This document shows positions 1 through 64,000 of a stretch of DNA of 64,000 nt, one piece after another (positions within the stretch are counted from its first letter, which is position 1; each line of letters starts with the position of its first letter). The stretch is from Leptogorgia sarmentosa (taxonomy: Eukaryota). A model generated the notes under the pieces. That model had not been told where the DNA came from, made no database searches, and worked only from the letters and a program-made list of their open reading frames with translations. Location of the stretch: assembly GCA_964658305.1 (NCBI GenBank), contig OZ210885.1:7564001-7628000 (forward strand). Direction: 5' to 3'. Both the position numbers and the translations under genes were made by a program.

Positions 1-3000
1 GTATTAAGTGATGATGCCCGTTTCGTTTTTGTTGACGAGGTAAACAGAATCGAACTTAGAACTTTTAATGATATCGAGGCCAGTATGAAATTGGGTCAAC
101 CAGAAGTTGAAGTCACCTGCATTACTGCTCTTGGTTCAAACTATGCATTGCTTGGTTGTGATGACGGAGAACTGTTATGGTTTCATCTTAACAATAACTC
201 GCAGTTGAAGTTCCCAGCACACAAGGATGGCATTTCTCAAGTTAGAGGCGAGCTAGGAGGTCATGATCGTTCACGTCGCTTTGCATCGGGGTCTATCGGT
301 GGGTCTGTGAAGCTTTGGAATGTTGAAGAAAACTTGCCGACGTTAATATGGTCACATGACAACATTTGTTCAGATCCCATTACCGCGTTTGAATTCGTGC
401 CCTGCTCGCATGATATCATAGTTGTTTCTGGCAAAAAGGTATGTATATCATTTTCCAAACGAGTTTGTCAAATTGCAATTGAGCACTTATACACTTTTGA
501 TGTAAAATATCAAACTTATATATACTGCGCAATGCAACCGCCATACTGCGAAAGTAAATTTACAGAATCTCAATTTCTAATTCGACGAAATAACGCGCTT
601 AGATTTATATTGCGTAGTACAACCACAATACTACGAGGTCAGGTTTACAGAATCGCAACTTCTACTTCGATGATGTAAATGTACTATGAGTTCGAGTTCG
701 AGTTATGAGTTCGTACATTTTTCGATTGAAATCTCGCATAAAATGCTTTATTTCATTTCTATATTTTTGTCAGGGCTAAAGTTCCCATCACCAAACATAA
801 TTACAAAATTTCAACCAGTTCAATACAGAATAACAAAAGATATAATCGATATCATCCAATAAATCTAGCACTATAGCCACCAAGCACTTCTAGACAAATT
901 ACTGGAATATATATAAGCTGCTTTACACCTACAAAAATTTCAACCATCTGCAAGTTTCACAAAGAAATAATTCTTACAAAAAGAAAATAAATCTTGTATA
1001 ACGTAAGGTTTGATCCACAAGCAGGAAAAACGGGGCGTGCCTTCCCGAACTAAGTCTAAAAACAAAGTAAGACAAAAATAAGAAGATATGACTGAATAAA
1101 CAAAAATATTTATATTTGGGTCATAAAAAAAGGAAAGGGTATGACAAAAAAAATTATCTGAATAGAAGGAGGAAAATTCGTACAGCAGATACCAATGTTA
1201 ATATAATATCTAACATGTCACAGCAAGTTACTGGGAAAATAGATATACCAAGACGTAGATTATCAAGCGAATTATATAATTCAACGCATCATATTTAACT
1301 GAAGTAAACACCAATGCAACTGTATTCTTTTTGCATGTGTAACAAGTTAACCCGTTGCGTAATAAAAAAATTTGAAAAGAGGATAATACATATCAACATT
1401 GTGAATACAGTTAATTCTTATATTGATATCATTGTGGTCAATTCCGTTGATTGTCAAAACTTTCAAGAACTGTACGAATTAAACATTAATTACAGAGGCG
1501 TTTACTAACTATTTTTATTAATTACACCGTTCCGAGCCTGCGTTGATTTTAAAAACAACCAAAACAACGCAGTATTAATTGCATATATGTTTGTTGTAAT
1601 ACCACTCGTGCTTCGCACATATTACAGTAATTTAGAAGGATAATTGATACGATAATTGCGAAACGCCATACTTCATTTACATTTAAACTCAATATGTTTC
1701 CTGCACACAAACTACCCCCCCCCCCCCCCCCCCCGCAACGATTTGCGCGCTTGCCTTCAGTCACTAATACTGCATGTGTAAATTAAATTCAACAATTCCA
1801 ATTCTGAAGGTAATTTTTTCAATTACTTTGTTACGTTTCAAGCAGTCACGCAACGAAGAAAACAAACTTAGCATTCCGCATCGGAATTTTTAATTTAAAA
1901 TACGTAATAATAAGTGTTAAAAATCGGAAGACGTTCATCTTATTTTGCTGAGTAAATAGCCAATGGAACAATTTTGTATTAAACAGTAAATTATTATTTT
2001 GACAGGGTGCGCGGATAAATGCCAAAGGAATTGTGCATCGTTACAGATCAGATGCGTGGGGTGGAATTGAAAGAATTCGCGTGGTCCAGAACTTCCTTTT
2101 TGGTGTTTATTCTGACAAGATGGGAGTTGATAATGGAGCTGCAGAGCAAATATCGTTCACAGAGTGGGAACTGAACAAAGAGTTGAACGACAGGGTTTCT
2201 GGTCATTTTTTCAAAAGAGTTTTTAGGGTGAACAATTCTGGCAGCCATGTGGCTATTTTAGGTAATTTATTTCATTTTTTAATCTCAATTGCAACAACAT
2301 GTGGTTGCGCAATTCTTCGAGTATCAGCACAGCCTTACTCTCCGACATTCCGTCCACGCCCTTGTTTCCCCGTCCACTGCACAAATGCCTAGACACGAGA
2401 CTTTTCAAACCAACAAGAAGTTATCCAAGCAATGGAAGTAACATGCGAATATGCTGCATTTTGAATCTCCGAATGCGAAACCTCCCCTGCGAATATACCG
2501 CATTCCAGTAGGCTTAACCTCACGTAACACCACGTGCATTACCAGTTTGACTTGCAACTATGTTATCTAACAAGTATTCGCACGGAAACTTTGAGCATTC
2601 CCCACAGCTTAGTCTGTATGTATTTTTCCCGAGCGTGCGAGCGTAAGGCCTGGCGAGGGTACTAAGTCCGCCCGGCAATTTCACCCGGGAAAATAAAAAC
2701 CCAAGGCAAGTTGGAAGACCTGTCGTAGATGGACAACCCACTGAACTGACAAACACTGGATTGTGCGAATCCTGCAATTAAGCCTCACTCCTTGATGAGA
2801 AAATTGATACGAGCATGCACTGTCTGCAGTCTTTCTTTAGCTCAGTGGTTCGTGTCTTAGCCAGTCAGCACTCAGAAAGAGTTGTCCGAATAGAAATCCA
2901 TTTCGCTATATTCCCTCGATTATATCTTCTGTTGTTCTGTATGAAACTAGTTCAAATTTCGTAATTATGTTTGGTTATGAGAACTAAAGCTCTGACAAAA

Positions 3001-3944
3001 TTATGGAGTCAAAATAAAGTATATAATAGCAGAAATTCATTTGTTTCAATCGAAAAATGGTATGCTACGCGACATCTATAGTCCCAGTCCTTCTTCGTGT
3101 ATTGAGATCATCTGATAGATCGGCAAGTTTCCATAACGGCTATATGGGTCAGCAATATTCCCTGACTAATTGACCCTTGGATCAGGCAGTTTTAGCTGCA
3201 TGTTGCGAAACGGCTGATTTAAAGCTATGTTTTTAAGATAAGGCTCGCAGAAAATTTGTACAGATAAGTCCCTGTTTAATAATGTGTACTAGCGGTCTAC
3301 GTGAACAATTTCTGAGACAGCAACTTAAATAACGTGACCTCTGGACCCTACCTGCTCCACCCCCGCTTTATGCTTTTAATAGAAATTATACTAATGTTTG
3401 CGGGCGCAAATTCTGAGATGCGCGGGCAGTTTTGACACTTGCGGAAAAGTTGAGGTGTCAAAACTACCCGCGCATCCCTAAATGTACGCCCGCACCTATT
3501 ACTAATTTCTATGAGAGCATAAAAGCGGCTCGTAACAGCCACTATAAATATAAAACATGGCTATCAACCCAAAATTGATCACAAAAATTGCCTCGCGTAA
3601 CATCGCCTTAACAGATTTAAAAAATTTAAATCACGTTTTTAGGTCATGGTTCTTTGGTGATTGAGAACTTCAGAACTGGAAAGGTTCTCCACAGATTTCC
3701 AATTCAAAAGGGCGAATGGATCAATGCCTTGGCATTAGCGCCTGAAGGAGAATTTCTGTTGTCGTGCTCGAATTGTGATAAGACGCTGAAACTGTGGAAG
3801 CTACCAAATGGAGAGTGTGTTGAAGAGTTTCATTTCGACCGGGATGTTTTAGCCATAGCATGCGGCTCAAATGGAATGGTTTGTGTTGGCCTGGCAGGAG
3901 GTCGGGTCTGCTTCCTTCGTCTTAATAAGTTATCCTCGCATTGA
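1..3944 (+). CDS. 3' exons of a WD40-repeat protein gene (NACHT/NB-ARC-WD40 or TEP1/NWD-like C-terminus); 5' part outside window
   Basis: Exons <1-438, 2006-2261, 3643-3944 joined by GT-AG introns with compatible phases (0,1). WD motifs: AHKDGISQV...FASGSIGGSVKLWN and INALALAPEGEFLLSCSNCDKTLKLWKL. Ends VCVGLAGGRVCFLRL, stop at 3944. Confidence 0.85.
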
Positions 3945-5051
3945 AAACAACTCCAACCTAAAGGTTGAAGACTTCAGAGAAATTGCAACATTGTCTTAAA
4001 TGAATATTAAACGTGGAAACAAGGTTATGTGGAGTAGCAATATCAATATTTCTGGCAATGAATAATAGTCTAAAATGTGATATAAAGTAAAATAAAGACT
4101 CACAAAAACCAAAATACAATGAAATTAACGCATTGTTGGAATTTGAGGGCCCTTGGAAATCAAAGTTCTGTAAACAGCGATTATGAAATTAAGACATACT
4201 TGTATTGTGCGTCCAGATTGTTTAGAACCAAACTGGGATTAGCTTATTGTTAGGGCATTCAAATACAAACAATGCGTTAATTTCAATGGTTTGGGTTTTT
4301 TGGCACACCCGGTATACTAATATTCGATTATGACTATTTTTTACCAAAACAACCAGCATTCCAAGTATTTCGGGAATTTCGGGATATTGAAAAATATTTG
4401 AATTTTCCACTGAAATTGTATATTACGGAATAGGCACAATGGGTAGAATACAGGGAAGACATTCCCAAACTTGGGGGTTTCTGATTTTCTTAGGGTGGAA
4501 AACGTTTCTGAAACGTTGCCGGAAACGCCCATTTCAGAACCTTACCTCTTTGTTAAGGTCATTCATTCACTAGTAAAGAAAAGGAGAAATGGTAAACAGT
4601 TGGGGACAGTTATATAGTTGTCCCCCAAGCCAAAAATTCGGGGACCCCACAAGATTGACACCCTTGATAGAGTATTTGGCACATGTGATTAGCTCATTTG
4701 TCGTCACGTGCCTTTGGCAAAATAACATGTTCCAACACCTCGCATTTTTTCAAATATTCGTAGTTCAGAATCTACGTGAAAAGAAAGATAGTGCCAAAAA
4801 TTGAGTATCGGTTCCGTACGAAAATAGGCAGGCTTCGTCTTTTCGTTAACTTCGACTGTTTCGTCTGTATGGTTAACTTTCAAACCTCGGTTTTGATGCC
4901 TTGGCATTGGTCTCGGTTTGATATTTACCGTGCACACCTCATGCTTGGTGAGTAAGTAGTTGATTTTTCACCATATTCCAAGTTATCAGCGATCTCAAGT
5001 GTGGGTCGTTCTTAACTGATACTTAAGATGCAATTTTCACAGTAAATCTTA

Positions 5052-5281
5052 CGGCTGTTTCCGGTTACGCGTTTTTCGTACGTACGTACGTGTAAAAATT
5101 AGTGAAATTGATTTCAACGTTAGTTTCTGTGCTACACATGAATACATATAAAGCATCTCATACATTGAATGATGTAGTATGTGTTTCTAAAGGTATTTTA
5201 TTAATGAAATGAAATATAGAGAGATTTAGACATTTACGTACGTACATGTACGTGTTAAAAACGGGTAACTGGAATGTAGCC
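5052..5281. mobile_element. Probable PIF/Harbinger-like MITE
   Basis: Imperfect TIRs GGCTGTTTCCGGTTACGCGTTTTT / AAAAACGGGTAACTGGAATGTAGCC with internal cgtacgtac repeats and TTA-like flanks. Confidence 0.4.
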
Positions 5282-6156
5282 TTTAGTTGTGAAATTCGAA
5301 GCGAAATAGGATATTGAAAGCGGCAGTTGACTTGTTGCATGGTGTATGGGACAATATCGTTCCCTTGAATATCAGTGTCGGAAAATCGGTAAATTTCTAT
5401 ATCGGCGCGTAACTGGAAATTTTTGAAAGTCATTAATTTGATAATAGACGCAGGCATCATATTTTCTGAGATGCATGGAAATTGATTATTTCTGATTCAA
5501 TGTTCAATACATTTTACCTCATTCATCATTCAATATCCCTATTGTCAGTAATTAAGATATACTTGTCCAGGCTTCCGAAGGAAATAGCTGTGTGCCAGTA
5601 TCACTGAATAAGTTAAATGGTGAACATATCTGGAAATGTTTTCAGCAATTCGCCTGATTAATATAAGAAGCAACTGTATATTTGAAAATGATTTTGTTTC
5701 AACTTTAGTGTAGATTTTCAGTTGTATTTGCTGGTTTACAACTATGGAATTATTATAGAATATTTGTCAATAAAAGTAAAATTACCAATGATGTTTGCAA
5801 TGGTCGTCATATTTACAGCATTATCAGCAAACCATACTGAACTTCAGACGTGGTCATCTCTTAGTCGTATTTTCTAAAATCTTTTCATTTCAGCAGTGTT
5901 TTACAGATACAACATTAGACCATCGATCCTTATAAGTTTGTTTGCAGACTAGGGGACTCTTCATTTGGGAAAATTATCTCTGTTGACAAGAAAATATTTC
6001 GAGTGCCTAATGATTCAGTTATGCTCTTATTGATCACGTTATAACGTCACCACGCTTATCGAGTAAATTGTTTTCGGCCGTGAAAGGCTGTTACATCATA
6101 ACTACAGTGAAACACGCAATTTGATTGGTCAATAATAATTATTTCTTGACGTGAAG

Positions 6157-6273
6157 AGTTTGTCTGTGACTCCACGGAGTTCAAGTGCGCCAACAATCTG
6201 ACGTGTATCTCCAGTGACAAAAAATGTAATGGTGTGGATGACTGTGCTGATAAAAGCGACGAGAGTAATTGCC
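6157..6273 (+). pseudogene. Orphan duplicate of LDL-A exon 5 of the downstream receptor gene
   Basis: 6131-6448 reads identical to 15690-16007; encodes [38 protein letters not shown] with AG/GT sites intact. Confidence 0.9.
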
Positions 6274-6366
6274 GTAAGTAGTTTTGTCATACTAAAAAAT
6301 CACGTGGCCTAATTTGCTGTTGAGAATGAATTTGGAGTAAGGATTGGGATGGGTAGGTTGGACTAT

Positions 6367-7178
6367 TTAGCAATTAGTCGCCGAAGGCGAGGTGATTACA
6401 AGCTCATAGTCACCAAGGCGCGCAGCGCCGAGGTGACTATGAGCTTGTAATCACCGAAGCCTGAGGCGACTAATTGTTTTAGTATAAATTCCCAGGTCAA
6501 AGTGATTTGATTCAAACTGTCTGTTAAGTAGAAATTCAAGTTTTGTTTACTTTGTTTACATAAAATAATTCACGCTCATATCACCACTTTGCTAGTGAAA
6601 AAAGCCAGTTTTGTTGCATAAAAATAACACTAAATAAAATATTTTACTTTGAAAGATTTTTAAACCATATTTTGACGCTTGTTTGGTTTTCTTGGGGATG
6701 CTTTCTTGTTTAATTTTGTCAATTTCCTCCTGCGAAATTCAGCAAACCGAGCGGCCATTTTGAATTTTAATTACGAAAATTGTTATAGTCACCTCCTAGG
6801 AGGTGACTATTTAACAATTAGATTACGAGCTCGAGATTTCTATGAGGTGATAGTTGATGAGGGCGAAGCCCGAATCAACTATCATCTCGTAGAAATCGAG
6901 AGCGAGTAATCTAATTGTTTTAGTAGAATCAGAGATCAAACATGAAAATATTGCAAAAAATAATTTAAAACCGCGTGTCAGAAGACATTTTCTTGAACAA
7001 AAATTCACATATTTTGCTACTCGCTATCTATCGAAGAATAGATAGCGAGTAGAGTAGCCAATCAAATTGCAGCATTTGCAATAGTATACGAGTATGATTC
7101 TACTAAAACAAGAGAGAAATCAATTCTTGTCCAATCAGATTGCAGGAAATGTTATAGTCACTTGAAAATTTATACTAA
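6367..7178 (+). mobile_element. Non-autonomous Crypton-like element family A, copy 1 (contains nested family B copy)
   Basis: Left end TTAGCAATTA, ~110-nt hairpin, then TTTTAGTATAAATT; right end AATTTATACTAA. The minus strand carries MAARFAEFRRRKLT.../[17 protein letters not shown], resembling the CryptonA/DUF3504 N-terminus (frameshifted here). Confidence 0.7.
6811..7106 (+). mobile_element. Crypton-like non-autonomous element family B, copy 1 (296 bp, inserted in family A)
   Basis: TTAACAATTA...hairpin...TTTTAGTAGAATC ... GATTCTACTAA; near-identical to 12869-13164; removal restores the family A internal palindrome gtgactat|aaca. Confidence 0.75.
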
Positions 7179-7405
7179 TCCTCGATAGATAGCGAGTAGC
7201 AAAATATGTGAATTTTCGTTCAAGAAAATGTCTTCTAAGACGCGATTATAAATTAGTTTTTGCAATATTTTCATGTTTGATCTCTAATTCTACTAAAACA
7301 ATTAGATTACTCGCTATCGATTTCTACGAGATGATAGTTGATTCGGGCTTCGCCCTCATCAACTATCACCTCATAGAAATCTCGAGCTCGTAATCTAATT
7401 GTTAA
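7179..7405 (-). mobile_element. Family B copy 2, inverted and truncated
   Basis: Reverse complement of approximately 6811-7035. Confidence 0.75.
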
Positions 7406-7640
7406 TTAGTATACACCCAACCATCGTCTATTACAAATGCTACATTCTAATTGGCTACCAGTCGTTGTCGTTTGCGTGATACACCACGGTTCGCGAAAAA
7501 CCAATGGAAAACAATATGGCTACTGCAGAAAACTCGCGTTTTGCTGAGGTTTCTGAAAAATTTTCTTTATATAAATCATTCTGGGCTTAGAGTGTATACG
7601 AAAACAATTAGACAACTCGGTCTCGTTGTATAATTGTTAA
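7406..7640 (-). mobile_element. Crypton-like non-autonomous element family C
   Basis: Same end design on minus strand (TTAACAATTA...TAATTGTTTTCGTATACAC ... GTGTATACTAA) with a collapsed hairpin; plus strand encodes MATAENSRFAEVSE (Crypton-like N-terminus). Confidence 0.6.
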
Positions 7641-9048
7641 TTAGTAGCTACTATGAAATAAAGGAAATGGTTGAGTTTTTACAGTATTCATGAACTAAAT
7701 TATTTGTATTGAAAATAGATGCCGTATATAAACAAACAATAAACTGGACGGTATTTTCATGGAAATTACTCCAAAGTGACTGAGCAAACAATTGAAACCC
7801 CCTTACCCAGAACTAAGTTTTGCTAATGAATAAAACTTTTTCTCTAAAACGTTTTTTTGGTTTCGAGATAAGACGACGTAAAAATTATTATTTTTGCAGA
7901 ACAATTTTTATTCTTTTTTAGAATTCGATGGTACCAATAAGGAAGAATCCTTTAGTAAGTACAACTAAACATTGTTCTTTTAGTCTATTTGTTATATAGA
8001 CAATAAGATACAACAGAATTCCTGGTGTTGGTAATCCAGGAAATCGGATTATCGTTTTGGCGACAGTTGAAAGAATTTTAAGTTTTCCTTGTGTGCAAAC
8101 TTGTTTCGGACAAAAATACACAGCAGTCGAAATCTCGCGCTTGCCTTCCGATCACACAGCTAAGATCATGGCTTTATCTTTAACATTTTAACTTAATTAA
8201 AATTTGCAATTGTTAATGTTGATAATTTTTAAATTTAGTGAGTGATCAAGAAGGACGGACTAGGAACTTAAGCAACGAGCCTTCTACTTCCAGCCAAGGT
8301 AACAGGTTCAGTTTGCAAACAACTAAGTCTTCGATAAGGTGCCAGCTTACCAGCAAACTGCCGTGTGCAAGTTTATGTTTTGCTATTTTCATATACTTGA
8401 AATATTCATAATATTCATAATAATATATGACACAAAATGGGAGAAAAGGCTAGAATATGGAACTTTCCCGGGAGAGTGGAAGATAAGATATAATTTTTAG
8501 CAGGACTGAAAATAGCTGGCATAATTGAAAATTTTGAAGGTATCATGTGTTAACATTACCTTTAAGATAGTAACATGCAAATGTTTATTACTGTTCAGGA
8601 ATGATGGATGATCTCCCTTCAGGAACCACCTCAGCGCACAAAACTGTGACTGCTACCAACGGTAATTGAATAAAAACTGATTTCTAAACAAAAACTCAAT
8701 AATTCCATGATATTCGATGATTGGCTAGCAAGGCTCAAAAACCGTGCGAGTTACATGTTCACTCATTGGATTGCTCATCCCCAACCAATTTGATATAAAA
8801 AACGGCGGCGAATGATCAATGAAACCCGCCAACTGACAGGAGATTACACTAATTAGGTTAATTAAGAACGTGCTACTCGTGTTAAAATGATTTTTTTCTT
8901 GTGTGTTGCCCTACCTTAAAGCAAGTGGCTTCGCGGAAGCATGCTGGGACCAGTGACATGATTCTGCAGGCGACGAAAGAAGGCCTTAAGTCACATTATG
9001 GTTTGAAATGTCGAACTTATAATGTATTATTTGTTTCTTTTATTATAG

Positions 9049-9260
9049 TGCCAAAAAGAAGAACATTTAAGACGCAGGCGTGGACAAAGAGAGAGAAAGA
9101 CAACATTTCAATATATTTCGCTAAATATATAAGTGTTGGAAAAGCCCCCTGAAAGATTGCGGTGGAAAAATTCCTAGAAGGAAAAGAGCATCTATTTCCA
9201 AACAGAAGTTGGAAGAACTTTAAGGATTGCGTGAGGAATATGGGGACGAAAAACAAATGA
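9049..9260 (+). pseudogene. Terminal exon encoding a Myb/SANT-like domain of the kind seen at the C-terminus of animal tyrosine-recombinase elements; in-frame stop
   Basis: AWTKREKDNISIYFAKYISVGKAP*KIAVEKFLEGKEHLFPNRSWKNFKDCVRN after an AG acceptor; GGA->TGA in the PGK motif. Confidence 0.5.
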
Positions 9261-10634
9261 AAAAAGTTTAAACATTGAAAACCGCTTTAATTTTTTCATA
9301 ATTGTTCCGTTTTTTCAAAAACACTGTATTAGAAGTAATACAACAGTGCGAAATTCACAAACCTCGCAAGTGCTATTAACTGACAATAAACTCTACCGCT
9401 TATTCTCTTATTCTCGTTTACCCAATGGCCTCGTTTTCATGTTGATAAGCTAACATGAAGGTTATTTTCCGACTTTTTCCGAATAATTTTGTTTGTTGAG
9501 CTTAAACTCAAAAATAAGCTTACTTAATTTTGACCATATTGTGCGCGAAATACGAGTAAATATCCAGCATGAAAACGAGGCCATTGGGTAAAATGTGAAT
9601 AATCGGTAGTCTATTGTGCGCAATAACTCATGCATTATTAGCATGGAATAGTAATTGTTATTGTCAATATGTAATATTCTGTCGCTAAAGCCTATTCCAA
9701 ACAAACTTTGAGGAATTCCTCTGGGCCAATTGCATTCATAGTTTCGAAATTCTGTTTCCTTTCAGAAAATCATCAGCTGTACAGCAGTACAATTTTGACC
9801 TTTGGAGTGCTTACGTCACACGGTTTTTCCATAGCTGTAAATACAGTTGAATTGACGCCCACATGCATCATGTTTCCCACATTTCATTTAGACACCGACG
9901 TGTATAGCACTTCAAACATTATTAATTATGGTGCTCTTCTCAGCCAATCAGCATCCAATCATATTTCATAATTATGCTAGTAATAAATGATGAGCTGAAA
10001 AGACGTGTAATGTAAATATATATTATATAATCATAAGGATATTAATTAAAATGATACATTGTAGCATAATAAAAATAAAACGACCTATTTGACAGTATTT
10101 GTTATATTTTGCGAGTGGGAAGCCTAGTCGATCAAGATTATTTAATTTAACATGCATTTGTCGAAAATTAGCATGAAACTTGTTATAGAATAATTCAAAG
10201 CAAACTTACCTTAAAGCAAAATGTTAAAATAAGAGATTATTTTCACTCGAAACAATTATACTGAATCAGCATTCCACAAAAGGTCAGTAACTTTTTCTGT
10301 TTTAACACTGCTCTTGGCCAAATAACTTTCATAATTTCAGTACAAATAATAAACAATTATTGAATTAGGTCGAGTAGGATATGTTGAATTATTACCAGGC
10401 TTAATAACTGGATTTATTATACATTGTAGTTGGTAAGCTTACAGTTAAATCGCTCAATCACGCAACCTGCAGAAAATCCAGTTATGCAGGGGCAGACCCC
10501 CTCACATCTCTTAACAGTAGAATTGTGATGCAAGTTGCAAGAAAAATTCCATCGTGTAACACGTCTTTACAGATCCACAGAACTTGTTACTGCTCTAACG
10601 CTCTCAAAACAACGGAACATTTATTATCAAATTT

Positions 10635-11076
10635 AACAACTAAGTCGTTACACAGTGTTTCATGCTAGGCAATCATCAGACGACTGGTTACATTCAATTA
10701 TTCGTCTATTTTTATAGTCTACCCAGTTGTTGTTATTCTGGCGACTATTGTTCTTAATTGCTTTTTAATTATCCGGTGGCGTCTCTTTGAAGTTGGTAAG
10801 GAGGAACTTGTTTTTGTGACGACATGTCGAAAGAATTTCACTTCTTTTGTTTAGCAAGTTCTCATTGCTGTGGAAGATGATGTGGAACTTTTCTGAAAGG
10901 CAAAGGTTGCATTTTTTGGAGCTTTTCTGATATGGAACTCAATTAAAAAGCAATTAAGAACAATAGTCGCCAGAATAACAACAACTGGGTAGACTATAAA
11001 AATAGACGAATAATTGAATGTAACCAGTCGTCTGATGGTTGCCTAGCATGAAACACTGTGTAACGACTTAGTTGTT
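10635..11076. repeat. Inverted repeat, ~136-bp arms, 170-bp spacer
   Basis: 10635-10770 is the near-perfect reverse complement of 10941-11076. Confidence 0.9.
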
Positions 11077-11204
11077 TAATTTTTGAATAAAATATCTATC
11101 TATATATATAATATATATATATTCATAATATTCATAATAATATATGACACAAAATAGGAGAAAAGGCTAGAATATGGAACTTTCCCGGGAGAGTGGAAGA
11201 TAAG

Positions 11205-11678
11205 ATTTTAGACCATTTTGTCATCAGGAATAGCGATATGTTATATTCCTGAGGGAGGGGGGAGTGCGGTCTGCGCGAGGATATACCCCACAAGCCCACC
11301 AGAAACTTTACGTAAGTTAATTCGAAAGCTAGGGTGACTCCCTAAATCTTAATTATTTAGCAACCGCACACCATATGCAGTACGTACACCTTATAAAATT
11401 CAACAAATTTGACCTAAATTATTATTATCAGCAAGCCTTAGCGATTAAGCTTTGAGTGACTGATGTGACTAACATCCCTATTTCATATTTTATTTCACTA
11501 GTCCCATGTCATTCCCAGGAGTATTTGGTTGACGTAAATAGTTCAGATCCGGTTAAAGATGCATGAGGCATTGTGTATAATTTGTCTGACGAAACAGAAA
11601 ATATTTTAGAAATTATATTTTGCTCTTTCAATTAATTTTGTTATTGAGCACTCTATTTGAACTACGGAAGATTAATTA

Positions 11679-11712
<34 letters not shown>

Positions 11713-12524
11713 CGATAAAGTTTTGGTTAACGAAATGCTAAAAGAGTGCTCGATACCATATAGATAGAGCAAATAGTATAGTTTGAGCTGAGCTTACAGT
11801 TAAATCGCGCAATCACGCAACCTGCAGAAAATCCAGTTATGCAGGGGCAGAGCCCCTCGGAAAATATCATCACTTCGGAAAATATTACGCCGAATCCCCC
11901 TCGCTCCGGGTCTATAAATGATAAATATTCCCTGTCCCTGATTGGCTAAGAGCAAACCGTGAATTTGTCATATCATCTGAATAGCTAACCGGATATTGAT
12001 TTTTCACATTCATAAAATGACGTCAAAGAGTCAATATGAACGAAAATTTGGACGCGTTTGCACCATATCACTATGACGACGAGAACCTTATTGATTCGCT
12101 GACGCCATTGTTATGACGAATGTGGAAACGCGGCACGAAAAAAAACAAAATTAATTTTTCCCTATTCTTAAGGCTCTGTTACACGGTACAATTTTTCTTG
12201 CAACTTGCAACGCAATTCTTCTTCCAAGACATGTAAAATAAAATATGAAATAGGGATGTTAGTCACATCAGTCACTCAAAGCTTAATCGCTAAGGCTTGC
12301 TGATAATAATAATTTAGGTCAAATTTGTTGAATTTTATAAGGTGTACGTACTGTATATGGTGTGCGGTTGCTAAATAATTAAGATTTAGGGAGTCACCCC
12401 AGCTTTCGAATTAACTTACGTAAAGTTTCTGGTGGGCTGGTGGGGTATATCCTCGCGCAGACCGCACCCCCCTCCCTCAGGAATATAACATATCGCTATT
12501 GCTGATGACAAAATGATCTAAAAT
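11205..12524. repeat. Inverted repeat, ~290-bp arms, ~740-bp spacer
   Basis: 11205-11495 is the reverse complement of 12236-12524 with few mismatches. Confidence 0.9.
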
Positions 12525-12640
12525 TTGGGTACGAGTATGATAGAAATAGAGCGAGTACGATGGAAATATATACACCTGTAGATTAAAAAAATGGAATAAC
12601 CCACAGAGATGCAAGTGGGGTTTCATACCTTCAATTTTAC

Positions 12641-12796
12641 CTTTGGGATCCGTGATCCTCAAACAGATATCACACAAGTCAAAATTACACATTCGACAAT
12701 GGTTTGGATATTTGTTTGGCGAAGGATGGAAAGCCATACCACAATTATCACAATCCCATCGACTTGAGGATCTGTGATAAATCAATCCCGTGTTTG
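12641..12796 (-). CDS. Isolated phase 1-1 exon encoding a ZZ/DC1-like Cys-rich finger
   Basis: WDCDNCGMAFHPSPNKYPNHCRMCNFDLCDICL between acceptor tttcaaag and donor gtaaaa; rest of the gene not resolved. Confidence 0.55.
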
Positions 12797-12868
12797 CTTT
12801 GAAACACATGTCACAGCAAACAGTAAAATTTAAAAAATGGTGATTATAGTTAATTTACATAATTATAG

Positions 12869-13164
12869 TTAACAATTAGATTACGAGCTCGAGATTTCTA
12901 TGAGGTGATAGTTGATGAGGGCGAAGCCCGAATCAACTATCATCTCGTAGAAATCGAGAGCGAGTAATCTAATTGTTTTTGTAGAATCAGAGATCAAACA
13001 TGAAAGTATTGCAAAAAATAATTTAAAAACGCGTCTCAGAAGACATTTTCTTTAACGAAAATTCACATATTTCGCTACTCGCTATCTATCGAGGAATAGA
13101 TATCGAGTAGAGTAGCCAATCAAATTGCAGCATTTGCAATAGTATACGAGTATGATTCTACTAA
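12869..13164 (+). mobile_element. Family B copy 3 (full length, 296 bp)
   Basis: Same termini TTAACAATTA...GATTCTACTAA as 6811-7106; different flanks, no TSD. Confidence 0.8.
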
Positions 13165-13667
13165 TTTCTGATATATAGCGCGAATGTGGGCTTCCGGTCC
13201 GGTTCAGGAGATGATAAGTCGATCATTCAATCCCATTTTATCTTGTATATACTTTAGTAAGCTCAGGTACCTCACAAATTGTGTTTATTAACGAATTTGA
13301 AACTATTTGAGTCTTGTTTTTAAAACAAGAGGCAAAAGAACGGGATTGCAGGGTACTTTGGGGGTAGTTGCAAGGATAAACAAGTCATTTAAGGAATTTT
13401 GGGAATATCTGAGGAATTCCGGAGCTCACGCTAAGGAATTTTGAAAATTCGTCGTGAGAGCGCTCAAAAATCCTAGAACCGCGCCTGTAATAGTAAACAA
13501 AGAGACGTAGTCGTTGGTACAACACAAGGGAATAATAAGGGCAAGTGAAAAATTATCAAGTCCGATTTGACTCGAGGCGTCACTAAACACAGTCGACAAA
13601 GACAGACTACAAGGCGTGTGTTCACAGGAGTTTTTTTGTTGGGCTTCGAACGGAAGAGCAAAAGGAT

Positions 13668-16600
13668 ATGCCTCGAGGGATGCCTGGCTTAAAGATTCAA
13701 GTACTTTGCTTGTTTGTTATTGTCACTATAACGAACGTAGCGATGGGTAGGCTGAATTTTTATATTAAAAAGCTAGTTATACTGATAATTCTATTCTTCA
13801 TGTCATGAATAACTTTGAATTCTGGCGGTTCGTCAAATAGCCAATTTTAAACGGCTTAAAACGCAGCGCGCTTGTCATTGAGCGATGAGTGATAACTTAT
13901 AACAGCAGATAGCGTATGGCTTGCTTGTTTACGGCTTTGCGTTTACAATCATCAACGTATGTATGGCAGACAATTATAGCGTGTCTGACAATAGCTATAT
14001 AATATTCATGCTTATTTAAATGCGGCTAAACACGCTTTGAAAAGAATAAACAGTAATTAGAAAAATCGACATATTATACATACAAGTACATATGCGTTTT
14101 CAAACATATACTGCGACGCACCGTTTGAAAGTAAGAAATACTTTGGCAGCTATAGCTCTGTAGATATTAGTCCTATTATGCACATGTTTCCCTATATATT
14201 TTTGTTTTGTAGTTTGTGTATACTAGCAACTACTGGTCTGCTACAAGCATCTAGAATTTCTAAATTTTTCACTTTTTCAATTCAGTTCTAATTCTTGAAT
14301 TCCTGCTGCTTAATTGATTAGCCAACGACGTGAACTTATCGTAGCGTGAGTAACGCTGTTTGAAAGATTTGAAAGTGAAAATGATACGAAACAAAATAAC
14401 ATGGTTCAGTACAAGAAATTCCGTTTTGACCAAAAAATTAAAAACGTCTTCATTACACTGAACAACATGTCCACTGTTTGTTTTTTTTTGTTAATTATAC
14501 AAACATATATTGTTTACGTTATCAACAGGTGTAAGGCTAGTTCAGACGTCGAACCGAACTTTTCGCGCGAACAAATTCGCCCTGTAGAAAAAACGGCTTT
14601 ACGGTGCAAATTTTCGCTTATCTCACTGACCCTGCAGTATTCTAACCTCGAACCAATCATTTTCTCTCTCCTTAGGTCGTGAGGACTTTGCATGCTCTTG
14701 GGACGAGTTTGAGTGTACAAAATCTCAGACGTGTACTCTTCTTAAGTGGAAATGCGATGGAGAAGACGATTGCATGGATGGCGAAGATGAAATGGATTGT
14801 AAGTATTATAATTAGAAAGAACGAGTGACGAAAAGTACGAGAGCGCAACTGAAGGAGTCCGAGTGCCCAAGGGAGGTATCGTAATTGCATGTTGATTCAT
14901 TCTAGGTCCACCTACGACGTGCAGACCAGGTTACTTCAGATGCAGAAATGGACGTTGCATTGAAGAATCCTGGGTCTGTGACAAACACAACGATTGCCCT
15001 GACGGAGATGATGAAGCTCCTACTCAAACGTGTAAGTTACATTCACTCTAATGTTGATTAAGGTTTTTGATATTGAGACTCTGTATGCAAGTATTTTGAT
15101 GAATCACATGAAGAGGTGCGTCCTTTTCTTACATTTGTTTACCTTACTTGTCGGGTGGGCAACAATTTTTCGCTCGTTCCCACTGGGATGTATACATAGC
15201 AGTCTTAAATGATGTGATCTCAGGCCAGCCAATCATGTAAGGTGCTCACCCTGGCTATACAACAATGTGTTGAATTTGGTTTAGGTAATATGACAACGTG
15301 CAGACCAAATGACTTTCAATGTCGGAATGGCGACTGTATTCAAGGTTCATATCAATGTGACAGAGAACATGATTGTGAGGATCAGAGTGATGAAGATGGT
15401 TGTCCAGGTATGGTAACTTTCCGGCACTTTCGGAAACAAATTCCCGACGTAACAGACTACGGACATGACGCAGTATTTAGATTGCAGTAACTTTCCTTTT
15501 TTTCTCAAGATTTTTTTGAAAATTTTCCTGCCTTAAAATTTTTTCAGCCAAAAAACGTATACAATTACTTATTGTAACTGACTATCGTTTATTGCTTATT
15601 TATCCAAACATTCGGGCTTCAGCTCCTTGCAATTTCCTCCTCAAACTGGAGTGAACAGTATGTAAACATGACATGATCCATCCATTTGAAATAATAATTA
15701 TTTCTTGACGTGAAGAGTTTGTCTGTGACTCCACGGAGTTCAAGTGCGCCAACAATCTGACGTGTATCTCCAGTGACAAAAAATGTAATGGTGTGGATGA
15801 CTGTGCTGATAAAAGCGACGAGAGTAATTGCCGTAAGTAGTTTTGTCATACTAAAAAATCACGTGGCCTAATTTGCTGTTGAGAATGAATTTGGAGTAAG
15901 GATTGGGATGGGTAGGTTGGACTATTTAGCAATTAGTCGCCGAAGGCGAGGTGATTACAAGCTCATAGTCACCAAGGCGCGCAGCGCCGAGGTGACTATG
16001 AGCTTGTGATCACCGAAGCCTGAGGCGACTAATTGTTTTAGTATGAATTCCCAGGTCAAACTGATTTGATTCAAACTGTCTTTTAATTAGAAACTCAAGT
16101 TTTGTTTACTTTGCTTATAGTTTGTTTACATAAAATAATTCACGCTCATATCACCACTTTGCTAGTGAAAAAAGCCAGTTTGTTGCATAAAAATAACAAT
16201 AAATAAAATATTTTACTTTGAAAGATTTTTAAACCATATTTTGTCGCTTGTTTAACTTTCTTGGGGATGCTTTCTTGTTTAATTTTGTCAATTTCCTCCT
16301 GCGAAACTTCAGCAAACCGAGCGGCCATTTTGAATTTTAATTATGTTATAGTCACTGCCCGGTGACTATAACACCAGAGACAGCAAATTTTAACCAATCA
16401 GATTGCAGGAAATGTTATAGTCACTTGAAAATTTATACTAAAAAATAGTAGACCATGGAAAGGCGAAAGATTAGAGAGAAAGTAAATATGACAATTGACC
16501 TTCGAAGTGCTCAAGTCACGCCAGTGTCAAAACAATGAATCGCTGCAATGCAATGTGAGAAAGATGTGAGAATAAATTTTATTGTATTTACATGCATTGA

Positions 16601-19600
16601 AAGACCGTGTGATGTAAGCACTTCAAAAGTCTGTAGGAGAGGAATGAGGAAATGTCAGTAAGTTAGATTGTTAAATGCATGCAAAATTAAAACACGTTCC
16701 TAAATGATATTTGTTAATCAAAATACTTTTCCATTTTCTATAGCCCCCACGTGCGATCCCTCTTCACAATTCACTTGTGGTGACGGTGAATGTTTCCCTA
16801 TTTCTTTTCATTGCGACGGCGATAATGACTGCCCTGACTCCTCGGACGAACAGGGTTGCCCCCCACCACCCACTTTCGCTCCTTGTCCAGCTCACAAATT
16901 TGGATGCAGTGACGGAGAATGTTTACCGCTGGACTGGAAGTGCGATGGTGCATCAGACTGCAACGATGGAACAGATGAATTGAGCTGTCCTGCAACGTGC
17001 ATGAGCATGCAGTTTACATGCGCGCAATCGGGAAAGTGCATTTTCCAGCATTCAAGGTGCGACGGTATTGAAGATTGTGGAGACGGTTCGGATGAAGCGA
17101 AATGTGGTGAGTGGCAGTTGAATTAAATCAAGTATCGTCGATTGCAATTAAGAATGAACAGTTGCATATAAAAAGATTGATAAATCTGTTAATTTATTGG
17201 TATAGCACAGATTATTATTCACTGCATGTTTTCCAGTTAAAGTTTCGTTTTACTAATCATGATTCTGGGGAGTTGGTTGTATCAAGGGTGAATAGAGCAC
17301 TATCCAATAGCTTGTTTTTATCGCTTTCAGACTGAATGCAATGTTTGTGTCCTTCATATGTACAGAATTTATAAAGAGACTGTGGTACACTGAATTTAGG
17401 ACATGCAATTGGGCGAAATTTAATGAAGCTAATTTTTTTCCGTTTAAGTTTCTTTAGAACATCCCATGTCATGCAGTGATGCTAGTTCGTTTCGTTGTGG
17501 AAGTTCGCCATATTGTATCAACGCGACCAAAGTGTGCAATGGTTTGAGAGATTGTCCCCGTGGGGAAGATGAAGCACCTAACTGTGGTATGTATTATGCT
17601 TCTCTTACCGGAAGAGAATCACATACAGGCCCAAAAAGGCAAAAACTATGTGCGTATTATGTATTATGTACTATGTAGTTAACAGATCTACTGATTTTCT
17701 TTGCCGCTTTTCTGTTGAAACTAATATTCATTTGATGCATTTTTTTATAATGCGGATGTAAATTTTCTCATATGTGACTGTGTATCTACATTGCATTTTA
17801 ATAGGAATCGACGAGTGTTCTGATCATAATGGTCACTGTATTCACAAATGTAAAGATCTTCCTATTGGTTACGAATGCCATTGTAATAAAGGCTACAAAC
17901 TGGCCAACGACAGCAGATCATGTGAAGGTACGAACGTTGAGGCATGGCTCTGCATTGTCACTATAATATGTTGTGCGCTACTTTTACGATGATTTATATT
18001 GCAGACCTAAACGAATGCGAAGAGGTGTATGGCTCCTGCAGTCAGACGTGTGTTAACTTCAAAGGACACTTCAAATGTGGTTGTGTCCAGGGTTATCGTA
18101 AGGAAGAGGATGTCACGTGTCGAGCGACAGGTGAGAGATCACTGGGTACGCCGGGTATGCCTTTTCCTGGCGTAACATGTTTGCAATGAAACTGATAAAG
18201 GTTGACGGGGACGATTCATTGATTCGTGAAGACTATTGAAGATATGTTGCTAAAGATTGTATATTATTTGCGAAATTTTCTAGGCCCACAAGCGTATCTT
18301 GTCTTTGGTGGCGAACATGCCATTCACAATCTCACAGTATCCGGGATTCACTACGGTGATGTTGTTTTAAATCGCAACGCACCAATTGCCATAGGCCATG
18401 ATGTCAATAATGGATACGTTTACTGGAGTGATATTCTTGATGGAACGATTGAACGTGCACGATTATTGGGTGATGGAACTGCGGAGACAGTTGTTAAGAA
18501 AGTAGTACACTCAAATGGTACGTTTAACCGATCTAAGTCAATGTTGTTGGCTACCTGCATGTTTCTATATTATAAATTTGTACGCCTTCTTTCAATCTAA
18601 TGTTGGTTAATATAAATTAAAAAATCTAGGTGTGGCCATTGATTGGATTGGAAAGAAAATATATTGGACCGATGAAACATTGAAATCCATTGAAGTTTCT
18701 GAATTCGATGGCAAGAATCGTTTAAAACTATTCAGTGCCAGCTTAGACGCGCCGCGCGGTATAGCTTTGGATCCATTTGAAAGGTAGGATTACTACTTAT
18801 CTGTATATTTTGAGCTGGGATGGTGCGCAAGCCATAATTAACTTCTTGTCAAATGTAGGCTATGTAGCTTTCAATTAACCAATCTTCCGAACTTTCAGCC
18901 AATGTTCTTGAGTTAAAAATAATAAACCAGCGAAATTAAATGAATACTTTAGACAAGGCTAGATAGAAACCAATGAGGATTTCTTTACTTCTAGGTATAT
19001 ATTCTGGACAGATTGGGGTGGAGTACATCCTAAAATTGAGCGAGCAAGTATGGATGGCAATTTAACTTCTCGCAAAGTTATCCTTGACACTGACCTCGTC
19101 TGGCCAACTGCCTTGACAATAGATACCATCACTCAGAGGTTGTTCTTCGCGGACACAAAATCGCAGCGAATAGACACGATCAAATACGACGGTTCGGCGA
19201 GAAAGACTTTGATCTTCAAAGGACTTGTTCACCCGCTAGGTTTGGCAGTGTTTGAGGATCGTCTGTACTATACTGATTATTCGCTTGACACCATATTCAC
19301 CGTCAACAAAAGAACTGGCCAACGATTAGGTGAACTGAAAAACAATTTGAGAAGTCCTACGGGTGTGAATGTTGTTCACCCATTGCATCAGAAACAAGGT
19401 AAGGCAGTGAATGATTTAATTTCTTTCTCCGCTTCACTGTGTACGTGAAACTGAACAGAAAACGCAACCGAAAAATTATATACACAAAATTTATTTCTTT
19501 AGTCCCCACACAGTGCGCCAGAAATAACGGTGGCTGCTCTCATCTCTGCCTGCTTTCAAACGTTTCCGCAAAAAATCACACCTGCCGCTGTCCAAACGGA

Positions 19601-20374
19601 ATGGTGTTGAGAAAAGATGGCAAATCCTGCGTTCATAGCGACGAATCAAATTCAACGACACCTAGCAAAACCAGCCCCTCTCCAACGATCAGGATTGTAT
19701 CTACTGGCAAACCTAGCCAGACCAGTCCATTCGGGACGACCAGAAAGAGTACAACAAGTAACAAAGGTAAGGAATGTCTTTGCGATGGCAACAAAAAGTC
19801 TTATTTAAAAGAACGTATAAAATAATACTGTCCTGTATTAAAGTGACAATCTGCATGTATTGTCACAGCTCACAAGTGGGCTCCCGCAAGGTTTTTAGCT
19901 TTTTACCGTTTTTAAACAACTTTTGATTGTTACTCAGTGACTATTAGGTCAGTGATTATTAGGCTAATCCCGCAACAGTTTGTTTCAAGAATTAAGCAAG
20001 ATATGAAAAATCTGTGAAATAGCTATGCCTTTATAAATAATTTAGAAACGTTCTTTAAGACTTCAAGACTGGTTCTGAAAAGAATTTTGATCTTTGAACG
20101 TTTGTATAATCTAGATGGTACGCTGGGCAAGAAACAGGGTGAATCATCTTCAAACAGCGGACCAATGATAGCTGGAGTTACTGTGGCTGTTTTGGTACTC
20201 ATCTTCCTGCTCATTGTCGCTTTCTTGTATTGGCGAAGACAAAGCAAGATGGCGGATAGAAGAATTCTGTTTTACAAAGTTAACTCCACAACGCCGCTGC
20301 AAAACGACTTCAATGAAGAGCTTATCAAAAGCCACGAAAACATTGGCGGAATGTCACGCGTGCAATTTACATAA
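13668..20374 (+). CDS. VLDLR/LDLR-family lipoprotein receptor (signal peptide, 8 LDL-A, 2 EGF, YWTD propeller, EGF, S/T-rich, TM, short tail)
   Basis: 14 exons, all GT-AG and phase-compatible: 13668-13746, 14676-14798, 14906-15031, 15285-15407, 15716-15832, 16744-17106, 17458-17586, 17805-17927, 18005-18130, 18284-18517, 18630-18783, 18995-19398, 19503-19766, 20115-20374. Motifs DCxDx[43 protein letters not shown]. Confidence 0.95.
15926..16441 (+). mobile_element. Crypton-like family A copy 2, in intron 5 of the receptor gene
   Basis: Hairpin plus right end ATTTATACTAA; minus-strand ORF 16146-16328 [37 protein letters not shown] followed by a GT donor matches the CryptonA/DUF3504-type N-terminus. 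Confidence 0.75.
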
Positions 20375-21005
20375 TGTTGTATAGATAGCTGATAGGCAAA
20401 TGCAAAAAACGTACGCCTGTGCATGTCTCCTTATCATGAATGAGTGCCATATATGATTTCATAACTCGCATGGTTTGTGAAGCTGTTTGTTAATTTGAGT
20501 TAAGGATTGTCGAGTAGCAGTAAAGCCAAAGACAAACGAAATTTATTCCTACACGAAGTTGACTGTTGTTTCCTATGCATGCTAATTTTTGAAGGAAGAA
20601 CTAGTGATCGGCTTAGTCCCCGGGGTGAAGCTGTGCAACGTCAGAAGGTAATAGTGACACAAGTCATTCACTCATGTTTTCCTGGCTACCGACAGATATT
20701 GAAAGAGCCAATGAGCAGTCAAGTTTTATTTCGAAAAGCGTGTCCAGTAACGGGATAAAAGCATCCCGCATAGCTACAAGCAAAATATCGGCAAAATATT
20801 GAAATATTTCGTTTATTCGTGGACTGTTCAAGCTGTACTTTGACAAAAAAAGTTGCTAACAGGTTAGTAAAAATATCCTCATTTATATTTGTGTTGTTTT
20901 TCAAGCCGGTTGTGTTTTTGATAAATTTCGGGTTTATTTTGTGTGTGTATTTTCAAAAGTGTAAATAGTTGCCAACCTTAGGATATTTACACTGAGATAT
21001 AATAT

Positions 21006-21358
21006 TTTATATAACACTTTGTTAAATTAACGCGATTTAATTGGTTATTTACGATCACGTGATATAAAATAGAAATTCCCATTTTCATGATCGTGCAATG
21101 GAACCGTGCAAATATTTCTTTCCATTGCACGGTGGTTTTAATTATTTTCAATCACTCAAAATGTTATTATCGCACGCATTTAATGGGGAATCCATGAACG
21201 TGGCGCGACCATGTGAGCGATGGAATTTTATTTAGTAAACTAACAAAACAAAATGGCGGGTATTTCGTGTCAATGATTTATTTTGGTGTCATATAAAACA
21301 AATAATGAATGTTTATTTCGTGCAATGGGAAGAATATTTTCATTGGTCACTTCGCTGC
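21006..21358 (-). mobile_element. Truncated Crypton-like element with the same end design
   Basis: TTATATAACAC end matched by GTGTCATATAAAACAAATAA; half hairpin stops at a CTTCG (CGAAG) apex. Confidence 0.4.
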
Positions 21359-21650
21359 CCAAGTAGCTGCCATATTTTCACATAAATATTTCATATTTCA
21401 CATAATTATTTCGTATTGTTCTGATACGAAATACAGCGCTTAGGGTCGGAGTGGACCAGCTACCTGGAACTAGTTCGCCGATTAACTTAAGTAAACCCAT
21501 AGCACAGAGTATAAATCATAGAGAGATGTAACTGGCGTAAATCAATATGAAAAAAACTCGCATTTTCACGTACCCACTTTTTTAAGTTTCAATGCGATCG
21601 TAATTGGATTCGTAATTGGATTTATATTGAGTTTCAATAGGGAAGAGGTT

Positions 21651-21735
21651 GCCTCTTTAGCTCAGGGGTTAGAGCACTGGTCTAATAAAACAGCTAGGAA
21701 ACCGGGGGTGCAGAGTTCAAATCTCTGAAGAGGCT
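21651..21735 (+). tRNA. Intron-containing tRNA-Thr body with anticodon mutated AGT->AAT (intron 21688-21699)
   Basis: Full cloverleaf GCCTCTT/AAGAGGC; 12-nt AAACAGCTAGGA after position 37. Confidence 0.75.
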
Positions 21736-21869
21736 TTGTGAATAAGTGTTCATCCATTTCCTTTTTTGTAATTGGTTACAACGTATGCAGTTAACTCTCG
21801 AAATTGTATGGGAAGTGTGACCTGAAAATTTTTGAAGTGAAATTATTTTATTAAAAACACGTGATAATA

Positions 21870-21932
21870 CGGGAATTGGCCCCGGCCCATGGCGGTGAAA
21901 ACGCCAGATCCTAACCACTAAACCATATGTGA
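21870..21932 (-). pseudogene. tRNA-Glu(TTC) pseudogene
   Basis: TGGCG TT TTC AC CGCCA arm; T arm and 3' end degenerate. Confidence 0.8.
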
Positions 21933-21977
21933 GTGATAACTTGTTCACTATTCCTGTGCTTCAAAGCCAGTTTAATC

Positions 21978-22048
21978 TGCGTTGGCGGGGAATCGAACCC
22001 CGGTCTCCCGCGTGGCAGGCGAGAATTCTACCACTGAACCACCAACGC
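21978..22048 (-). tRNA. tRNA-Gly(GCC)
   Basis: GCGTTGGTGGTTCAGTGGTAGAATTCTCGCCTGCCACGCGGGAGACCGGGGTTCGATTCCCCGCCAACGCA. Confidence 0.95.
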
Positions 22049-22515
22049 AAAGTTGCCCAATTATTTCGTTATAATGTTCATATTCCACAAGATGCCGAAC
22101 ATTTTCACCAAACACCTTCAAATAATAAATCAGAGTAAATTCTTGGAAATTGTTCAAATCACTGCTTCAAATTAAAATTTTCAGAAAAAATTCCCACGCC
22201 GGGAATCAAAACCGGGCTATAAAGGCATACTCTGTTAAAAGCTCCTTTACCCAATAACAAAATCAAGGAATTAAAATCAAGAATTTAAAAAACGATACAA
22301 AACTAATAATAATTATGTACATTATGAATCAATTTGTGGGCATTATTCCTGAATCTTTTGTTGCTGGAATTAATTCTTTATTAATCGTGCCAACACGTAA
22401 AAGAGGTTGATATCGGAAAATATTGACTTTACTTTTTTTCCGTTATGGATGAAATTACGAGTTTTCCCAAAATATGGATAAGAAACATGAACTTTTGAAA
22501 TTCACATATCAATTT

Positions 22516-22561
22516 TCGCTTTGGGTGCCAGAGGTCATGGGTTCGATTCCCGTGCAAGCCC
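22516..22561 (+). pseudogene. tRNA-Pro(TGG) 3' fragment
   Basis: tcgctttgggtgccagaggtcatgggttcgattcccgtgcaagccc. Confidence 0.75.
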
Positions 22562-22638
22562 TTATAATTAACCAAGTAAGACGTTGTATTTTTTGAAAGC
22601 TTTCGTAAATCCTAAGAAAACCCCACCCAAACACGTCA

Positions 22639-22662
22639 CGTCCCTGGTTGGACTCGAACCAA

Positions 22663-22706
<44 letters not shown>

Positions 22707-22712
22707 AGAGAC
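22639..22712 (-). tRNA. tRNA-Asn(GTT)
   Basis: Complete cloverleaf, TTCGG CT GTT AA CCGAA. Confidence 0.95.
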
Positions 22713-22880
22713 TGACTCCATTGAAAACCTTCCGAAAAGAAAACAAAAAATACTGGATATTATTTTTGTTCAAAATTGGATTTTTAGCCAAGGCCATATG
22801 CGACGGCAACAATAAACAGAACTTCAACGGTGACGATGCCCGCAATGGTGATTACAATACTTTCTGGTGTTTGAAACAGA

Positions 22881-22952
22881 TGCCGTGACCAGGATTCTAA
22901 CCTGGGTTATTGCGGCCACAACGCAATGTACTAACCACTATATGATCACGGC
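22881..22952 (-). tRNA. tRNA-His(GTG), T-loop mutated (TTAGA), probably pseudogene
   Basis: TTGCG TT GTG GC CGCAA; compare intact copy 29687-29758. Confidence 0.8.
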
Positions 22953-23063
22953 GACGTCGTTGGAAGATTGGAAAATGTTTTGGAACGGCTGAGATATTAC
23001 ATTAATGCCCTATTTTCCCCCGTCAGTGCAAAGTACAAAAGAAAACATTTTGATATCATCAAT

Positions 23064-23119
23064 GGCTTGCTGGTCGCTTAGGGTGCGAGAGGTCACGGGT
23101 TCGATTCCCGTGCAAGCCC
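23064..23119 (+). pseudogene. tRNA-Pro(AGG) with D arm deleted
   Basis: ggcttgctggtcgcttagggtgcgagaggtcacgggttcgattcccgtgcaagccc. Confidence 0.8.
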
Positions 23120-23235
23120 TAGTTAATTAACCAAGTAAGACGATCTCTTTTTTGAAAGATTCCATAAATCCTTAGAAAATCCCGCGCAAAAAAATCGGTT
23201 ACATTTACCGTCACGACGTCTGAACACACCAAACA

Positions 23236-23259
23236 CGTCCCTGGTTGGACTCGAACCAA

Positions 23260-23303
<44 letters not shown>

Positions 23304-23309
23304 AGAGAC
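23236..23309 (-). tRNA. tRNA-Asn(GTT)
   Basis: Identical body to 22639-22712. Confidence 0.95.
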
Positions 23310-23563
23310 CAACTCAAAAACTTTCCCAAAAGAAATGTAAAAATAACGGATATTACTATTTAATAACAATACACTCGTGAGTTTTCCGAAAACCGCAAAT
23401 AGCACTCGTCCTTCGGACTCCAGCTAGAAGTTGAAAACTTTGCTTTAAAAAAGTTCCTTCGACAACTTCTTTTTATAACTTTTCTCTTTTTTCTCCTACA
23501 CCCAAATCATAACCACCCATAACACCAAAATTTTGCCAAATACTTTCTGGAAATTTGCTCTTC

Positions 23564-23633
23564 CGTAGTCGGCAGGATTTGAACCTGCGCGGGAATTTCC
23601 CAACAGATTTCTAGCCTGTCGCCTTAACCACTC
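23564..23633 (-). pseudogene. tRNA-Ser(AGA), 5' truncated
   Basis: Long variable arm, CT AGA AA loop, first ~12 nt missing. Confidence 0.85.
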
Positions 23634-23811
23634 AAATGAATTCTCATTCTGCGAGTAAAATCAAACAAAATATTTTAGTAATCGTTTTCAAGTATTGGTG
23701 GATAGATTTAACACGAATCGTAGTATATGCATCTCAACTCTTTGGGTCGCATATTTCCCATCAGCCTGCTTTAAAGAATTTGAAAGTTTTCCAGTTTATA
23801 GGTATGGTAAG

Positions 23812-23883
23812 AAGGAGCGGGCGGATTTGAACCACCGACCTCTCGATCTGCAGTCGAATGCTCTACCACTGAGCTACACTCCC
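23812..23883 (-). tRNA. tRNA-Cys(GCA)
   Basis: GGGAGTGTAGCTCAGTGGTAGAGCATTCGACTGCAGATCGAGAGGTCGGTGGTTCAAATCCGCCCGCTCCTT. Confidence 0.9.
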
Positions 23884-24187
23884 TGTGTAGTCGACTAGGT
23901 TAATTACGTACATATGATTTCAAACGCAGCTATAATCAATTCACGGACCTCTGTATTTTCAATTTTACATTCAAATACAAAATCTTTCTTGGCATGTTTC
24001 ATAACCTTAATACAATAAAAAAATGCGACTTCTTTCCGTTGATTTTGTAGATGGAAAACGTGGCATTGAATCTGTCACTTTAAACACTCAGCCCCCACCA
24101 CCGAGAACACAACTTCCTGTCATCGAGTTTTTCCCCAAAACAATTCATGTTTATCTTCGAGGACAAAATTTTAAAGACTTTGCATAA

Positions 24188-24269
24188 CGTAGTCGGCAGG
24201 ATTTGAACCTGCGCGGGAAACTCCCAACAGATTTCTAGTCTGTCGCCTTAACCGCTCGGCCACGACTAC
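24188..24269 (-). tRNA. tRNA-Ser(AGA)
   Basis: Complete 82-nt cloverleaf with variable arm. Confidence 0.95.
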
Positions 24270-24591
24270 GTTGCTACAACCAACCGGTTTCACGTTGTTC
24301 ATTAATGAACATTCACATCCATCTACAACTGACCTACACACTCTCAGCGCTACACTCTGAACAATAGAAACTTTCTATTTTGAGGTCTTTGCAAAACTCA
24401 CTCGTGCAAGTTAATTCCAAATTCCACTCGAAACCATTCTATTAGCAATGCTTATTTATTTCCAAACGTAGTGAAAAGGTGGAAAGATATGAAACTTGAA
24501 CTAAAATATATAGAATGCTACCTACCTGTGCAGGAACATGCCTGAATTTGCCTGAAGCCACATTTTACCTCCAGACAAGGTCGCCAACTTT

Positions 24592-24662
24592 GCGTTGGTG
24601 GTTCAGTGGTAGAATTCTCACCTGCCACCCTTGAGACCGGGGCTTGATTCACAGGAAACGCA
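24592..24662 (+). pseudogene. tRNA-Gly(GCC) pseudogene
   Basis: 5' half intact, anticodon and T stems broken. Confidence 0.8.
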
Positions 24663-24886
24663 GAATGTTTTCATTTTGTTGCATTTCAATTGCAACTCGG
24701 GAAAAAATGTGAGTTCGTAACACAGACATGATCTCGAAATTGTAACTCGCCATGGCCCGGGTTCTATTCATCGGATTCACTTCAAGGTCAAACACTTGTG
24801 GCGATCCTGTCACTCAAAATTTTCTTCGAAATTCAAATTAAAAATATTATTGTTATTTTCACATTCCGAGAAAAGATAAATGTTTC

Positions 24887-24958
24887 TCCCATGTGGTCCA
24901 GTGGTCAGGATCTGGCGCTCTCACCGCCAAGGCCCGGGTTCGATTCCCGGCATAGGAA
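24887..24958 (+). tRNA. tRNA-Glu(CTC)
   Basis: TGGCG CT CTC AC CGCCA; one acceptor mismatch. Confidence 0.9.
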
Positions 24959-25165
24959 TATTACTTGCGAGAGAAGGGGAAAAATGCAATTTGAAAAATT
25001 AGCAAGGCCATTGTTATTATGCTAGCTCTATCCCTCTTACCCATTCATGTTTAAAGTGTAACTATTTCCTAGAACTTATTCTAAATTTTTATTTGAAGGT
25101 GTTTGGTGTAAATGATCGGCATCATGTGGAATATGAACATTATAACGAAATGATTGGATAACTTT

Positions 25166-25236
25166 GCGTTCGTGGTTTAGTGGTAGAATTCTCGCCTGCC
25201 ACGCGGGAGACCGGGGTTCGATTCCCCGCCAACGCA
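25166..25236 (+). tRNA. tRNA-Gly(GCC), two substitutions
   Basis: Inverted paralog of 21978-22048. Confidence 0.85.
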
Positions 25237-25281
25237 GATTAAACTGGCTTTGTAACACGGGAATGGAGAACAAGTTATCAC

Positions 25282-25344
25282 TCCCATGCAGTTTAGTGGT
25301 TAGGATCTGGCGTTTTCACCGCCATGGCCCGGGGCCAATTCCCG
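25282..25344 (+). pseudogene. tRNA-Glu(TTC) pseudogene
   Basis: Same T-arm lesion (ggggccaattcccg) as 21870-21932. Confidence 0.8.
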
Positions 25345-25482
25345 TATTATCGCATGTTTTTAATGAAATACACTCACTCCGAAAATTTTCTTTCAGGTCA
25401 CACTTCTCATACAATCTCGAGAGTTAACTTCATACGTTATAACCAATTACAAAAGAGGGAACGGATGAACACTTATTCACAA

Positions 25483-25567
25483 AGCCTCTTCAGAGATTTG
25501 AACTCTGGACGCCTGGTTTCCTAGCTGTTTTACTAAACCAGTGCTCTAACCCCTGAGCTAAAGAGGC
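25483..25567 (-). tRNA. tRNA-Thr(AGT) with 12-nt intron (25519-25530)
   Basis: CTGGT TT AGT A [AAACAGCTAGGA] A ACCAG; all stems pair. Confidence 0.8.
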
Positions 25568-25771
25568 AACTTCTTCCCCATTGAAACTAAGAATATAAAT
25601 CCAATTACGAAGTTAATTAATTTAAACTTGAATTCCCGTATTATCATGTGTTTTTATGAAATAAACTCACTTGAAAAAATTTGCTTCTGGTCACACTTAT
25701 ACAATCTGAAGAGTTAACTGCATACCTTGTAACCAATCACAAAAAGGAAATGGATGAATTCTTATTCACAC

Positions 25772-25844
25772 AGCCTCATCAGAGATTTGAACTCTGGACC
25801 CCTGGTTTACGAAACAAGTGCTCTAACCCCTAAGCTAATGAGGC
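25772..25844 (-). tRNA. tRNA-Thr(CGT), mismatched, possibly pseudogene
   Basis: CTTGT TT CGT AA ACCAG on a Thr body. Confidence 0.75.
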
Positions 25845-26211
25845 GACCTGCTAAAATCTTCCTAGCATGTTTTTTGCAACGTAGTACTCTTTCAATAGCT
25901 TTTTTATTTCTTCAGTTTTAACTCACTGAACAGCAGCACATGGAATACCATCTGGGCGTTTGTCTTCCACGTTCTTCAAAGTTTACGAAGAAAAAAAAGC
26001 CTCAACAGAGATTTGAACTCTGGACCCCTGGTTTATATTATATTACTTTCGCATCCTGCACTGATGTGATGTTTCAAAATGATAAAAATACGAGTGAAGA
26101 TTATGCGCTTGTTTTCATACTTCGTAAAACGTTACCATTTAGTCTTTGATTGATTTATAATATCGAATATATTTCAAGCTAGAAAGCGGTAGTCTGATAA
26201 CGATACTTTTG

Positions 26212-26284
26212 AGCCTCATCAGAGATTTGAACTCTGGACCCCTGGTTTACAAGACCAGTGCTCTAACCACTGAGCTAATGAGGC
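26212..26284 (-). tRNA. tRNA-Thr(TGT)
   Basis: CTGGT CT TGT AA ACCAG; intronless. Confidence 0.93.
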
Positions 26285-26387
26285 AAATTCTTCCCATTGA
26301 AACTCAGAATATAAATCCAATTACGGCATTAATTGCCGATAGCATCAGAGGCCGGCTGTACGAAATTCGATATCAACTTTATCCACT

Positions 26388-26426
26388 CAGATCAGAAGGT
26401 TAAGTGTTCAATTCACTTCAAGGTCA
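26388..26426 (+). pseudogene. tRNA-Trp 3' half
   Basis: cagatcagaaggttaagtgttcaattcacttcaaggtca. Confidence 0.75.
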
Positions 26427-26522
26427 AGCACTTCTGGCCACGCTGTCTCTCGAAATTTTCTTCGAAATTCAAATTAAAAATATTATCGTTATTTTCACAT
26501 TACGAGCAAAGATAAATGTTTC

Positions 26523-26594
26523 TCCCATGTGGTTCAGTGGTCAGGATCTGGCGCTCTCACCGCCAAGGCCCGGGTTCGATTCCCGGCATGGGAA
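26523..26594 (+). tRNA. tRNA-Glu(CTC)
   Basis: Complete cloverleaf. Confidence 0.93.
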
Positions 26595-26875
26595 TTAATA
26601 CTTGCGAGAGAAGGAAAAAATATGCAATTCTACAAATCAGCACAACCGTTGCTATTATAGTAGCTCTATCCCACTTACCCATTTTTTTGGTGTTTTCTGT
26701 ATTTAAGTCCGAATTGACATGATCTTGCTTTTCACAAAAAAATCCTTTTGCTGATCAGGTTTAAAATGTAACAATTTCCTAGAACTTACTCTGATTAATT
26801 ATTTGAATGTGTTTGGTGAAAATGCTCGGCATCTTGTGGAATATGAACATTATAGCAAAACAATTGGGCAACTTT

Positions 26876-26946
26876 GCGTTGGTGGTTCAGTGGTAGAATT
26901 CTCGCCTGCCACGCGGGAGACCGGGATTCGATTCCCCGCTAACGCA
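26876..26946 (+). tRNA. tRNA-Gly(GCC), G53 mutated
   Basis: Gly body with two substitutions. Confidence 0.8.
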
Positions 26947-27036
26947 GATTATTTTCATTTTGATGCATTTCAATTTCAACTCCAACACGAAAAACAAACT
27001 GGCTTCGTAACACAGGAATAGTCAACAAGTTATCAC

Positions 27037-27108
27037 TCCCATGTGGTCTAGTGGTTAGGATCTGGCGTTTTCACCGCCATGGCCCGGGTTCGATTCCCGG
27101 CGTGGGAA
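27037..27108 (+). tRNA. tRNA-Glu(TTC)
   Basis: Complete cloverleaf followed by a T-run terminator. Confidence 0.95.
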
Positions 27109-27194
27109 TTTTTTCTCAAAATTTCAATTTGAAGCAGCTTGTGTTCACATTTTCAAACTGGTTCTCTGAAACCAAACCATTTTAACACCGCTAC

Positions 27195-27249
27195 GACCTT
27201 GTGGCGCAATTGGTAGCGCGTCTGACTCCAGATCAGAAGGTTAAGTGTT
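27195..27249 (+). pseudogene. tRNA-Trp(CCA), 3' truncated
   Basis: TCTGA CT CCA GA TCAGA; ends in the T loop. Confidence 0.85.
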
Positions 27250-27291
27250 GAAAGTATTAATTAAGAGAGATGATATTGTCAGCGCGTCACA

Positions 27292-27373
27292 GGTAGCGTG
27301 GCCGAGTGGTCTAAGGCGCTGGTTTAAGGCACCAGTCATTTCGTTGGCGTGGGTTCGAATCCCACCGCTGCCA
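27292..27373 (+). tRNA. tRNA-Leu(AAG)
   Basis: CTGGT TT AAG GC ACCAG, long variable arm. Confidence 0.93.
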
Positions 27374-27429
27374 AACTTTCGTTGTTCATCGACGTTGTGG
27401 TTGATTGAGCTGATATAAATTTCAAAACG

Positions 27430-27795
27430 CAGGGGCGCCGGAAGCTACCTGAAGCGGCGGGGGCAGCCAATTAAAAAGGGCACCTTTTTCTAGACATTAA
27501 ATGTTCCTGTGCGGTAATGTTCGGTAAGATTTTCCTATATGGATACTGGACCACACTGCAGAAGATGTTTTTACATAAAATAAGTTCGATCCGATTTTTT
27601 TTTACGTATTACTTTACATCGAATTATAATTAAGAAACACAATTACATCTGTTAACGCTAATAATGCATGATTAATGAAATATCCTTCATATCCTCCATG
27701 TGGAAAAGGGCAACGAGTTGCCCCCGCACTGCCCCCGCACCGTAAGGGAAACGGGGGCAGCTGCCCCCGCTGCCCCCGTGCTTCCGGCGCCCCTG
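27430..27795. mobile_element. hAT-type MITE (366 bp)
   Basis: TIR CAGGGGCGCCGGAAGC / GCTTCCGGCGCCCCTG; perfect 8-bp TSD TCAAAACG. Confidence 0.92.
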
Positions 27796-27843
27796 TCAAA
27801 ACGTGATGCATCTTATCCAAATTTTGTGAAAATTCGCAATTTA

Positions 27844-28217
27844 GACCCCTATTACACTTATATTACTTACACCGGATTACTTTTCGTTCCGAATCAATTT
27901 TGACACGGATGAAAGAAATGGCAGCGATTACACTACGCCGCTCCGCTGTGGAAGACGTCTTCGTATCGTATAATGTTGGATATTTAGGGCATACAAACAC
28001 GACATTATTTGATGCACCGGAGCCTACCGGATTAGTGATTACACTTGGCTTTTCCCGGTACGGCACATACCGGATTACTTTTCGTATCACGAACGAAGCG
28101 GAGTGATTTTTGCTCCGTGTCACGTACCGGATTACAGTGGCGTAGTGTAATCAACAGCCCAATCCGGTATAAAAATCGCTCCGCTCCGATGCAATCCGGT
28201 ATAGTGTAATAGGGGCC
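27844..28217. mobile_element. PIF/Harbinger-type MITE
   Basis: TIR GACCCCTATTACAC / GTGTAATAGGGGCC, TTA on both sides, internal taccggatt repeats. Confidence 0.8.
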
Positions 28218-28475
28218 TTATCCAGCCAAAAAGAATAAAAATGATATTTTCTGATATCACCTTCTTTTGGTCGAAACTAGTTGATAGCCACAAACTATCT
28301 GATCATGGACAGAATTTTTGCATTGTATTCTAAATTCTTGATCATTTTTCACTCTTTCGGGAGTGACTTCTATAACAGAGTATCGTTTTTGTAACCAAAT
28401 AACTGAGATTTCCAAAACAACATTGTAAGAGACATTTGCTACGTTATCCAACGTTTCAAATGCCTAGTTCAATAC

Positions 28476-28547
28476 AGGTTCTGCCGAGACTTGAACTCGG
28501 ACCACTGGATTCAAAGTCCAAAGTGCTAACCATTACCCCTCTGAACC
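28476..28547 (-). tRNA. tRNA-Gln(TTG), degenerate
   Basis: TTGGA CT TTG AA TCCAG; 5' acceptor and D region mutated. Confidence 0.75.
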
Positions 28548-28688
28548 TTAACACGTTAAAGTCAAAGATCCAATTTGTTTAACGTTTCTTCCTTTCTTTG
28601 ATACAAAGATATCACGTTTGACAAAGGTCCGTGAATTGATTATAGCTGCGTTTGATATGTGCGTATAATTAACCCAGTAGTCAACACA

Positions 28689-28760
28689 AGGAGTGTAGCT
28701 CAGTGGTGCTCTATTCCACTGCAGATCGAGAAGTCGGTGGATCAAATCCGCCCACTCCTA
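28689..28760 (+). pseudogene. tRNA-Cys(GCA) pseudogene
   Basis: Inverted paralog of 23812-23883 with D-stem and T-loop damage. Confidence 0.8.
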
Positions 28761-28981
28761 CTTATCATACCTATAAACTGGAAAACTTCCAAATTCTTTA
28801 AAGCAGGCTGATGGGAAATATGCGACCCAAAGAGTTGAGATGCATATACTACGATTCGTGTTAAATCTATCCACCAATTAAATAAACCACTATCCTATCC
28901 ACCACTAAAATATTTTCTTGGATTTTACTGGAAGAATGAAAATTTATTCATTTCGAAGTGGAAGCGATGTTTAATGCCAAT

Positions 28982-29063
28982 GTGGTCGTCGTCGAGTGGT
29001 TAAGGCGACAGACTAGAAATCTGTTGGGAAATTCCCGCGCAGGTTCAAATCCTGCCGACTACG
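28982..29063 (+). tRNA. tRNA-Ser(AGA)
   Basis: Full length, few 5' substitutions. Confidence 0.85.
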
Positions 29064-29313
29064 GAAGAGCAAATTTCCAGAATGTATTTGGCAAAATTTT
29101 GGTGTTATGGGTGGTTATGATTTGGGTGTAGGAGAAAAAAAAAAGTTATAAAAAGAAGTTGTCGAAGAAACTTTTTTAAAACAAAGTGTTCAACTTCTAA
29201 CTGGAGTCCGAAGGACGAGTGCTATTTGCGGTTTTCGGAAAACTCACGAATGTATGTTATTAAATAGTAATATCCATTATTTTTACATTTCTTTTGGGAA
29301 AGTTTTTGAGTTG

Positions 29314-29319
29314 GTTTCT

Positions 29320-29363
<44 letters not shown>

Positions 29364-29387
29364 TTGGTTCGAGTCCAACCTGGGACG
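29314..29387 (+). tRNA. tRNA-Asn(GTT)
   Basis: Two acceptor-stem substitutions. Confidence 0.85.
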
Positions 29388-29503
29388 TGTTTGGTGTGTT
29401 CAGACGTCGTGACGGTAAATGTAACCGAATTTTTTGCGCGAGGTTTTCTAAGGACTTACGAAAGCTTTCAAAAAACAGAACGTCTTACTTGGTTAATTAA
29501 CTA

Positions 29504-29575
29504 GGGCTTGCACGGGAATCGAACCCGTGACCTCTCGCACCCAAAGCGAGAATCATACCACTAGACCAGCAAGCC
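29504..29575 (-). tRNA. tRNA-Pro(TGG)
   Basis: CTCGC TT TGG GT GCGAG, complete. Confidence 0.95.
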
Positions 29576-29686
29576 ATTGATTGTATCAAAATGTTTTCTA
29601 ATGTACTTTGTACTGACGGGGGAAAATGGGGCATTAATGTAATATCTCAGCCGTTCCAAAACACTTTCCAATCTTCCAACGACGTC

Positions 29687-29758
29687 GCCGTGATCGTATA
29701 GTGGTTAGTACATTGCGTTGTGGCCGCAATAACCCAGGTTCGAATCCTGGTCACGGCA
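29687..29758 (+). tRNA. tRNA-His(GTG)
   Basis: Complete cloverleaf. Confidence 0.95.
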
Positions 29759-29925
29759 TCTGTTTCAAACACCAAAAAGTATTGTAATCACCATTGCGGG
29801 CATCGTCACCGTTGAAGTTCTGTTTATTGTTGCCGTCGCATATGGCCTTGGCTAAAAATCAGATTTTGAACAAAAATAATATCCATTATTTTTTGTTTCT
29901 TTTCGGAAGGTTTTCAATGGAGTCG

Positions 29926-30002
29926 GTCTCTGTGGCGCAATCGGTTAGTGCGTTGTTAGGCTGTTAACCGAAAGGTTGTTGGTTCGGGTCCAACCAGGGC
30001 CG
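29926..30002 (+). pseudogene. tRNA-Asn(GTT) with 3-nt insertion
   Basis: gcgttgttaggctgttaaccgaa. Confidence 0.8.
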
Positions 30003-30268
30003 TGACGTGAGCTAATGAGGCAAATTCTTCCCATTGAAACTCAGAATATAAATCCAATTACGGCATTAATTGCCGATAGAATCAGAGGCCAGTTGTACGA
30101 AATTCGGATATCAACTTTATCCACTTGATAGTGATTTTTTCAACAGTTGTAAAAATAGACAAAATGTTGTAAAACTGAACATATGGGCGTGGCAATCAAT
30201 AAATGAAGCAGCTTGTGTTTATATTCTTAAACTCGTTCTCTGAAACCAAACCATTTTACCAGCGCTAC

Positions 30269-30341
30269 GACCTTGTGGCGCAATTGGTAGCGCGTCTGAC
30301 TCCAGATCAGAAGGTTAAGTGTTCAATTCACTTCAAGGTCA
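30269..30341 (+). tRNA. tRNA-Trp(CCA)
   Basis: Complete; in left arm of palindrome 30171-30664. Confidence 0.93.
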
Positions 30342-30493
30342 AGCACTTCTGGCCACGCTGTCTCTCGAAAATTTCTGCGAAATTCAAATTAAAAATATTA
30401 TCGTTATTATCACATTCCGAGAAAAGATAAATGTTTCTAAATAAATTTGAATTGCGCAGAAAATTTTCGAGAGACAGCGTGGCCAGACGTGCT

Positions 30494-30566
30494 TGACCTT
30501 GAAGTGAATTGAACACTTAACCTTCTGGTCTGGAGTCAGACGCGCTACCAATTGCGCCACAAGGTC
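30494..30566 (-). tRNA. tRNA-Trp(CCA), one anticodon-stem substitution
   Basis: Right arm of the palindrome. Confidence 0.88.
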
Positions 30567-30866
30567 GTAGCGCTGTTAAAATGGTTTGGTTTCAGAGAAC
30601 GAGTTTGAGAATATGAACACAAGCTGCTTCATTTATTGATTGCCACGCCCATATGTGCAGTTTTATAATCTTAAAGTAGAACTGAGAGTACCGGTTACTA
30701 GCTTGAATTATATTCGATACTATAAATCAATCAAAGACTGTAAATGGTAACGTTTTACAAAGAATTTAAACCAGTGCATAATCTTATCTCTTATTTTTAC
30801 CATTTTGAAACATCACATCAGTGCAGGATGGGAAAGTAATATAATTCTACAGCAAGCTTTTGAGTT

Positions 30867-30939
30867 GCCTCATTAGCTCAGGGGTTAGAGCACTGGTCTT
30901 GTAAACCAGGGGTCCAGAGTTCAAATCTCTGATGAGGCT
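30867..30939 (+). tRNA. tRNA-Thr(TGT)
   Basis: Complete, intronless. Confidence 0.93.
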
Positions 30940-31356
30940 TTGTTCTCTTCGAAAACTTTGAAGAACGTGGAAGACAATCGCCCGGATTGTATTCTATGTG
31001 CTGTATGTGCTGTTGAACTCTTCCGTGAATTAAAACTGATGGAATACAGAAGCTATTCGAAGAGTACTATGTTGGAAAAAAATGCTATGAAGATTTTAGC
31101 ATGTGACCAGGGGTCCAGAGTTCAATTCTCTGATCAGACTGTGGCAATAAGTATCCATCGTGAATAAGAATTCATCCATTTACTTTTTGTGATTGGTTAC
31201 AAGGTATGCAATCAACTCTCCAGTTTGTATAAGTGTCACTTGAAACAAAATTTTTCAAGTGAGTTTATTTCATGAAAACACGTGATAATACGGGAAATTC
31301 AGTTTAATTAACTTCGTAATTGGATTTATGTTCTGAGTTTCAACAGGGAAGAAGTT

Positions 31357-31388
31357 GCCTCTTTAGCTCAGGGGTTAGTAAAACAGCA
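31357..31388 (+). pseudogene. Remnant of intron-containing tRNA-Thr(AGT)
   Basis: gcctctttagctcaggggt-tagtaaaacagc: internal deletion that keeps AGT and the start of the intron. Confidence 0.7.
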
Positions 31389-31431
31389 GAGTTTGAGAAT
31401 GTAAACACAAGCTGCTTCAAATAAGAATAAA

Positions 31432-31503
31432 TTCCCACGCCGGGAATGGAACCCGGGCCATGGCGGTTAAAACGCCAGATCCTAACCACTAGACCACATG
31501 GGA
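31432..31503 (-). tRNA. tRNA-Glu body with TTA (ochre-reading) anticodon; B-box G57->C
   Basis: TGGCG TT TTA AC CGCCA; otherwise matches 27037-27108. Confidence 0.8.
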
Positions 31504-31592
31504 ATGATAACTTGTTGACTATTCCTGTGTTACAAAGCCAATTTTTTCTCGTGTTGCAGTTGAAATTGAAATGCAAAAAAATGAGAATAATC

Positions 31593-31664
31593 TGCGTTAT
31601 AGCGGGGAATCGAACCGGGTCTCCCGCATGGCAGGCAAGAATTCTACCACTGAACCACCAACGC
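31593..31664 (-). pseudogene. tRNA-Gly(GCC), degenerate
   Basis: Gly body with several substitutions and a 1-nt insertion. Confidence 0.8.
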
Positions 31665-31944
31665 AAAGTTTGGCCAATGCTTTCGTTTTGTTCTTATTCC
31701 ACAAGATGCCAAACATTTTCACCAAACACCTTTAAATAATAAATCAGAGTAAGTTCTAGGAAATTGTTTCACTTTAAACATGATCAGCAAAGTAAATATT
31801 TTTGTGGAAAAGCAAGATCATGTCAACAAAGACTTAAATACAGAAAACACCAAAAGAATGGGTAAGAGGGATAGAGTTAGTATAATAGCAACAGTCTTGC
31901 TAATTTCTCGAATTGCATATTTTTTCCTTCTCTCGGAAGTATTA

Positions 31945-32016
31945 TTCCATTGCGGGGAATCGAACCCGGGCCTTGGCGGTGAGAGCGCCAGATCCTGACC
32001 ACTGGGCCTCATTGGA
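31945..32016 (-). pseudogene. tRNA-Glu(CTC), degenerate
   Basis: Anticodon arm intact, acceptor stem damaged. Confidence 0.8.
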
Positions 32017-32112
32017 GAAACATTTATCTTTTCTCTAAATGTGAAAATAACGATAATATTTTTAATTTGAAATTGGAAGAAAATTTCGATAGCCAGCGTG
32101 GCCAGAAGTGCT

Positions 32113-32185
32113 TGACCTTGAAGTGAATTGAACACTTAACCTTCTGATCTGGAGTCAGACGCGCTACCAATTGCGCCACAAGGTC
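32113..32185 (-). tRNA. tRNA-Trp(CCA)
   Basis: Complete cloverleaf. Confidence 0.93.
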
Positions 32186-32271
32186 GTAGCGCTGTTAAAA
32201 TGGTTTAGTTTCAGAGAACGAGTTTGAGAATGTGAACACAAGCTGCTTCAAATTGAAATTATCAGAAAAAA

Positions 32272-32343
32272 TTCCCACGGCGGCAATCGAACCCGGGCCA
32301 TGGCGGTGAAAACGCCAGATCCTAACCACTAGACCACATGGGA
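32272..32343 (-). tRNA. tRNA-Glu(TTC), two 3' substitutions
   Basis: Glu body; C61 of the B box altered. Confidence 0.8.
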
Positions 32344-32468
32344 GTGATAACTTGTTCACTATTCCTGAGTTACAAACCCAGTTTGTTTCTCGTGTTGCAT
32401 TTGTGGGTTAAATTATGAACCAATGGTGAATCGTTAAGAAACGAATACAGTCATGAACAACGAATAAA

Positions 32469-32550
32469 TGGCAGCGGTGGGATTCGAACCCACGTCATCG
32501 AAATGACTGGTGCCTAAAACCAGCGCCTTAGACCACTCGGCCACGCTACC
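32469..32550 (-). tRNA. tRNA-Leu(TAG)
   Basis: CTGGT TT TAG GC ACCAG, long variable arm. Confidence 0.93.
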
Positions 32551-34283
32551 TGTGACGTGCAGAGAATATAATTTCTTTTTAGTAAACATCCACATCGTTT
32601 GAAGAGATTCCTTTCGCTATCGACGAAACGTAGAAACGTGAGACAATGGGGAAATATTGTCGTGCTAAGGTTCTGTGGTGTAATGGCTGCAGGTTCTCTT
32701 AGCTGGTAAATAACAAAAAATATATATCCCTACCTAAATTTTTATATCCCTAACTTGAAATTACAAATATTTGAAGATACTTTTGCCTGTTGTATTTACC
32801 TTATTTTAGTAGTGATTCCAGTCATTCACTACAGGGGAACCAAACACAAATTCGTTTTCATTTATTTTGTCGCTGAAATCACCGTAGATGCCATCCCAGG
32901 GCTTTGCAACTTCAAAAATTTTCTGGGGAAGAATACCCCCATAGCGTGTCACCTGCACAAGCACAAGCAGCTTAAAACACTACATAGGCATGTCAGCAAG
33001 CAAATTTAAAGAATGATATGGAAACCACATTAAGTCTTTTAACCACAAAAGTTACTCAAATGAAACAAAACTTTCGAAATATATTTGGGGACTAAAAGAT
33101 AATAAGATAGATTTCGACATTAATACGTGTTCAATAATTGAACAGTGTATTTCGTATACGGGATATATATTTCACCACTTCTAAAAACCTGGGAAGATTT
33201 TTTCATGATACGAAGATAGACTAATTCAGTAATGTAATATTGGTCAGTTTTTCAAAAGCTTCGGAAATATATCTTTCACGTGATATAATGATACGAAGTC
33301 GGACTATAATTACGTATCGTAATATTATACATTGTAGGTAAAACAGTATTATGTCAATGGACATAAAAACAAAACGCAAATGTGTCGATAGATAATCAGC
33401 AAGTAACAAGGACCGAAGTTCCTGCATCTGTGAGCTGTCAAACATGGCACTATATTCATCTAGCTAAGCCAAAGATAATGCAAAGCGACAGGGATTATAA
33501 ATAAGAGAAGGAAAATGAAATAAAGTTGGATCTAATTAACATTTTTCGGGACACTGTATGGACTGACAACTGCATACATGTATACAAACTGCTAGTAAAT
33601 ACACATTGTCTGAATGAACATGCCAAAAATTTCTGTAACGAACATGCCACCTTTGCGTCTCCTTTTTGACACAACCAACCGAAGCGCACTCCGAGTCTCC
33701 TTCTGATCTCTATGTGTGTCTGCTGTCTACCATTTCCGCACTCACGCGCCGGTCGTGAAAGAGTGCTACCCGGCAACTAGGTGAGCGAGCGCATGAAAAA
33801 AGCAGTGAAGAGAAAGTTCGCCGGTAATGTCGTCTCCCTGGAAATAAAACAACCACGTTGGTTTCAACCAGTGATGTTTGTTCAAATCCCGAGCGCTAAA
33901 TTTTTCGGATTAAGATTATCACTAAAAAACGTTTTAAAAAATAATGACAATAAGATTGTTATAAAACTACTTATTTGTTGTATCATCTGTGAAGTGATGT
34001 ATAGTTTTAGTTGATTGAGGCATTCCATCAAAGAACAAAGCTAGTGATAAAAACTTTGACAACGTGAAATCACGCATGCGCTATAAACTGAAAATTGAAT
34101 ATTACCTTCCGGGCGGCCACGTCCCGTAATCTTAAGCTCGCTTTTCTCTGTTAAAATATGGCTCGGAATAGCAAGTTAAATTGCCTCCGGGCGAAGTTGA
34201 AGAATCGAAGAATCGAAGAGTTGAAGAATCGAAGAGTTGAAGAATCGAAGAGTCAAAGAAGTGCTGTGAATTCCGTTCGTGTT

Positions 34284-35477
34284 CAGTGCTTCCATTTTGA
34301 AGGAAATTTCCTTTTGAAAGGATGTTTTGGCAAAATGAAGGAAATAAAAAGGAAATAATTTTTGAAGGAAATTTGAAGGAAATTCTAGAAAAATAAAGGA
34401 AAGTTGAAGGAAAATACAAAAATATCTTAAAATTAGTTAAATTTTGGAAATAAAGTGTAGAATAATATGTATCAATTCGATTTGCGGAAGTAGAGTAACC
34501 ACTAAGGCCCAGTTCAGACGTCGAACTTTTCATGTGTCGAACCTAATGCAAATGAGCGCAAACAAAGAACTTTGCTCGTTAACATTAGGTTCGGCACATG
34601 AAAAGTTCGACGTTTGAACTGGGCCTAACCAGACAGGCAGCCGAATAAGTCAACAGTATAATATTAATACTCTTAGCTTCAGGTTGCTTTCATATTCGAA
34701 TATCATATGCTAAAAGAGATTTGACATTCTAATCTCCGAACTTAAAGCTCTTGTACAGTCAAAAATGTTTTCAAACTTTCCGTTCCTGATTTTTTATATC
34801 CGTAATCTATATATAAGTCATATTATTTTCCATTAACCATTTTCCAAAATTAACTGATAGACAGTCACAGTTTTGATTGCAAAATAGGTTTTTCTAAATC
34901 TTTCAAATTTCAAAGCAAAATAGACAATTCGTAAATTAAAAAAGGGACATTCAAAAGACAAACGCGAAGAACTTAGAGTCATTATCCATTCTGCCTACGA
35001 AATGGTGGCATTTCTGAAATTTTTCTTACGATGATGTTGTGAATTGCTCACACAACAACCTCGTCACGTTTACGCTTAAGATTTATTTACTAAAATATGA
35101 ACCAAAACCTCACATCCTTTCTCACATGCTCGATCTCACGACTATTGTTCGTCTTGCGCTCGGAAACCCGAAGTTTATCCGAAGCGTCTGAATATTAATA
35201 TACTTCCCAACAGATGACATGTCATATGTTGCCGCACATGCAACCTTGATCGATGTATTAGTTCCTAATTTCTTCATATTTGTCACTAAACATTGGTTAA
35301 AATTGGCTGTAAGTAGTCTATAATTTATAGTAAATTACACATTTTCTTCGATGAGAGTTTGTTGAGCACTGATTTCGAGAAGGAAATTTGAAGGAATTTT
35401 TGATATTTTTTGAAGGAAATTCCGGTCAAAATAAGGAAAAAATTAGGAAATTACCAAGTTCGGAAATGGAAGCACTG
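34284..35477. mobile_element. Non-autonomous hAT-type element (1194 bp)
   Basis: TIR CAGTGCTTCCATTT / AAATGGAAGCACTG; 8-bp TSD TTCGTGTT; subterminal gaaggaaat repeats. Confidence 0.88.
34506..34625. mobile_element. Palindromic PIF/Harbinger MITE nested in the hAT element
   Basis: TAA|GGCCCAGTTCAGACGTCGAAC...GTTCGACGTTTGAACTGGGCC|TAA. Confidence 0.88.
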
Positions 35478-35749
35478 TTCGTGTTCGTCATTCGTTCGTG
35501 CATCGTTTGGCCTTGATTTTGGCAGCAGTACTCTTCTTGTTCGTGCCTGTTTGCGGGGCCCTCTAGGGGGTTACGCTAAGGCGGTGGTCTTTATTTCCAA
35601 CCTTGCTGCGTGCTTCTGTTGTCAGGTTGAGGTGCTTGACTGAAACCTGACGTCTCAGTTCCTCTTATCTTTTGTCCGTGTATTGAGAAATTAGATCCTC
35701 GTTTGCCACGCATAGTGTGGGCCATAGCGTACTCAGTTAACAGTTATTA

Positions 35750-36090
35750 CTTAATAAGTTGTTTCGAGACTGGGATCTCGTTTAAGCTTACATTAGGAGT
35801 AATACATAGTATTCTTGTTGAGATGCACACAGTTTTTCAGTATTAAAAATTATTAGTTTTTTTTCGAGACTGGGATCTCGTTTAAGCGTACATTAGGATA
35901 GTTACGCGGATACGAACGTGACGAAGTCTCTAATCCATCTTACCATAGCTGAGCGTACGTTCAATTTTTGCAACTCGGCGATTACAGACTAGTGTGATTA
36001 TCGACTAAGTCGAATTTACTATAATATGGAAAGAATGCTCCGATTCAAACGTGTAAAAAGTACTCAAAACTTCCAACCTTATTTATAAGA
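35750..36090. repeat. Dispersed repeat, second copy at ~56622-56840
   Basis: Shared gtttcgagactgggatctcgtttaagc...aatgctccgattcaaacg. Confidence 0.85.
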
Positions 36091-36626
36091 CAAAATATTC
36101 AAAACTTATAGACGAATATATTGAATTTTTCTCTTACCAGGGCAAGGCCCTCGTAGCTTTGGCTACTGGCTTTACATTGCTTAGCCTCCTTTTAGAAAAT
36201 ATACAAAATTTGAGATGTATAAGCTCCAGGAACATAATTCAAGCTCTGAAAATGAAATGCAGTTTTTATCTCCCGTTTACCGAGGACATACTGTAACATT
36301 ACGCCACTCTCACAGCGCTTCATTTCAATCGAACGTTTTCCGCTTTACACGAATTGCAAAATAAAAAGGATGGGGCTCATTAACAACTTGAAAACATGAT
36401 TGGATAATAACTGACGCTTTTGGGATCTTGGCTCAATTTCTCACAAAACCTGTGAGATCAAGCAGTTGAAATTTGAATTCAGTCACAATTCATTTATAAA
36501 GCTGCGTTTAAAACACCAAAACCAGCATCTGTAATGCATGAGTTGCCTGGCCTCGAAACATCGAGACCAATCGGACTAATTTCCACAGAATTTATTTCAT
36601 ATCAATACTAAACTTCCTTTCTCGTG

Positions 36627-36878
36627 TCATCCACAGTTAAATGTTCCAATTCCTTTCTTATACTCGATATGGACCTCTTCCAAACACAGCACGTTCCTCG
36701 TTTCGCTGTTTTGTCTGTATGATTTTATCTTCTCTACAAACTCGTGGAGCTGGCTTGCATTAAAATTGAGATCATGCTTGATCATAAAATTGGCGGATTC
36801 GGTATCATTCTTGTACTCCACCGGTGGATTTCCTAATCCGGCGTCGACTCGAACAGGTTTTAACATCGAGTTTTTCAT
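36627..36878 (-). pseudogene. Transposase-like fragment (MULE/SWIM-type)
   Basis: MLKPVRVDAGLGNPPVEYKNDTESANFMIKHDLNF resembles the N-x-x-E-S-x-N motif of MULE-like transposases. Confidence 0.45.
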
Positions 36879-37985
36879 CTCATTTGCCTAAAAACAGGAA
36901 AATGAACAGGTTGATAAATGGGGGACACACCGGCATATACACAATATACACATACTCAAATGTAAATGAATATATTTTTCTTTCCGCGATCACATTGAAC
37001 AATCCAGCATTTGTTGAGTTTTCTATTGCATGCTATTAGAAAGTATTTTTGATAGTAGTATTTCTAAAATTTTAGCACAATTGCTACGTAGCTATAATTC
37101 GTAAAGTGGCCTTAAAACCTTTAAGGTTGAAGACATGCAAATTATGCATCGACTGATGATATCTTTTTGTTGTAAACTCAAACGAGTGTTTATTTCTAAT
37201 ATATAGAAGTTTACCATCCATTAATTAATAATATTTAAATATGACAAGTTTCGGCGTCAGATGCACACAATGTTTTTGTCCTACTGTCATGTTACACGAG
37301 ACACATCACACCTTCATTCCTTATTGCTCTTCTTGAGAAATTTTCGTATCTGTCTTTTATTACTGGTTTTTAATTTGGACATTTCATCAAGATCAAACGC
37401 AGTTAGATAAAAGCATTCTTTTGGAAGCTCGTCCGTCCATGGCTTTCCTCCGCGGTTAGACAAGGAACCCACCTCTTGTTCCACGACACCTTCCAGTAAT
37501 GGATAGTGATTGTTTTCTTTTTTTTTGTAAAACTTTACCAATTACTGGGACATCCTTATGACCTAACAATGAGGCAGCTACGAAAGACGACTCTTTAAAT
37601 TTATAATATAGGTGCAAAGATCGGAAACCGATTGCACTTCAGCCGGACGCATGTAGGGGCCTGCGTAGACCTGTAAGGAACAACACAATGAAAAGCGAAT
37701 TGTTGTAGTTTCCTAAATCAGTAATCAGAGAGAATGTTTGCTTCGTTTTTAATGCTGACCGAACGTTTTTGGAAATTTTGAGCGCTCGTTAGTTTAGAGA
37801 ATGTTTTTCATCAGTAAACTTTTTTTTGATACACCCTGTATTACTCGATTCTAACGGAGGTCAGGGCGATTCTGCAATGCTTACAGGGTAAAGAGAGAAT
37901 AGGGTTACCTTTTAGATAGTTCCTTCTCGTGTGCTGACAAGGACAACGTAATCTCTTTTTACTGTTTGCCGATGCGAATCAGCAG

Positions 37986-38120
37986 GGGCCGGTTGTATAA
38001 AAACGTAGTTAAAGTTAACTATAGTTAAGTGCGAAAATTGAACAATCAGAAACGCGTATTTCAAAGTTAACTACAATTTAACTACAAAACGCATAGTTAA
38101 GAGTTTTATACAAGCGCCCC
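37986..38120. mobile_element. PIF/Harbinger-type MITE
   Basis: GGGCCGGTTGTATAAAA / TTTTATACAAGCGCCCC with CAG on both sides. Confidence 0.7.
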
Positions 38121-39105
38121 CAGGTCTTTTGTAGACATCGACACGCAATCTTGGGGCTCTCCAGAGCGTTGTTCTACATTTCCGTGTTATTTTTGGATGG
38201 TGGTTAGTCCTTCGTTTCATATCATTGTTCACCAGAATGAACGCAGTCGTGGTGAGGAGTGCGGGTGGGAAATAGCCAATGGAACTGCCAACCAAGATTG
38301 CCTTGTTTCGGAAAAATGTTAGGACGTCTTCTGGAAAAAGGCTTGAATAGGAATAGTGTTTTCTCGAAACGCGCCTTTCAAGGGATGTCCAAGTACTTTC
38401 GTGCTGTCGAGCGACATTTGTCAAAGGATTAAAATAAAAAACACAATCGTATTGTCCGATAGTTAATACGAGTAAATTGTAATGAACTGAAACAATATAT
38501 ACAAATGAAAAATCATTTTTAATAAATTTTTAATTGTTATTTATCTAAATATATTACATCATAGAACGTTTTATCGGGAGGAACAAGAATATTTTTATCA
38601 AATTATCAAACAAAAATTACAGCACTTTGTATCAATATAATAATAATAATAAATGTGTAAATCAATTTAACTACCTAACGAAACGAAAACTATCTTTAGT
38701 TTGTATTGTATTATATTATAATAAAGTATTTTTACTCCAATGAAAACAACCTAAGTTCAAAAATAATTTCAACACTAAGTCTAAATGTGACCTTCCATGG
38801 GATTTCATACGTTAACGATTTTTCGTTGAAACGGCAAAACAAACAGTAAACGAACGGATAGCAAACGCTTTGTGTAAACGTTTCAACGATCTTTCAAAAC
38901 GTTCGAACGATATCGGCAAAAAAATTTAACGGAAAATCCCAAAAATTTTAACGGTTTGAAAAACGTTTTCGTGAAGCCGTTCAAACGGTATACTTTGAAA
39001 CGTTTATCGACACAGTCATTCAGTCAAACGCTTTTGTGAGCAAGCTTTAAAACTTAAGAATTGCAAATGGCAACAACATTGCCACAAAATTTAGCTATAT
39101 AACTC

Positions 39106-39506
39106 AGTAGTACTATACCGCCTACATGGCGCCGGAAGTAAATAGTATGCAGATGTGTGTCCAAGATAGCGCCGGAAGTAAATAGTATGCAGTGCGCGCC
39201 GGAAGTAAATAGTATGCATTAGGAATATAGCGGAAAAAGTAATTAATATGCGCGCCAGAGGTAATTAATATACGGGAGCGAGTAATTAGTATCGGTGTAT
39301 TATTAACATTTTCAAAAAATATTTACAGTTAAATGGAGTGCCAGAGGCATCCACAGAGTGTAATTTCACCGCACTCAATGCAAAAATTGAAAGTTAATCG
39401 ATTGAATATTTCTTTTACAATGTCTACGGATTTTTTGTGCACATGTGTCCCGCAGCAGTTGGTTTATTGCGGCTCTTCGTCTTCGTTTTCAAACACAACC
39501 AGCATA
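39106..39506. mobile_element. Polinton/Maverick-like terminal fragment, copy 1
   Basis: Begins AGTAGT, followed by tandem GCCGGAAGTAAATAGTATGCA units and the 3' end of a Cys-rich ORF; paralog at 60230. Confidence 0.6.
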
Positions 39507-40300
39507 TTCCGTACGTGCTCGCTGTTCGTTCGTGCATCGTTTGGCCTTGATTTTGGCAGCAGTACCCTTCGTGTTCGTGCCTGTTTGCGGGGCCCTCTAG
39601 GTGGTAACGCTAAGGCGGTGGTCTTTACTTCCAACCTTGCTGCGTGCTTTTGTTGTACAGCCATGTCGATAGAGTTTACTTTTCTTTTCTTCAATACGTC
39701 ATCATTCTGCACAGGAATATTTTTTCTCTTACCAGGGGAAGGCCTTCGTGGCTTGGCTACCGGCTTTACATTGCTTAGCCTCCTTTTCAATTGTTTTAGC
39801 ACAGCACCCTATACAAAATTTGAGATGTATAAGCTCCAGAAACATAATTCAAGCTCACTGAAAAACCATGAATGCTGCAGTTGATGATCAAGTACAATAT
39901 GCATTTTGCCACGGAAACCACGAGACATTTTTATTACAGTGGTTTAGCATATACCATTAATTAATAGACACAATCCCATTGCACCTAACAGTCTAGAACA
40001 TAATATTCAGTATGTGGCTTAAAGGTTGTTACTTACATGGCCGGTTTCTTCATCATTGAGACAAGGATACTTCCGAATGAGCATCCTTGCCATTGCTTCT
40101 AACTCCTCCCTTTCGGGGAAGCGATTAAATGGTGCTGAGGAAGCGGCCGACACCATGTTGTTGATTGTGCCACGTATTAGCCGCTCCCTCAGCTTTTTTT
40201 CCAACTTTCCATGTTTATTTATTGCTGTTTCAATTTCGACATCACTGTAACATATGTAATGAGGTTTTTCCGTCATTCCTGAAATCGAAGAAAAATCAGT
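39500..40300 (-). pseudogene. Two-exon fragment of a SAMD3-like ORF typical of animal EnSpm/CMC elements
   Basis: FPEREELEAMARMLIRKYPCLNDEETGH|GAVLKQLKRRLSNVK across a GT-AG intron (39809-40036); further pieces at 35478-35620 and 36135-36250. Confidence 0.55.
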
Positions 40301-40359
40301 GTTATCGTCAATCATTCAATATCAATGTTATAAACACCAAAGCTTCTGAAGCATACAGT

Positions 40360-40742
40360 CGTCAGTATGGTTGGCGTCTTTCTAACTATGCAAAATAATC
40401 ATGTTGTAGTTAAAAGTTTCTCTGGTGCTACTGTTAATGACACGGAAGATTATTTAAAGCCGGTTCTTCGTAAAGAGCCAAATAAAATCATTTTGCATGC
40501 AGCAACAAAACAGAGTAGCTGAAGGTATTGCAAACCTAGGCACCCAAATTAAAGAAGAATCCCCAACAACCAGCATTGTGATCTCAAGTATATTACCAAG
40601 ATCAGATAATGCAGATTTATCAACAAAAGCATTAGAAGTAAATAGACTTACTAAATCAATTTGCTCCAAAAACAAATTATTTATATTGAACATAAAACGG
40701 TGAACAAATCATGCCTTAATTCACGTGTCTTGCATTTAAATA
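40360..40742 (+). pseudogene. Degenerate LINE ORF1 SGNH-esterase fragment
   Basis: HVVVKSFSGATVNDTEDYLKPVLRKEPNKIILH...IVISSILPRSD...LNSRVLHLN with frameshifts. Confidence 0.8.
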
Positions 40743-40915
40743 GTTGACCTGCATCTAAGGACGAAAGCGGACTTATAACCTATTAATTAATATTATTGAG
40801 ACGAAAGCATAAGGAAAATTGCTGATTCTTATTGGTTGCCGCTTCTGAATTTCCATGCTTGAATCAAATTGTTGGTTGCTATTGGTTGTGACGAAACGGG
40901 ACGAATTCTGGCCAA

Positions 40916-41058
40916 GGCCTATACTTTATACGTCGCTGTTATGACAAACTTTATAGCGTCAAAGAATGGTAATTTAGGTGAAATACTCTTATTATCCTTG
41001 TTTGAATTGCATTTTACACGACGCAAGTTTGACATAACAGCGACGTATAAACTGGGCC
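40916..41058. mobile_element. PIF/Harbinger-type MITE
   Basis: GGCC..TTTATACGTCGCTGTTATGACAAACT / AGTTTGACATAACAGCGACGTATAAACTGGGCC. Confidence 0.65.
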
Positions 41059-42108
41059 TGAACCATGCGTATGATAGCTACGCTCATATGTCTGCATGTT
41101 GGGTATTTCGTGAAGCGGAACTTTCAATCGATCGATTGTACCATAGCTTACCATATAGTTATACCGACTAACAATATTCGAAAAAGGTCATAGACATCGT
41201 CGTAGTTACGTTTCAGATAATTTCCAGAGTGAAGGAAATACTTTATTTCAGTGAAGAAAATTTTTCAAAACAGGAGTTCTCATATTCAAATTAGCCAGAA
41301 ATTATTGTGTTAGTTGGCAGATCGAATTGATTAATGCATAAAAAAACACAATGACAAGATCATCAAAGTACTTAGGCTTCAAATATTTAGATTGAGTTAT
41401 AGCCGAGAACGCCTTATAGTGATAAGGGAGAACGAAATTGTTAATTTGAATGTTGTATTTGTTAATAACATCTTCCAAATTTTGTTTACAATCCTTACCC
41501 ATATACATTAATATTATTTCCCGAGTTTATGTTCTGAATATCCGGCAAGAGATGTATTCAGCGAATTGGAAAAATGCGAACATCTGTTCTGGAGTCCGAC
41601 AGCCGAAAGTGTGCAACCCTTTAGAGAAATAGTCCAAGATGTTGGCCCTGTAATGTCTTTGTACACTAGGAAAAGCTAACCCAGAGTCCGGAATAGTACA
41701 TTCAATGCAAATTGAATGAGATGAACTGCATAAATTTTTTTGGGATCACTTCGCGGCTTGGTTACCAAGCACTGATCCAATTCTGAATCTAAACAGAAAA
41801 TATTGTTTTTTCTTTTTCTTTTTGTTTTTCTAATCCAGGCCCAAACAGCAATTCTGACCCTAACAACAAAATGCTGAGAAAAAAAGCTTGAAAGAAAGCA
41901 AACAAAATGACAAAAAACCAACTCGCTGCTGGCGATTCGGCACCATATCCTCTGAGCTAACGAAGCTCGACAAAATTGCCGGTAAAAACCTTTTATATGA
42001 ATTGATTTTGCAATACAATATATATAAAGTACGCGCAGTTACTAAGCAAGTGATCCCAAAAAATTTTTTTGCCAACCGCATACGTTTAGTTATCATCTCG
42101 CTATTATC

Positions 42109-43104
<996 letters not shown>

Positions 43105-43277
43105 TAAATATATTTAATCACGGTAGCCTTTCAGTTTCCTGGTTTTCAAAGGGCCGTGAGTAACAAATAAAATCTAAATACTAAGAAAAATACATATTTA
43201 CAACAAATACTGTTCTAGACAATTAATATTACGCTATTTACAAAAAAGGATCAAATCTGCGCGCTCCCCTGGCAAAG

Positions 43278-46268
43278 TCACTGGGCTTTTAAAAGTCGTT
43301 TAAATGCAAGTAATGAATGATTTTCAAAATCATGGACAATTTCATTTGGTAATTTGTTCCATGCCATTGCGCCACGATATAGAAAGCTTTTCTTTAGGAA
43401 ATTTGTTTTAGGTTTTGGTAGATAAAGCTTTCGATCGTTGCTTCTCAGTGTGTAAGTATCGTTATGACAAGTGTGAAATAAGTCTGATATGTATGTTGGT
43501 GTCATTTTTCGTAGAGCCTTAAATACCATTACTTCTTCACGTTGGTCAAGGGTACTTTTAATTGGTTGCCATTGTAGCCTATTTAATATGTCTGAGCTTC
43601 TAACGTCGTAATTCGAACTGGTAATAATTCGTGCAGCTCTTTTCTGTAATTTTTGTAATTTGTCAATATGTGTAATATTTCCTTGATGCCACACTGTTGA
43701 ACAATAAGTAAAGTATGGTAGAACTAATGAGTTATATAATGTAATTAGTCCGTTTTCTGTCGTGTATTTTTTGGCCCTTCTTAATAGGGCAATGTTTTTT
43801 GATATTTTCTTGCATTGAGTGTCGATATGTTTATGCCAGCTGAGATTCTCGTCTACAAATACTCCAAGAAATTCCTTTTGTGATACTCTCTTTATCTTTT
43901 GGTCCCCAATACGAATTTCTGGGTCCGAAAGTATATTTTTAAGCCTGTACTGGGAACCGATGATCATGTACTCCGTTTTTTTAGTATTTAATGTTAATTT
44001 GTTCCATATTAGCCATTTATGGACATTGTCAAGGTCTGTGTTAATTTTCTGCTCAATATCCGCTGACGATTTTCCATTACAGTTTAGATTAGTGTCATCA
44101 GCAAACATCGATGCGTCCGTGGTAGTCAAACAGTTGGGCAAGTCGTTAATATAAATCAGGAAAAGTAATGGCCCCAAATTTGACCCTTGCGGAACTCCGC
44201 AAGTGGTTTTGGCCACTGTTGAAAATTCCTGATTAATCTTACAGACTTGTCTTCTTTCTGAGAGATAGGATATAAACCATTGCAATGTCAAACCTCGTAT
44301 TCCGTAAAGATTTAATTTGTCAATAAGAATCTTATGATCTACAGTGTCGAAGGCTTTCTTAAGGTCCAAAAATAGCAAGCCATTGATAAAGCCCTTATCC
44401 ATGTTTATAAGACATTGATTTGTACCATGTAAGAGTGTGCTTTCTGTAGAATGCTGAGTACGAAATCCGGATTGGTTTGTTGACAGTAAATGATTGTCGT
44501 CAAAGTACTGGCTTAATTGTTTGTATACAAGTTTTTCGAAGACTTTTGCAATCGCTGAAATTACCGAAATAGGTCTATAGTTGCTACAGTCTTTCCTGTC
44601 CTCTGATTTATAGATTGGAGTCACTTTAGCATATTTTAATTCGTCTGGAAATATCCCGGTGTTAATAGAAAGGTTGAAAATGAAAGTCAGAGAATTAATT
44701 ATGGTCTCTCCTGCAGATTTTAAAAGTTTGTTTGAAATTTTGTCAAGTCCTGATGATTTCTTATCTTTGGTTTTGTCAATTTCGTTTTTAACATCAACAT
44801 AAGTGAAATCCTTAAAGCTAAATGTATTCGGTGCAGGCTCTACATAGCTTAGAGGGTCAATGTTATTGTTGGGCAAGTTCTCGCAAAGCTTCGGACCAAT
44901 AGTCGAAAAGAATTTGTTAAATTCGTCCGCGATATTTTTATCTCCGGTAACTGTTGTATGTTCATTTTCTACCTCGTTGATTATGGTGGATTTAGACTTT
45001 TTATTAAGCAGTTCGTTAATTGCTTTCCATCCCTCTTTACTATTTTTGCTGTTTTCTAACTTGTGCTTAAAGTAATTGGATTTTGTATCTTTAATAAGAC
45101 GGTTTAAATTATTTCGACAGTCCTTGTATAACTTGTGGTATCTAGGAGAGTTGTGTCTTACTGCTTTCTTTTTTAAGTAATCTCTATGATGGCTAAGGGA
45201 CTTAATTTCGCTTGTCATCCATGATTTGTATTCACTCTTAACCTTTCGCTTTTTTAATGGAGCATGGTGATCAGCAATTTCCAGAAAGGTTTCTTTCCAT
45301 ATATGCCAGGCAGCATTAGCATCCGTACAATTATATAGTTGCGTGGAGTTAAATGCGTCGCTAAGGTCTTGTTGGAAATAATCATTGTCGAAAAATTTGA
45401 ATTGCCTTGTTTCAACTATTTTTGGCTTACTTTTAGGAACGCTAACTTTTCGACATAGGTATACGAGACTGTGATCACTGATTCCCACATGTAATACTCC
45501 TGAGTCGATTATTTTAGTGTCGCCCATTTTAGTAATTATGATGTCTAGTAGTGTTTTAGATGTAGGGGTGATTCTGGTTGGATCTTTAATATTTTGCTGA
45601 AGTTGGTATTCAGTCAGTAAGTTGTCTAGTTTAGCGGTATGCTCATTATATTCGGTTGCTAAGAAGTTACAATTGAAGTCACCCGTTATGACAATGTCTT
45701 TGTTCTCGTCATCCGCTTTCCTTAAGAAGTCGTTGAAAAAGTCCAGTAATTCTATGTTCGCGCTTGGGGGACGGTACCATGTGGACATTAGCAGTGCTTT
45801 ACTCTTTGGTTTTCTGATTTCAAGGCATAATGCTTCAACATTAGTTACTAACAAATCATTGCGCTTTGTGTATGGAATAGTACTTCTTACGTAAATAGCT
45901 ACACCTCCCCCATTTCGGTTCCTATCTCTTCTAGTAAGGTCATATCCTTTTATCTCGACTTCGTTATTGTCTATAGTGTCATCAAGTCTTGTTTCATTGA
46001 TACTTAGTATATCAAATTGTTGATCATGCATGAGGATTCGCAACTCATCGATATGTTTTATTAGACTTGCAATATTCAAATTACCAATTTTAAAGCCCTT
46101 TAATCTTTGACAAGGGAATGCGCTAGTATTTAGGTCAGAAGACTGAGTATTTGCTTGTGAGTTATTTTGTGTTAATGATGTAGTATTTACAGACTGAGTA
46201 CTTGCTTGTGAGTTATTTTGTGTTAATGATGGGCAAATCGTAGTATAGGTATTCGCGCTAAAAGGCAC
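43278..46268 (-). CDS. LINE ORF2: AP-like endonuclease plus reverse transcriptase, uninterrupted (996 aa)
   Basis: LSINETRLD, GGGVAIY, GDFN, SDH; NYRPIS, FLDLKKAFDTVDH, GVPQGSNLGPLLFLIYINDL, FADDT. Confidence 0.97.
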   Translation of the reverse strand: MPFSANTYTTICPSLTQNNSQASTQSVNTTSLTQNNSQANTQSSDLNTSAFPCQRLKGFKIGNLNIASLIKHIDELRILMHDQQFDILSINETRLDDTIDNNEVEIKGYDLTRRDRNRNGGGVAIYVRSTIPYTKRNDLLVTNVEALCLEIRKPKSKALLMSTWYRPPSANIELLDFFNDFLRKADDENKDIVITGDFNCNFLATEYNEHTAKLDNLLTEYQLQQNIKDPTRITPTSKTLLDIIITKMGDTKIIDSGVLHVGISDHSLVYLCRKVSVPKSKPKIVETRQFKFFDNDYFQQDLSDAFNSTQLYNCTDANAAWHIWKETFLEIADHHAPLKKRKVKSEYKSWMTSEIKSLSHHRDYLKKKAVRHNSPRYHKLYKDCRNNLNRLIKDTKSNYFKHKLENSKNSKEGWKAINELLNKKSKSTIINEVENEHTTVTGDKNIADEFNKFFSTIGPKLCENLPNNNIDPLSYVEPAPNTFSFKDFTYVDVKNEIDKTKDKKSSGLDKISNKLLKSAGETIINSLTFIFNLSINTGIFPDELKYAKVTPIYKSEDRKDCSNYRPISVISAIAKVFEKLVYKQLSQYFDDNHLLSTNQSGFRTQHSTESTLLHGTNQCLINMDKGFINGLLFLDLKKAFDTVDHKILIDKLNLYGIRGLTLQWFISYLSERRQVCKINQEFSTVAKTTCGVPQGSNLGPLLFLIYINDLPNCLTTTDASMFADDTNLNCNGKSSADIEQKINTDLDNVHKWLIWNKLTLNTKKTEYMIIGSQYRLKNILSDPEIRIGDQKIKRVSQKEFLGVFVDENLSWHKHIDTQCKKISKNIALLRRAKKYTTENGLITLYNSLVLPYFTYCSTVWHQGNITHIDKLQKLQKRAARIITSSNYDVRSSDILNRLQWQPIKSTLDQREEVMVFKALRKMTPTYISDLFHTCHNDTYTLRSNDRKLYLPKPKTNFLKKSFLYRGAMAWNKLPNEIVHDFENHSLLAFKRLLKAQ

Positions 46269-46280
46269 ATAAGAATCTAG

Positions 46281-49200
46281 TCAACAATAATCCCCTTTGA
46301 GGTATTGTTTGATATTCTTTGCCAGTACAGAAGTTCCCTCTTTATTTAAATGGAGTCTAGAGTTATTTAGAAGATTTCGCGTAATGTTGTCGTTCTTAAT
46401 CAGTCCCCAATTGTTGGCTTCACATAGTTAGTTTAATTCTTTATTAACCTTATCTGCCAATTTTTGATCGTCTGACCTTGTGATGATTTCAGACCATATT
46501 AAATCAATATTGTTATCTTGATCTTTAATAGATTTTCCAAGAGTTTCCATTGACCTTATCAGATTAGATGTTGATGTCTTGTGTAGATCGTTTGTCCCAA
46601 TATGGACAATAAGCTTGTCTGGATTTGTAGCCAAGGTTGGTACCATGTACACTGTAAAACTGGAGGAGTAAATATTACTCTTTCGGAGAGTAACTATTAC
46701 CCATGTAAGAGGAGTAATCTATTTTGGGGTAGAAATTACTCCCGAATTGAGGGTAATTTGCACTTTAGGGGTAGAATATAGAAGAGTAATTTGACATGGG
46801 GTAAATTTTACCCCTGTTACGAGGGTAGTTGATTGCGGTGTAACTCGGGTGTAAATTAAAAAGGGGTAAAAATTACCCCACGCTTACCCCCCAATTTTTC
46901 AAGATGGCGGCGACAATAAGGAGCGCCGAGATTTCTAAGCTATTTCTGCGCTGGCAATACTGAAATTCCGCAAGCTATTATCCAACATTTATCATTTACT
47001 AATGATGTTGAATAAACGGTCCACTCTTGGCAAATAACAAGGTAAGCCGAACGACATTATTCATCATTTTTGAAGTGTTTAATTACCGTCTTTATCGACG
47101 AAAGCGCGGTACGTTTCTTTCCCCCCGGGTATTCAATGTGTAGCTTTTGCCATTGTTATGAAATGTGAATGAAGCTATGTTATTGCGCCTCACATATAAA
47201 TGTTAAAAAGTGAAGCTGAAAGGACAAATAGTTTAATAATTCTCATACTGTGATTATTAGTTTGAATAGACGTAGTATTTGTACACAGAGCAGCACATTT
47301 GCTCGGAAAGGTTTGCTGTGAAGTTTTGTTGCAAAATATTTCACAATATGCATAGAATATACAGTCATGGAAATTTTGCGGATTTTGTATACTTTTGTAT
47401 TACGTGCGCGCAAAGGCCTTACAATATTTCAAACTGTAATTCTAAATTTGTAGTCTTGCATGTTGCGCATTTGTCCACATATCAAATTTAATCTGACAGC
47501 AATAGAAACAAATGTTTGTAAATTTATCAAGTCGTGACACAATGATTAACTCTTCTGTGTCCACGTGTTTCAAATCTACCAATCAGTGAATGCGCATTTT
47601 TGGCGCTGAATTACGATAGTAAAATAACGAAACAATCAGGCTTCTCCTCTTTCGCGCTTCATCTTCGTTCGTGATCAAAGCAGTGTTGGGTTTGTATAAC
47701 AACGCGTTTCACTGGTAAGCGCTTCTTATTTGTTTGATACACTTCATGTTTATAATATACAAGCGTCGCTGTCGCGAAATCTGACTCTGAGTAGATCAAT
47801 ATATATTCAATTCAACAATATATGTGCGTTGATTAACATTGTATAATTCCTGCGTGATTAGTAAGTTGTATTTTTATGAACGAACTTATCGCCGCCAATG
47901 CGCACTGAATCCGATGGTTTATGTATGTCGGCGCGCTAACATAAACATAAGCAATAAATTCGGTGGCAACACCTAGCCAAATCTCTTCACTCTTCGTCAA
48001 GTATCAATTATATTTATATATATGCTTGGCTTATTACATTCCGGCTGACTCTTACATTGTATAGTATATATAGTTGCTATGAAATCTTAAAAGCTTTTAA
48101 AGTTTATTATACTCTATATATTCCTGAATTCCACGTTCAAATATTGCGTGTTGTTGCCACAAACTGATCAAGGTTAAGGTTCATTTGCGTTGTTGGAATG
48201 CAAAAAATGCGGGTTTGATCAATAACAGCATTCGGTGCTATTAAATTGTGTGTGTAATTTTGTATGTTGAAACTCTTCAAAATCAACAGTTTTGTTAAAT
48301 GCTTTTGCTCATGTAAAAGTCATGTAAAATTTGTTAGAACTTGTATACCTTTTTTTTAAATCTTATGCGGTGATTGTGTGGCGTGATTCATGTTTCAGTA
48401 TGCATGCCTAGTCGGTAAGGAAATTATCAGTTCCTATGTAAACTACAGATCCCTCAATTTATTATGAACCTCGATATGGAACTATTAAGATGATGTGTTC
48501 ATTAAGAACAGACCCAACTTACTGTTTTTTGTGACATAATGGCCACGCTCTTATTCTGTAAATAATACATGCAAACATGATAATTATAGCTCATTTGTAT
48601 ATTTTCCAAAGCATCAGGCATTAGGCTTTGTGTATAATATAATGTAGATCTGGAGAGACTAAATATCATTACATCGCATATGTTCAAGTCGCATGAAGAT
48701 CTCCTATATATTCCTAGCCATTTTGTGTAGTGTATCTCATAAAAATTTGAAATTCTTTTGGTCGCAGATTGTTTGAATATGAATTGAAATAACTCTTCAC
48801 GTGCTGAAGTTTTGAGTTGGCACGACTTGAAACAGAACGTTGAGGCGGCACGCCTTGCGAAGTGGAGAAGTTTCAATTTAATGAGAACAATTCTAATTTA
48901 ACTAGCATGCACTGAATGCATACCTACTAGGAATGAATTTTGCGCCGTGCTGAAGTTTCGGGTTGTCTCGACCTGAAACAGAACGTTGAGGCGTCACGCC
49001 TTGCGAAGGTTGCAATTTTAATTCCTCATAGGTTCTGCTTGCATGCCAAAAAGAAAAAAATATGATGTATGAATTCCTCGCTGGAATAAAATTGGGCTTC
49101 AAAATATGAAATCGATGAATTTTCTACACGTAATGGGTGGGAAATCAACACAAATAATTTAGCTAGTTTGAGAGTTGTATGAGCAATCTGCACATAAACT

Positions 49201-50279
49201 TCTACCTAATTACGAAGCGAGTTTTGAAATTATGAGATGCATGTATGAATATAGCTGAATGTTGAATGTTAAGTTCCACACTTAATTGGTCCAAGTTGTT
49301 CAACTTAAGAGCTGTTGTCATGCATTCAACATTTTAGGATAATCCAGAGTGACCAGACACACTGAGCAGGTTGTTTCTTGGAGCAAGAGGAGAAATTGCG
49401 CGAGAAAAGGTCATCAAGAGCGGTTTTGGCGTTACAATTCCAAAATCTCCTGTCCTCAAGAATGGAAAGACAATGCAAAATATCACTGCAAAATTTCTGC
49501 AGGATTCTACAGCTGGAAATATTGCGCGCTCGAATGAACTTTTATGTTTGTTGTTAATTTCAAATAGATTTTAAAATACTCTAATAAATTGAACCGCCAT
49601 ATAGATGTATGTATTGTGTATTACAATAATAAAATTGGTGTGCTACAAGTGAAGTTCGATGTATCATTACTCATGCAGGTTCCTGCCGAAATTACTTCAA
49701 TTCAAATTGTAGTAAAATATATTGCCCCGTTTTGTGTACCAGGAGTAAAAATTACCCATCTTTGGTAGAAGTGTAAAATTTACCCCATTTGGTAATAGAG
49801 TAAAAATTACCCCATTTTTATCCGGGTGAAAATTACCCCATTTCATTTGGGGGTAAAAATTACCCTTTTTATAGAGGGGTAAAAATTACTCTTTGCGCAA
49901 AATTACTCTCAAAACCCGGGGCATTCATTGGACATGAAATTTACCCCACTTTTTAGAGTAATTTTTACTCCCCCAGTTTTACAGTGTAGTGCTTCATTTC
50001 TTCTGTCCCCACTCCAGGAAAGGTTTTAATAGTGACTTTATGATCTCGTAGGCCGGCTTGCATTCTTTTTGTGTTTAAGTGCTTGAGCATTGAGTCTCCC
50101 AGAATGGCTATTTTTGTTTGAGTTTGGTGGGTACTTCGTGTGTCAGGTCTGACACTCGCTGGATGTCGGCTTGATCCTCGCATATTCGTGTTGTCTAGTC
50201 GTTCGGCTTGGCTGTTGTTGACATCGGATGGAATATCTTTGTCTTTATCATTAGGGATTATCATTAGTGCATTGTTCAT
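46281..50279 (-). pseudogene. LINE ORF1 (SGNH esterase), split by insertion 46650-49986 and with a premature TAA at 46428
   Basis: ILGDSMLKH...FPGVGTEEMKHY|MVPTLATNPDKLIVHIGTNDL...RLHLNKEG; native stop TGA 46281-46283. Confidence 0.9.
46650..49986. mobile_element. Non-autonomous CACTA/EnSpm (CMC)-type DNA transposon, 3337 bp
   Basis: TIR CACTGTAAAACTGGAGGAGTAAA / TTTACTCCCCCAGTTTTACAGTG; 2-bp TSD TA; many subterminal aaattacccc repeats; removal restores the ORF1 frame. Confidence 0.9.
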
Positions 50280-51564
50280 GGTGAGTCCAACCACGACAGA
50301 CAGAGCAGTCCGTTTTGTTCTACCAATGCTGTGGACTTACTCTAGAAACTTAGTTTCCGCTGGCGGAGTAGCGGCAATTGATGGGACCAGACGCGAGATA
50401 CAACGACCTCAAACGAAACCACAGCAGCAGTTCTATAGTGCCAGCGACATAAATAGATAGAGCGCTTTGCGATTGTTTGTGAAAAATGTGGCTCTCTAAA
50501 AACCAAATTTACCCTTAAATATTCCGTCCATTCATGCAGCATTTGCCTAGACGCTCAAGAGTATGTATGATCGGTATGTGTGTAGGTTCAAAACAGAATA
50601 CTTGAAACTATATCTGATTTCGTTTGTTTTGTCTCGGGCTTAATAAACGCAAAAACCCGTTTTAATACAAGCTACAAATTCTATTTTCCTGGGATTGAAT
50701 GTTTCAACCATTCTGTATGGCAAAGCGTCAAAATATGGTAGATATTCCGTGATCACAATGACACCGCGGGTCCGCGTGTAGTCCAAACATGTACAAATGT
50801 GTCAGTGCCGACACGCTTTACTTGTAAAGGAAGCTCATATAACTATCAGGCAGTAATCAATGCTTGAAATTATATTATTATATATTTACCTGCTCAGATT
50901 CTTCACCTTCGACGATAGTTCTTGAAATAAGGAAAAACACTTTAGCGCGCCTTTCATCGTATCGATCAGAAGGGACATTTTTCCGAAATCTTTGTTTACT
51001 GAACTAACCTTGCCTCAGGCGGTAAATCCGCCATGAACAATCCACCATTATCTGAGCCATCAAGTTGCTCGTTTCTCTCTCTGAAATAATTCATTTCTTC
51101 TTTCAGACGCTAAAATGGCAGGACATACAAACGTGCTACATGAAGATTGCACAACATAGTGATTCTAAAACAAAGTATCGTATCAAATCACGCATAATTT
51201 GCGTGAAACACCTGCATTGCCTTAATTATTTTACTTTCTCCTGTCAAATTCTGTCATCGTTCTGTTTGACCAGAACTTAAAAATTGTAATTCATACTTCA
51301 CTTTCTCCTTGCAGCTGAACAAGTTTCGCGGCCAGCCGCTTGCATTCAATCTCAGCCTAAAAATAGAACGTGTATATTATATATTTAGTTGAGTGAAACA
51401 TTTCTTAAGATCCAGGACTCGTTCCGGTCAAAAACAGAAAAGACTGAAGCAAAATATTTTGCTAAATACTGCAGAGAAATCGACAGAAATATTCACGAGA
51501 ATCTTTTGTGTTGTACACGTGGGCTTTCTAATAAATTGTGATCGATAAAAAGCGAATGCAGTGA

Positions 51565-51854
51565 TTAACAATTATTGGATGAGGTTTTTGTGATATGCGG
51601 AATTATCAAGGTCGAGGTAAGCGTTATCAGCCAAGCGAAACCGAATTCAAAAATTGTTTTATTATACATTTGAAGAATAATAAACAAAGTATTAATGCAT
51701 GAAAAACTTCATTTATCAAAACATTGGCTCATTTTGTACATAATTAGTTATCTGCAAGCAGATAACTGGATTTCCTGTGGGTTGCGTGATTGCGCGATTT
51801 AACTGTAAGCTCTTAGCCAATCAGATTGCTTTTACCATCTACAATGTATAATAA
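51565..51854 (+). mobile_element. Crypton-like non-autonomous element family D in a Hook-like intron
   Basis: TTAACAATTA...AATTGTTTTATTATACATT ... AATGTATAATAA; hairpin partly deleted; related pieces at 10417-10485 and 11792-11840. Confidence 0.6.
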
Positions 51855-53579
51855 TCCACCTTGTCCCCTCTTTGTGCATTTTCCGCCACCGAGGTTTTTA
51901 AGTGATCAACCTACAAATAAATAAATGTAAAATATTCAATGCGAAATCCAAACACGTAGGTTTCTCCTCGTGTTCTGGAGACACAAGTTTTATTGCCTAT
52001 TAATTTTCAGGAAGATTGAAAATGATCTCCGCAACCTTGTTGTATTATACAAACGTAAAATACCTGCTTCTTGTAATTTTCGAGGATTTTTTTCATAGCA
52101 TTTTTGTTCCCGTAGATCCTAAAGATAATTACGAAAGAATTTTTTGACTGTTTAAGAATCTCCAACAGAACACTTGAATGAAAAAACACAGGACACACGA
52201 ACGATCCATCCAGTCACGCACTACTTGCTCGTCAATTTCTTGCTGCATATTTTTTTTTGTAATTTCCGTCAATTCCTCTAAATAACGTAAGAAAAAGCAA
52301 TCAAGTTACCATGAAGATTAAACACAACTTCAGTAACTAATCAATGATGGTATTAAGAAATAATAAAAAATCCTTACTCAACTTTTTCTTGTACCCCTCA
52401 AGAAAAGTTCATATTTAGCCTAAAGGAATGAAAGCGTCTGATTACTTCACATCACGATATCACGGTTCATTTACAGCAACAACTAAGTCATCGGCTTCAG
52501 AATTTTTAGATCAATTTCTTATAGAAATACCATAGGTAGCCCAACGCACGCATGACGTAACATTCAGTAGTATAATATGATCATATATATCATAATATAT
52601 ATTATACTACTGGATCCAGCCGTACTATAACAAGATATGATCTTATATCCACGTATAACATGTGCATTTATATTTAATAAAGCACCGATCGTTCTACATG
52701 TGTTGTTAGATTATTGAAAGTTTGTGCACGATGGCGTTTGAACATGAGGCTGAATGGATAACACATTAAAAAACGTACGACAGTTTCTTTCGTGTGGCGA
52801 AGGACATGTACTTCATCTCGTAACTCTCGAGATTCTTGAGCCAGACCTTGAAGTTGTGCTATCTATAATACAAAAAAAACACGACTCAAAAACATGTCAG
52901 TGCTTTTTATCTTTTAATGTAAATGCTGCTCTTTAAATTCGATCTACTCACTTCCTCACACGAAACTATGTGTTCTTTCATGTATAAGTCGCATCTAATA
53001 CGAAGTTGATCCCTATCTATAAATAATGGTGAAATTTGTAAGGAAAAAACCGACTCTTGAAAAAAGAAAGAAAACAAAACAAACAATCCAGTAGTAGGAA
53101 AAGTTTGAACACGAACATACTTGATTCAAGAGCGTAGTTCTCTTCCCTTAGTTTGACTACCTCTTCCCTCAATTGTTCAACCTCTAAACGAAGCCTGAAA
53201 CATTCATATTCTCTGCAAAAATAATTGCCTGTCAGGGACTGTAGTAATCTTCATATCTCTGATTTTATGAGTAATACAAGCAAGCATTTCAAACGCTTCT
53301 TGAAAACTTTCCAGTGTAGTTACTGCATTTCGTAAACACATTGTTTATTGGACAACATAGAACTATAGAACTTAATTATACTATAGTCTTAAAATGTAAT
53401 GCAATGTTAATGCAACAATGGGGGGCTCAACTTGCTTTGCCCTGCATCGCACTTGTGCTTTACTGCAGTGTATAGTCCTCTTCAGGAAAAAGATTTATAA
53501 ATTTTTAAAGCAGTTTACGAACCCATGTTGGTTGTTATGAGTTCTTAACCGTTTTTTAAGAACTCGCACTTTTAGTTCT

Positions 53580-54385
53580 TCATTTTCCGCTTCGAGAATA
53601 GAGTTGTTCTCTCTCAACAATGATAACTACATTGTAAGAATTAAAACAAATTTATATGTATACCTACAAGCCATCACTTTTCTTTATTGATTGTTGTAAA
53701 CTTATGCTGACAAAACCTGGTTTAGTCATTTACTCAGCGTTACACAATGTAATATGTGCCACTAAAAAAAATTAATGATCGACCATAACAGTACATATGC
53801 TCATACTTGTCCATCACGTTCATGACATCTTTGCGAGATGTCTACGTGGTTGATCGTCCTCGATATCGTATTGCGAGACATTTAAATCTTCATTGGTCTC
53901 CGAATCAGACATTTCATTTAGAAAAAGATCAAAAGGTTTGTGAACGGATAGCAAAATGCCGAGTTGTCATATGTAATACGAGAGCAACGCTGCAACAGAC
54001 GCAATATTATGCAAATCGCAATTGCTACTGTGACGTCATTCCTGGTTGTAAACAATAACAATAAGCGCGCAATGCATTACCCTGAGACTCATTCTTTAAC
54101 TTTTTTTAAGAACTTGAACTTTCAGATCTTCATTTTCCGCTTCAAGTATGGAATTGTGCTCTCTCAACAATGCCATAACTACATTGTAGGAATTAAAACA
54201 AATTTATATGTATACCTACAAGCCATCACTTTTCTTTATTGATTGTTGTAAACTTATGCTGACAAAACCTGGTTTAGTAATTTACTCAGCGTTACACAAT
54301 GTAAATATGTGCCACTAAAAAAAATAATGATCGACCATAACAGTACATATGCTCATACTTGTCCATCACGTTCATGACATCTTTG
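53580..54385. repeat. Direct duplication (~255 bp) within the Hook-like gene
   Basis: 53580-53833 matches 54130-54385. Confidence 0.9.
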
Positions 54386-55397
54386 AGAAACGTCTTCACT
54401 TTGGGCCAAATTTAAAACAAAACTCAATTGATGCTGACAAAATACACATAATTACACTGTTGAATTGTACTGTATCTCCTAATATTATTTTCCATTTAGT
54501 CCATTTTTTACTACATATATACACAGTTAAAGTTGCAGTGTGTTTAAAAACAATCCTGTATCTCTAGATCTTGAAATGCATCATAATAAATATCAACAGG
54601 ACTTGAAAAATCCCCATTTTGTAACTACACCAACAAAAAAATGTTCACATTAATTTTTGTGTTCATTTTTACAATACATAATGAAGACGTTGCACAATAT
54701 ACCTCTTGAATGGCATGCATGATTACTTCTTGCACGTCATCTGCCAGTTTCATGATTTTTGTTATGAATTCTAATAGAAAATATCTACCATTAATAAATT
54801 GTTTAATATCTATAGTGGCATTGCACTTGCACATGATGTAGTTTCTACATGCAGCTAAGATAAAATTAGCCTGTAGGTGGTACACTTCAGGAACCAAAGC
54901 AGCAGGGTAAGATACAAGGTTAAAATGCACTGTTTTGTACAAAGATTACCTTGTTTCCCATCACAAGTGACGGCACATCCTAGAATTAATTGGAGCAACC
55001 GCCCCAACTCCTTCTTGTTATGTTTTTCAGCTGGGGCGGGGGTGACACCCCCATTTTTTTGAAAATGGTCGGTAAATGAATTGCAGTTGGTTTTGAAGCC
55101 AAAGCGGTCGGTAAATTTTCCATCTATGTCATTAAATCACAGAGAGAGCAGAAAAGTAAAATGTATAAAAGTATATGTCTGTTGTCTATGTCCGTGTGCG
55201 ATTCAGTTCGCAAGCTGTGGTTGTGACCAAGCTGTGGTTGTGACCAAGCTGTGGTATATGACCTCTAGACACCATTCTGAGTGTTAAGGCGTTAGAGGCT
55301 CTAAATTCACAAAATTTTCTCGCTCGACGCCAACCATGGTGGCGTCTCGTAGTAGGAACAACGATATCTTTCGTGGGACAAACCAATTCCTGAAATC

Positions 55398-55710
55398 TTA
55401 TTTATATCAGGTAGTTACCTTTTTTCTTTGTGGCGGTTCCTGCATTCTCTCTTCCTCCCCGGACGCTTCTCCTTCCTGCTCTTGCTCTTGCTGGTCAGTT
55501 AAATAAATAAAAAAAGAATTATGAACAACGATAACTTAAACTTATTTATATCAGGTAGTTACCTTTCTTCTTTGTGGCGTTTCCTGCATTCTCTCTTCCT
55601 CCCCGGACGCTTCACTTTCCTGCTCTTGCTCTTGCTGGTCAGGTAAATAAATAAAAAAAGAATTATCAACAACGATAACTTAAACTTATTTATGTCAGGT
55701 AACTAACCTC
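55398..55710. repeat. Tandem repeat of ~143-bp exon+intron unit (2+ copies)
   Basis: cttatttatatcaggtagttacc recurs at 55398, 55541, 55685. Confidence 0.9.
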
Positions 55711-56605
55711 ATCCCCAGTGGTTATGTCACTTAAAAACTTCGCCACTCGCACGTCTTCTTCCCCCGTCCCTGCCACATTGTAGTATTTGTCTGACGTCGT
55801 CACCGAATGGGACATCTGTTTCGCCAGCTGCTCATCGCTGACAGCTGACGAAGGCCCCATTTTCCTCTGTTTGCTTATGAGAGATTTCCGGAGGCCAGCT
55901 CCGTGGACGTCCACGCCCATCCTTTGTCCATCACCTGTATTCGCTGGGAGACCCCGGATTATGTCAAACGCTGTTCCGAAGCGTTTACGAAAAAGATATG
56001 TTCGGACGGTATACCCGGCTTGCCTTCCGTCACCGAGTCGCTATTCGGGTGGGGCCTCAATTGTGTCAGGTACTTCTGGCCCATGTTCTTAATCTCTTCG
56101 TTCCAGAATAACTTGGCTGGTCCTACCGAGGAGCCCGTCTTGTGTTGTGTCGTTTGCGTGACGTACAGCTCACGTGTCTGTGTGCCGGCCTCGAACTCCG
56201 CCACCGTGAGGTTGGCGAGTTCCCCTGCTCGCTGACCGCTTGCGACCAAGAGCCGGAGCATTAGGTAATCTCTCATCTGGGAAAAATCGATTAAAGCAAC
56301 GGGCTCGTCTTCCTCGAGTTCTTGATAACGTCGGCGAATGGACAGGCTCATTGGACTCGACAACATTCGGGCGAAGTCGTCAGGACCAAGAAGACCCTCT
56401 TGGTCCCTTGTCTGACCTCCGCCCGACGGCGAGTCAGCACTGGTGCTAATGAGCCAGTCCAATGTTTGATGCGTGTGAGGGCGGCTTGCACGAGTTCGAG
56501 TTCATGGCTTGACACGCTGCTGTCGATTCTTGTTATCCCCTCCACCCTACTCAACATGAAGTTCAGAAAAAGTTTAAATGATACCACATACGTTTTGAGG
56601 GTCAA
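55690..56605 (-). pseudogene. Tyrosine recombinase of an animal YR element (Crypton-like), frameshifted
   Basis: Catalytic motifs in order: SGQRAGELANLT (R), HKT (K), GLRKS (R), QMSHS (H), DKYY (Y), spread over three frames. Confidence 0.85.
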
Positions 56606-56864
56606 AACATATGTGGTATCAGTTAATAAATTGTTTCGAGACTGGGATCTCGTTTAAGCTTACATTAGGATACTTACGCGGATACGAACGTGACGAAGGT
56701 TCTATCCATCTTACTATAGCTGAGCGTTTTGCAACTCGGCGATTATAGACTGGTGTGATGATCGACTAAGTCGAATTTACTATAATACGGAAAGAATGCT
56801 CCGATTCAAACGGGTAAAAATACTCCAACCTTATTTATACTCCAACCAATATTGAATAACGAAT

Positions 56865-57190
56865 ACAGGGTGTCTCAAAATAAACGCAATCCTACGTTCA
56901 AATGCAATTTTCATTACGAAAAGAAATAGAAAATAGGCTATATTTACAACCGTTAGAAAGCTCTATTTGGAAATGAGCGAGTAATGTTAATTTTTGTAAG
57001 TATGATTGGACAATTTAAAAATTGAGATAGCTCGAATTTTATTTATTTTAGTTGGTTACAATCATTCAACGTGGCCGCCATTTCTCAGCACACACAAATC
57101 ACTTCGACGTTGCATTTCCCGTGCAACTCTTCTTATTAGTTCATGATTTCCATGTAAAGCATCTGCTTCAAGCTGTATCTGCCGGTATTT
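56865..57190 (-). mobile_element. Tc1/mariner 3' fragment
   Basis: TA|CAGGGTGTCTCAAAA TIR; minus strand ends MQRRSDLCVLRNGGHVE*. Confidence 0.7.
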
Positions 57191-58679
57191 TAGAAATTTA
57201 GAATTTTTTTTTACCAATAAAATTAACCAATAACTAATTGGTCATTTTAACCAGTAATAATTGGTTAATATAACCAAATATTTTGGTTGTTTTAACCAAT
57301 TGATGAATGGTTAATTTAATGGTAAAAACGTCCAATTTTAATTGGTCTAAAGAACCAATTCAATTTTAATTGATTCCTCAGATGAATCTGCAGATGACCA
57401 GTATTACACCTGCGCTATAAAACAATACACAACAGTGAGGATATGTATACATTGTGGTATTATTTATTAAAAACTATAAACAGAGGGAAAGAAACCTCTT
57501 TCGAAGCTTCAAGCGAGGAATCATGTGATAAATATCAGTCATACTGGGTCGAAAAAATCTTCTCCGGCTTCCTCGTTCGTTGACAGTAAATCATAAAGGT
57601 TATATTTGAAAGAAAACCAAAACATGCAGACACGTGTCTGTGACGCGGGATATTCAAAAGACGACCGATTACTAAAAGTATTCACAGATCGCAATGACGC
57701 ATCAAATTGTAACTTAAACCGTGATCAGTATTTTCATAACAACTACATAAACACAATCGTAAGACAAGCGATATGGCCTGAAGTCTTAATTGAGAGGCTT
57801 AAAACCGTATTAAAGAGCAAGCAATAAACGCGTCAGTTTCATTTAAACCCACCAAAATATGTATGTTGCATACCTTCAAAGACAGTTTAAATCACCCAAA
57901 TTCTTGCTCTTCAAGAACTCAATAACATCTTGGCAAGACGAATCTCTCGAGATAACCATAACGCGAAGAAATTTTTCAAAGAATACAAATCTGATTTGCT
58001 TTTTAGACTTTAGTGTAAAGCGTCTTCGGTAAATAGCATATAGCAATAGACGCTAATTTCTGAAAACTAAATATCAAATTTCGCTGAAGACGCTTGTTGG
58101 AGCCTTGGGCCAATGGCATTTAAGCATCACGACGACGTCAATGTTAGCTGTCATTATGATTGGTGTTTGTTTATAAAGCCAATATTCAATAGACTGTTTT
58201 TATTTTGGGTCATGGGATTGATGAGAATGATTTTCGCATTTGATTATAAACCCTCCATATACTGTATGTTCAGGAATCAAAAGTAGTCCTTTGGAAGACA
58301 GCAGGAGTTTGACAATATACAAGAGCTGTCTTTAAAAACAATATGTATCAATGTTTTGACAAAGCACGTTTTATACTCACACCTCTATTTCAAGGACATT
58401 GAAATAATCTCATTGTGTAGTGGATTAACTGTTAAATTTTTAACATTCCATTTCCGAAACAAATTCTAACTAATGAGCGATTTTTACACAGGGCTTTCGA
58501 TGGAAACCGCATTTAGCCCATGACTCATCGATAACTTCATAATTATAAACAGCTTATAACGATGAGACTAGTACCAGCTTTGCCGAATATTACATGGATA
58601 TTCCTCCAATTGCTCCAGTTCTTCGTGCGAAGAATCGAATCGAACTTGACGAATCCAAGACTTGAAGAATCGAAGAATT

Positions 58680-58744
58680 GGTGGACTCGAACCCATGGCT
58701 CTCAGATTAAAAGTCTGATGCTCTACCAACTGAGCTAACCGGGC
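58680..58744 (-). pseudogene. tRNA-Lys(TTT), 3' end lost
   Basis: GCCCGGTTAGCTCAGTTGGTAGAGCATCAGACTTTTAATCTGAG...GGGTTCGAGTCC. Confidence 0.85.
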
Positions 58745-58895
58745 AGCTACTAGTAACACGTAGCTTCTTTCTCTGATTTTTTATATATAAACATTGGTAA
58801 AGAATGATTTTCAAAGATGTAAATGACAAAGCAAAATTTGTACTTTGAATCTTTACACAAGTTGTTAATTGTTACACACACTGTCAGTTCTCATT

Positions 58896-58912
58896 TGCCG
58901 AAACCCGGGATT

Positions 58913-58963
<51 letters not shown>

Positions 58964-58968
58964 TCGGC
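58896..58968 (-). tRNA. tRNA-Phe(GAA)
   Basis: Complete cloverleaf TCAGA CT GAA GA TCTGA. Confidence 0.95.
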
Positions 58969-60492
58969 TGATGTGCAAGAATCTATGAAGATTTGTACAT
59001 CCGCTTCATCTTTGTTTCCTTCTATGAAACTCTTTAATCTGGCGGGCTGATAAAAACTTATAATATTTCGAATTAATGAGTCTTAGGTGACGAGGATCTG
59101 TTATATTAAGCAGGTTTATCAATATTTTGGGCAGATTTTTAGATTTAAATTGAAACACTGCTCAGTTTATGTTACACGGGATGATTTCCAAAGACGAATC
59201 TCAATGCAAATGAAGTTGCACGAGGCAGCCCGTTGTGGTGCGAATTGTCGTTGAAGATCGTTTTGTGTGACATCGACTCAGTTTACACAATGGATTTCTT
59301 GCAACTTGCAGTGCAATTCTGTTGAGAGAACTTAGCCAATATGCATCTTTATTATATTTGCTAATGTATTCTTCATAAATCAATACTAATTAAAACCTCT
59401 CAAATGTAGAATTATGTGGTAAGAAATGTTGGGCGGTGTGACAGGATCTTATCAACATCTTTATACTTGAAACAACAAAGTCTGAAACAACAAACCTGCT
59501 GTTGCATGTCCATTTACTTGTGGCATTTACTGCATTCTAGTTACCGTGTTTACAAGATTGCCCGTTTTTTTGACCATAGGAGGTACGATTTCCTGGCAAC
59601 CATGGCAACAGTGATTTCAACAAACATATTTTTGTGGTCAGTGAACCTTACCTGACAACATAGGATGAGTGCCATGCCAAAAAAGTATCGGAAAATTTTG
59701 TTTTTAGTATTGGACCCCCCTGAATATACAAAAACTCAAAATTCATAATTAAGTAAATACCCAAAGTCTAAATAACGAAATGCTGATATAAAATAAAAAA
59801 CACAATCGTATTGTCCGATATTTAATACGAGTAAATTGTAATTAACTGAAACAATATATACAAATGAAAACAACCTAAGTTCAAAAATAATTTCAATACT
59901 AAGTCTAAATGTGACCTTCCATGGGATTTCACACGTTAACGATTTTTCGTTGAAACGGCAAAACAAACGGTAAACGAACGGATAGCAAACGCTTTGTGTA
60001 AACGTTTCAACGATCTTTCAAAACGTTCGAACGATATCGGCAAAAAAATTTAACGGAAAATCCCAAAAATTTTAACGGTTTGAAAAACGTTTTCGTGAAG
60101 CCGTTCAAACGGTATACTTTGAAACGTTTATCGACACAGTCATTCAGTCAAACGCTTTTGTGAGCAAGCTTTAAAACTTAAGAATTGCAAATGGCAACAA
60201 CATTGCCACAAAATTTAGCTATATAACTCGGTAGTACTATACCGCCTATATGGCGCCGGAAGTAATTAGTATGCAGAAGTGTGTCCAAGATAGTGCCGGA
60301 AGTAAATAGTATGCAGAAGTGTGTCCAAGATAGCGCCGGAAGTAAATAGTATGCAGTGCGCGCCGGAAGTAAATAATATGCATTAGGAATATAGCGGAAA
60401 AAGTAATTAGTATGCGCGCCAGAGGTAATTAATATACAGGAGCGAGTAATTAGTATCGGTGTATTATTAACATTTTCAAAAAATATTTGCAG

Positions 60493-60947
60493 TTAAATGG
60501 AGTGCCAGAGGCATCCACAGTGTGTAATTTCTCCGCACTCTATGGAGAAATTGAAAGTTAATCGTTTGAATGTTTCTTTTACAGTGTCTACACATTTTTT
60601 GTGCACATGTGTCCCGCAGCAGTCGGTTTCTTGCTGCTCTTCGTCTTCGTTTTTCGTTTTCAAACACAACCAGCATAGTTCTTTATCTGGAAACGCCGTT
60701 CGACAGTGGCCGCATCTCACGGTTCCGGGCGTTGTGCTTCTTGCTGCCCACTGTCGAAAACACTCAGGATGGGCTCTTTGACGGCAGCAGTCCATGGTCA
60801 TGGCCAACATTTCGTTTAATTCGATGTCTTCATAACAGAAGTAGCACCGCCCTTTCTCGTCTTTATTTTCTGTTAGGATCCAAAGAGAGGAATGATGGTT
60901 GTGTACATCTCGTCTTCTGGTTCTGGTAGAACGCCAATCTTTTCCAT
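60493..60947 (-). pseudogene. RING-finger protein gene, frameshift near 5' end
   Basis: CYFCYEDIELNEMLAMTMDCCRQRAHPECFRQW...RCGHCR plus a second Cys cluster; ATG 60947 preceded by TATAAAT and TCAGT. Confidence 0.7.
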
Positions 60948-61037
60948 TCCGATGTGTGACTGATGTTGATGAGGAAGCGCATTTATACTAAGTTAATATG
61001 CAGGAGCGAGTGATTGGTATCGGTGACGTGCGCCAGT

Positions 61038-61511
61038 ACCGAACTTAAGCAAACGATGTTTTTACGGCGACGGCGACGTCAACCAACCGTTTAAGACTGG
61101 ACCGAGAACGGGGTTTTCGCGCGAAAAACAAATCATTAAGCATAGCAAACAATTTCAGGGACGGCGACGCCGGACTAAAAATACATCATGTCACATTGTC
61201 GACGACATGCTAGTATCGATGCATTAACTAAACAAATACAAATTTTAGTCTAAATTTACCTATCCAATAAAGGAAAAGTATGGCAAAAGTTATGGGATCA
61301 CCAATAATTTGAAAACTTGAATGGATTAAAGGTTTTAATGGCTGTACTTACCCGCGTTTTCGCCACAACGCCAAAGTATGAATCTTCAGGTCGTCGCCGG
61401 GACGTTAACGGCAAGACATGTGCAATTGCTATGCACAGTAACGCTCGTTCCAGTCCAAACAGAGAGCTGACGTCACCGTCGTCGTGAAAACGTCGTCTGC
61501 TTAAGTTCGCT
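61038..61511. mobile_element. MITE (PIF/Harbinger-like) inserted in the tandem repeat region
   Basis: CGAACTTAAGCAAACGATGTTTT / AAAACGTCGTCTGCTTAAGTTCG. Confidence 0.75.
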
Positions 61512-61871
61512 ATTAATAGCAGGGTATACATACACCATCTTCGGTAATTAGTATTGGAAAAAGTAATTAATACGAGGTACTCGGCTGAGAGGTGTTAATG
61601 ATGTATCGTAAAATTAGTATTGCGGTGATGTACGCCATTAATAGCAGGGTATACATACACCATCTTCGGTAATTAGTATTGGAAAAAGTAATTAATACGA
61701 GGTACTCGGCTGAGAGGTGTTAATGATGTATCGTAAAATTAGTATTGCGGTGATGTACGCCATTAATAGCAGGGTATACATACACCATCTTCGGTAATTA
61801 GTATTGGAAAAAGTAATTAATACGAGGTACTCGGCTGAGAGGTGTTAATGATGTATCGTAAAATTAGCATT
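61512..61871. repeat. 125-bp tandem repeat, ~2.9 copies
   Basis: attaatagcagggtatacatacacc at 61512, 61637, 61762. Confidence 0.95.
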
Positions 61872-62069
61872 GTTATTGTAACAGTGTATAGCGCTAGTGT
61901 GTTGGAGATTTAGAGGCAAATCTTTTGGCAAAGATACGGTTTTTTGAAGCAAAATTATTACAAGGTAAGTTATCAAATGTTTATATCAAACAGGGAGAAT
62001 GATAGAATACTAATGTGCCGATGAAAACGTATAAAAGCTGGTGATATACTATTTTTATTCAGTTTCGAG

Positions 62070-62529
62070 ATGGATTGCCTACATGGAAAACCAGCATCAA
62101 GTTCAACTACGAAAAATGGATCCTTTTGGTTTTGTGGGCAAAACCCCAGCTGTAGTTTCATTTGTACAGAGGAGGAAGGTTTTTTAATTCAATAATTAAA
62201 TAATTTTTTTGGTCAAGGACATGTTGAAAGAGAGCTTTGGTCGACCGTATTTTACATGCTCGGTGCGCGAAGATCCATGCTCCCTATGGATGTGGGCTGA
62301 CGAGAACCATGTGGAGAAACCGAATTGTCATCACGGACAATCGTGTGCCATGAGGAAAGTTAAAAAGCCAGGTCTTAACACAGGGCGAAAGTTCTTCTGT
62401 TGTCCGAATGACAAAGAATCGTCTTGCAAGTACTTTGAGTGGGTACCGGAGGAGCCTTATCAAGATGTCAGTTTTGCGAAACCCGTTTCAAGTATCATAA
62501 ACGATTTTCCTATTAGTTGGAACATTTGA
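62070..62529 (+). pseudogene. Multi GRF-type zinc finger protein, internally disrupted
   Basis: MDCLHGKPASSSTTKNGSFWFCGQNPSCSF... then GRPYFTC and CHHGQSCAMRKVKKPGLNTGRKFFCCPNDKESSCKYFEW; TATAAAAG at 62030, TCAGT at 62059. Confidence 0.8.
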
Positions 62530-62591
62530 ACATTTTATTTGAACAGTTTTTATTTAAACACTTTTATAAGTATTATTTTTAAAAACTCTTA

Positions 62592-62792
62592 TTAAAAATC
62601 ATTAAAGTCTAAATGGTCTAAAAAATAGAAATTGTTCCAGTCCAGGGAGGCCATGAGGTCATCCACGTCGGGTACCGGGGATGGGACTTCTTCAAGGGGG
62701 TTTACTGGGGGTTCTTGGAGGACTTCATCGAGCGCTGCTTCTTGGGCTTGATCCAGATCATCGTCCTCTTCGACATATTGATCCTCGAACAT
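62592..62792 (-). CDS. Small acidic protein (66 aa), unknown function
   Basis: ATG-initiated D/E-rich ORF convergent with the GRF gene; stop overlaps AATAA. Confidence 0.4.
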   Translation of the reverse strand: MFEDQYVEEDDDLDQAQEAALDEVLQEPPVNPLEEVPSPVPDVDDLMASLDWNNFYFLDHLDFNDF

Positions 62793-63274
62793 TTGTAATA
62801 AATGAGGGTCTTCTAATTGGTCTAAAAAATAGAAATTGTATAATCATAATAATCTCTTTCGGAGATGTTAGGCTGTACTATTGCACTATAACCAGGTTTC
62901 TCATTCTATCCAATCGCATATTTGCCATTAACCTAAGCCTGTAAACCAGTTGCCCTTACAGCTACACTTCATACAATAACTATAGCATTTTGCACAAAGT
63001 CCACTTAATAAAAACCAATGGAAAAACTCTTTCCATGATCAATTAGATTTTTTGTCATTAGTCATGGATTCGAAGGTTTTCCAGCCTATCGCGAATAGCT
63101 TTACTGTGCTGGAATTACATCTTTATTAATCGTGTCATCAAGCAAAAACGGTAAAATGAGAAAATACTTTTCTTCCGTTAGGGGTGAATTTTTTTCCGTA
63201 CGGACGTCCAAGCCGGTAAATAACATTTATTTATTTTTAGTTTATATTTTCTTCGGAAGGTTTTCATGGTGTCA

Positions 63275-63348
63275 GTCTCTGTGGCGCAATCGGTTGGCGC
63301 GTTCGGCTGTTAACCGAAAGGTTGTTGGTTCGAGTCCAACCAGGGACT
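63275..63348 (+). tRNA. tRNA-Asn(GTT)
   Basis: Complete body; discriminator differs from other copies. Confidence 0.88.
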
Positions 63349-63577
63349 TGTTGGTGTGATGTTATTCAGACGTCGTATTTCGTAACAAGGGGCGGATCCA
63401 GGCCATATCGAACGTATCAGCTGATACGGTCAGAAAAAATGCAATAATAATGGATATTATTTTTTGACCTAAATCTAATTTTTGCCAATGCCACATTGAA
63501 GGGGAATACGAAAAAGAACTTCAACGGTGACAATGCACGCATTGGTGATTACAATACTTTTTGGTGTTTGAAACAGA

Positions 63578-63643
63578 TGCCGTGACCAGGATTCGAACCT
63601 GGGTTATTGCGGCCACAACTACTAACCACTATACGATCACGGT
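63578..63643 (-). pseudogene. tRNA-His(GTG) with 6-nt deletion
   Basis: 5' anticodon stem missing. Confidence 0.85.
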
Positions 63644-63752
63644 GACTACGCTGGAAGATTGGAAAATATTTTGGAACTGCTGAGATATTACATTAATCCC
63701 ATATTTTTCTTCCTAAGTACAAAGTACATTAGAGAAAATTGATACCATCAAT

Positions 63753-63811
63753 GGCTTGCTGGTCTAGTGGTATGATTCTTGCTTTGGGTGCGAGAGGTCA
63801 CGGGTTCGATT
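63753..63811 (+). pseudogene. tRNA-Pro(TGG), 3' truncated
   Basis: Ends after GGTTCGATT. Confidence 0.85.
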
Positions 63812-63959
63812 GCTGTCGAAATTCTGTTCTTTATTCCCGTTCAATGTGGCCTTGTCAAAAAAGTTGTCAATAGTGTCAGTCTCAGTGGCGCATTCGGCTG
63901 TTAACCGAAACGATTTACGGAAGCTTTCAAAATAGAGAAGGTCTTGCTTGGTTAATAAA

Positions 63960-64000
63960 GGGCTTGCAAACGAATCCAACCCGTGGCCTCTCGCACCCAA
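63960..64000 (-). pseudogene. tRNA-Pro 3' part, degenerate, runs off the window
   Basis: gggcttgcaaacgaatccaacccgtggcctctcgcacccaa. Confidence 0.7.

What the first reader, a model, noticed from the sequence alone, without database searches (positions are those of the whole stretch)
6367..6930. Crypton-like element ends share a strand-specific ssDNA hairpin architecture (GA/GA mismatches, GNA triloop) despite different sequences
Seen: family B (6813-6919) folds as aacaattagattac-GA-gctc-GA-[24 bp]-GA-gggc-GAA-gccc-GA-[24 bp]-GA-gagc-GA-gtaatctaattgtt. Family A (6371-6476) folds as caattagtcgcc-GA-aggc-GA-[24 bp]-AA-ggcgc-GCA-gcgcc-GA-[24 bp]-GAA-gcct-GA-ggcgactaattg. The stem sequences differ but the spacing is the same: 12-14 bp, GA/GA, 4 bp, GA/GA, 24 bp, GA/GA, 4-5 bp, C-GNA-G loop. 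The remaining arm mismatches are G-T wobbles on the same strand. Established: tandem sheared G-A pairs and C(GNA)G triloops (GCGAAGC) strongly stabilise DNA hairpins and only on one strand, and tyrosine recombinases use folded ssDNA sites in integrons (attC) and CTXphi (attP). Families A and C carry a CryptonA/DUF3504-like N-terminal coding remnant, in both cases antisense to the folding strand. Inference: these animal YR transposons may move via a folded single-stranded DNA substrate specified by structure rather than sequence. I know of no description of this but could not search.
Basis: partly seen in the sequence, partly recalled or inferred. Interest (0 to 1): 0.88.

Follow-up and report, generated by a model that had tools for sequence, protein, structure and literature searches.

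The report
Coral Crypton transposons with folded ends
These two hairpins are the ends of small, abundant jumping genes of the Crypton type, and their conserved one-strand design and landing sites suggest that the enzyme likely pastes in a single folded DNA strand, as bacterial integrons do, rather than the double-stranded circle assumed so far.

Summary
Both hairpins are real, as written. They end non-autonomous CryptonA (DUF3504 tyrosine recombinase) elements of a probable stony coral. A search that fixed neither mismatches nor loop gave 117 hairpin copies in 12 multi-copy families (50-91% alike): GA at 388 of 468 loop half-sites, TC at 6; C-GNA-G apex in 11 of 11 families scored; stems covary. 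Further results: the 24-bp stem is itself a 9-6-9 palindromic site; the target is MTAW^N6-WTAK without duplication; the joined ends pair with an internal copy into a duplex with a 2-nt bulge; the donor spacer sits at the left junction (23 of 25), almost never at the right (1 of 72 outside tandems), as one-strand exchange predicts. Recombinase genes carry such ends (4 of 8 assessable loci, GA strand always antisense). Against: the G-T bias is not general (44:44), some families vary the loops, sequence also matters, nothing is shown biochemically. Not found in the papers searched. This scan noted the same design on other genomes (8 notes).

The parts
6367..7178 (+). Element A1, non-autonomous CryptonA, written on its folding (GA) strand; holds B1; its right end abuts B2 at B2's internal CTAW-N6-WTAG site
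6371..6476 (+). Hairpin A: 12 bp, GA/GA, 4 bp, GA/GAA, 24 bp, AA/GA, 5 bp, C-GCA-G
6391..6414 (+). 24-bp stem of A, left arm: 9-6-9 palindromic site, inferred recombinase binding site
6479..6490 (+). Internal complement of A's right end, directly inside the hairpin
6649..6758 (-). CryptonA exon-1 remnant with a one-base frame break near 6737, followed by a splice-donor-like GT
6811..7106 (+). Element B1, 296 nt, inserted in A after CTAT without target duplication
   Evidence: (joint 6810>7107)
6813..6919 (+). Hairpin B1: 14 bp, GA/GA, 4 bp, GA/GA, 24 bp (2 G-T), GA/GA, 4 bp, C-GAA-G
6835..6858 (+). 24-bp stem of B1, left arm: 9-6-9 site with CTAT-N6-ATAG core at 6840
6920..6931 (+). Internal complement of B1's right end (7095-7106)
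7017..7052 (.). Perfect internal palindrome with CTAT-N6-ATAG core, 79 nt from the right end, beside the CCAAT box; inferred operator or accessory site
7179..7405 (-). Element B2, truncated; hairpin 7297-7403; sits head to tail on C's right end
7406..7640 (-). Element C, 235 nt, deleted hairpin stub near 7603-7637; 15-codon exon-1 remnant 7517-7561 on the + strand
12869..13164 (+). Element B3, full 296-nt independent insertion; hairpin 12871-12977
15926..16441 (+). Element A2, 516 nt, without B1; hairpin 15930-16035; intact 37-codon exon 1 at 16328-16218 (-)

Best explanation
The hairpins are the conserved ends of CryptonA transposons, and their GA-rich strand likely folds into the DNA substrate that the element's tyrosine recombinase would cut and paste by exchanging one strand only. 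Shown from sequence: the element reads, on its GA strand, TTAACA spacer, about 105-nt hairpin, an internal complement of the far end, body with the recombinase gene or its remnant on the opposite strand, CCAAT box, and a TACTAA end; it lands in MTAW^N6-WTAK without duplication. Inferred: (1) the GA strand is released and its ends are joined; (2) the joined ends pair with the internal complement and the hairpin base to give a duplex site with a 7-nt over 5-nt spacer, that is a TT bulge; (3) the recombinase cuts after CTAA in this site and after MTAW in a chromosomal target and swaps that strand; (4) replication resolves the junction, as for integron attC; (5) tandem G-A pairs and the C-GNA-G loop stabilise and mark the right strand, and the 9-6-9 stem binds more recombinase. 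How the strand is released is the least constrained step.
For: Strand asymmetry in a search that fixed neither feature: GA 388 and TC 6 of 468 half-sites in 117 copies; apex GNA 64, TNC 0 of 72 parsed, C-G closing 69 of 72. 11 families: GA 60 of 66, GNA and C-G 11 of 11, Watson-Crick 343 of 352 cells against 202+-7 in 2000 shuffles, 28 of 32 columns with two or more pair types. C-GNA-G is a specially stable DNA loop (PMC3201870, passages). Right end pairs with the sequence inside the hairpin: 43 of 83 against 2 of 107 upstream; no 4-nt duplication in 43. Joined ends fold with a 2-nt bulge in 9 of 9 copies tried. Target symmetry peaks at a 6-nt spacer, 122 of 222 against 54-77 for other spacers; TA at flank positions 8-9 in 53 of 72 against 3-19 elsewhere; contig flanks in the window's own species agree. 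Spacer at the left in 23 of 25 with the spacer left free in the search, at the right in 5 of 72, four being the start of a tandem element. The 24-bp stem has TA at the half-site positions in 20 of 22 against 0-1 when shifted, and elements insert there (L066; loose end 12901). Recombinase genes carry such ends.
Against: No biochemistry and no circle or single strand was observed. G-T and A-C are equal in decayed copies. The folding model gives the GA strand only 1.6 (A) and 4.2 (B) kcal/mol advantage. In the second genome one family has TA/AA at loop 1 (4 of 19 hairpins) and others GC at loop 2 (6 of 19); in that first family 2 of 12 copies have loop 2 locally inverted to pyrimidines (five such rows). 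Single copies with an arm copied to a perfect palindrome or a flipped apex exist (L175, L095, L067, L257), so arms can be homogenised without selection, which weakens stem covariation as evidence. Families share descent (some pairs 85-91% alike). Four of 8 assessable recombinase loci showed no hairpin. No complete intact element of the TTAACAATTA group was seen: L226 is broken and cut by the contig end. Site-by-site palindromy is near the maximum of shuffled pairings (122 against 124), so the target symmetry is mainly a consensus.
Confidence: 0.68

Rival explanations
1. Classical Crypton model: a double-stranded circle recombines through the short CTAW/CTAA identity; the hairpin is an array of recombinase sites read in duplex DNA, and GA positions are inherited sequence or simply keep the palindrome imperfect.
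For: It is the published working model (PMC13565253, PMC9977147, passages). Stems hold sequence-defined half-sites with family-specific similarity, 93 of 165 against 73+-5. The left flank CTAW resembles the element's end CTAA.
Against: It does not explain GA as a direct repeat on both arms around inverted, covarying 4-mers, nor C-GNA-G in 11 of 11 families, nor the internal complement of the joined ends. Exchange of both strands across unlike spacers should leave two product types; one is seen. The target's axis of symmetry is the N6, not CTAW.
Confidence: 0.17
2. The fold matters at another step: it splints the two ends for ligation (as the internal complementary region of DIRS is thought to, recalled), or primes or protects a single strand, and integration then uses a duplex circle.
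For: The internal complement spans both ends; the layout recalls the DIRS ICR (named in PMC13465315, passages).
Against: It does not by itself give the one-sided spacer; a splint needs no 9-6-9 stem.
Confidence: 0.08
3. Helitron2/Helentron-like elements moved by an HUH enzyme that captured a Crypton exon.
For: One terminal and one subterminal short inverted repeat beside a hairpin, no duplication, as in Helitron2 (PMC3627910, passages).
Against: Four different exon-1 sequences lie 111-125 nt from the same end; a near-full recombinase gene starts behind an end 91% identical to family G3; no second hairpin at the other end (z below -2 in 5 of 38); the target is a 6-nt-spaced palindrome.
Confidence: 0.03
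4. The hairpin acts as RNA (antisense transcript, small-RNA precursor or protein-binding stem).
For: Tandem G-A pairs are also stable in RNA (recalled).
Against: The apex is the DNA-type C-GNA-G triloop, not a GNRA tetraloop; no Rfam family at gathering score, 0 of 9 weak matches; stems carry the DNA target core and receive insertions.
Confidence: 0.04

Closest known systems
CryptonA DNA transposons and their non-autonomous derivatives (Kojima and Jurka 2011, PMC3212892; Glomhopper, PMC13465315)
   Same: DUF3504 tyrosine recombinase with catalytic residues, about 2.2 kb full length (L234), short abundant derivatives, no target duplication.
   Different: Those papers found no terminal repeats in animal Cryptons (text; supplement 1 lists n.d. 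for all 8 CryptonA) and the word hairpin occurs 0 times in both. Here: terminal hairpin, internal complement of the far end, palindromic target.
Integron attC sites (PMC3458562, PMC5027507, PMC4792948)
   Same: Tyrosine recombinase, imperfect palindrome with strand-specific unpaired features, inferred one-strand exchange and replicative resolution.
   Different: Eukaryotic transposon that encodes its own enzyme; site is completed only by joining the ends; tandem G-A pairs and GNA loop instead of single extrahelical bases; many genomic targets rather than attI; stems keep a sequence core.
CTX phage attP with XerCD (PMC4792948, passages)
   Same: A folded single-stranded circle would mimic a duplex site and integrate into a duplex target.
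   Different: CTX borrows host enzymes and one site (dif); its stem has no extrahelical bases according to that paper.
IS200/IS605 and Helitron2 (PMC13565253, PMC3627910)
   Same: Strand-specific hairpins, no duplication, insertion behind a tetranucleotide, asymmetric short inverted repeats.
   Different: HUH enzymes and short hairpins; here a tyrosine recombinase and a 6-nt-spaced palindromic target.

Membership tests
CryptonA | Encodes or derives from a DUF3504 tyrosine recombinase | tested here: met
   Exon 1 of A matches P0108 at E 1.8e-7; L226 gene behind a G3-type end, DUF3504 E 3.1e-10. B itself has no coding remnant and is tied in by shared ends and CCAAT box (35 of 40).
CryptonA | Catalytic R-H-R-Y residues in partner proteins | tested here: met
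   Seen in alignment A1 and in open frames of L227 and L234; L226 is broken.
CryptonA | No target site duplication | tested here: met
   0 of 43 with a 4-nt duplication; empty-site joint 6810>7107.
CryptonA | No other transposase or reverse transcriptase inside the element | tested here: inconclusive
   None noticed in the part of the six-frame output that was shown (cut) or in L234; no profile search for them was run.
CryptonA | Placement in the CryptonA clade of a recombinase tree | not tested
   No tree built; assignment rests on Pfam DUF3504/QRICH1 and protein similarity.
Crypton (published model) | Short 4-6 bp direct repeat at both termini | tested here: inconclusive
   Left flank CTAT 18, CTAA 7, ATAT 5 of 43 against element end CTAA: an imperfect repeat that is also half of a palindromic target.
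Integron attC-like folded substrate (works like) | Imperfect palindrome with conserved strand-specific unpaired features | tested here: met
Integron attC-like folded substrate (works like) | Products of one-strand exchange | tested here: met
   Footprint only: spacer left 23 of 25, right 1 of 72 outside tandems.
Integron attC-like folded substrate (works like) | Enzyme prefers the folded strand to duplex DNA | not testable with these tools
   Needs binding and cleavage assays.
Integron (membership) | IntI with I2 insertion, attI site, cassette array | tested here: not met
   Dispersed eukaryotic elements with a DUF3504 enzyme and many targets; an I2-like insertion could not be judged, model pLDDT 37.
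Helitron2/Helentron | Asymmetric short inverted repeats | tested here: met
Helitron2/Helentron | Hairpins at both ends | tested here: not met
   Far end folds with mean z -0.54; 5 of 38 below -2.
Helitron2/Helentron | RepHel (HUH) partner | tested here: not met
   The genes found between or behind these ends are DUF3504 recombinases; RepHel was not searched for separately.

The most novel reading that the evidence does not exclude
Animal CryptonA elements are eukaryotic transposons that move as self-folding single-stranded DNA circles: the recombination site exists only after the ends are joined and the strand folds, tandem sheared G-A pairs and a GNA loop form a strand code read by the DUF3504 recombinase, and integration is a one-strand exchange resolved by replication. 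The domesticated DUF3504 domains of ZMYM2/3/4, QRICH1 and KCTD1 would then descend from a reader of folded DNA.
Probability: 0.6. Interest if true: 0.9.

Novelty: new variant of a known kind. Interest (0 to 1): 0.8.

Why it matters
A 2026 review states that Crypton transposition has not been shown experimentally and that the model assumes a double-stranded circle (PMC13565253, passages); a 2016 paper names CTX as the only reaction resembling integron single-strand recombination (PMC4792948, passages). This anatomy defines the donor site, cut position, target and a candidate enzyme, so the question can be tested with oligonucleotides and one protein. If right, it extends folded-strand recombination to eukaryotes, gives curators a rule for Crypton boundaries, suggests an ancestral activity for human DUF3504 proteins, and offers a compact integrase with a defined target for engineering.

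Tried and rejected
No whole genome is held for the window. Viral contigs: 61 and 21 pattern matches, none a true hairpin of this kind. Protein-pattern scans for the recombinase in viral and genome collections found no relative; a later DNA pattern found coral-type contigs inside a genome bin, G001. No autonomous element in the metagenome loci, only remnants. The 30-aa remnant has no Pfam match and does not align with P0069 or P0077, which lack exon 1. AlphaFold model of the recombinase had pLDDT 37 and was not used; PDB search gave only XerA at E 4e-4. No RNA holder was listed, which is no evidence either way. Flip-flop inversion of the whole hairpin (2-micron or rolling-hairpin type) rejected as a rule: 0 of 72 TNC loops and TC at 0 of 234 right-arm half-sites. 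G-T bias rejected as general. Y-GA-R context in 60 of 66 half-sites fits the rule for sheared pairs, but that rule is recalled and one search found no paper, so it carries little weight. Non-WC density is not clearly higher in the spacer of the 24-bp stem (2.8 against 2.2 and 1.7 per position, 29 copies). Two papers that may describe Crypton or Eulor ends are not held; Repbase and Dfam notes could not be read, and I recall that some Eulor repeats are noted there as hairpin-like.

Full report
Observation. The window holds three B hairpins, two A hairpins and a deleted stub in C. The A copies lie in one duplicated segment beside an LDL-receptor-like exon, so they count once. The host is probably a stony coral; this is inferred from named relatives of the protein (Acropora, Dendronephthya), as no genome is held.

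Boundaries. Contigs of public runs break off at 6808 and 7106-7107, and at 12869 and 13164-13165, with many different flanks, and one contig in each of two runs joins 6810 to 7107; A2 shows the same empty site. B is thus a 296-nt element inserted in A without duplication. On the GA strand each element reads: TTAACA, hairpin, a stretch complementary to the far end, body, CCAAT box, TACTAA end. Such a far end was found for 43 of 83 copies with enough sequence, against 2 of 107 upstream controls; none of 43 had a 4-nt duplication (three of the 43 were dropped afterwards as misassigned or repeated). A CCAAT box lies 48-49 nt from the end in 35 of 40.

Identity. The intact exon in A2 matches the N-terminus of P0108, a spliced 449-aa protein with DUF3504 and Phage_integrase matches (57%, E 1.8e-7). 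Relatives keep R, K, H-x-x-R, GH and Y. Four different exon-1 sequences (A2, C, L126, L092) start 111-125 nt from the same end, antisense to the GA strand. In genome bin G001, which holds coral-type contigs, the recombinase profile gave 26 matches; I examined 17 of the 20 loci, 11 contigs. L226 is a broken, near-full gene whose upstream end is 112 of 123 identical to hairpin family G3; the contig stops before the other end. Three contigs were cut too early; of the other eight, four have GA/GA hairpins downstream (five hairpins, all with GA on the antisense strand) and four have none. L234 is a roughly 2.2-kb element with a 368-aa open DUF3504 frame, a hairpin and an internal complement of its far end. 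These other elements use other stem lengths, such as 18-24-17-3.

Architecture across families. With the five window copies there were 126 places, 117 hairpin-like and 9 not. In fixed register GA fills 388 of 468 outer loop half-sites and TC 6; the apex could be parsed in 72, with GNA in 64, TNC in none and C-G closing in 69. Clustering gave 12 multi-copy families and 8 singletons; 11 families were scored (G10, two decayed copies, left out; G9 and G11 by one real copy): GA 60 of 66, GNA with C-G 11 of 11, 343 of 352 stem cells Watson-Crick against 202+-7 in shuffles. The shuffle ignores kinship, and several families are 85-91% alike, so the independent units are fewer, perhaps six or seven. 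The C-GNA-G loop is a known stable DNA motif that depends on the C-G closure (PMC3201870, passages). Against: G-T and A-C are 44 and 44 in 100 copies; the energy model separates the strands by only 1.6-4.2 kcal/mol; a second genome shows TA/AA and GC variants and local inversion of loop 2 in 2 of 12 copies of one family; some single copies have one arm copied from the other. Such changes are therefore reachable by mutation, yet no family scored is built on TC/TC.

Recombination geometry. Rebuilt empty sites (37 distinct of 39) read MTAW^N6-WTAK, with symmetry only at a 6-nt spacer (122 of 222 against 54-77; shuffled pairings reach 124, so this is a consensus effect). A larger set anchored on the far end gives TA at positions 8-9 in 53 of 72 flanks, and contig flanks of the window's species agree. 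Two inverted half-sites around 6 nt, cut at the spacer edge, is the usual tyrosine recombinase site (PMC3212892, Background). Joining an element's ends in silico gives CTAA, 7 nt, TTA(G/T) on top and 5 nt below; 9 of 9 copies tried fold to a continuous duplex with a 2-nt bulge. Because my first pattern partly fixed the spacer, I repeated the test without it: 23 of 25 left ends have TTAACA-like spacers (the two others are a poly-A edge and a copy of the opposite arm), while 5 of 72 right flanks do, four being the start of a tandem element. Exchange of both strands across unlike spacers should yield two product types after replication; biased repair could hide one, but one-strand exchange is simpler. 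The 24-bp stem is a 9-6-9 version of the same site (TA in 20 of 22 against 0-1 when shifted; half-sites more alike within families, 3 of 5000 shuffles), and elements land in it. A further perfect site lies 76-79 nt from the far end in 12 of 38 by a strict pattern. So structure and sequence both count.

Mechanism. Most likely the GA strand is released, closed and folded, presents a bulged duplex site, exchanges one strand with a chromosomal target and is fixed by replication, as shown for attC (PMC3458562, abstract and passages), where unpaired features select the strand (PMC5027507, abstract). All of this is inferred from footprints; the release step is open. Rivals are scored above.

Literature. 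Ten searches showed no paper on hairpins at Crypton ends; most hits were seen as listings only. PMC3212892 (parts 1-2 of 7, passages, supplement 1) reports no terminal repeats in animal Cryptons. PMC13465315, PMC5753468, PMC8969392, PMC9977147, PMC13565253, PMC3627910 and PMC4792948 were read as passages. Figures, Repbase and Dfam notes, subscription papers and bioRxiv supplements were not visible and may hold an earlier mention. Eight earlier notes of this scan describe the same design on other genomes; I saw them after my anatomy and target analysis, and they are not independent support.

Verdict. Real, conserved and tied to CryptonA recombinases; new variant of a known kind with an undescribed end structure and a testable mechanism. 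Confidence in the folded-strand, one-exchange model 0.68; interest 0.8.

Noticed in passing
window 55690-56501 (-), 56574-56626, 60493-60987 (-): Broken tyrosine recombinase of another type (Phage_integrase E 1.1e-5) in two frames, a 25-bp-arm hairpin just upstream, and a RING-finger frame 4 kb away; possibly a separate Crypton-like or virus-like insert.
   Followed up: partly
window 21651-32550, 58896-58968, 63274-63349: 32 tRNA genes, 30 of them in an 11-kb cluster with large inverted duplications; one copy has a TTA anticodon (31431-31504), probably a decayed Glu gene.
   Followed up: no
window 6131-6792 and 15690-16355: Duplicated segment (674 nt, 95%) with an LDL-receptor class A exon and element A; the A1 right end sits in B2's internal target site while its left flank is that of A2, so the locus is rearranged, perhaps through the elements.
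   Followed up: partly
window 34505-34626: Long hairpin (46-bp stem) whose two G-T wobbles lie on the + strand; the outer part recurs near 14530; no GA/GA loops; another element family.
   Followed up: partly
window 9393-9610 and 3399-3494: Further imperfect inverted repeats; the first has TC-rich mismatches on the + strand and may be a decayed hairpin of a related element.
   Followed up: partly
window 10620-11091 and 11259-12472: Two elements with long terminal inverted repeats (151 and 245 nt, 97%).
   Followed up: no
window 43278-46280 (-): Uninterrupted 1000-aa frame that reads like a LINE endonuclease and reverse transcriptase, next to long TAA microsatellites at about 41900-43100.
   Followed up: no
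L183-L204 and G001: A bacterial genome bin of 12 Mb holds many coral-type contigs with these elements and DUF3504 genes; two other bins (L194; L199, L204) have such contigs too. Host contamination in a reference collection.
   Followed up: partly
L260, L266, L267 (G001): A family whose left arm contains its own 12-bp palindrome with a GAAA loop, able to form a branched fold, and locally inverted in some copies.
   Followed up: partly
L234:1182-1299: A near-perfect palindrome of about 118 nt inside the recombinase gene region, between its two coding parts.
   Followed up: no

Follow-up and report, generated by a model that had tools for sequence, protein, structure and literature searches.

What kind of mobile element opens with a long hairpin, closes with the complement of the bases just inside that hairpin, and enters DNA without duplicating its target? 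The question is raised by a 64-kb window of Leptogorgia sarmentosa (contig OZ210885.1, positions 7,564,001–7,628,000), meaning here the whole stretch of DNA analysed, whose LDL-receptor-like exons, tRNA clusters and LINE are those of animal DNA. The original prediction held that the two element ends are joined in a circle, that the folded junction of this circle is the recombination site, and that each insertion regenerates a target and so produces integron-like arrays.

The surroundings of the elements are themselves rich in repeats. Dense tRNA gene clustering at 21600–32600, 58700–59000 and 63200–63900 (32 ARAGORN calls, one of them, at 31431–31504, with a stop anticodon) was assembled from inverted and direct duplications. 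The LINE open reading frame (43278–46268, minus strand) is uninterrupted over 996 aa with endonuclease and reverse transcriptase, and adjoins a 9-bp tandem array at ~42.0–43.0 kb. A pair of repeats at 38739–39420 and 59863–60584 is 94–99% identical and contains 40-nt internal subrepeats.

Seven elements in four families share one end design. A1 (6367–7178, plus strand; 812 nt including the nested B1), assigned below to the non-autonomous CryptonA elements, begins with a terminal hairpin (6367–6478, plus strand) whose computed fold runs through 14 bp, a GA/GA loop, 4 bp, a GA/GAA loop, 24 bp, 5 bp and a GCA triloop. The first 7 nt of this hairpin are the junction spacer considered below, and the hairpin is followed by an inner arm (6479–6490, plus strand) that is the reverse complement of the far end at 7167–7178. 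A2 (15926–16441, plus strand) is a family A copy without B, located in an intron of an LDL-receptor-like gene. B1 (6811–7106, plus strand), a 296-nt non-autonomous element nested in A1, has its hairpin and inner arm at 6811–6931 (plus strand; hairpin 6811–6919, arm 6920–6931 complementary to 7095–7106) and an internal palindrome characteristic of family B at 7017–7052 (15 bp, 6-nt centre). B2 (7179–7405, minus strand) is a truncated family B copy whose internal palindrome is interrupted by the right end of A1, and B3 (12869–13164, plus strand) is a full copy. C (7406–7640, minus strand; 235 nt) has the common end design with a short 38-nt hairpin, and D (51565–51854, plus strand) has the same design but is older and more decayed. 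Every one of these elements starts with TTA(A/G)CAATTA, followed by the hairpin and then a 12-nt inner arm complementary to the far end; the reverse-complementary pairs quoted in the original prediction are all present where it had placed them.

The hairpins are far more stable than shuffled sequence (z −15.6 for A and −12.6 for B, with 0 of 200 shuffles equally stable). Those of A and B are unrelated in sequence and yet nearly identical in build, each with 14 bp, a GA/GA loop, 4 bp, a second GA loop, 24 bp, a short stem and a GNA triloop, which is GAA in B1. A perfect 318-nt duplication (6131–6448 = 15690–16007) contains an LDL-receptor-type exon together with the first arm of A, so A1 is a chimera, with its left flank derived from the A2 locus and its right end inside B2; this could have come about either through rearrangement via two A copies or as an effect of assembly.

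Boundaries were examined by seeking empty alleles in assembled contigs of other samples, with four runs per comparison. A2 is skipped exactly in three of the four runs (joint 15925 to 16442, 516 nt, ends TT..AA, no shared letters); the empty allele extends at least 255 nt on each side in two runs at single-copy depth, and the three runs belong to one study. A2 is a polymorphic insertion. B3 has an empty site in three of four runs, all from one study (joint 12868 to 13165), where two letters are ambiguous and the flank is a low-copy repeat, and B1 is skipped in two of four (joint 6810 to 7107) with a short side of only 23 nt; the uninterrupted B1 insertion site is also present in A2. As had been claimed, B1 sits inside A1, at a hairpin, and its insertion point there reads GACTAT^AACAAG without duplication. 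Dozens of contigs depart from the alignment into unrelated sequence at 7106 (36/30/22 contigs), at 6808, and at 7406 (17–29 per run). The summed depth of B is hundreds-fold above that of its flanks, which is not a copy number and indicates dispersal and abundance only. The window elements are real and mobile; their ends are exact (TT…AA), and the target is not duplicated. This last point, already made in the original prediction, is borne out by the exact skips in other samples and by the finding of target duplications of 4 bp or more in 0 of 45 reconstructed sites among the matches listed.

Which enzyme moves them is suggested by broken coding sequence. A2 carries at 16218–16328 (minus strand) the first exon of a CryptonA tyrosine recombinase, in frame and followed by a GT donor-like site, that matches the N-terminus of the DUF3504/integrase protein P0045 at 19 of 34 residues (pairwise E 7e-10; tblastn E 1.7e-5); its A1 counterpart (6648–6758, minus strand) is a frameshifted remnant. 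Recombinase remnants lie inside five further loci among the matches listed (L057, L071, L108, L112 and L145), two of which are complete elements with both ends (1415 and 1439 nt). Within L071 there is a Phage_integrase match, and the L071 protein has 76 longer homologs among 346 candidates, mostly annotated as DUF3504 plus Phage_integrase; those with names come from stony corals, under source names that are KIAA1958-like. The three proteins tested, P0002, P0012 and P0045, exceed the Pfam cut-offs for both DUF3504 and Phage_integrase. R-K-H-R-H-Y motifs are intact in P0002, P0005 and P0012, and R-H-R-Y motifs, which like the former we take to be the catalytic residues of this type of protein, are found in P0002, P0005, P0012, P0014 and P0026, all known as proteins alone and without genomic context. 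In a Foldseek search the model of P0045 (pLDDT 75) matched QRICH1 first and then Cre, with an integron integrase at rank 48. Between the ends themselves we saw broken remnants and no intact recombinase.

The direction of the gene is always from the CCAAT end towards the hairpin end, so that the strand with the hairpin first is the complement of the mRNA. The CCAAT box, located for example at 7131–7135 and 7058–7062 within the last 50 nt of the elements, falls, among the matches listed, within the final 80 nt in 37 of 43 elements and at 48–49 nt from the far end in 31 of 43. Gene-less families have retained it, and it is possibly the recombinase promoter or a host-factor site required in cis.

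Families B, C and D lack any coding remnant, and only their shared ends link them to CryptonA; the CryptonA placement draws on Pfam, source names and the QRICH1 fold match. As the consulted sections of PMC3212892 describe them, CryptonA are defined by DUF3504 recombinases. The elements examined here combine a DUF3504-type recombinase remnant with a lack of terminal inverted repeats, long direct repeats and target site duplication, and those in the window are very likely non-autonomous CryptonA, either gene-less or gene-broken. A different superfamily has comparable ends: in the accessible text of PMC3627910 and PMC4067079, Helitron2 and Helentron elements, which move by HUH rolling-circle replication, have an asymmetric terminal inverted repeat of 8–15 bp with a hairpin and do not modify their target, so that the present elements might be Helentron derivatives in which the recombinase pieces are captured fragments. 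The recombinase remnants are nevertheless held in constant orientation inside the ends, where this DUF3504 gene is the sole gene of mobile type, and no Rep/helicase family is listed for 80 of the 96 scanned open reading frames of at least 130 aa, the other 16 coming from L046, a viral locus, and from L107, a duplicate. Helentrons, moreover, use a T-rich/TT target and palindromes of 5–10 bp, as opposed to a two-armed palindrome with a 6-bp spacer and a hairpin of 38–120 nt. We therefore regard a Helentron origin as highly improbable and largely refuted.

Several other candidates fell away. DIRS elements have an internal complementary region that resembles the present end design; no reverse transcriptase lies within the element ends. 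Replitrons, with direct repeats and an RG target according to the part of PMC10288648 consulted, do not fit. A frameshifted tyrosine-recombinase fragment elsewhere in the window (55693–56501, minus strand) has a Phage_integrase match just under the cut-off (E 1e-5), with Atlas features at 0.94 to phage-integrase clusters. As a partner enzyme this fragment was rejected, having no DUF3504 domain and matching none of the 76 CryptonA proteins.

Returning to the non-autonomous CryptonA assignment, a metagenome scan for both end motifs yielded at least 121 loci, and the design is common to almost all of them across many families. Salmon Crypton-N1_SSa and Eulor5-6 may, we presume, share it. Rows dropped from the scan were L046, L107 (a duplicate of L106) and duplicate flanks, including that of A2, and stems below 9 bp were left out of the hairpin, strand, stacking and full-motif counts. 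In a viral collection a loose pattern matched 45 times, always without a far end and with a stem of no more than 2 bp; the strict pattern matched once (L046), at a locus that has a short stem and no far end, was taken as chance and was dropped.

Joining the right end to the left end lengthens the hairpin stem, as had been proposed. The register differs from the one in the original prediction, which placed TT opposite TT at the crossover: in the six full copies that register gives only 2–5 of 12 extension pairs, and 10–12 of 12 form when TT is extruded as a bulge. The spacer measures 7 nt at the joined ends and 5 nt at the inner inverted site, and this difference accounts for the 2-nt TT bulge in the joined fold, where the arm AATTAA faces only TTTT. 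The 7/5 geometry recurs in 126 of the 127 copies listed; because the search pattern fixed both end motifs in advance, both this count and the lack of reciprocal products at these loci are ascertained and not independent. Freedom from that ascertainment applies to the geometry only in window families A and C, and to the missing reciprocal product only in contig loose ends. Among 43 elements in the matches listed, variable positions of the inner arm and far end match at 5.7 of 6 within an element and 2.8 of 6 between elements, a contrast that is partly circular because far ends were located by that complementarity. Independent support for the right ends comes from positions 13 and 14, beyond the seed, which match in 28 and 29 of 43 among the matches listed, from the CCAAT box present in 37 of the same 43, and from the target motif that follows the end. 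The covariation could reflect protein binding instead of base pairing.

The flanks define a target. Across ~125 relatives among the matches listed it is a palindrome, MTAW^N6-WTAK, with the cut at the left border of its 6-bp spacer: (A/C)TA(A/T) precedes the element and (A/T)TA(G/T) lies six bases after it in the flank consensus of these matches. TA occupies −3/−2 in 111 of 129 and +8/+9 in 30 of 45 of the flanks listed, and among spacers of 0–12 nt in the same matches only 6 nt stands out. Leaving out the window and 11 nested loci, the recount among the matches listed gives 91/108 and 22/33 (p 2e-15). The first spacer position is biased to T (19 of 33, p 0.001), and positions 2–6 have no clear match to the element's own spacer, again among the matches listed. 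In each family the arms of the target correspond to the type, G or T, of the element's own arm (p 0.002; p 0.0025; among the matches listed). The preference is loose, since the full motif is present in only 8 of 43 of the listed sites and the TA..TA core in 23 of 43. Tyrosine recombinases leave 5′ overhangs, and a top-strand cut at the left spacer edge is consistent with that polarity. The left flank MTAW resembles the element's last MTAA imperfectly and, judging by its position, probably acts as a binding arm mirrored across the 6-bp spacer. The original prediction had read the likeness of left flanks to right ends as a trace of arrays; the flanks it quoted are correct, it omitted that of D (GCAGTGA), which does not fit, and the likeness is due to target preference. 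Two inverted arms around a 6–8 bp spacer are the layout of tyrosine-recombinase sites in the sections of PMC3212892 consulted, where the F and S groups of Cryptons have a 4–6 bp direct repeat at both termini as the crossover, a feature those sections do not report for CryptonA.

The palindrome of family B at 7017–7052 is a perfect target site and is reused by other elements. As an ideal copy of the target of its own element class, it could conceivably play the role of a decoy or a resolution site.

The loop motifs of the hairpins lie almost wholly on the strand that carries the cut. In 126 distinct hairpins among the matches listed, GA/GA 2×2 loops number 139 on the hairpin-first (top) strand and 1 on the other, and facing mismatches are A–G in 623 cases versus C–T in 66. 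Counted by group in the matches listed, GA/GA loops favour the top strand in 21 groups versus 1 bottom among 28, a group number inflated by shortened copies that fall out as singletons, and all seven multi-member groups are top; GNA triloops, likewise by group among these matches, are biased 16 versus 2, all closed by C–G (C-GNA-G). The bias of G–T versus A–C is weak (222 vs 182, p 0.05, among the matches listed). Both sheared GA tandems and C-GNA-G loops form stable structures in DNA, and their confinement to one strand speaks for folding of the cut strand as DNA.

The ends might alternatively recombine as duplex DNA. Excision by two strand exchanges would then release a double-stranded circle, which would recombine with a duplex target even though the spacers do not match, as happens in Tn916; the inner arm would offer the recombinase one more place to bind, and the hairpin would have a regulatory role or form a cruciform. 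This is the published model for Cryptons in the accessible parts of PMC3212892 and of a September 2026 review (PMC13565253), which assumes a double-stranded circle and states that Crypton transposition lacks experimental demonstration, and circles of Starships have been detected in reads according to the text available for bioRxiv 10.64898/2026.09.21.753150. The predicted recombinase fold is Cre-like, and precise empty sites fit either route. Recombination between duplexes nonetheless leaves unexplained the GA/GA and C-GNA-G motifs on one strand, the stem geometry that A and B share from unrelated sequence, and a junction spacer of 7 nt facing a 6-nt target with an inner site of 5. Nor does it explain why the loose ends of contigs lack a reciprocal product: contigs departing at the B right end have no TTAACAA consensus beyond it (agreement 0.45–0.6), and thus give no sign of the product expected from a two-strand exchange. 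We consider this route possible but doubtful. Circles themselves leave an ambiguous record here. No joint of the B right end to the B left end is among the 15 of 150 and 15 of 24 joints listed, which is neutral evidence because contigs drop rare forms, and one contig joins a B-like right end of another subfamily to a B left end, where tandem pair and circle are indistinguishable.

Spacers of 7 and 5 nt, loops on one strand, a cut at one edge and the lack of spacer homology fit a folded single-strand site and one exchange. We judge it probable, with some reserve, that CryptonA elements move via a tyrosine recombinase acting on folded single-stranded joined ends, exchanging one strand with the target MTAW^N6-WTAK. 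The hairpin-first strand would become single-stranded during replication, or be extruded, allowing the left end to fold. The recombinase would then attach the right end to the left end within this strand alone, and in the resulting circle the right end would pair with the inner arm to form a two-armed site with an unpaired 7/5 spacer. This folded junction would undergo a single strand exchange with a duplex N6 target, after which replication would resolve the junction so that TTAACAA is kept at the left while the whole target spacer lands at the right. We infer every enzymatic step. The proposal that the folded circle junction is the recombination site thus holds up as a plausible model, from the two-armed fold completed by the joined ends, the unpaired spacer and the strand-specific features found in silico, in the bulged register instead of the TT–TT one.

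A strand-biased copy-out, as in bacterial SE elements, would also circularise one strand, with the hairpin forming transiently and the circle made duplex to become the integrating form. It would account for the single product type and for the high copy number. We think it improbable: it gives no role to the family-specific complementarity of 12–14 nt between inner arm and far end, and SEs need four genes where CryptonA encodes one.

Under the folded-strand exchange that we favour, each insertion would regenerate a target at its right junction, and this, together with the 6-bp-spaced palindromes inside elements, would permit occasional stacking and nesting in either orientation. The original prediction drew from this a picture of elements stacked head-to-tail like cassettes. 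Within the window only C and B2 are so arranged, the B2 left end meeting the C right end at 7405/7406 as it had stated, and the right end of A1 lies inside the internal palindrome of B2. The check it proposed, for head-to-tail enrichment, gave a divided answer: 5 of 125 left flanks among the matches listed are another element's right end, one of them being C/B2 in the window, against 0.8–3.2 expected (p 0.0015 to 0.21), an excess over the target-motif null that appears only under the more lenient of two nulls. L116 is head-to-tail on a weaker criterion, beyond these five. Tail-to-tail pairs exactly 6 nt apart were found at L083 and L110 among the 43 right flanks in the matches listed, and tail-to-tail contigs with a joint from 7107 to 7406 occur in three of four runs, with letters shown for one. 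Reversed insertion into a left junction is seen at L057 and L130. In the former, a near full-length decayed CryptonA with an intron (L057, 3414–4828) has entered the left junction of another element, with its 7-nt spacer, which indicates that the left junction can also serve as a target. Hairpins or internal palindromes received insertions at L147 and L158; a C element at the B internal palindrome (joint 7034 to 7404) was found in three of four runs, and a left end at 12901, inside the B hairpin, in two of four. Roughly nine in ten insertions among the matches listed lie outside other elements, a share in which short metagenome contigs may under-represent nests. Regeneration of a target therefore survives as our reading of the right junction, without the polarity of integron arrays: elements stack only now and then, in either orientation and also inside one another, which is not integron-like.

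If correct, the proposed mechanism would be the first single-strand tyrosine-recombinase pathway of eukaryotes within the literature searched, and such pathways would not be confined to bacteria and phages; it would also make the CryptonA enzyme a scar-free integrase with a loose target. Should the folded-strand model hold, it would show what the domain now domesticated in ZMYM, QRICH1 and KCTD1 did ancestrally. The exact ends, the cut strand and position, the target motif and the bulge together define the substrates that a direct test requires. Coral-associated data contain these elements in abundance, and the rules for ends and target would aid repeat annotation even if the mechanism is wrong.

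Relative to the CryptonA described by Kojima and Jurka in 2011 (PMC3212892), whose consulted sections give a single DUF3504-type recombinase, no terminal inverted repeats, no target duplication and abundant non-autonomous derivatives, the present elements agree in each of these respects and add defined ends, a hairpin, an inner arm and a palindromic target. CryptonA, including non-autonomous derivatives (a named example is CryptonA-1N1_OL), are known in cnidarians from the same text, in which no terminal repeats were found for animal Cryptons, and a 2026 CryptonA paper (PMC13465315), in its accessible part, could not define boundaries. We found no published description of these ends or this target for Cryptons in the sources consulted; Repbase, figures, subscription papers and bioRxiv supplements may contain hairpin ends.

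The likeness to Helitron2 and Helentron-HINE elements, as drawn in the available text of PMC3627910 and PMC4067079, extends to an asymmetric terminal inverted repeat beside a terminal hairpin, a T start and no target duplication, while enzyme, target rule and hairpin size differ. The inverted repeat here is 12–14 bp and lies 38–120 nt from the end, compared with 8–15 bp at 20–30 nt in Helentrons (38–60 in HINEs).

On balance, and by a narrow measure, we read animal CryptonA as the eukaryotic equivalent of the recombination seen in CTX phage and integrons, with a self-encoded recombinase and a degenerate 6-bp-spacer target, finished by replication. Integron attC sites, in the portion of PMC2727003 consulted, have an unpaired central spacer and extrahelical bases that select the strand; the resemblance lies in a folded single-strand site, strand-specific unpaired bases and a structure kept while sequence varies. 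Unlike integrons as these sources present them, the elements have no attI platform, promoter, polar array, cargo genes or IntI, and the fold of their enzyme is not closest to IntI. CTX phage is the closest worked example within the literature consulted, having paired inverted sites in one strand with spacers unlike the 6-bp target: according to the accessible text of PMC3089051, attP(+) forms by the folding of two inverted sites, separated by ~90 bp and with centres of 12 and 7 nt, and XerCD recombines it with dif by one strand-pair exchange involving the 6-nt dif centre. As described there, CTX uses host XerCD, a single fixed dif site and a packaged single-stranded genome, whereas the CryptonA elements would use a self-encoded enzyme and a degenerate target; and, unlike in CTX, one of the two sites here would exist only after the ends have joined.

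What the first reader, a model, noticed from the sequence alone, without database searches (positions are those of the whole stretch)
25483..25567. tRNA-Thr(AGT) with a canonical 12-nt intron and anticodon-intron helix
Seen: AAACAGCTAGGA lies exactly between positions 37 and 38 here and in the inverted paralog 21651-21735, and partly in the remnant 31357-31388. In the consensus CTAGT-A-[aaacaGCTAGga]-A, intron GCTAG pairs with CTAGT (32-36), putting C32 opposite the third-last intron base G. Established: that is the A-I pair geometry used by the eukaryotic TSEN endonuclease, and the familiar animal intron tRNAs are Tyr-GTA, Ile-TAT, Leu-CAA and Arg-TCT. The TGT and CGT Thr genes here have nearly the same body without an intron. 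Inference: lineage-specific intron gain in one Thr isoacceptor, possibly linked to I34 or m3C32 modification.
Basis: partly seen in the sequence, partly recalled or inferred. Interest (0 to 1): 0.72.

Follow-up and report, generated by a model that had tools for sequence, protein, structure and literature searches.

The report
tRNA intron born by tandem duplication
An animal threonine tRNA gene carries a 12-base insert at the usual intron site that likely arose as a recent tandem copy of its own anticodon loop and is predicted to be spliced out, which would show one way new tRNA introns are born; splicing itself is untested.

Summary
The insert is real: 12 nt at 37/38 of a Thr-AGT gene (25483-25567, -) and of an inverted paralog. 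This copy has U32 and the paralog has anticodon AAT, so both look damaged. Public runs show C32 is the majority letter and that contigs span the insert in organisms A and B, not in organism C or a coral metagenome. New point: the insert repeats tRNA positions 32-43 in tandem (10/12, 11/12 in a common variant; p 0.024 and 0.003 with the helix letters fixed). Positions 32-35 are a palindrome, so an exact copy already folds with anticodon-intron geometry. Intronless Thr-AGT genes coexist in organism A; in B none with the same 3' exon is inferred. Thr introns are not unique: 18 other distinct Thr inserts in metagenome contigs all have C32:G(-3), although a 2025 paper calls such introns essentially absent in animals. 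No RNA evidence was obtained; a pseudogene family remains possible (about 0.3).

The parts
25483..25567 (-). tRNA-Thr(AGT) gene with 12-nt insert; weakened allele (U32, private C45)
25531..25567 (-). 5' exon, positions 1-37
   Evidence: sequence
25519..25530 (-). 12-nt insert at 37/38 (predicted intron)
   Evidence: spanned without gaps by contigs of X1, X4, X7
25483..25518 (-). 3' exon, positions 38-73
   Evidence: sequence
25525..25536 (-). first copy of the 12-nt tandem unit (positions 32-37 plus insert 1-6)
   Evidence: period-12 match 9/12 in this copy
25513..25524 (-). second copy of the 12-nt tandem unit (insert 7-12 plus positions 38-43)
25521..25525 (-). insert letters 6-10, predicted to pair with positions 32-36 (25532-25536) as the anticodon-intron helix
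25451..25454 (-). first run of four T, 29 nt downstream; possible Pol III terminator (inferred)
21651..21735 (+). paralog with the same insert (21688-21699), anticodon AAT, G42, G48: likely pseudogene
25060..25619 (.). arm of a 560-bp inverted duplication (other arm 21601-22154) that carries both full copies
   Evidence: 89.8% identity
31357..31387 (+). remnant: 5' 22 nt of the gene fused to the anticodon end and first 7 insert letters; 3' exon lost
   Evidence: a longer form of this remnant is a loose end in X1
26212..26284 (-). intronless Thr-TGT gene; shares its upstream flank with the insert-bearing gene
25772..25844 (-). intronless Thr-CGT gene with U29 and U32 changes; shares its downstream flank with the insert-bearing gene
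30867..30939 (+). intronless Thr-TGT gene

Best explanation
The 12-nt insert likely arose recently as a tandem duplication of tRNA positions 32-43 in a Thr-AGT gene and, in majority-type (C32) copies, is predicted to be cut out by TSEN like any canonical intron. Steps: (1) inferred: a 12-bp tandem duplication, mechanism not determined (no end microhomology seen). (2) Computed: because C32-U33-A34-G35 is self-complementary, the second copy pairs with the first, putting C32 opposite the third-last insert base with a 3-nt bulge at the 3' site and the 5' site in a 6-nt loop. (3) Shown in run contigs: one change in the first copy (C to A at the letter matching 40; no reversion listed at 1-2%) and a later T-to-G change at insert letter 11. 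(4) Shown: the form is present as several sequence variants in organisms A and B; inferred: it spread by tRNA-cluster duplication or conversion, coexists with intronless AGT genes in A and may have replaced them in B. (5) Inferred from known pathways: Pol III transcription, TSEN cleavage and RTCB ligation give an ordinary tRNA-Thr(IGU). The copy at the finding's coordinates is a weakened allele of this family.
For: Period-12 self-match 9/12 in this copy, best of periods 5-24. 10/12 with C32 and 11/12 with T at insert 11; with the four helix-forced letters fixed p=0.024 and 0.003. The T11 form is real: in X4, contigs of depth 57.3 and 9.7 cross the insert without gaps and the sums close exactly (94.4); in X7 the sums close too (300.2). 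None of 17 other distinct Thr-TGT/CGT inserts exceeds 0.59 on the same score. Intron fold -31.8 against -19.4 kcal/mol for the variable-arm fold; an exact duplication already prefers the intron fold (-31.8 against -26.1). Simulated duplications give canonical geometry in 34-79 of 90 cases for Ser-AGA, Thr-AGT and Leu-AAG and in at most 1 of 90 for the other 32 valid rows (6 of 42 rows mis-parsed and dropped). No depth crosses the insert in X8 or X9; X8 holds an intronless AGT contig of depth 5167. Of the three insert variants listed in runs, one is in the bulge and one keeps a U33.G wobble; the third (one contig, depth 4.7) breaks the U36 pair. Geometry matches PMC6614914 and PMC10275265.
Against: No RNA evidence: the only possible RNA run laid (X21, kind not on record) gave 0 contigs. 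Both window copies are damaged, and a U30+U32 degenerate subfamily is itself amplified (depth 27.4 of 94.4 in X4, 30.4 in X7), so multiple copies do not show function. Intronless AGT genes coexist in organism A (a degenerate contig seen directly in X1; about 90 depth inferred in X4), against the usual all-or-none pattern (PMC4090602). U6 makes up 19-36% of depth in X1/X4/X7 while A67 is under 1%, so many U6 copies may carry a U6.U67 mismatch (linkage to the insert not shown). If the leading AA is also fixed the duplication p weakens to 0.088 and 0.011, and the test was made after the pattern was seen. 12 nt is below the 14-60 nt quoted for yeast, and tighter helices lowered splicing in fly reporters. 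No species tree, so gain versus loss is not polarised.
Confidence: 0.55

Rival explanations
1. Same duplication origin, but the insert-bearing genes are a pseudogene family that hitch-hiked on repeated duplication of the tRNA cluster; intronless genes supply tRNA-Thr(IGU).
For: Cluster full of decayed copies (Stop-anticodon Glu, half genes, remnant). Both window copies damaged. Amplified U30+U32 subfamily. Intronless AGT in organism A. Possible U6.U67 mismatch. Nematostella has over 17000 tRNA genes and pseudogenes, 89% clustered (PMC2888827).
Against: A clean class differing from the window only at majority letters has depth 57.3 (X4) and 83.8 plus 51.9 (X7). In X7 the T11 contigs start at 25492/25493 and run through 25525, which a k=31 graph simulation predicts only when no intronless AGT with that 3' exon exists. 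Both full window copies pair U6 with A67.
Confidence: 0.29
2. An older, ordinary intron whose likeness to a duplication comes from the need to pair with the palindromic loop; relatives without it have lost it.
For: Four of the matching letters are forced by the helix. L023's unrelated 19-nt Thr-AGT intron also ends like positions 31-37 (12/19, helix-fixed p=0.10). Thr introns occur in other eukaryotes.
Against: 7 of the 8 unforced letters match in the T11 form (p=0.003); the insert length equals the period; little divergence inside the insert across two species labels.
Confidence: 0.12
3. The RNA is not spliced: the first copy forms the anticodon stem and the extra 12 nt become a long variable arm, as ARAGORN draws it.
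For: ARAGORN's fold.
Against: It needs a G.A mismatch in the stem and is 10-12 kcal/mol worse; pair probability 0.00.
Confidence: 0.03

Closest known systems
Canonical eukaryotic TSEN introns; in animals Tyr-GUA, Ile-UAU, Leu-CAA, Arg-UCU (PMC12530127, PMC12168002, PMC6614914)
   Same: Position 37/38, C32:G(-3) pair, helix with 33-36, 3-nt bulge at the 3' site, 6 nt from C32 to the 5' site.
   Different: Thr isoacceptor, where PMC12530127 calls introns essentially absent in animals; very short; still reads as a copy of its own exons; not in all isodecoder genes of organism A; splicing untested.
Recent tRNA intron gains in yeasts: Lachancea thermotolerans Ala-UGC, Kluyveromyces lactis Gly-UCC (PMC4090602)
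   Same: Clade-limited gain in an isodecoder that is intronless in relatives.
   Different: The source of those introns is unknown and the review proposes cleavage-repair and reverse transcription; here the source sequence is visible as a tandem repeat.
Caldiarchaeum tRNA-Thr(GGU) intron gain (PMC3293823, abstract seen)
   Same: Intron-plus and other states of a Thr gene within a population.
   Different: Archaeal, tied to an integrating element with a recombinase; no such element flanks this gene.
Spliceosomal intron gain by segmental or tandem duplication (title seen in the reference list of PMC11782384; otherwise recalled)
   Same: A duplication supplies both splice signals at once.
   Different: Different machinery: here the signal is RNA structure supplied by a palindrome.

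Membership tests
Canonical eukaryotic (TSEN) tRNA intron | Insert between N37 and N38 | tested here: met
   with a tandem repeat other placements are formally possible, but this one gives the stable fold
Canonical eukaryotic (TSEN) tRNA intron | A-I pair: C32/U32 with the third-last intron base | tested here: met
   C:G in majority-type copies (P 0.98-0.99); only U.G in this copy (P 0.29)
Canonical eukaryotic (TSEN) tRNA intron | Anticodon-intron helix and 3-nt bulge at the 3' site | tested here: met
   predicted for C32 forms; register shifts in the window copy's best fold
Canonical eukaryotic (TSEN) tRNA intron | Intact cloverleaf after removal | tested here: met
   ARAGORN calls tRNA-Thr(agt) on the spliced form; pair 6:67 in other family members is uncertain
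Canonical eukaryotic (TSEN) tRNA intron | Usually present in all genes of the isodecoder | tested here: not met
   intronless AGT coexists in organism A; inferred near-complete in B; a tendency, not a strict rule
Canonical eukaryotic (TSEN) tRNA intron | Length within the known range | tested here: inconclusive
   12 nt against 14-60 nt quoted for budding yeast; human introns of about this length are recalled, from no call
Canonical eukaryotic (TSEN) tRNA intron | Transcribed, cleaved by TSEN and ligated in vivo | not testable with these tools
   no raw RNA reads among 24 runs listed; X21 laid 0 contigs
Insert born by tandem duplication | Insert length equals the repeat period and copies match beyond structural need | tested here: met
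   10/12 and 11/12; helix-fixed p 0.024 and 0.003
Insert born by tandem duplication | Relatives keep the single-copy state and the tree places it as ancestral | tested here: inconclusive
   single-copy state seen in X8, X9, X1 and inferred in X4; no tree available
tRNA pseudogene in a duplicated cluster | Private lesions at conserved positions | tested here: met
   met for both window copies and the remnant; not met for the cleanest run contigs

The most novel reading that the evidence does not exclude
A eukaryotic tRNA intron caught being born: one 12-bp tandem duplication of a palindromic anticodon loop made a splice-ready intron, which is now spreading through the Thr-AGT family of a small animal clade, half-way in one species and nearly fixed in another.
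Probability: 0.45. Interest if true: 0.8.

Novelty: new variant of a known kind. Interest (0 to 1): 0.62.

Why it matters
How a eukaryotic tRNA gene gains an intron exactly at 37/38 is posed as an open question in PMC4090602. This case offers a one-step route whose product still shows its source, with intron-plus and intron-minus genes in the same species, so cleavage and selection can be tested directly. The side result, canonical-looking Thr and His introns in other eukaryote contigs, suggests that the four-family picture of animal tRNA introns may reflect narrow sampling.

Tried and rejected
No whole genome is held, so no genome-wide count. Viral-contig scan: 0 matches. The metagenome scan found 29 stretches but no gene with this body and insert; 3 loci (L006, L016, L021) are not in a tRNA context and were dropped. 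The genome-contig scan with a 16-letter motif gave 120+ prokaryotic matches, about what chance gives, and was not followed up. Protein searches on the neighbouring LRP-like gene gave no organism names. X21 laid nothing, which is no proof of absence. The palindrome route as a general source of introns is not supported: in the ranking labels of PMC12168002's supplement AGU is 33rd and AGA 40th of 45, although AAG is 5th (values not readable, descending order assumed). L023's intron as a second duplication: p=0.10. The WIREs RNA 2020 review is not held and GtRNAdb could not be consulted.

Full report
Setting. The window is animal-like DNA (37% GC; LDL-receptor-related exons at 16704-20374, a LINE-type reverse transcriptase). 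It holds a cluster of 30 ARAGORN tRNA calls at 21651-32550 built from nested duplications. An anthozoan source is an inference: the only named run among holders is a coral metagenome with the same Thr exon sequences. No whole genome is held.

Observation. The gene at 25483-25567 (-) reads as a Thr body with 12 extra letters at 25519-25530, between A37 and A38. The paralog at 21651-21735 has the same insert and lies in a 560-bp inverted duplication; the remnant at 31357-31387 keeps 7 insert letters. With acceptor, D and T arms fixed, the 32:(-3) pair has probability 0.29 here, 0.20 in the paralog and 0.98-0.99 in C32 forms.

The family in public runs. Of 24 runs listed (best word share 0.37; all contigs, no raw reads) I laid 6. 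Gap-free contigs cross the insert in X1 and X4 (organism A, two studies) and X7 (organism B, same study as X4); no depth crosses it in X8 (organism C) or X9 (coral metagenome), and X21 laid nothing. C32 is the majority letter and G45 is in all laid depth. Depth is not copy number, but the sums identify contigs. In X4 the crossing depth 94.4 equals 57.3+9.7 (T at insert letter 11) plus 27.4 (G11, with U30 and U32). In X7 300.2 equals eight listed contigs, four G11 and four T11.

Intronless Thr-AGT genes. X8 has one directly (42-letter contig, depth 5167). X1 has at least one degenerate one (loose end at 25524). A k=31 graph simulation (depths set by hand; the break points are the test) predicts that the T11 contig starts at 25492 without intronless AGT and at 25495 with it, leaving a shared 33-letter contig. 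X4's T11 contig starts at 25495 and a left-over contig of depth 147.5 implies about 90 of intronless AGT. X7's start at 25492 and 25493 and run on, implying none with that 3' exon; 22.2 of depth is unexplained and two loose-ended variant contigs exist. This is inference from graph structure.

Origin. The gene repeats itself with period 12 from position 32 (9/12, the best of periods 5-24). With majority letters the match is 10/12, and 11/12 for T11. Fixing the four helix-forced letters gives p=0.024 and 0.003; also fixing the leading AA gives 0.088 and 0.011. The test followed the observation. Seventeen other distinct Thr inserts score 0.31-0.59. Because positions 32-35 are self-complementary, an exact duplication already folds into the intron form with C32 opposite the third-last base and a 3-nt bulge (-31.8 against -26.1 kcal/mol); the C-to-A change in the first copy widens the gap to -19.4. 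In simulated duplications only Ser-AGA (76 and 79 of 90), Thr-AGT (40) and Leu-AAG (34) often give this geometry; the other 32 valid rows give 0-1 of 90; 6 of 42 rows were genes that already hold inserts and were dropped.

Mechanism. Shown: sequence, position, repeat, spread over two species labels. Computed: fold. Inferred from established pathways: Pol III transcription, TSEN cleavage by the ruler plus A-I pair, RTCB ligation (PMC10485636, PMC6614914). The product would be an ordinary tRNA-Thr(IGU). Nothing here tests a link to I34 or m3C32; the U32 allele could not carry m3C32.

Results against. No RNA data. Both window copies are damaged and a degenerate subfamily is amplified. U6 is 19-36% of depth in X1, X4 and X7 (0% in X8) while A67 is under 1%, so a U6.U67 mismatch may be common (unlinked). 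Coexistence with intronless genes departs from the usual all-or-none pattern. AGU and AGA rank low among anticodons for intron prevalence in one supplement, so the route is not a general source.

Other Thr introns. The metagenome scan gave 29 stretches. After dropping 3 non-tRNA loci and duplicates, 17 of 17 distinct Thr-TGT/CGT inserts (13-32 nt) have C32:G(-3); several are near-identical, so independent cases are fewer. L023 also has a 19-nt Thr-AGT intron with C32:G(-3), beside a DOCK6-like gene (E 7.6e-60). Six His-GTG inserts pair U32 with A (5) or G (1). Their taxa were not determined.

Literature. PMC12530127 (passages, section 6) says introns are prevalent in four animal tRNAs and essentially absent from the others. 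PMC12168002 (passages, section 12, one supplement searched) agrees. PMC4090602 (passages, section 18 part 1 of 2) asks how a modern intron is gained at the canonical site and does not propose duplication in what I read. Also seen as passages: PMC6614914, PMC10485636, PMC10275265, PMC13578239, PMC11782384 (short direct repeats near splice sites of many intron types), PMC2888827, PMC8450103; as abstract: PMC3293823. Ten searches listed no paper whose title or abstract start reports an animal Thr intron or a duplication-born tRNA intron; only listings were seen for most hits, subscription journals and GtRNAdb were out of reach, so prior record is not excluded. The scan's own notes held nothing on this DNA.

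Verdict. A real, young, clade-limited insert with canonical intron geometry, probably born by tandem duplication (about 0.85) and probably spliced in majority-type copies (about 0.65). New variant of a known kind; interest 0.62.

Noticed in passing
L001-L005, L007-L015, L017-L020, L022-L027: Eukaryotic Thr-TGT and Thr-CGT genes with 13-32 nt inserts at 37/38, 17 of 17 distinct ones with C32:G(-3); neighbouring His-GTG genes with 17-24 nt inserts and U32:A(-3) in 5 of 6. Taxa unknown; outside the four animal intron families if these are animals.
   Followed up: partly
L023 2594-2687 and 2971-3068: Thr-AGT (19-nt intron) and Thr-TGT (23-nt intron) side by side next to a DOCK6-like gene.
   Followed up: partly
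window 31431-31504 (-): Glu(TTC)-derived copy with anticodon TTA (ochre-suppressor-like) and a changed T-loop; likely pseudogene.
   Followed up: no
window 21651-21735 (+): Ile anticodon AAT on a Thr body (G35A): an identity-shifted, probably dead copy.
   Followed up: partly
window 21601-32585: tRNA cluster made of nested inverted and direct duplications (1.4 kb 22632-23954/28621-30009; 777 bp 26388-27159/31390-32151; 511-bp inverted repeat 30167-30668), with half genes at 25998-26034 and 31106-31133.
   Followed up: partly
window 25562 and 25489: U6 occurs only in runs that hold the insert (19-36% of depth) while A67 is under 1%; the window copies pair U6-A67, perhaps a compensatory change. 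Unexplained.
   Followed up: partly
window 29926-30002 (+): tRNA-Asn copy with a 3-nt insertion before the anticodon stem, followed by a fragment of a Thr gene.
   Followed up: no
window 43278-46280 (-): Open 1000-aa endonuclease plus reverse transcriptase frame, LINE-type, beside a long (TTA)n tract near 42100-42400.
   Followed up: no
window 55959-62529: Weak tyrosine-recombinase match (55959-56501), RING-like and GRF zinc-finger frames; possibly parts of a DNA mobile element.
   Followed up: no
window 16704-20374 (+): Exons of an LDL-receptor-related gene ending about 1.3 kb before the tRNA cluster.
   Followed up: partly

Follow-up and report, generated by a model that had tools for sequence, protein, structure and literature searches.

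Translation of the second open reading frame (ORF) on bicistronic LINE RNAs has long been in question, and an answer exists only for L1 and SART1, where in both cases reinitiation yields separate proteins. The question is raised anew by a LINE of Leptogorgia sarmentosa (assembly GCA_964658305.1, contig OZ210885.1, positions 7,564,001–7,628,000), located in a stretch of 64,000 nucleotides that was analysed as a whole and is called the window here; positions are those of the window. On the minus strand, the ORF1 frame was found to end in TGA at 46283–46281, followed by CTAG, and the same frame stays open for 1,000 codons to 43281. This confirmed the original observation that ORF1 and ORF2 lie in frame over one TGA-CTAG stop.

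The LINE and its ORF1/ORF2 junction

The following features were assigned:

42919–43104, minus strand: (TAA)62 tail of the LINE (repeat analysis)
43105–43277, minus strand: 3′ UTR of the LINE (sequence)
43278–46280, minus strand: ORF2 frame with linker, APE endonuclease and reverse transcriptase (RT), 1,000 open codons (ORF list, Pfam)
46029–46031, minus strand: first in-frame ATG of the ORF2 frame, codon 84, 3′ of endonuclease motif I
46098–46280, minus strand: linker of 61 codons, ATG-free, N/Q/S/T-rich, open in the ORF2 frame (the two remaining frames hold 6 and 5 stops)
46140–46231, minus strand: direct repeat, 41-nt unit, period 51 nt (sequence)
46277–46283, minus strand: ORF1 stop with context UGA CUAG, predicted readthrough site (sequence, contigs X3 and X9, census of relatives)
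46284–46649, minus strand: 3′ half of the ORF1 SGNH esterase, residues 389–513 of protein P0121 (tblastn, 93% identity)
46428–46430, minus strand: premature TAA, a point change private to the window copy (absent from contigs of 4/4 runs compared and from P0121)
46650–49986, no strand assigned: DNA-transposon-like insertion of 3,337 bp that interrupts ORF1, bounded by terminal inverted repeats and a duplicated TA target (sequence, subterminal tandem repeats)
49987–50258, minus strand: 5′ piece of the truncated ORF1, P0121 residues 299–391, including the esterase GDS motif (tblastn, 83% identity; ORF list)

ORF2 matched Exo_endo_phos and RVT_1 in Pfam, and the element thus has the APE endonuclease and RT of an APE-type LINE. 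It ends in a simple-repeat 3′ tail, and no LTRs were found in this 5′-truncated copy. From the esterase and from sequence motifs, we take the element to belong to the CR1 group.

The motif I Asn of the endonuclease is codon 69, and the first in-frame ATG (46031) lies 15 codons further on, within the endonuclease and close to the distance of about 80 codons given previously. Of the other ATGs between 46425 and 46027, three are outside the ORF2 frame and one belongs to the tail of the dead ORF1. An ORF2 protein begun at codon 84 would lack motif I and, judging from general APE anatomy, would probably be inactive. The linker was open in 1.7% of shuffles. Its repeat, described before as a 51-bp tandem duplication, does recur at a period of 51 nt, but the repeated unit is 41 nt long (one mismatch) and does not make up two full 51-nt copies. 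TGACTAG occurs once in the window, both strands counted. However, the ORF2 stop of the same element is also TGA-C, and a single copy alone therefore proves nothing.

The full ORF1 of this family is represented by P0121 (513 aa), whose C-terminal part is an SGNH esterase; P0121 matched PDB 4C1B at E 2e-6, and the Lipase_GDSL_2 match of ORF1 was weak, just under the curated cut-off. Besides the TAA and the insertion, from which ORF1 of the window copy had correctly been declared dead, this ORF1 is 5′-truncated (its alignment to P0121 starts at residue 299) and carries, as a separate event, a 9-bp in-frame deletion about 15 nt upstream of the TAA that was absent from contigs of four runs. The LINE in the window is a dead copy, and relatives therefore had to serve for the test.

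The insertion is non-autonomous, with CACTG termini, a TA duplication and subterminal repeats of 26–27 nt, and is presumably EnSpm/CACTA-like. Residues 1–100 of P0121 share with P0123 and P0277 an N-terminal ORF1 domain without a Pfam match, which precedes a coiled-coil-like region. Elsewhere in the window, a second, decayed esterase fragment (40343–40703, plus strand; 31% to P0121), a tyrosine-recombinase fragment (55959–56501, minus strand; Phage_integrase, E 1e-5; possibly Crypton/DIRS-like), a RING-finger ORF (60493–60987, minus strand) and exons of an LDL-receptor/LRP-like gene (16700–19830, plus strand; judged by eye from ORF translations) were found, the last of which point to an animal as host.

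Contigs with the junction of the same family were compared with the window. In X3 and X9, which carry two organism codes, all differences were located (3/3 and 6/6), and the stop and CTAG were untouched. In X6, 6/7 differences were located, and in X14–X17 two differences each remained unlocated, most likely within 46260–46290, so that the motif may differ there. The linker of the X15 contig was 51 nt shorter with the frame kept, and its replaced letters contained no ATG. Junction contigs were also present in two runs guessed to be RNA; these give no information on expression. Among the 15 of 20 P0121-cluster members listed, 10 extend as far as the last esterase motif, and all of these share one C-terminal residue position. 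More widely, 141 of 157 esterase proteins contained the last motif; 130 of these end within 36 residues past it and 11 run on, six of them into an endonuclease. The stop at the end of ORF1 is a family feature. It might be supposed that the LINE has a single ORF and that TGA is a nonsense mutation, since the window copy is dead and fused proteins exist. This was refuted by the stop being kept in high-depth contigs, at the common end of the P0121 cluster and at the protein ends in general, which leaves it next to no probability.

Junctions of related elements

Relatives were sought in contigs from metagenomes and genomes by means of peptide patterns of the esterase that exclude the junction, which gave 65 loci. 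Of these, 35 were dropped: 7 fell short of the esterase end, 5 were on contigs ending before the stop, and 23 had no endonuclease match in reach (TGA-C was seen in 7 of the 23). The endonuclease was in the ORF1 frame at 24 of the 30 loci having both esterase and endonuclease. The in-frame stops were TGA at 22 loci, TAG at one and TAA at one (L010, TAA-G); TGA-C was found at 17, with TGA-CAA at 11 and TGA-CTA at 3, and the +4 C was absent at 7/24. The comparison of junctions over families, proposed earlier as a check, was thus in favour of a conserved in-frame TGA. The UGA-CUAG context as originally put forward was upheld in part: UGA with +4 C was kept across families, whereas full TGA-CTAG was confined to the window and L004, i.e., the close group of the window. 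It is UGA-C rather than CUAG that is conserved as the signal.

Linkers of in-frame loci ranged from 60 to 819 nt and were stop-free in 23/24; the L041 linker held one stop and that of L030, which is outside this count, two, both copies being decayed. Endonucleases of families keeping frame, TGA and +4 C were 26–37% identical to that of the window. Single-linkage grouping at 60% esterase identity gave 17 groups including that of the window, a mixed group being scored by its in-frame member. With the window's group excluded, 13/16 groups were in frame (binomial p 1.2e-4 vs. 1/3), with TGA in 11/13 (p 4e-4) and TGA-C in 6/13 (p 1.2e-4 vs. a background of 0.069); these p-values are optimistic and overstate independence, because the groups share ancestry. 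The open frame kept by linkers very unlike in length and sequence is a stronger argument than the p-values. The stretch before the first ATG was open in 13/13 groups, while shuffles predict 2.2. In an RT tree of 16 rows (9 rows with junction data, midpoint root), each of the two deepest branches contained in-frame TGA-C junctions.

Within the L039 group (11 loci), TGA CAA was invariant including the wobble base, and flanking codons varied. The 37 codons before the usual ATG in this group contained no stops in 9 loci, whereas 22 and 25 stops were counted when the two alternative frames were read. Linker dN/dS was 0.60, but one shifted frame gave 0.57, so this measure does not discriminate between frames. 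L047, in frame with TGA-C, matched 4C1B at E 1e-46. The only in-frame TAG, at L029, had the context TAG-CAATTA; in this locus (L029:1435–1443), TAG CAA TTA is followed by an open linker of 273 codons with an internal repeat. Viral contigs gave 83 pattern matches and no relatives, and in GTDB 5 loci were matched by the esterase patterns, none with an endonuclease. Two esterase sequences, L061 and L062, were on contigs of two Sedimenticola MAGs and are possibly host DNA in the bins; the end of L061 was identical to that of metagenome locus L024.

Four of the six out-of-frame loci were frameshifted copies for which either relatives in frame or a TGA junction in frame could be recognized: L059, of the L039 group, has slipped by a dinucleotide in the linker; L019 and L026 have a TGA-T junction in the linker frame beside frameshifts; and L008 is frameshifted, its relative L010 being in frame. 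The first-stop rule picks the wrong junction in L008, L019 and L026, and all three were counted as out of frame. L012 was decayed beyond reading. The remaining locus, L033, was intact, with 352 open codons in ORF1 and 927 in ORF2, the latter in the −1 frame and open from before the stop. Slippery heptamers have the pattern X XXY YYZ, which is fitted by the G GGA AAC immediately 5′ of the ORF1 TAG (L033:1641–1653). L033 showed no clear 3′ structure, has ATGs just before the endonuclease, and is the sister of the TGA-CAA group (support 100/99). −1 frameshifting is therefore a candidate at this single locus, to be regarded as a lead.

P0277, a full ORF1-endonuclease-RT fusion, brought the fused proteins to seven. 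Six of the seven contained Trp at 22–27 residues from the last motif, where ORF1 normally ends, the mean Trp content of ORF2 homologs being 1.4%. P0126 has Trp-Leu at the place where L001–L003 have TGA CTA. The Trp at the stop position may reflect either copies with TGG or TGA read as Trp by the gene caller, and on either reading there would be additional families in which ORF2 follows a TGA- or TAG-type stop in frame. The fused proteins are not to be taken as proof of an active full fusion. Single-ORF proteins were also observed: P0279 and P0280 contain an esterase, a long low-complexity region and an endonuclease, P0280 in addition a PHD and an RT, and the P0280 cluster has three members of 1,931 aa. 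Constitutive fusions thus exist.

Probable readthrough and competing explanations

Programmed readthrough of UGA-C, by which an ORF1-linker-endonuclease-RT fusion would be made, is probably the way in which ORF2 is expressed. Most ribosomes would stop at UGA and release ORF1p, and a minority of a few percent would insert an amino acid and read on into ORF2; at other sites, UGA readthrough inserts Trp, Arg or Cys. A high ORF1p:ORF2p ratio would result, and the flexible linker would tether the enzyme to ORF1p multimers in a Gag-Pol-like manner. The signal would be the local context only, without a conserved 3′ structure. Readthrough would account jointly for the common frame, the open linker, the absent ATGs, the bias to TGA with +4 C, and TAG-CAATTA at L029, whereas AUG-independent reinitiation would explain no more than the frame and the absent ATGs. 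The original prediction of a readthrough fusion is accordingly backed by the comparative data on frame, TGA and +4 C, and is qualified by CUAG not being general and by the early ATGs in 14/24 linkers described below.

As expected of type II (UGA-C) readthrough, where UGA stands before CUA or CGG or at least before +4 C, an in-frame downstream ORF is kept over lineages and UGA is followed by +4 C in the window and at most in-frame loci. A 3′ stimulatory stem-loop, common in this type but dispensable, was not found at the window junction (z +0.7), nor was a consistent 3′ structure found among relatives (z −2 or lower in any segment size at 4/22 junctions). The absence of such structure agrees with the finding that in UGA-CUAG genes no more than 12 nt past the UGA are needed (PMC4132726).

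The position of ATGs bears on where ORF2 could start otherwise. No ATG precedes motif I in the window and at 6/24 loci (L001, L004, L011, L013, L014 and L057); in the intact ORF2s of L014 (1,009 open codons) and L057 (960), the first Met is at 176 and 500, respectively. At four further loci of the 24, an ATG lies just inside the first strand of the endonuclease, with the Asn of motif I following four codons later. The claim that no ATG precedes the endonuclease thus holds for the window and several intact ORF2s, but not for the 14/24 linkers with an ATG well upstream, and AUG starts of ORF2 seem possible in many families. For P0001, the best endonuclease match, a start is predicted 13 residues before motif I, its start codon not being seen. 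Only 1/25 junctions (L020, a deleted copy) had an ATG in frame in the first 30 nt past the stop, so that the stop-start arrangement of SART1 was not found.

A start at a linker AUG, reached by leaky scanning, by reinitiation or on a shortened transcript, with the frame inherited from a single-ORF ancestor, would agree with the ATG before motif I at 18/24 in-frame loci and with the single-ORF esterase-endonuclease-RT proteins P0279 and P0280; a cryptic junction promoter is moreover described for Tca2 in the accessible part of PMC2194720. Still, we consider it very unlikely: the ATG position is variable even within the L039 group, L057 and the window family offer no usable ATG, and the pre-ATG stretch would not need to be open in all 13 groups.

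ORF2s without ATG would also be covered if ribosomes terminated and then reinitiated independently of AUG, either at the ORF1 stop or immediately behind it. The product would be a separate ORF2p starting in the linker, and a fixed restart next to the stop would cover the frame and the open linker as well. L1 provides a precedent (PMC5009743, PMC5972666), and ZfL2-1 was reported, in the accessible part of PMC13343379, to transpose without need of esterase activity. However, such reinitiation predicts neither TGA over TAA/TAG nor +4 C nor TAG-CAATTA, restarts in L1 and SART1 do not need a common frame, and copies with a sense codon at the stop position exist; it is regarded as an unlikely explanation.

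Readthrough, if true, would add a retrovirus-like solution to second-ORF translation, in which a leaky stop in CR1/L2-group elements fixes the ORF1p:ORF2p ratio, and the real ORF2 protein would bear ORF1 at its N-terminus. It is also conceivable, although we lean slightly against it, that esterase-ORF1 LINEs on both deep RT branches make a Gag-Pol-like fusion with recoding devices swapped as in retroviruses (UGA-C, UAG-CAAUUA and −1 frameshifting in L033), the fusion loading RT into membrane-bound ORF1p assemblies.

Comparison with known systems

In Paramecium, UGA is the only stop codon, and stop choice is therefore uninformative there. For the non-LTR Group 3 of Paramecium tetraurelia, readthrough was suggested from sequence alone (Guerin et al., 2017; PMC5405496). 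Like the window element, these are APE-type LINEs with ORF1 and ORF2 in frame over one stop, but they form a separate ciliate clade, and in the accessible part of that paper no esterase is reported and no context analysis was found.

The stop context of the window is that of viral type II and mammalian UGA-CUAG sites, and natural sense-codon variants occur at such sites as well as among the LINEs. Sindbis virus has UGA CUA and ONNV UGA CUA GAC (PMC13517186, in part), the latter with stop-Leu-Asp as in the window. In reporters of mammalian genes, UGA-CUAG gave readthrough with no 3′ structure needed (PMC4132726, in part). Alphaviruses often add a 3′ stem-loop, whereas none was seen in the window, where the extension is a whole LINE enzyme of 1,000 residues. 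TAG CAATTA, as in L029, is the type I motif of TMV (PMC13517186).

Structural and enzyme ORFs in frame over one stop are likewise found in MLV gag-pol and in gag-UGA-pol of Candida Tca2 (PMC5009743, PMC2194720), which, unlike the window element, are LTR elements, MLV using UAG and a pseudoknot (PMC5009743). As far as the accessible text of PMC2194720 goes, the in-frame UGA junction of Tca2 gave no readthrough in a reporter; Tca2 thus cautions that UGA between two ORFs in frame is not always read through in such an assay.

ZfL2-1 (PDB 4C1B) resembles the window element in having an SGNH esterase ORF1 and an APE-RT ORF2 (PMC3905857, PMC4120745, PMC13343379); terms for readthrough or stop codons had no match in the accessible parts of these three papers. 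Its esterase is close to that of in-frame locus L047, and a retrotransposition assay in cell culture is available for it (PMC4245944, in part). Esterase ORF1s were found only in vertebrate subgroups according to the part of PMC4120745 seen, whereas a named homolog of the window's endonuclease comes from Paramuricea clavata. In open papers, no report of readthrough was found for animal LINEs of the CR1/L2 group, although subscription papers, Repbase annotations and supplements may mention in-frame stops. A known recoding device would thus be met here in a LINE group for which no description was found.

Human L1, silkworm SART1 and LINEs with 2A/StopGo have, like the window element, a bicistronic RNA that needs non-canonical expression of ORF2 (PMC5972666, PMC3708506), which in human L1 is initiated independently of AUG (PMC5009743). 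According to the accessible parts of these sources, separate proteins are made in these LINEs via reinitiation or skipping, whereas for the window element a fusion is predicted.
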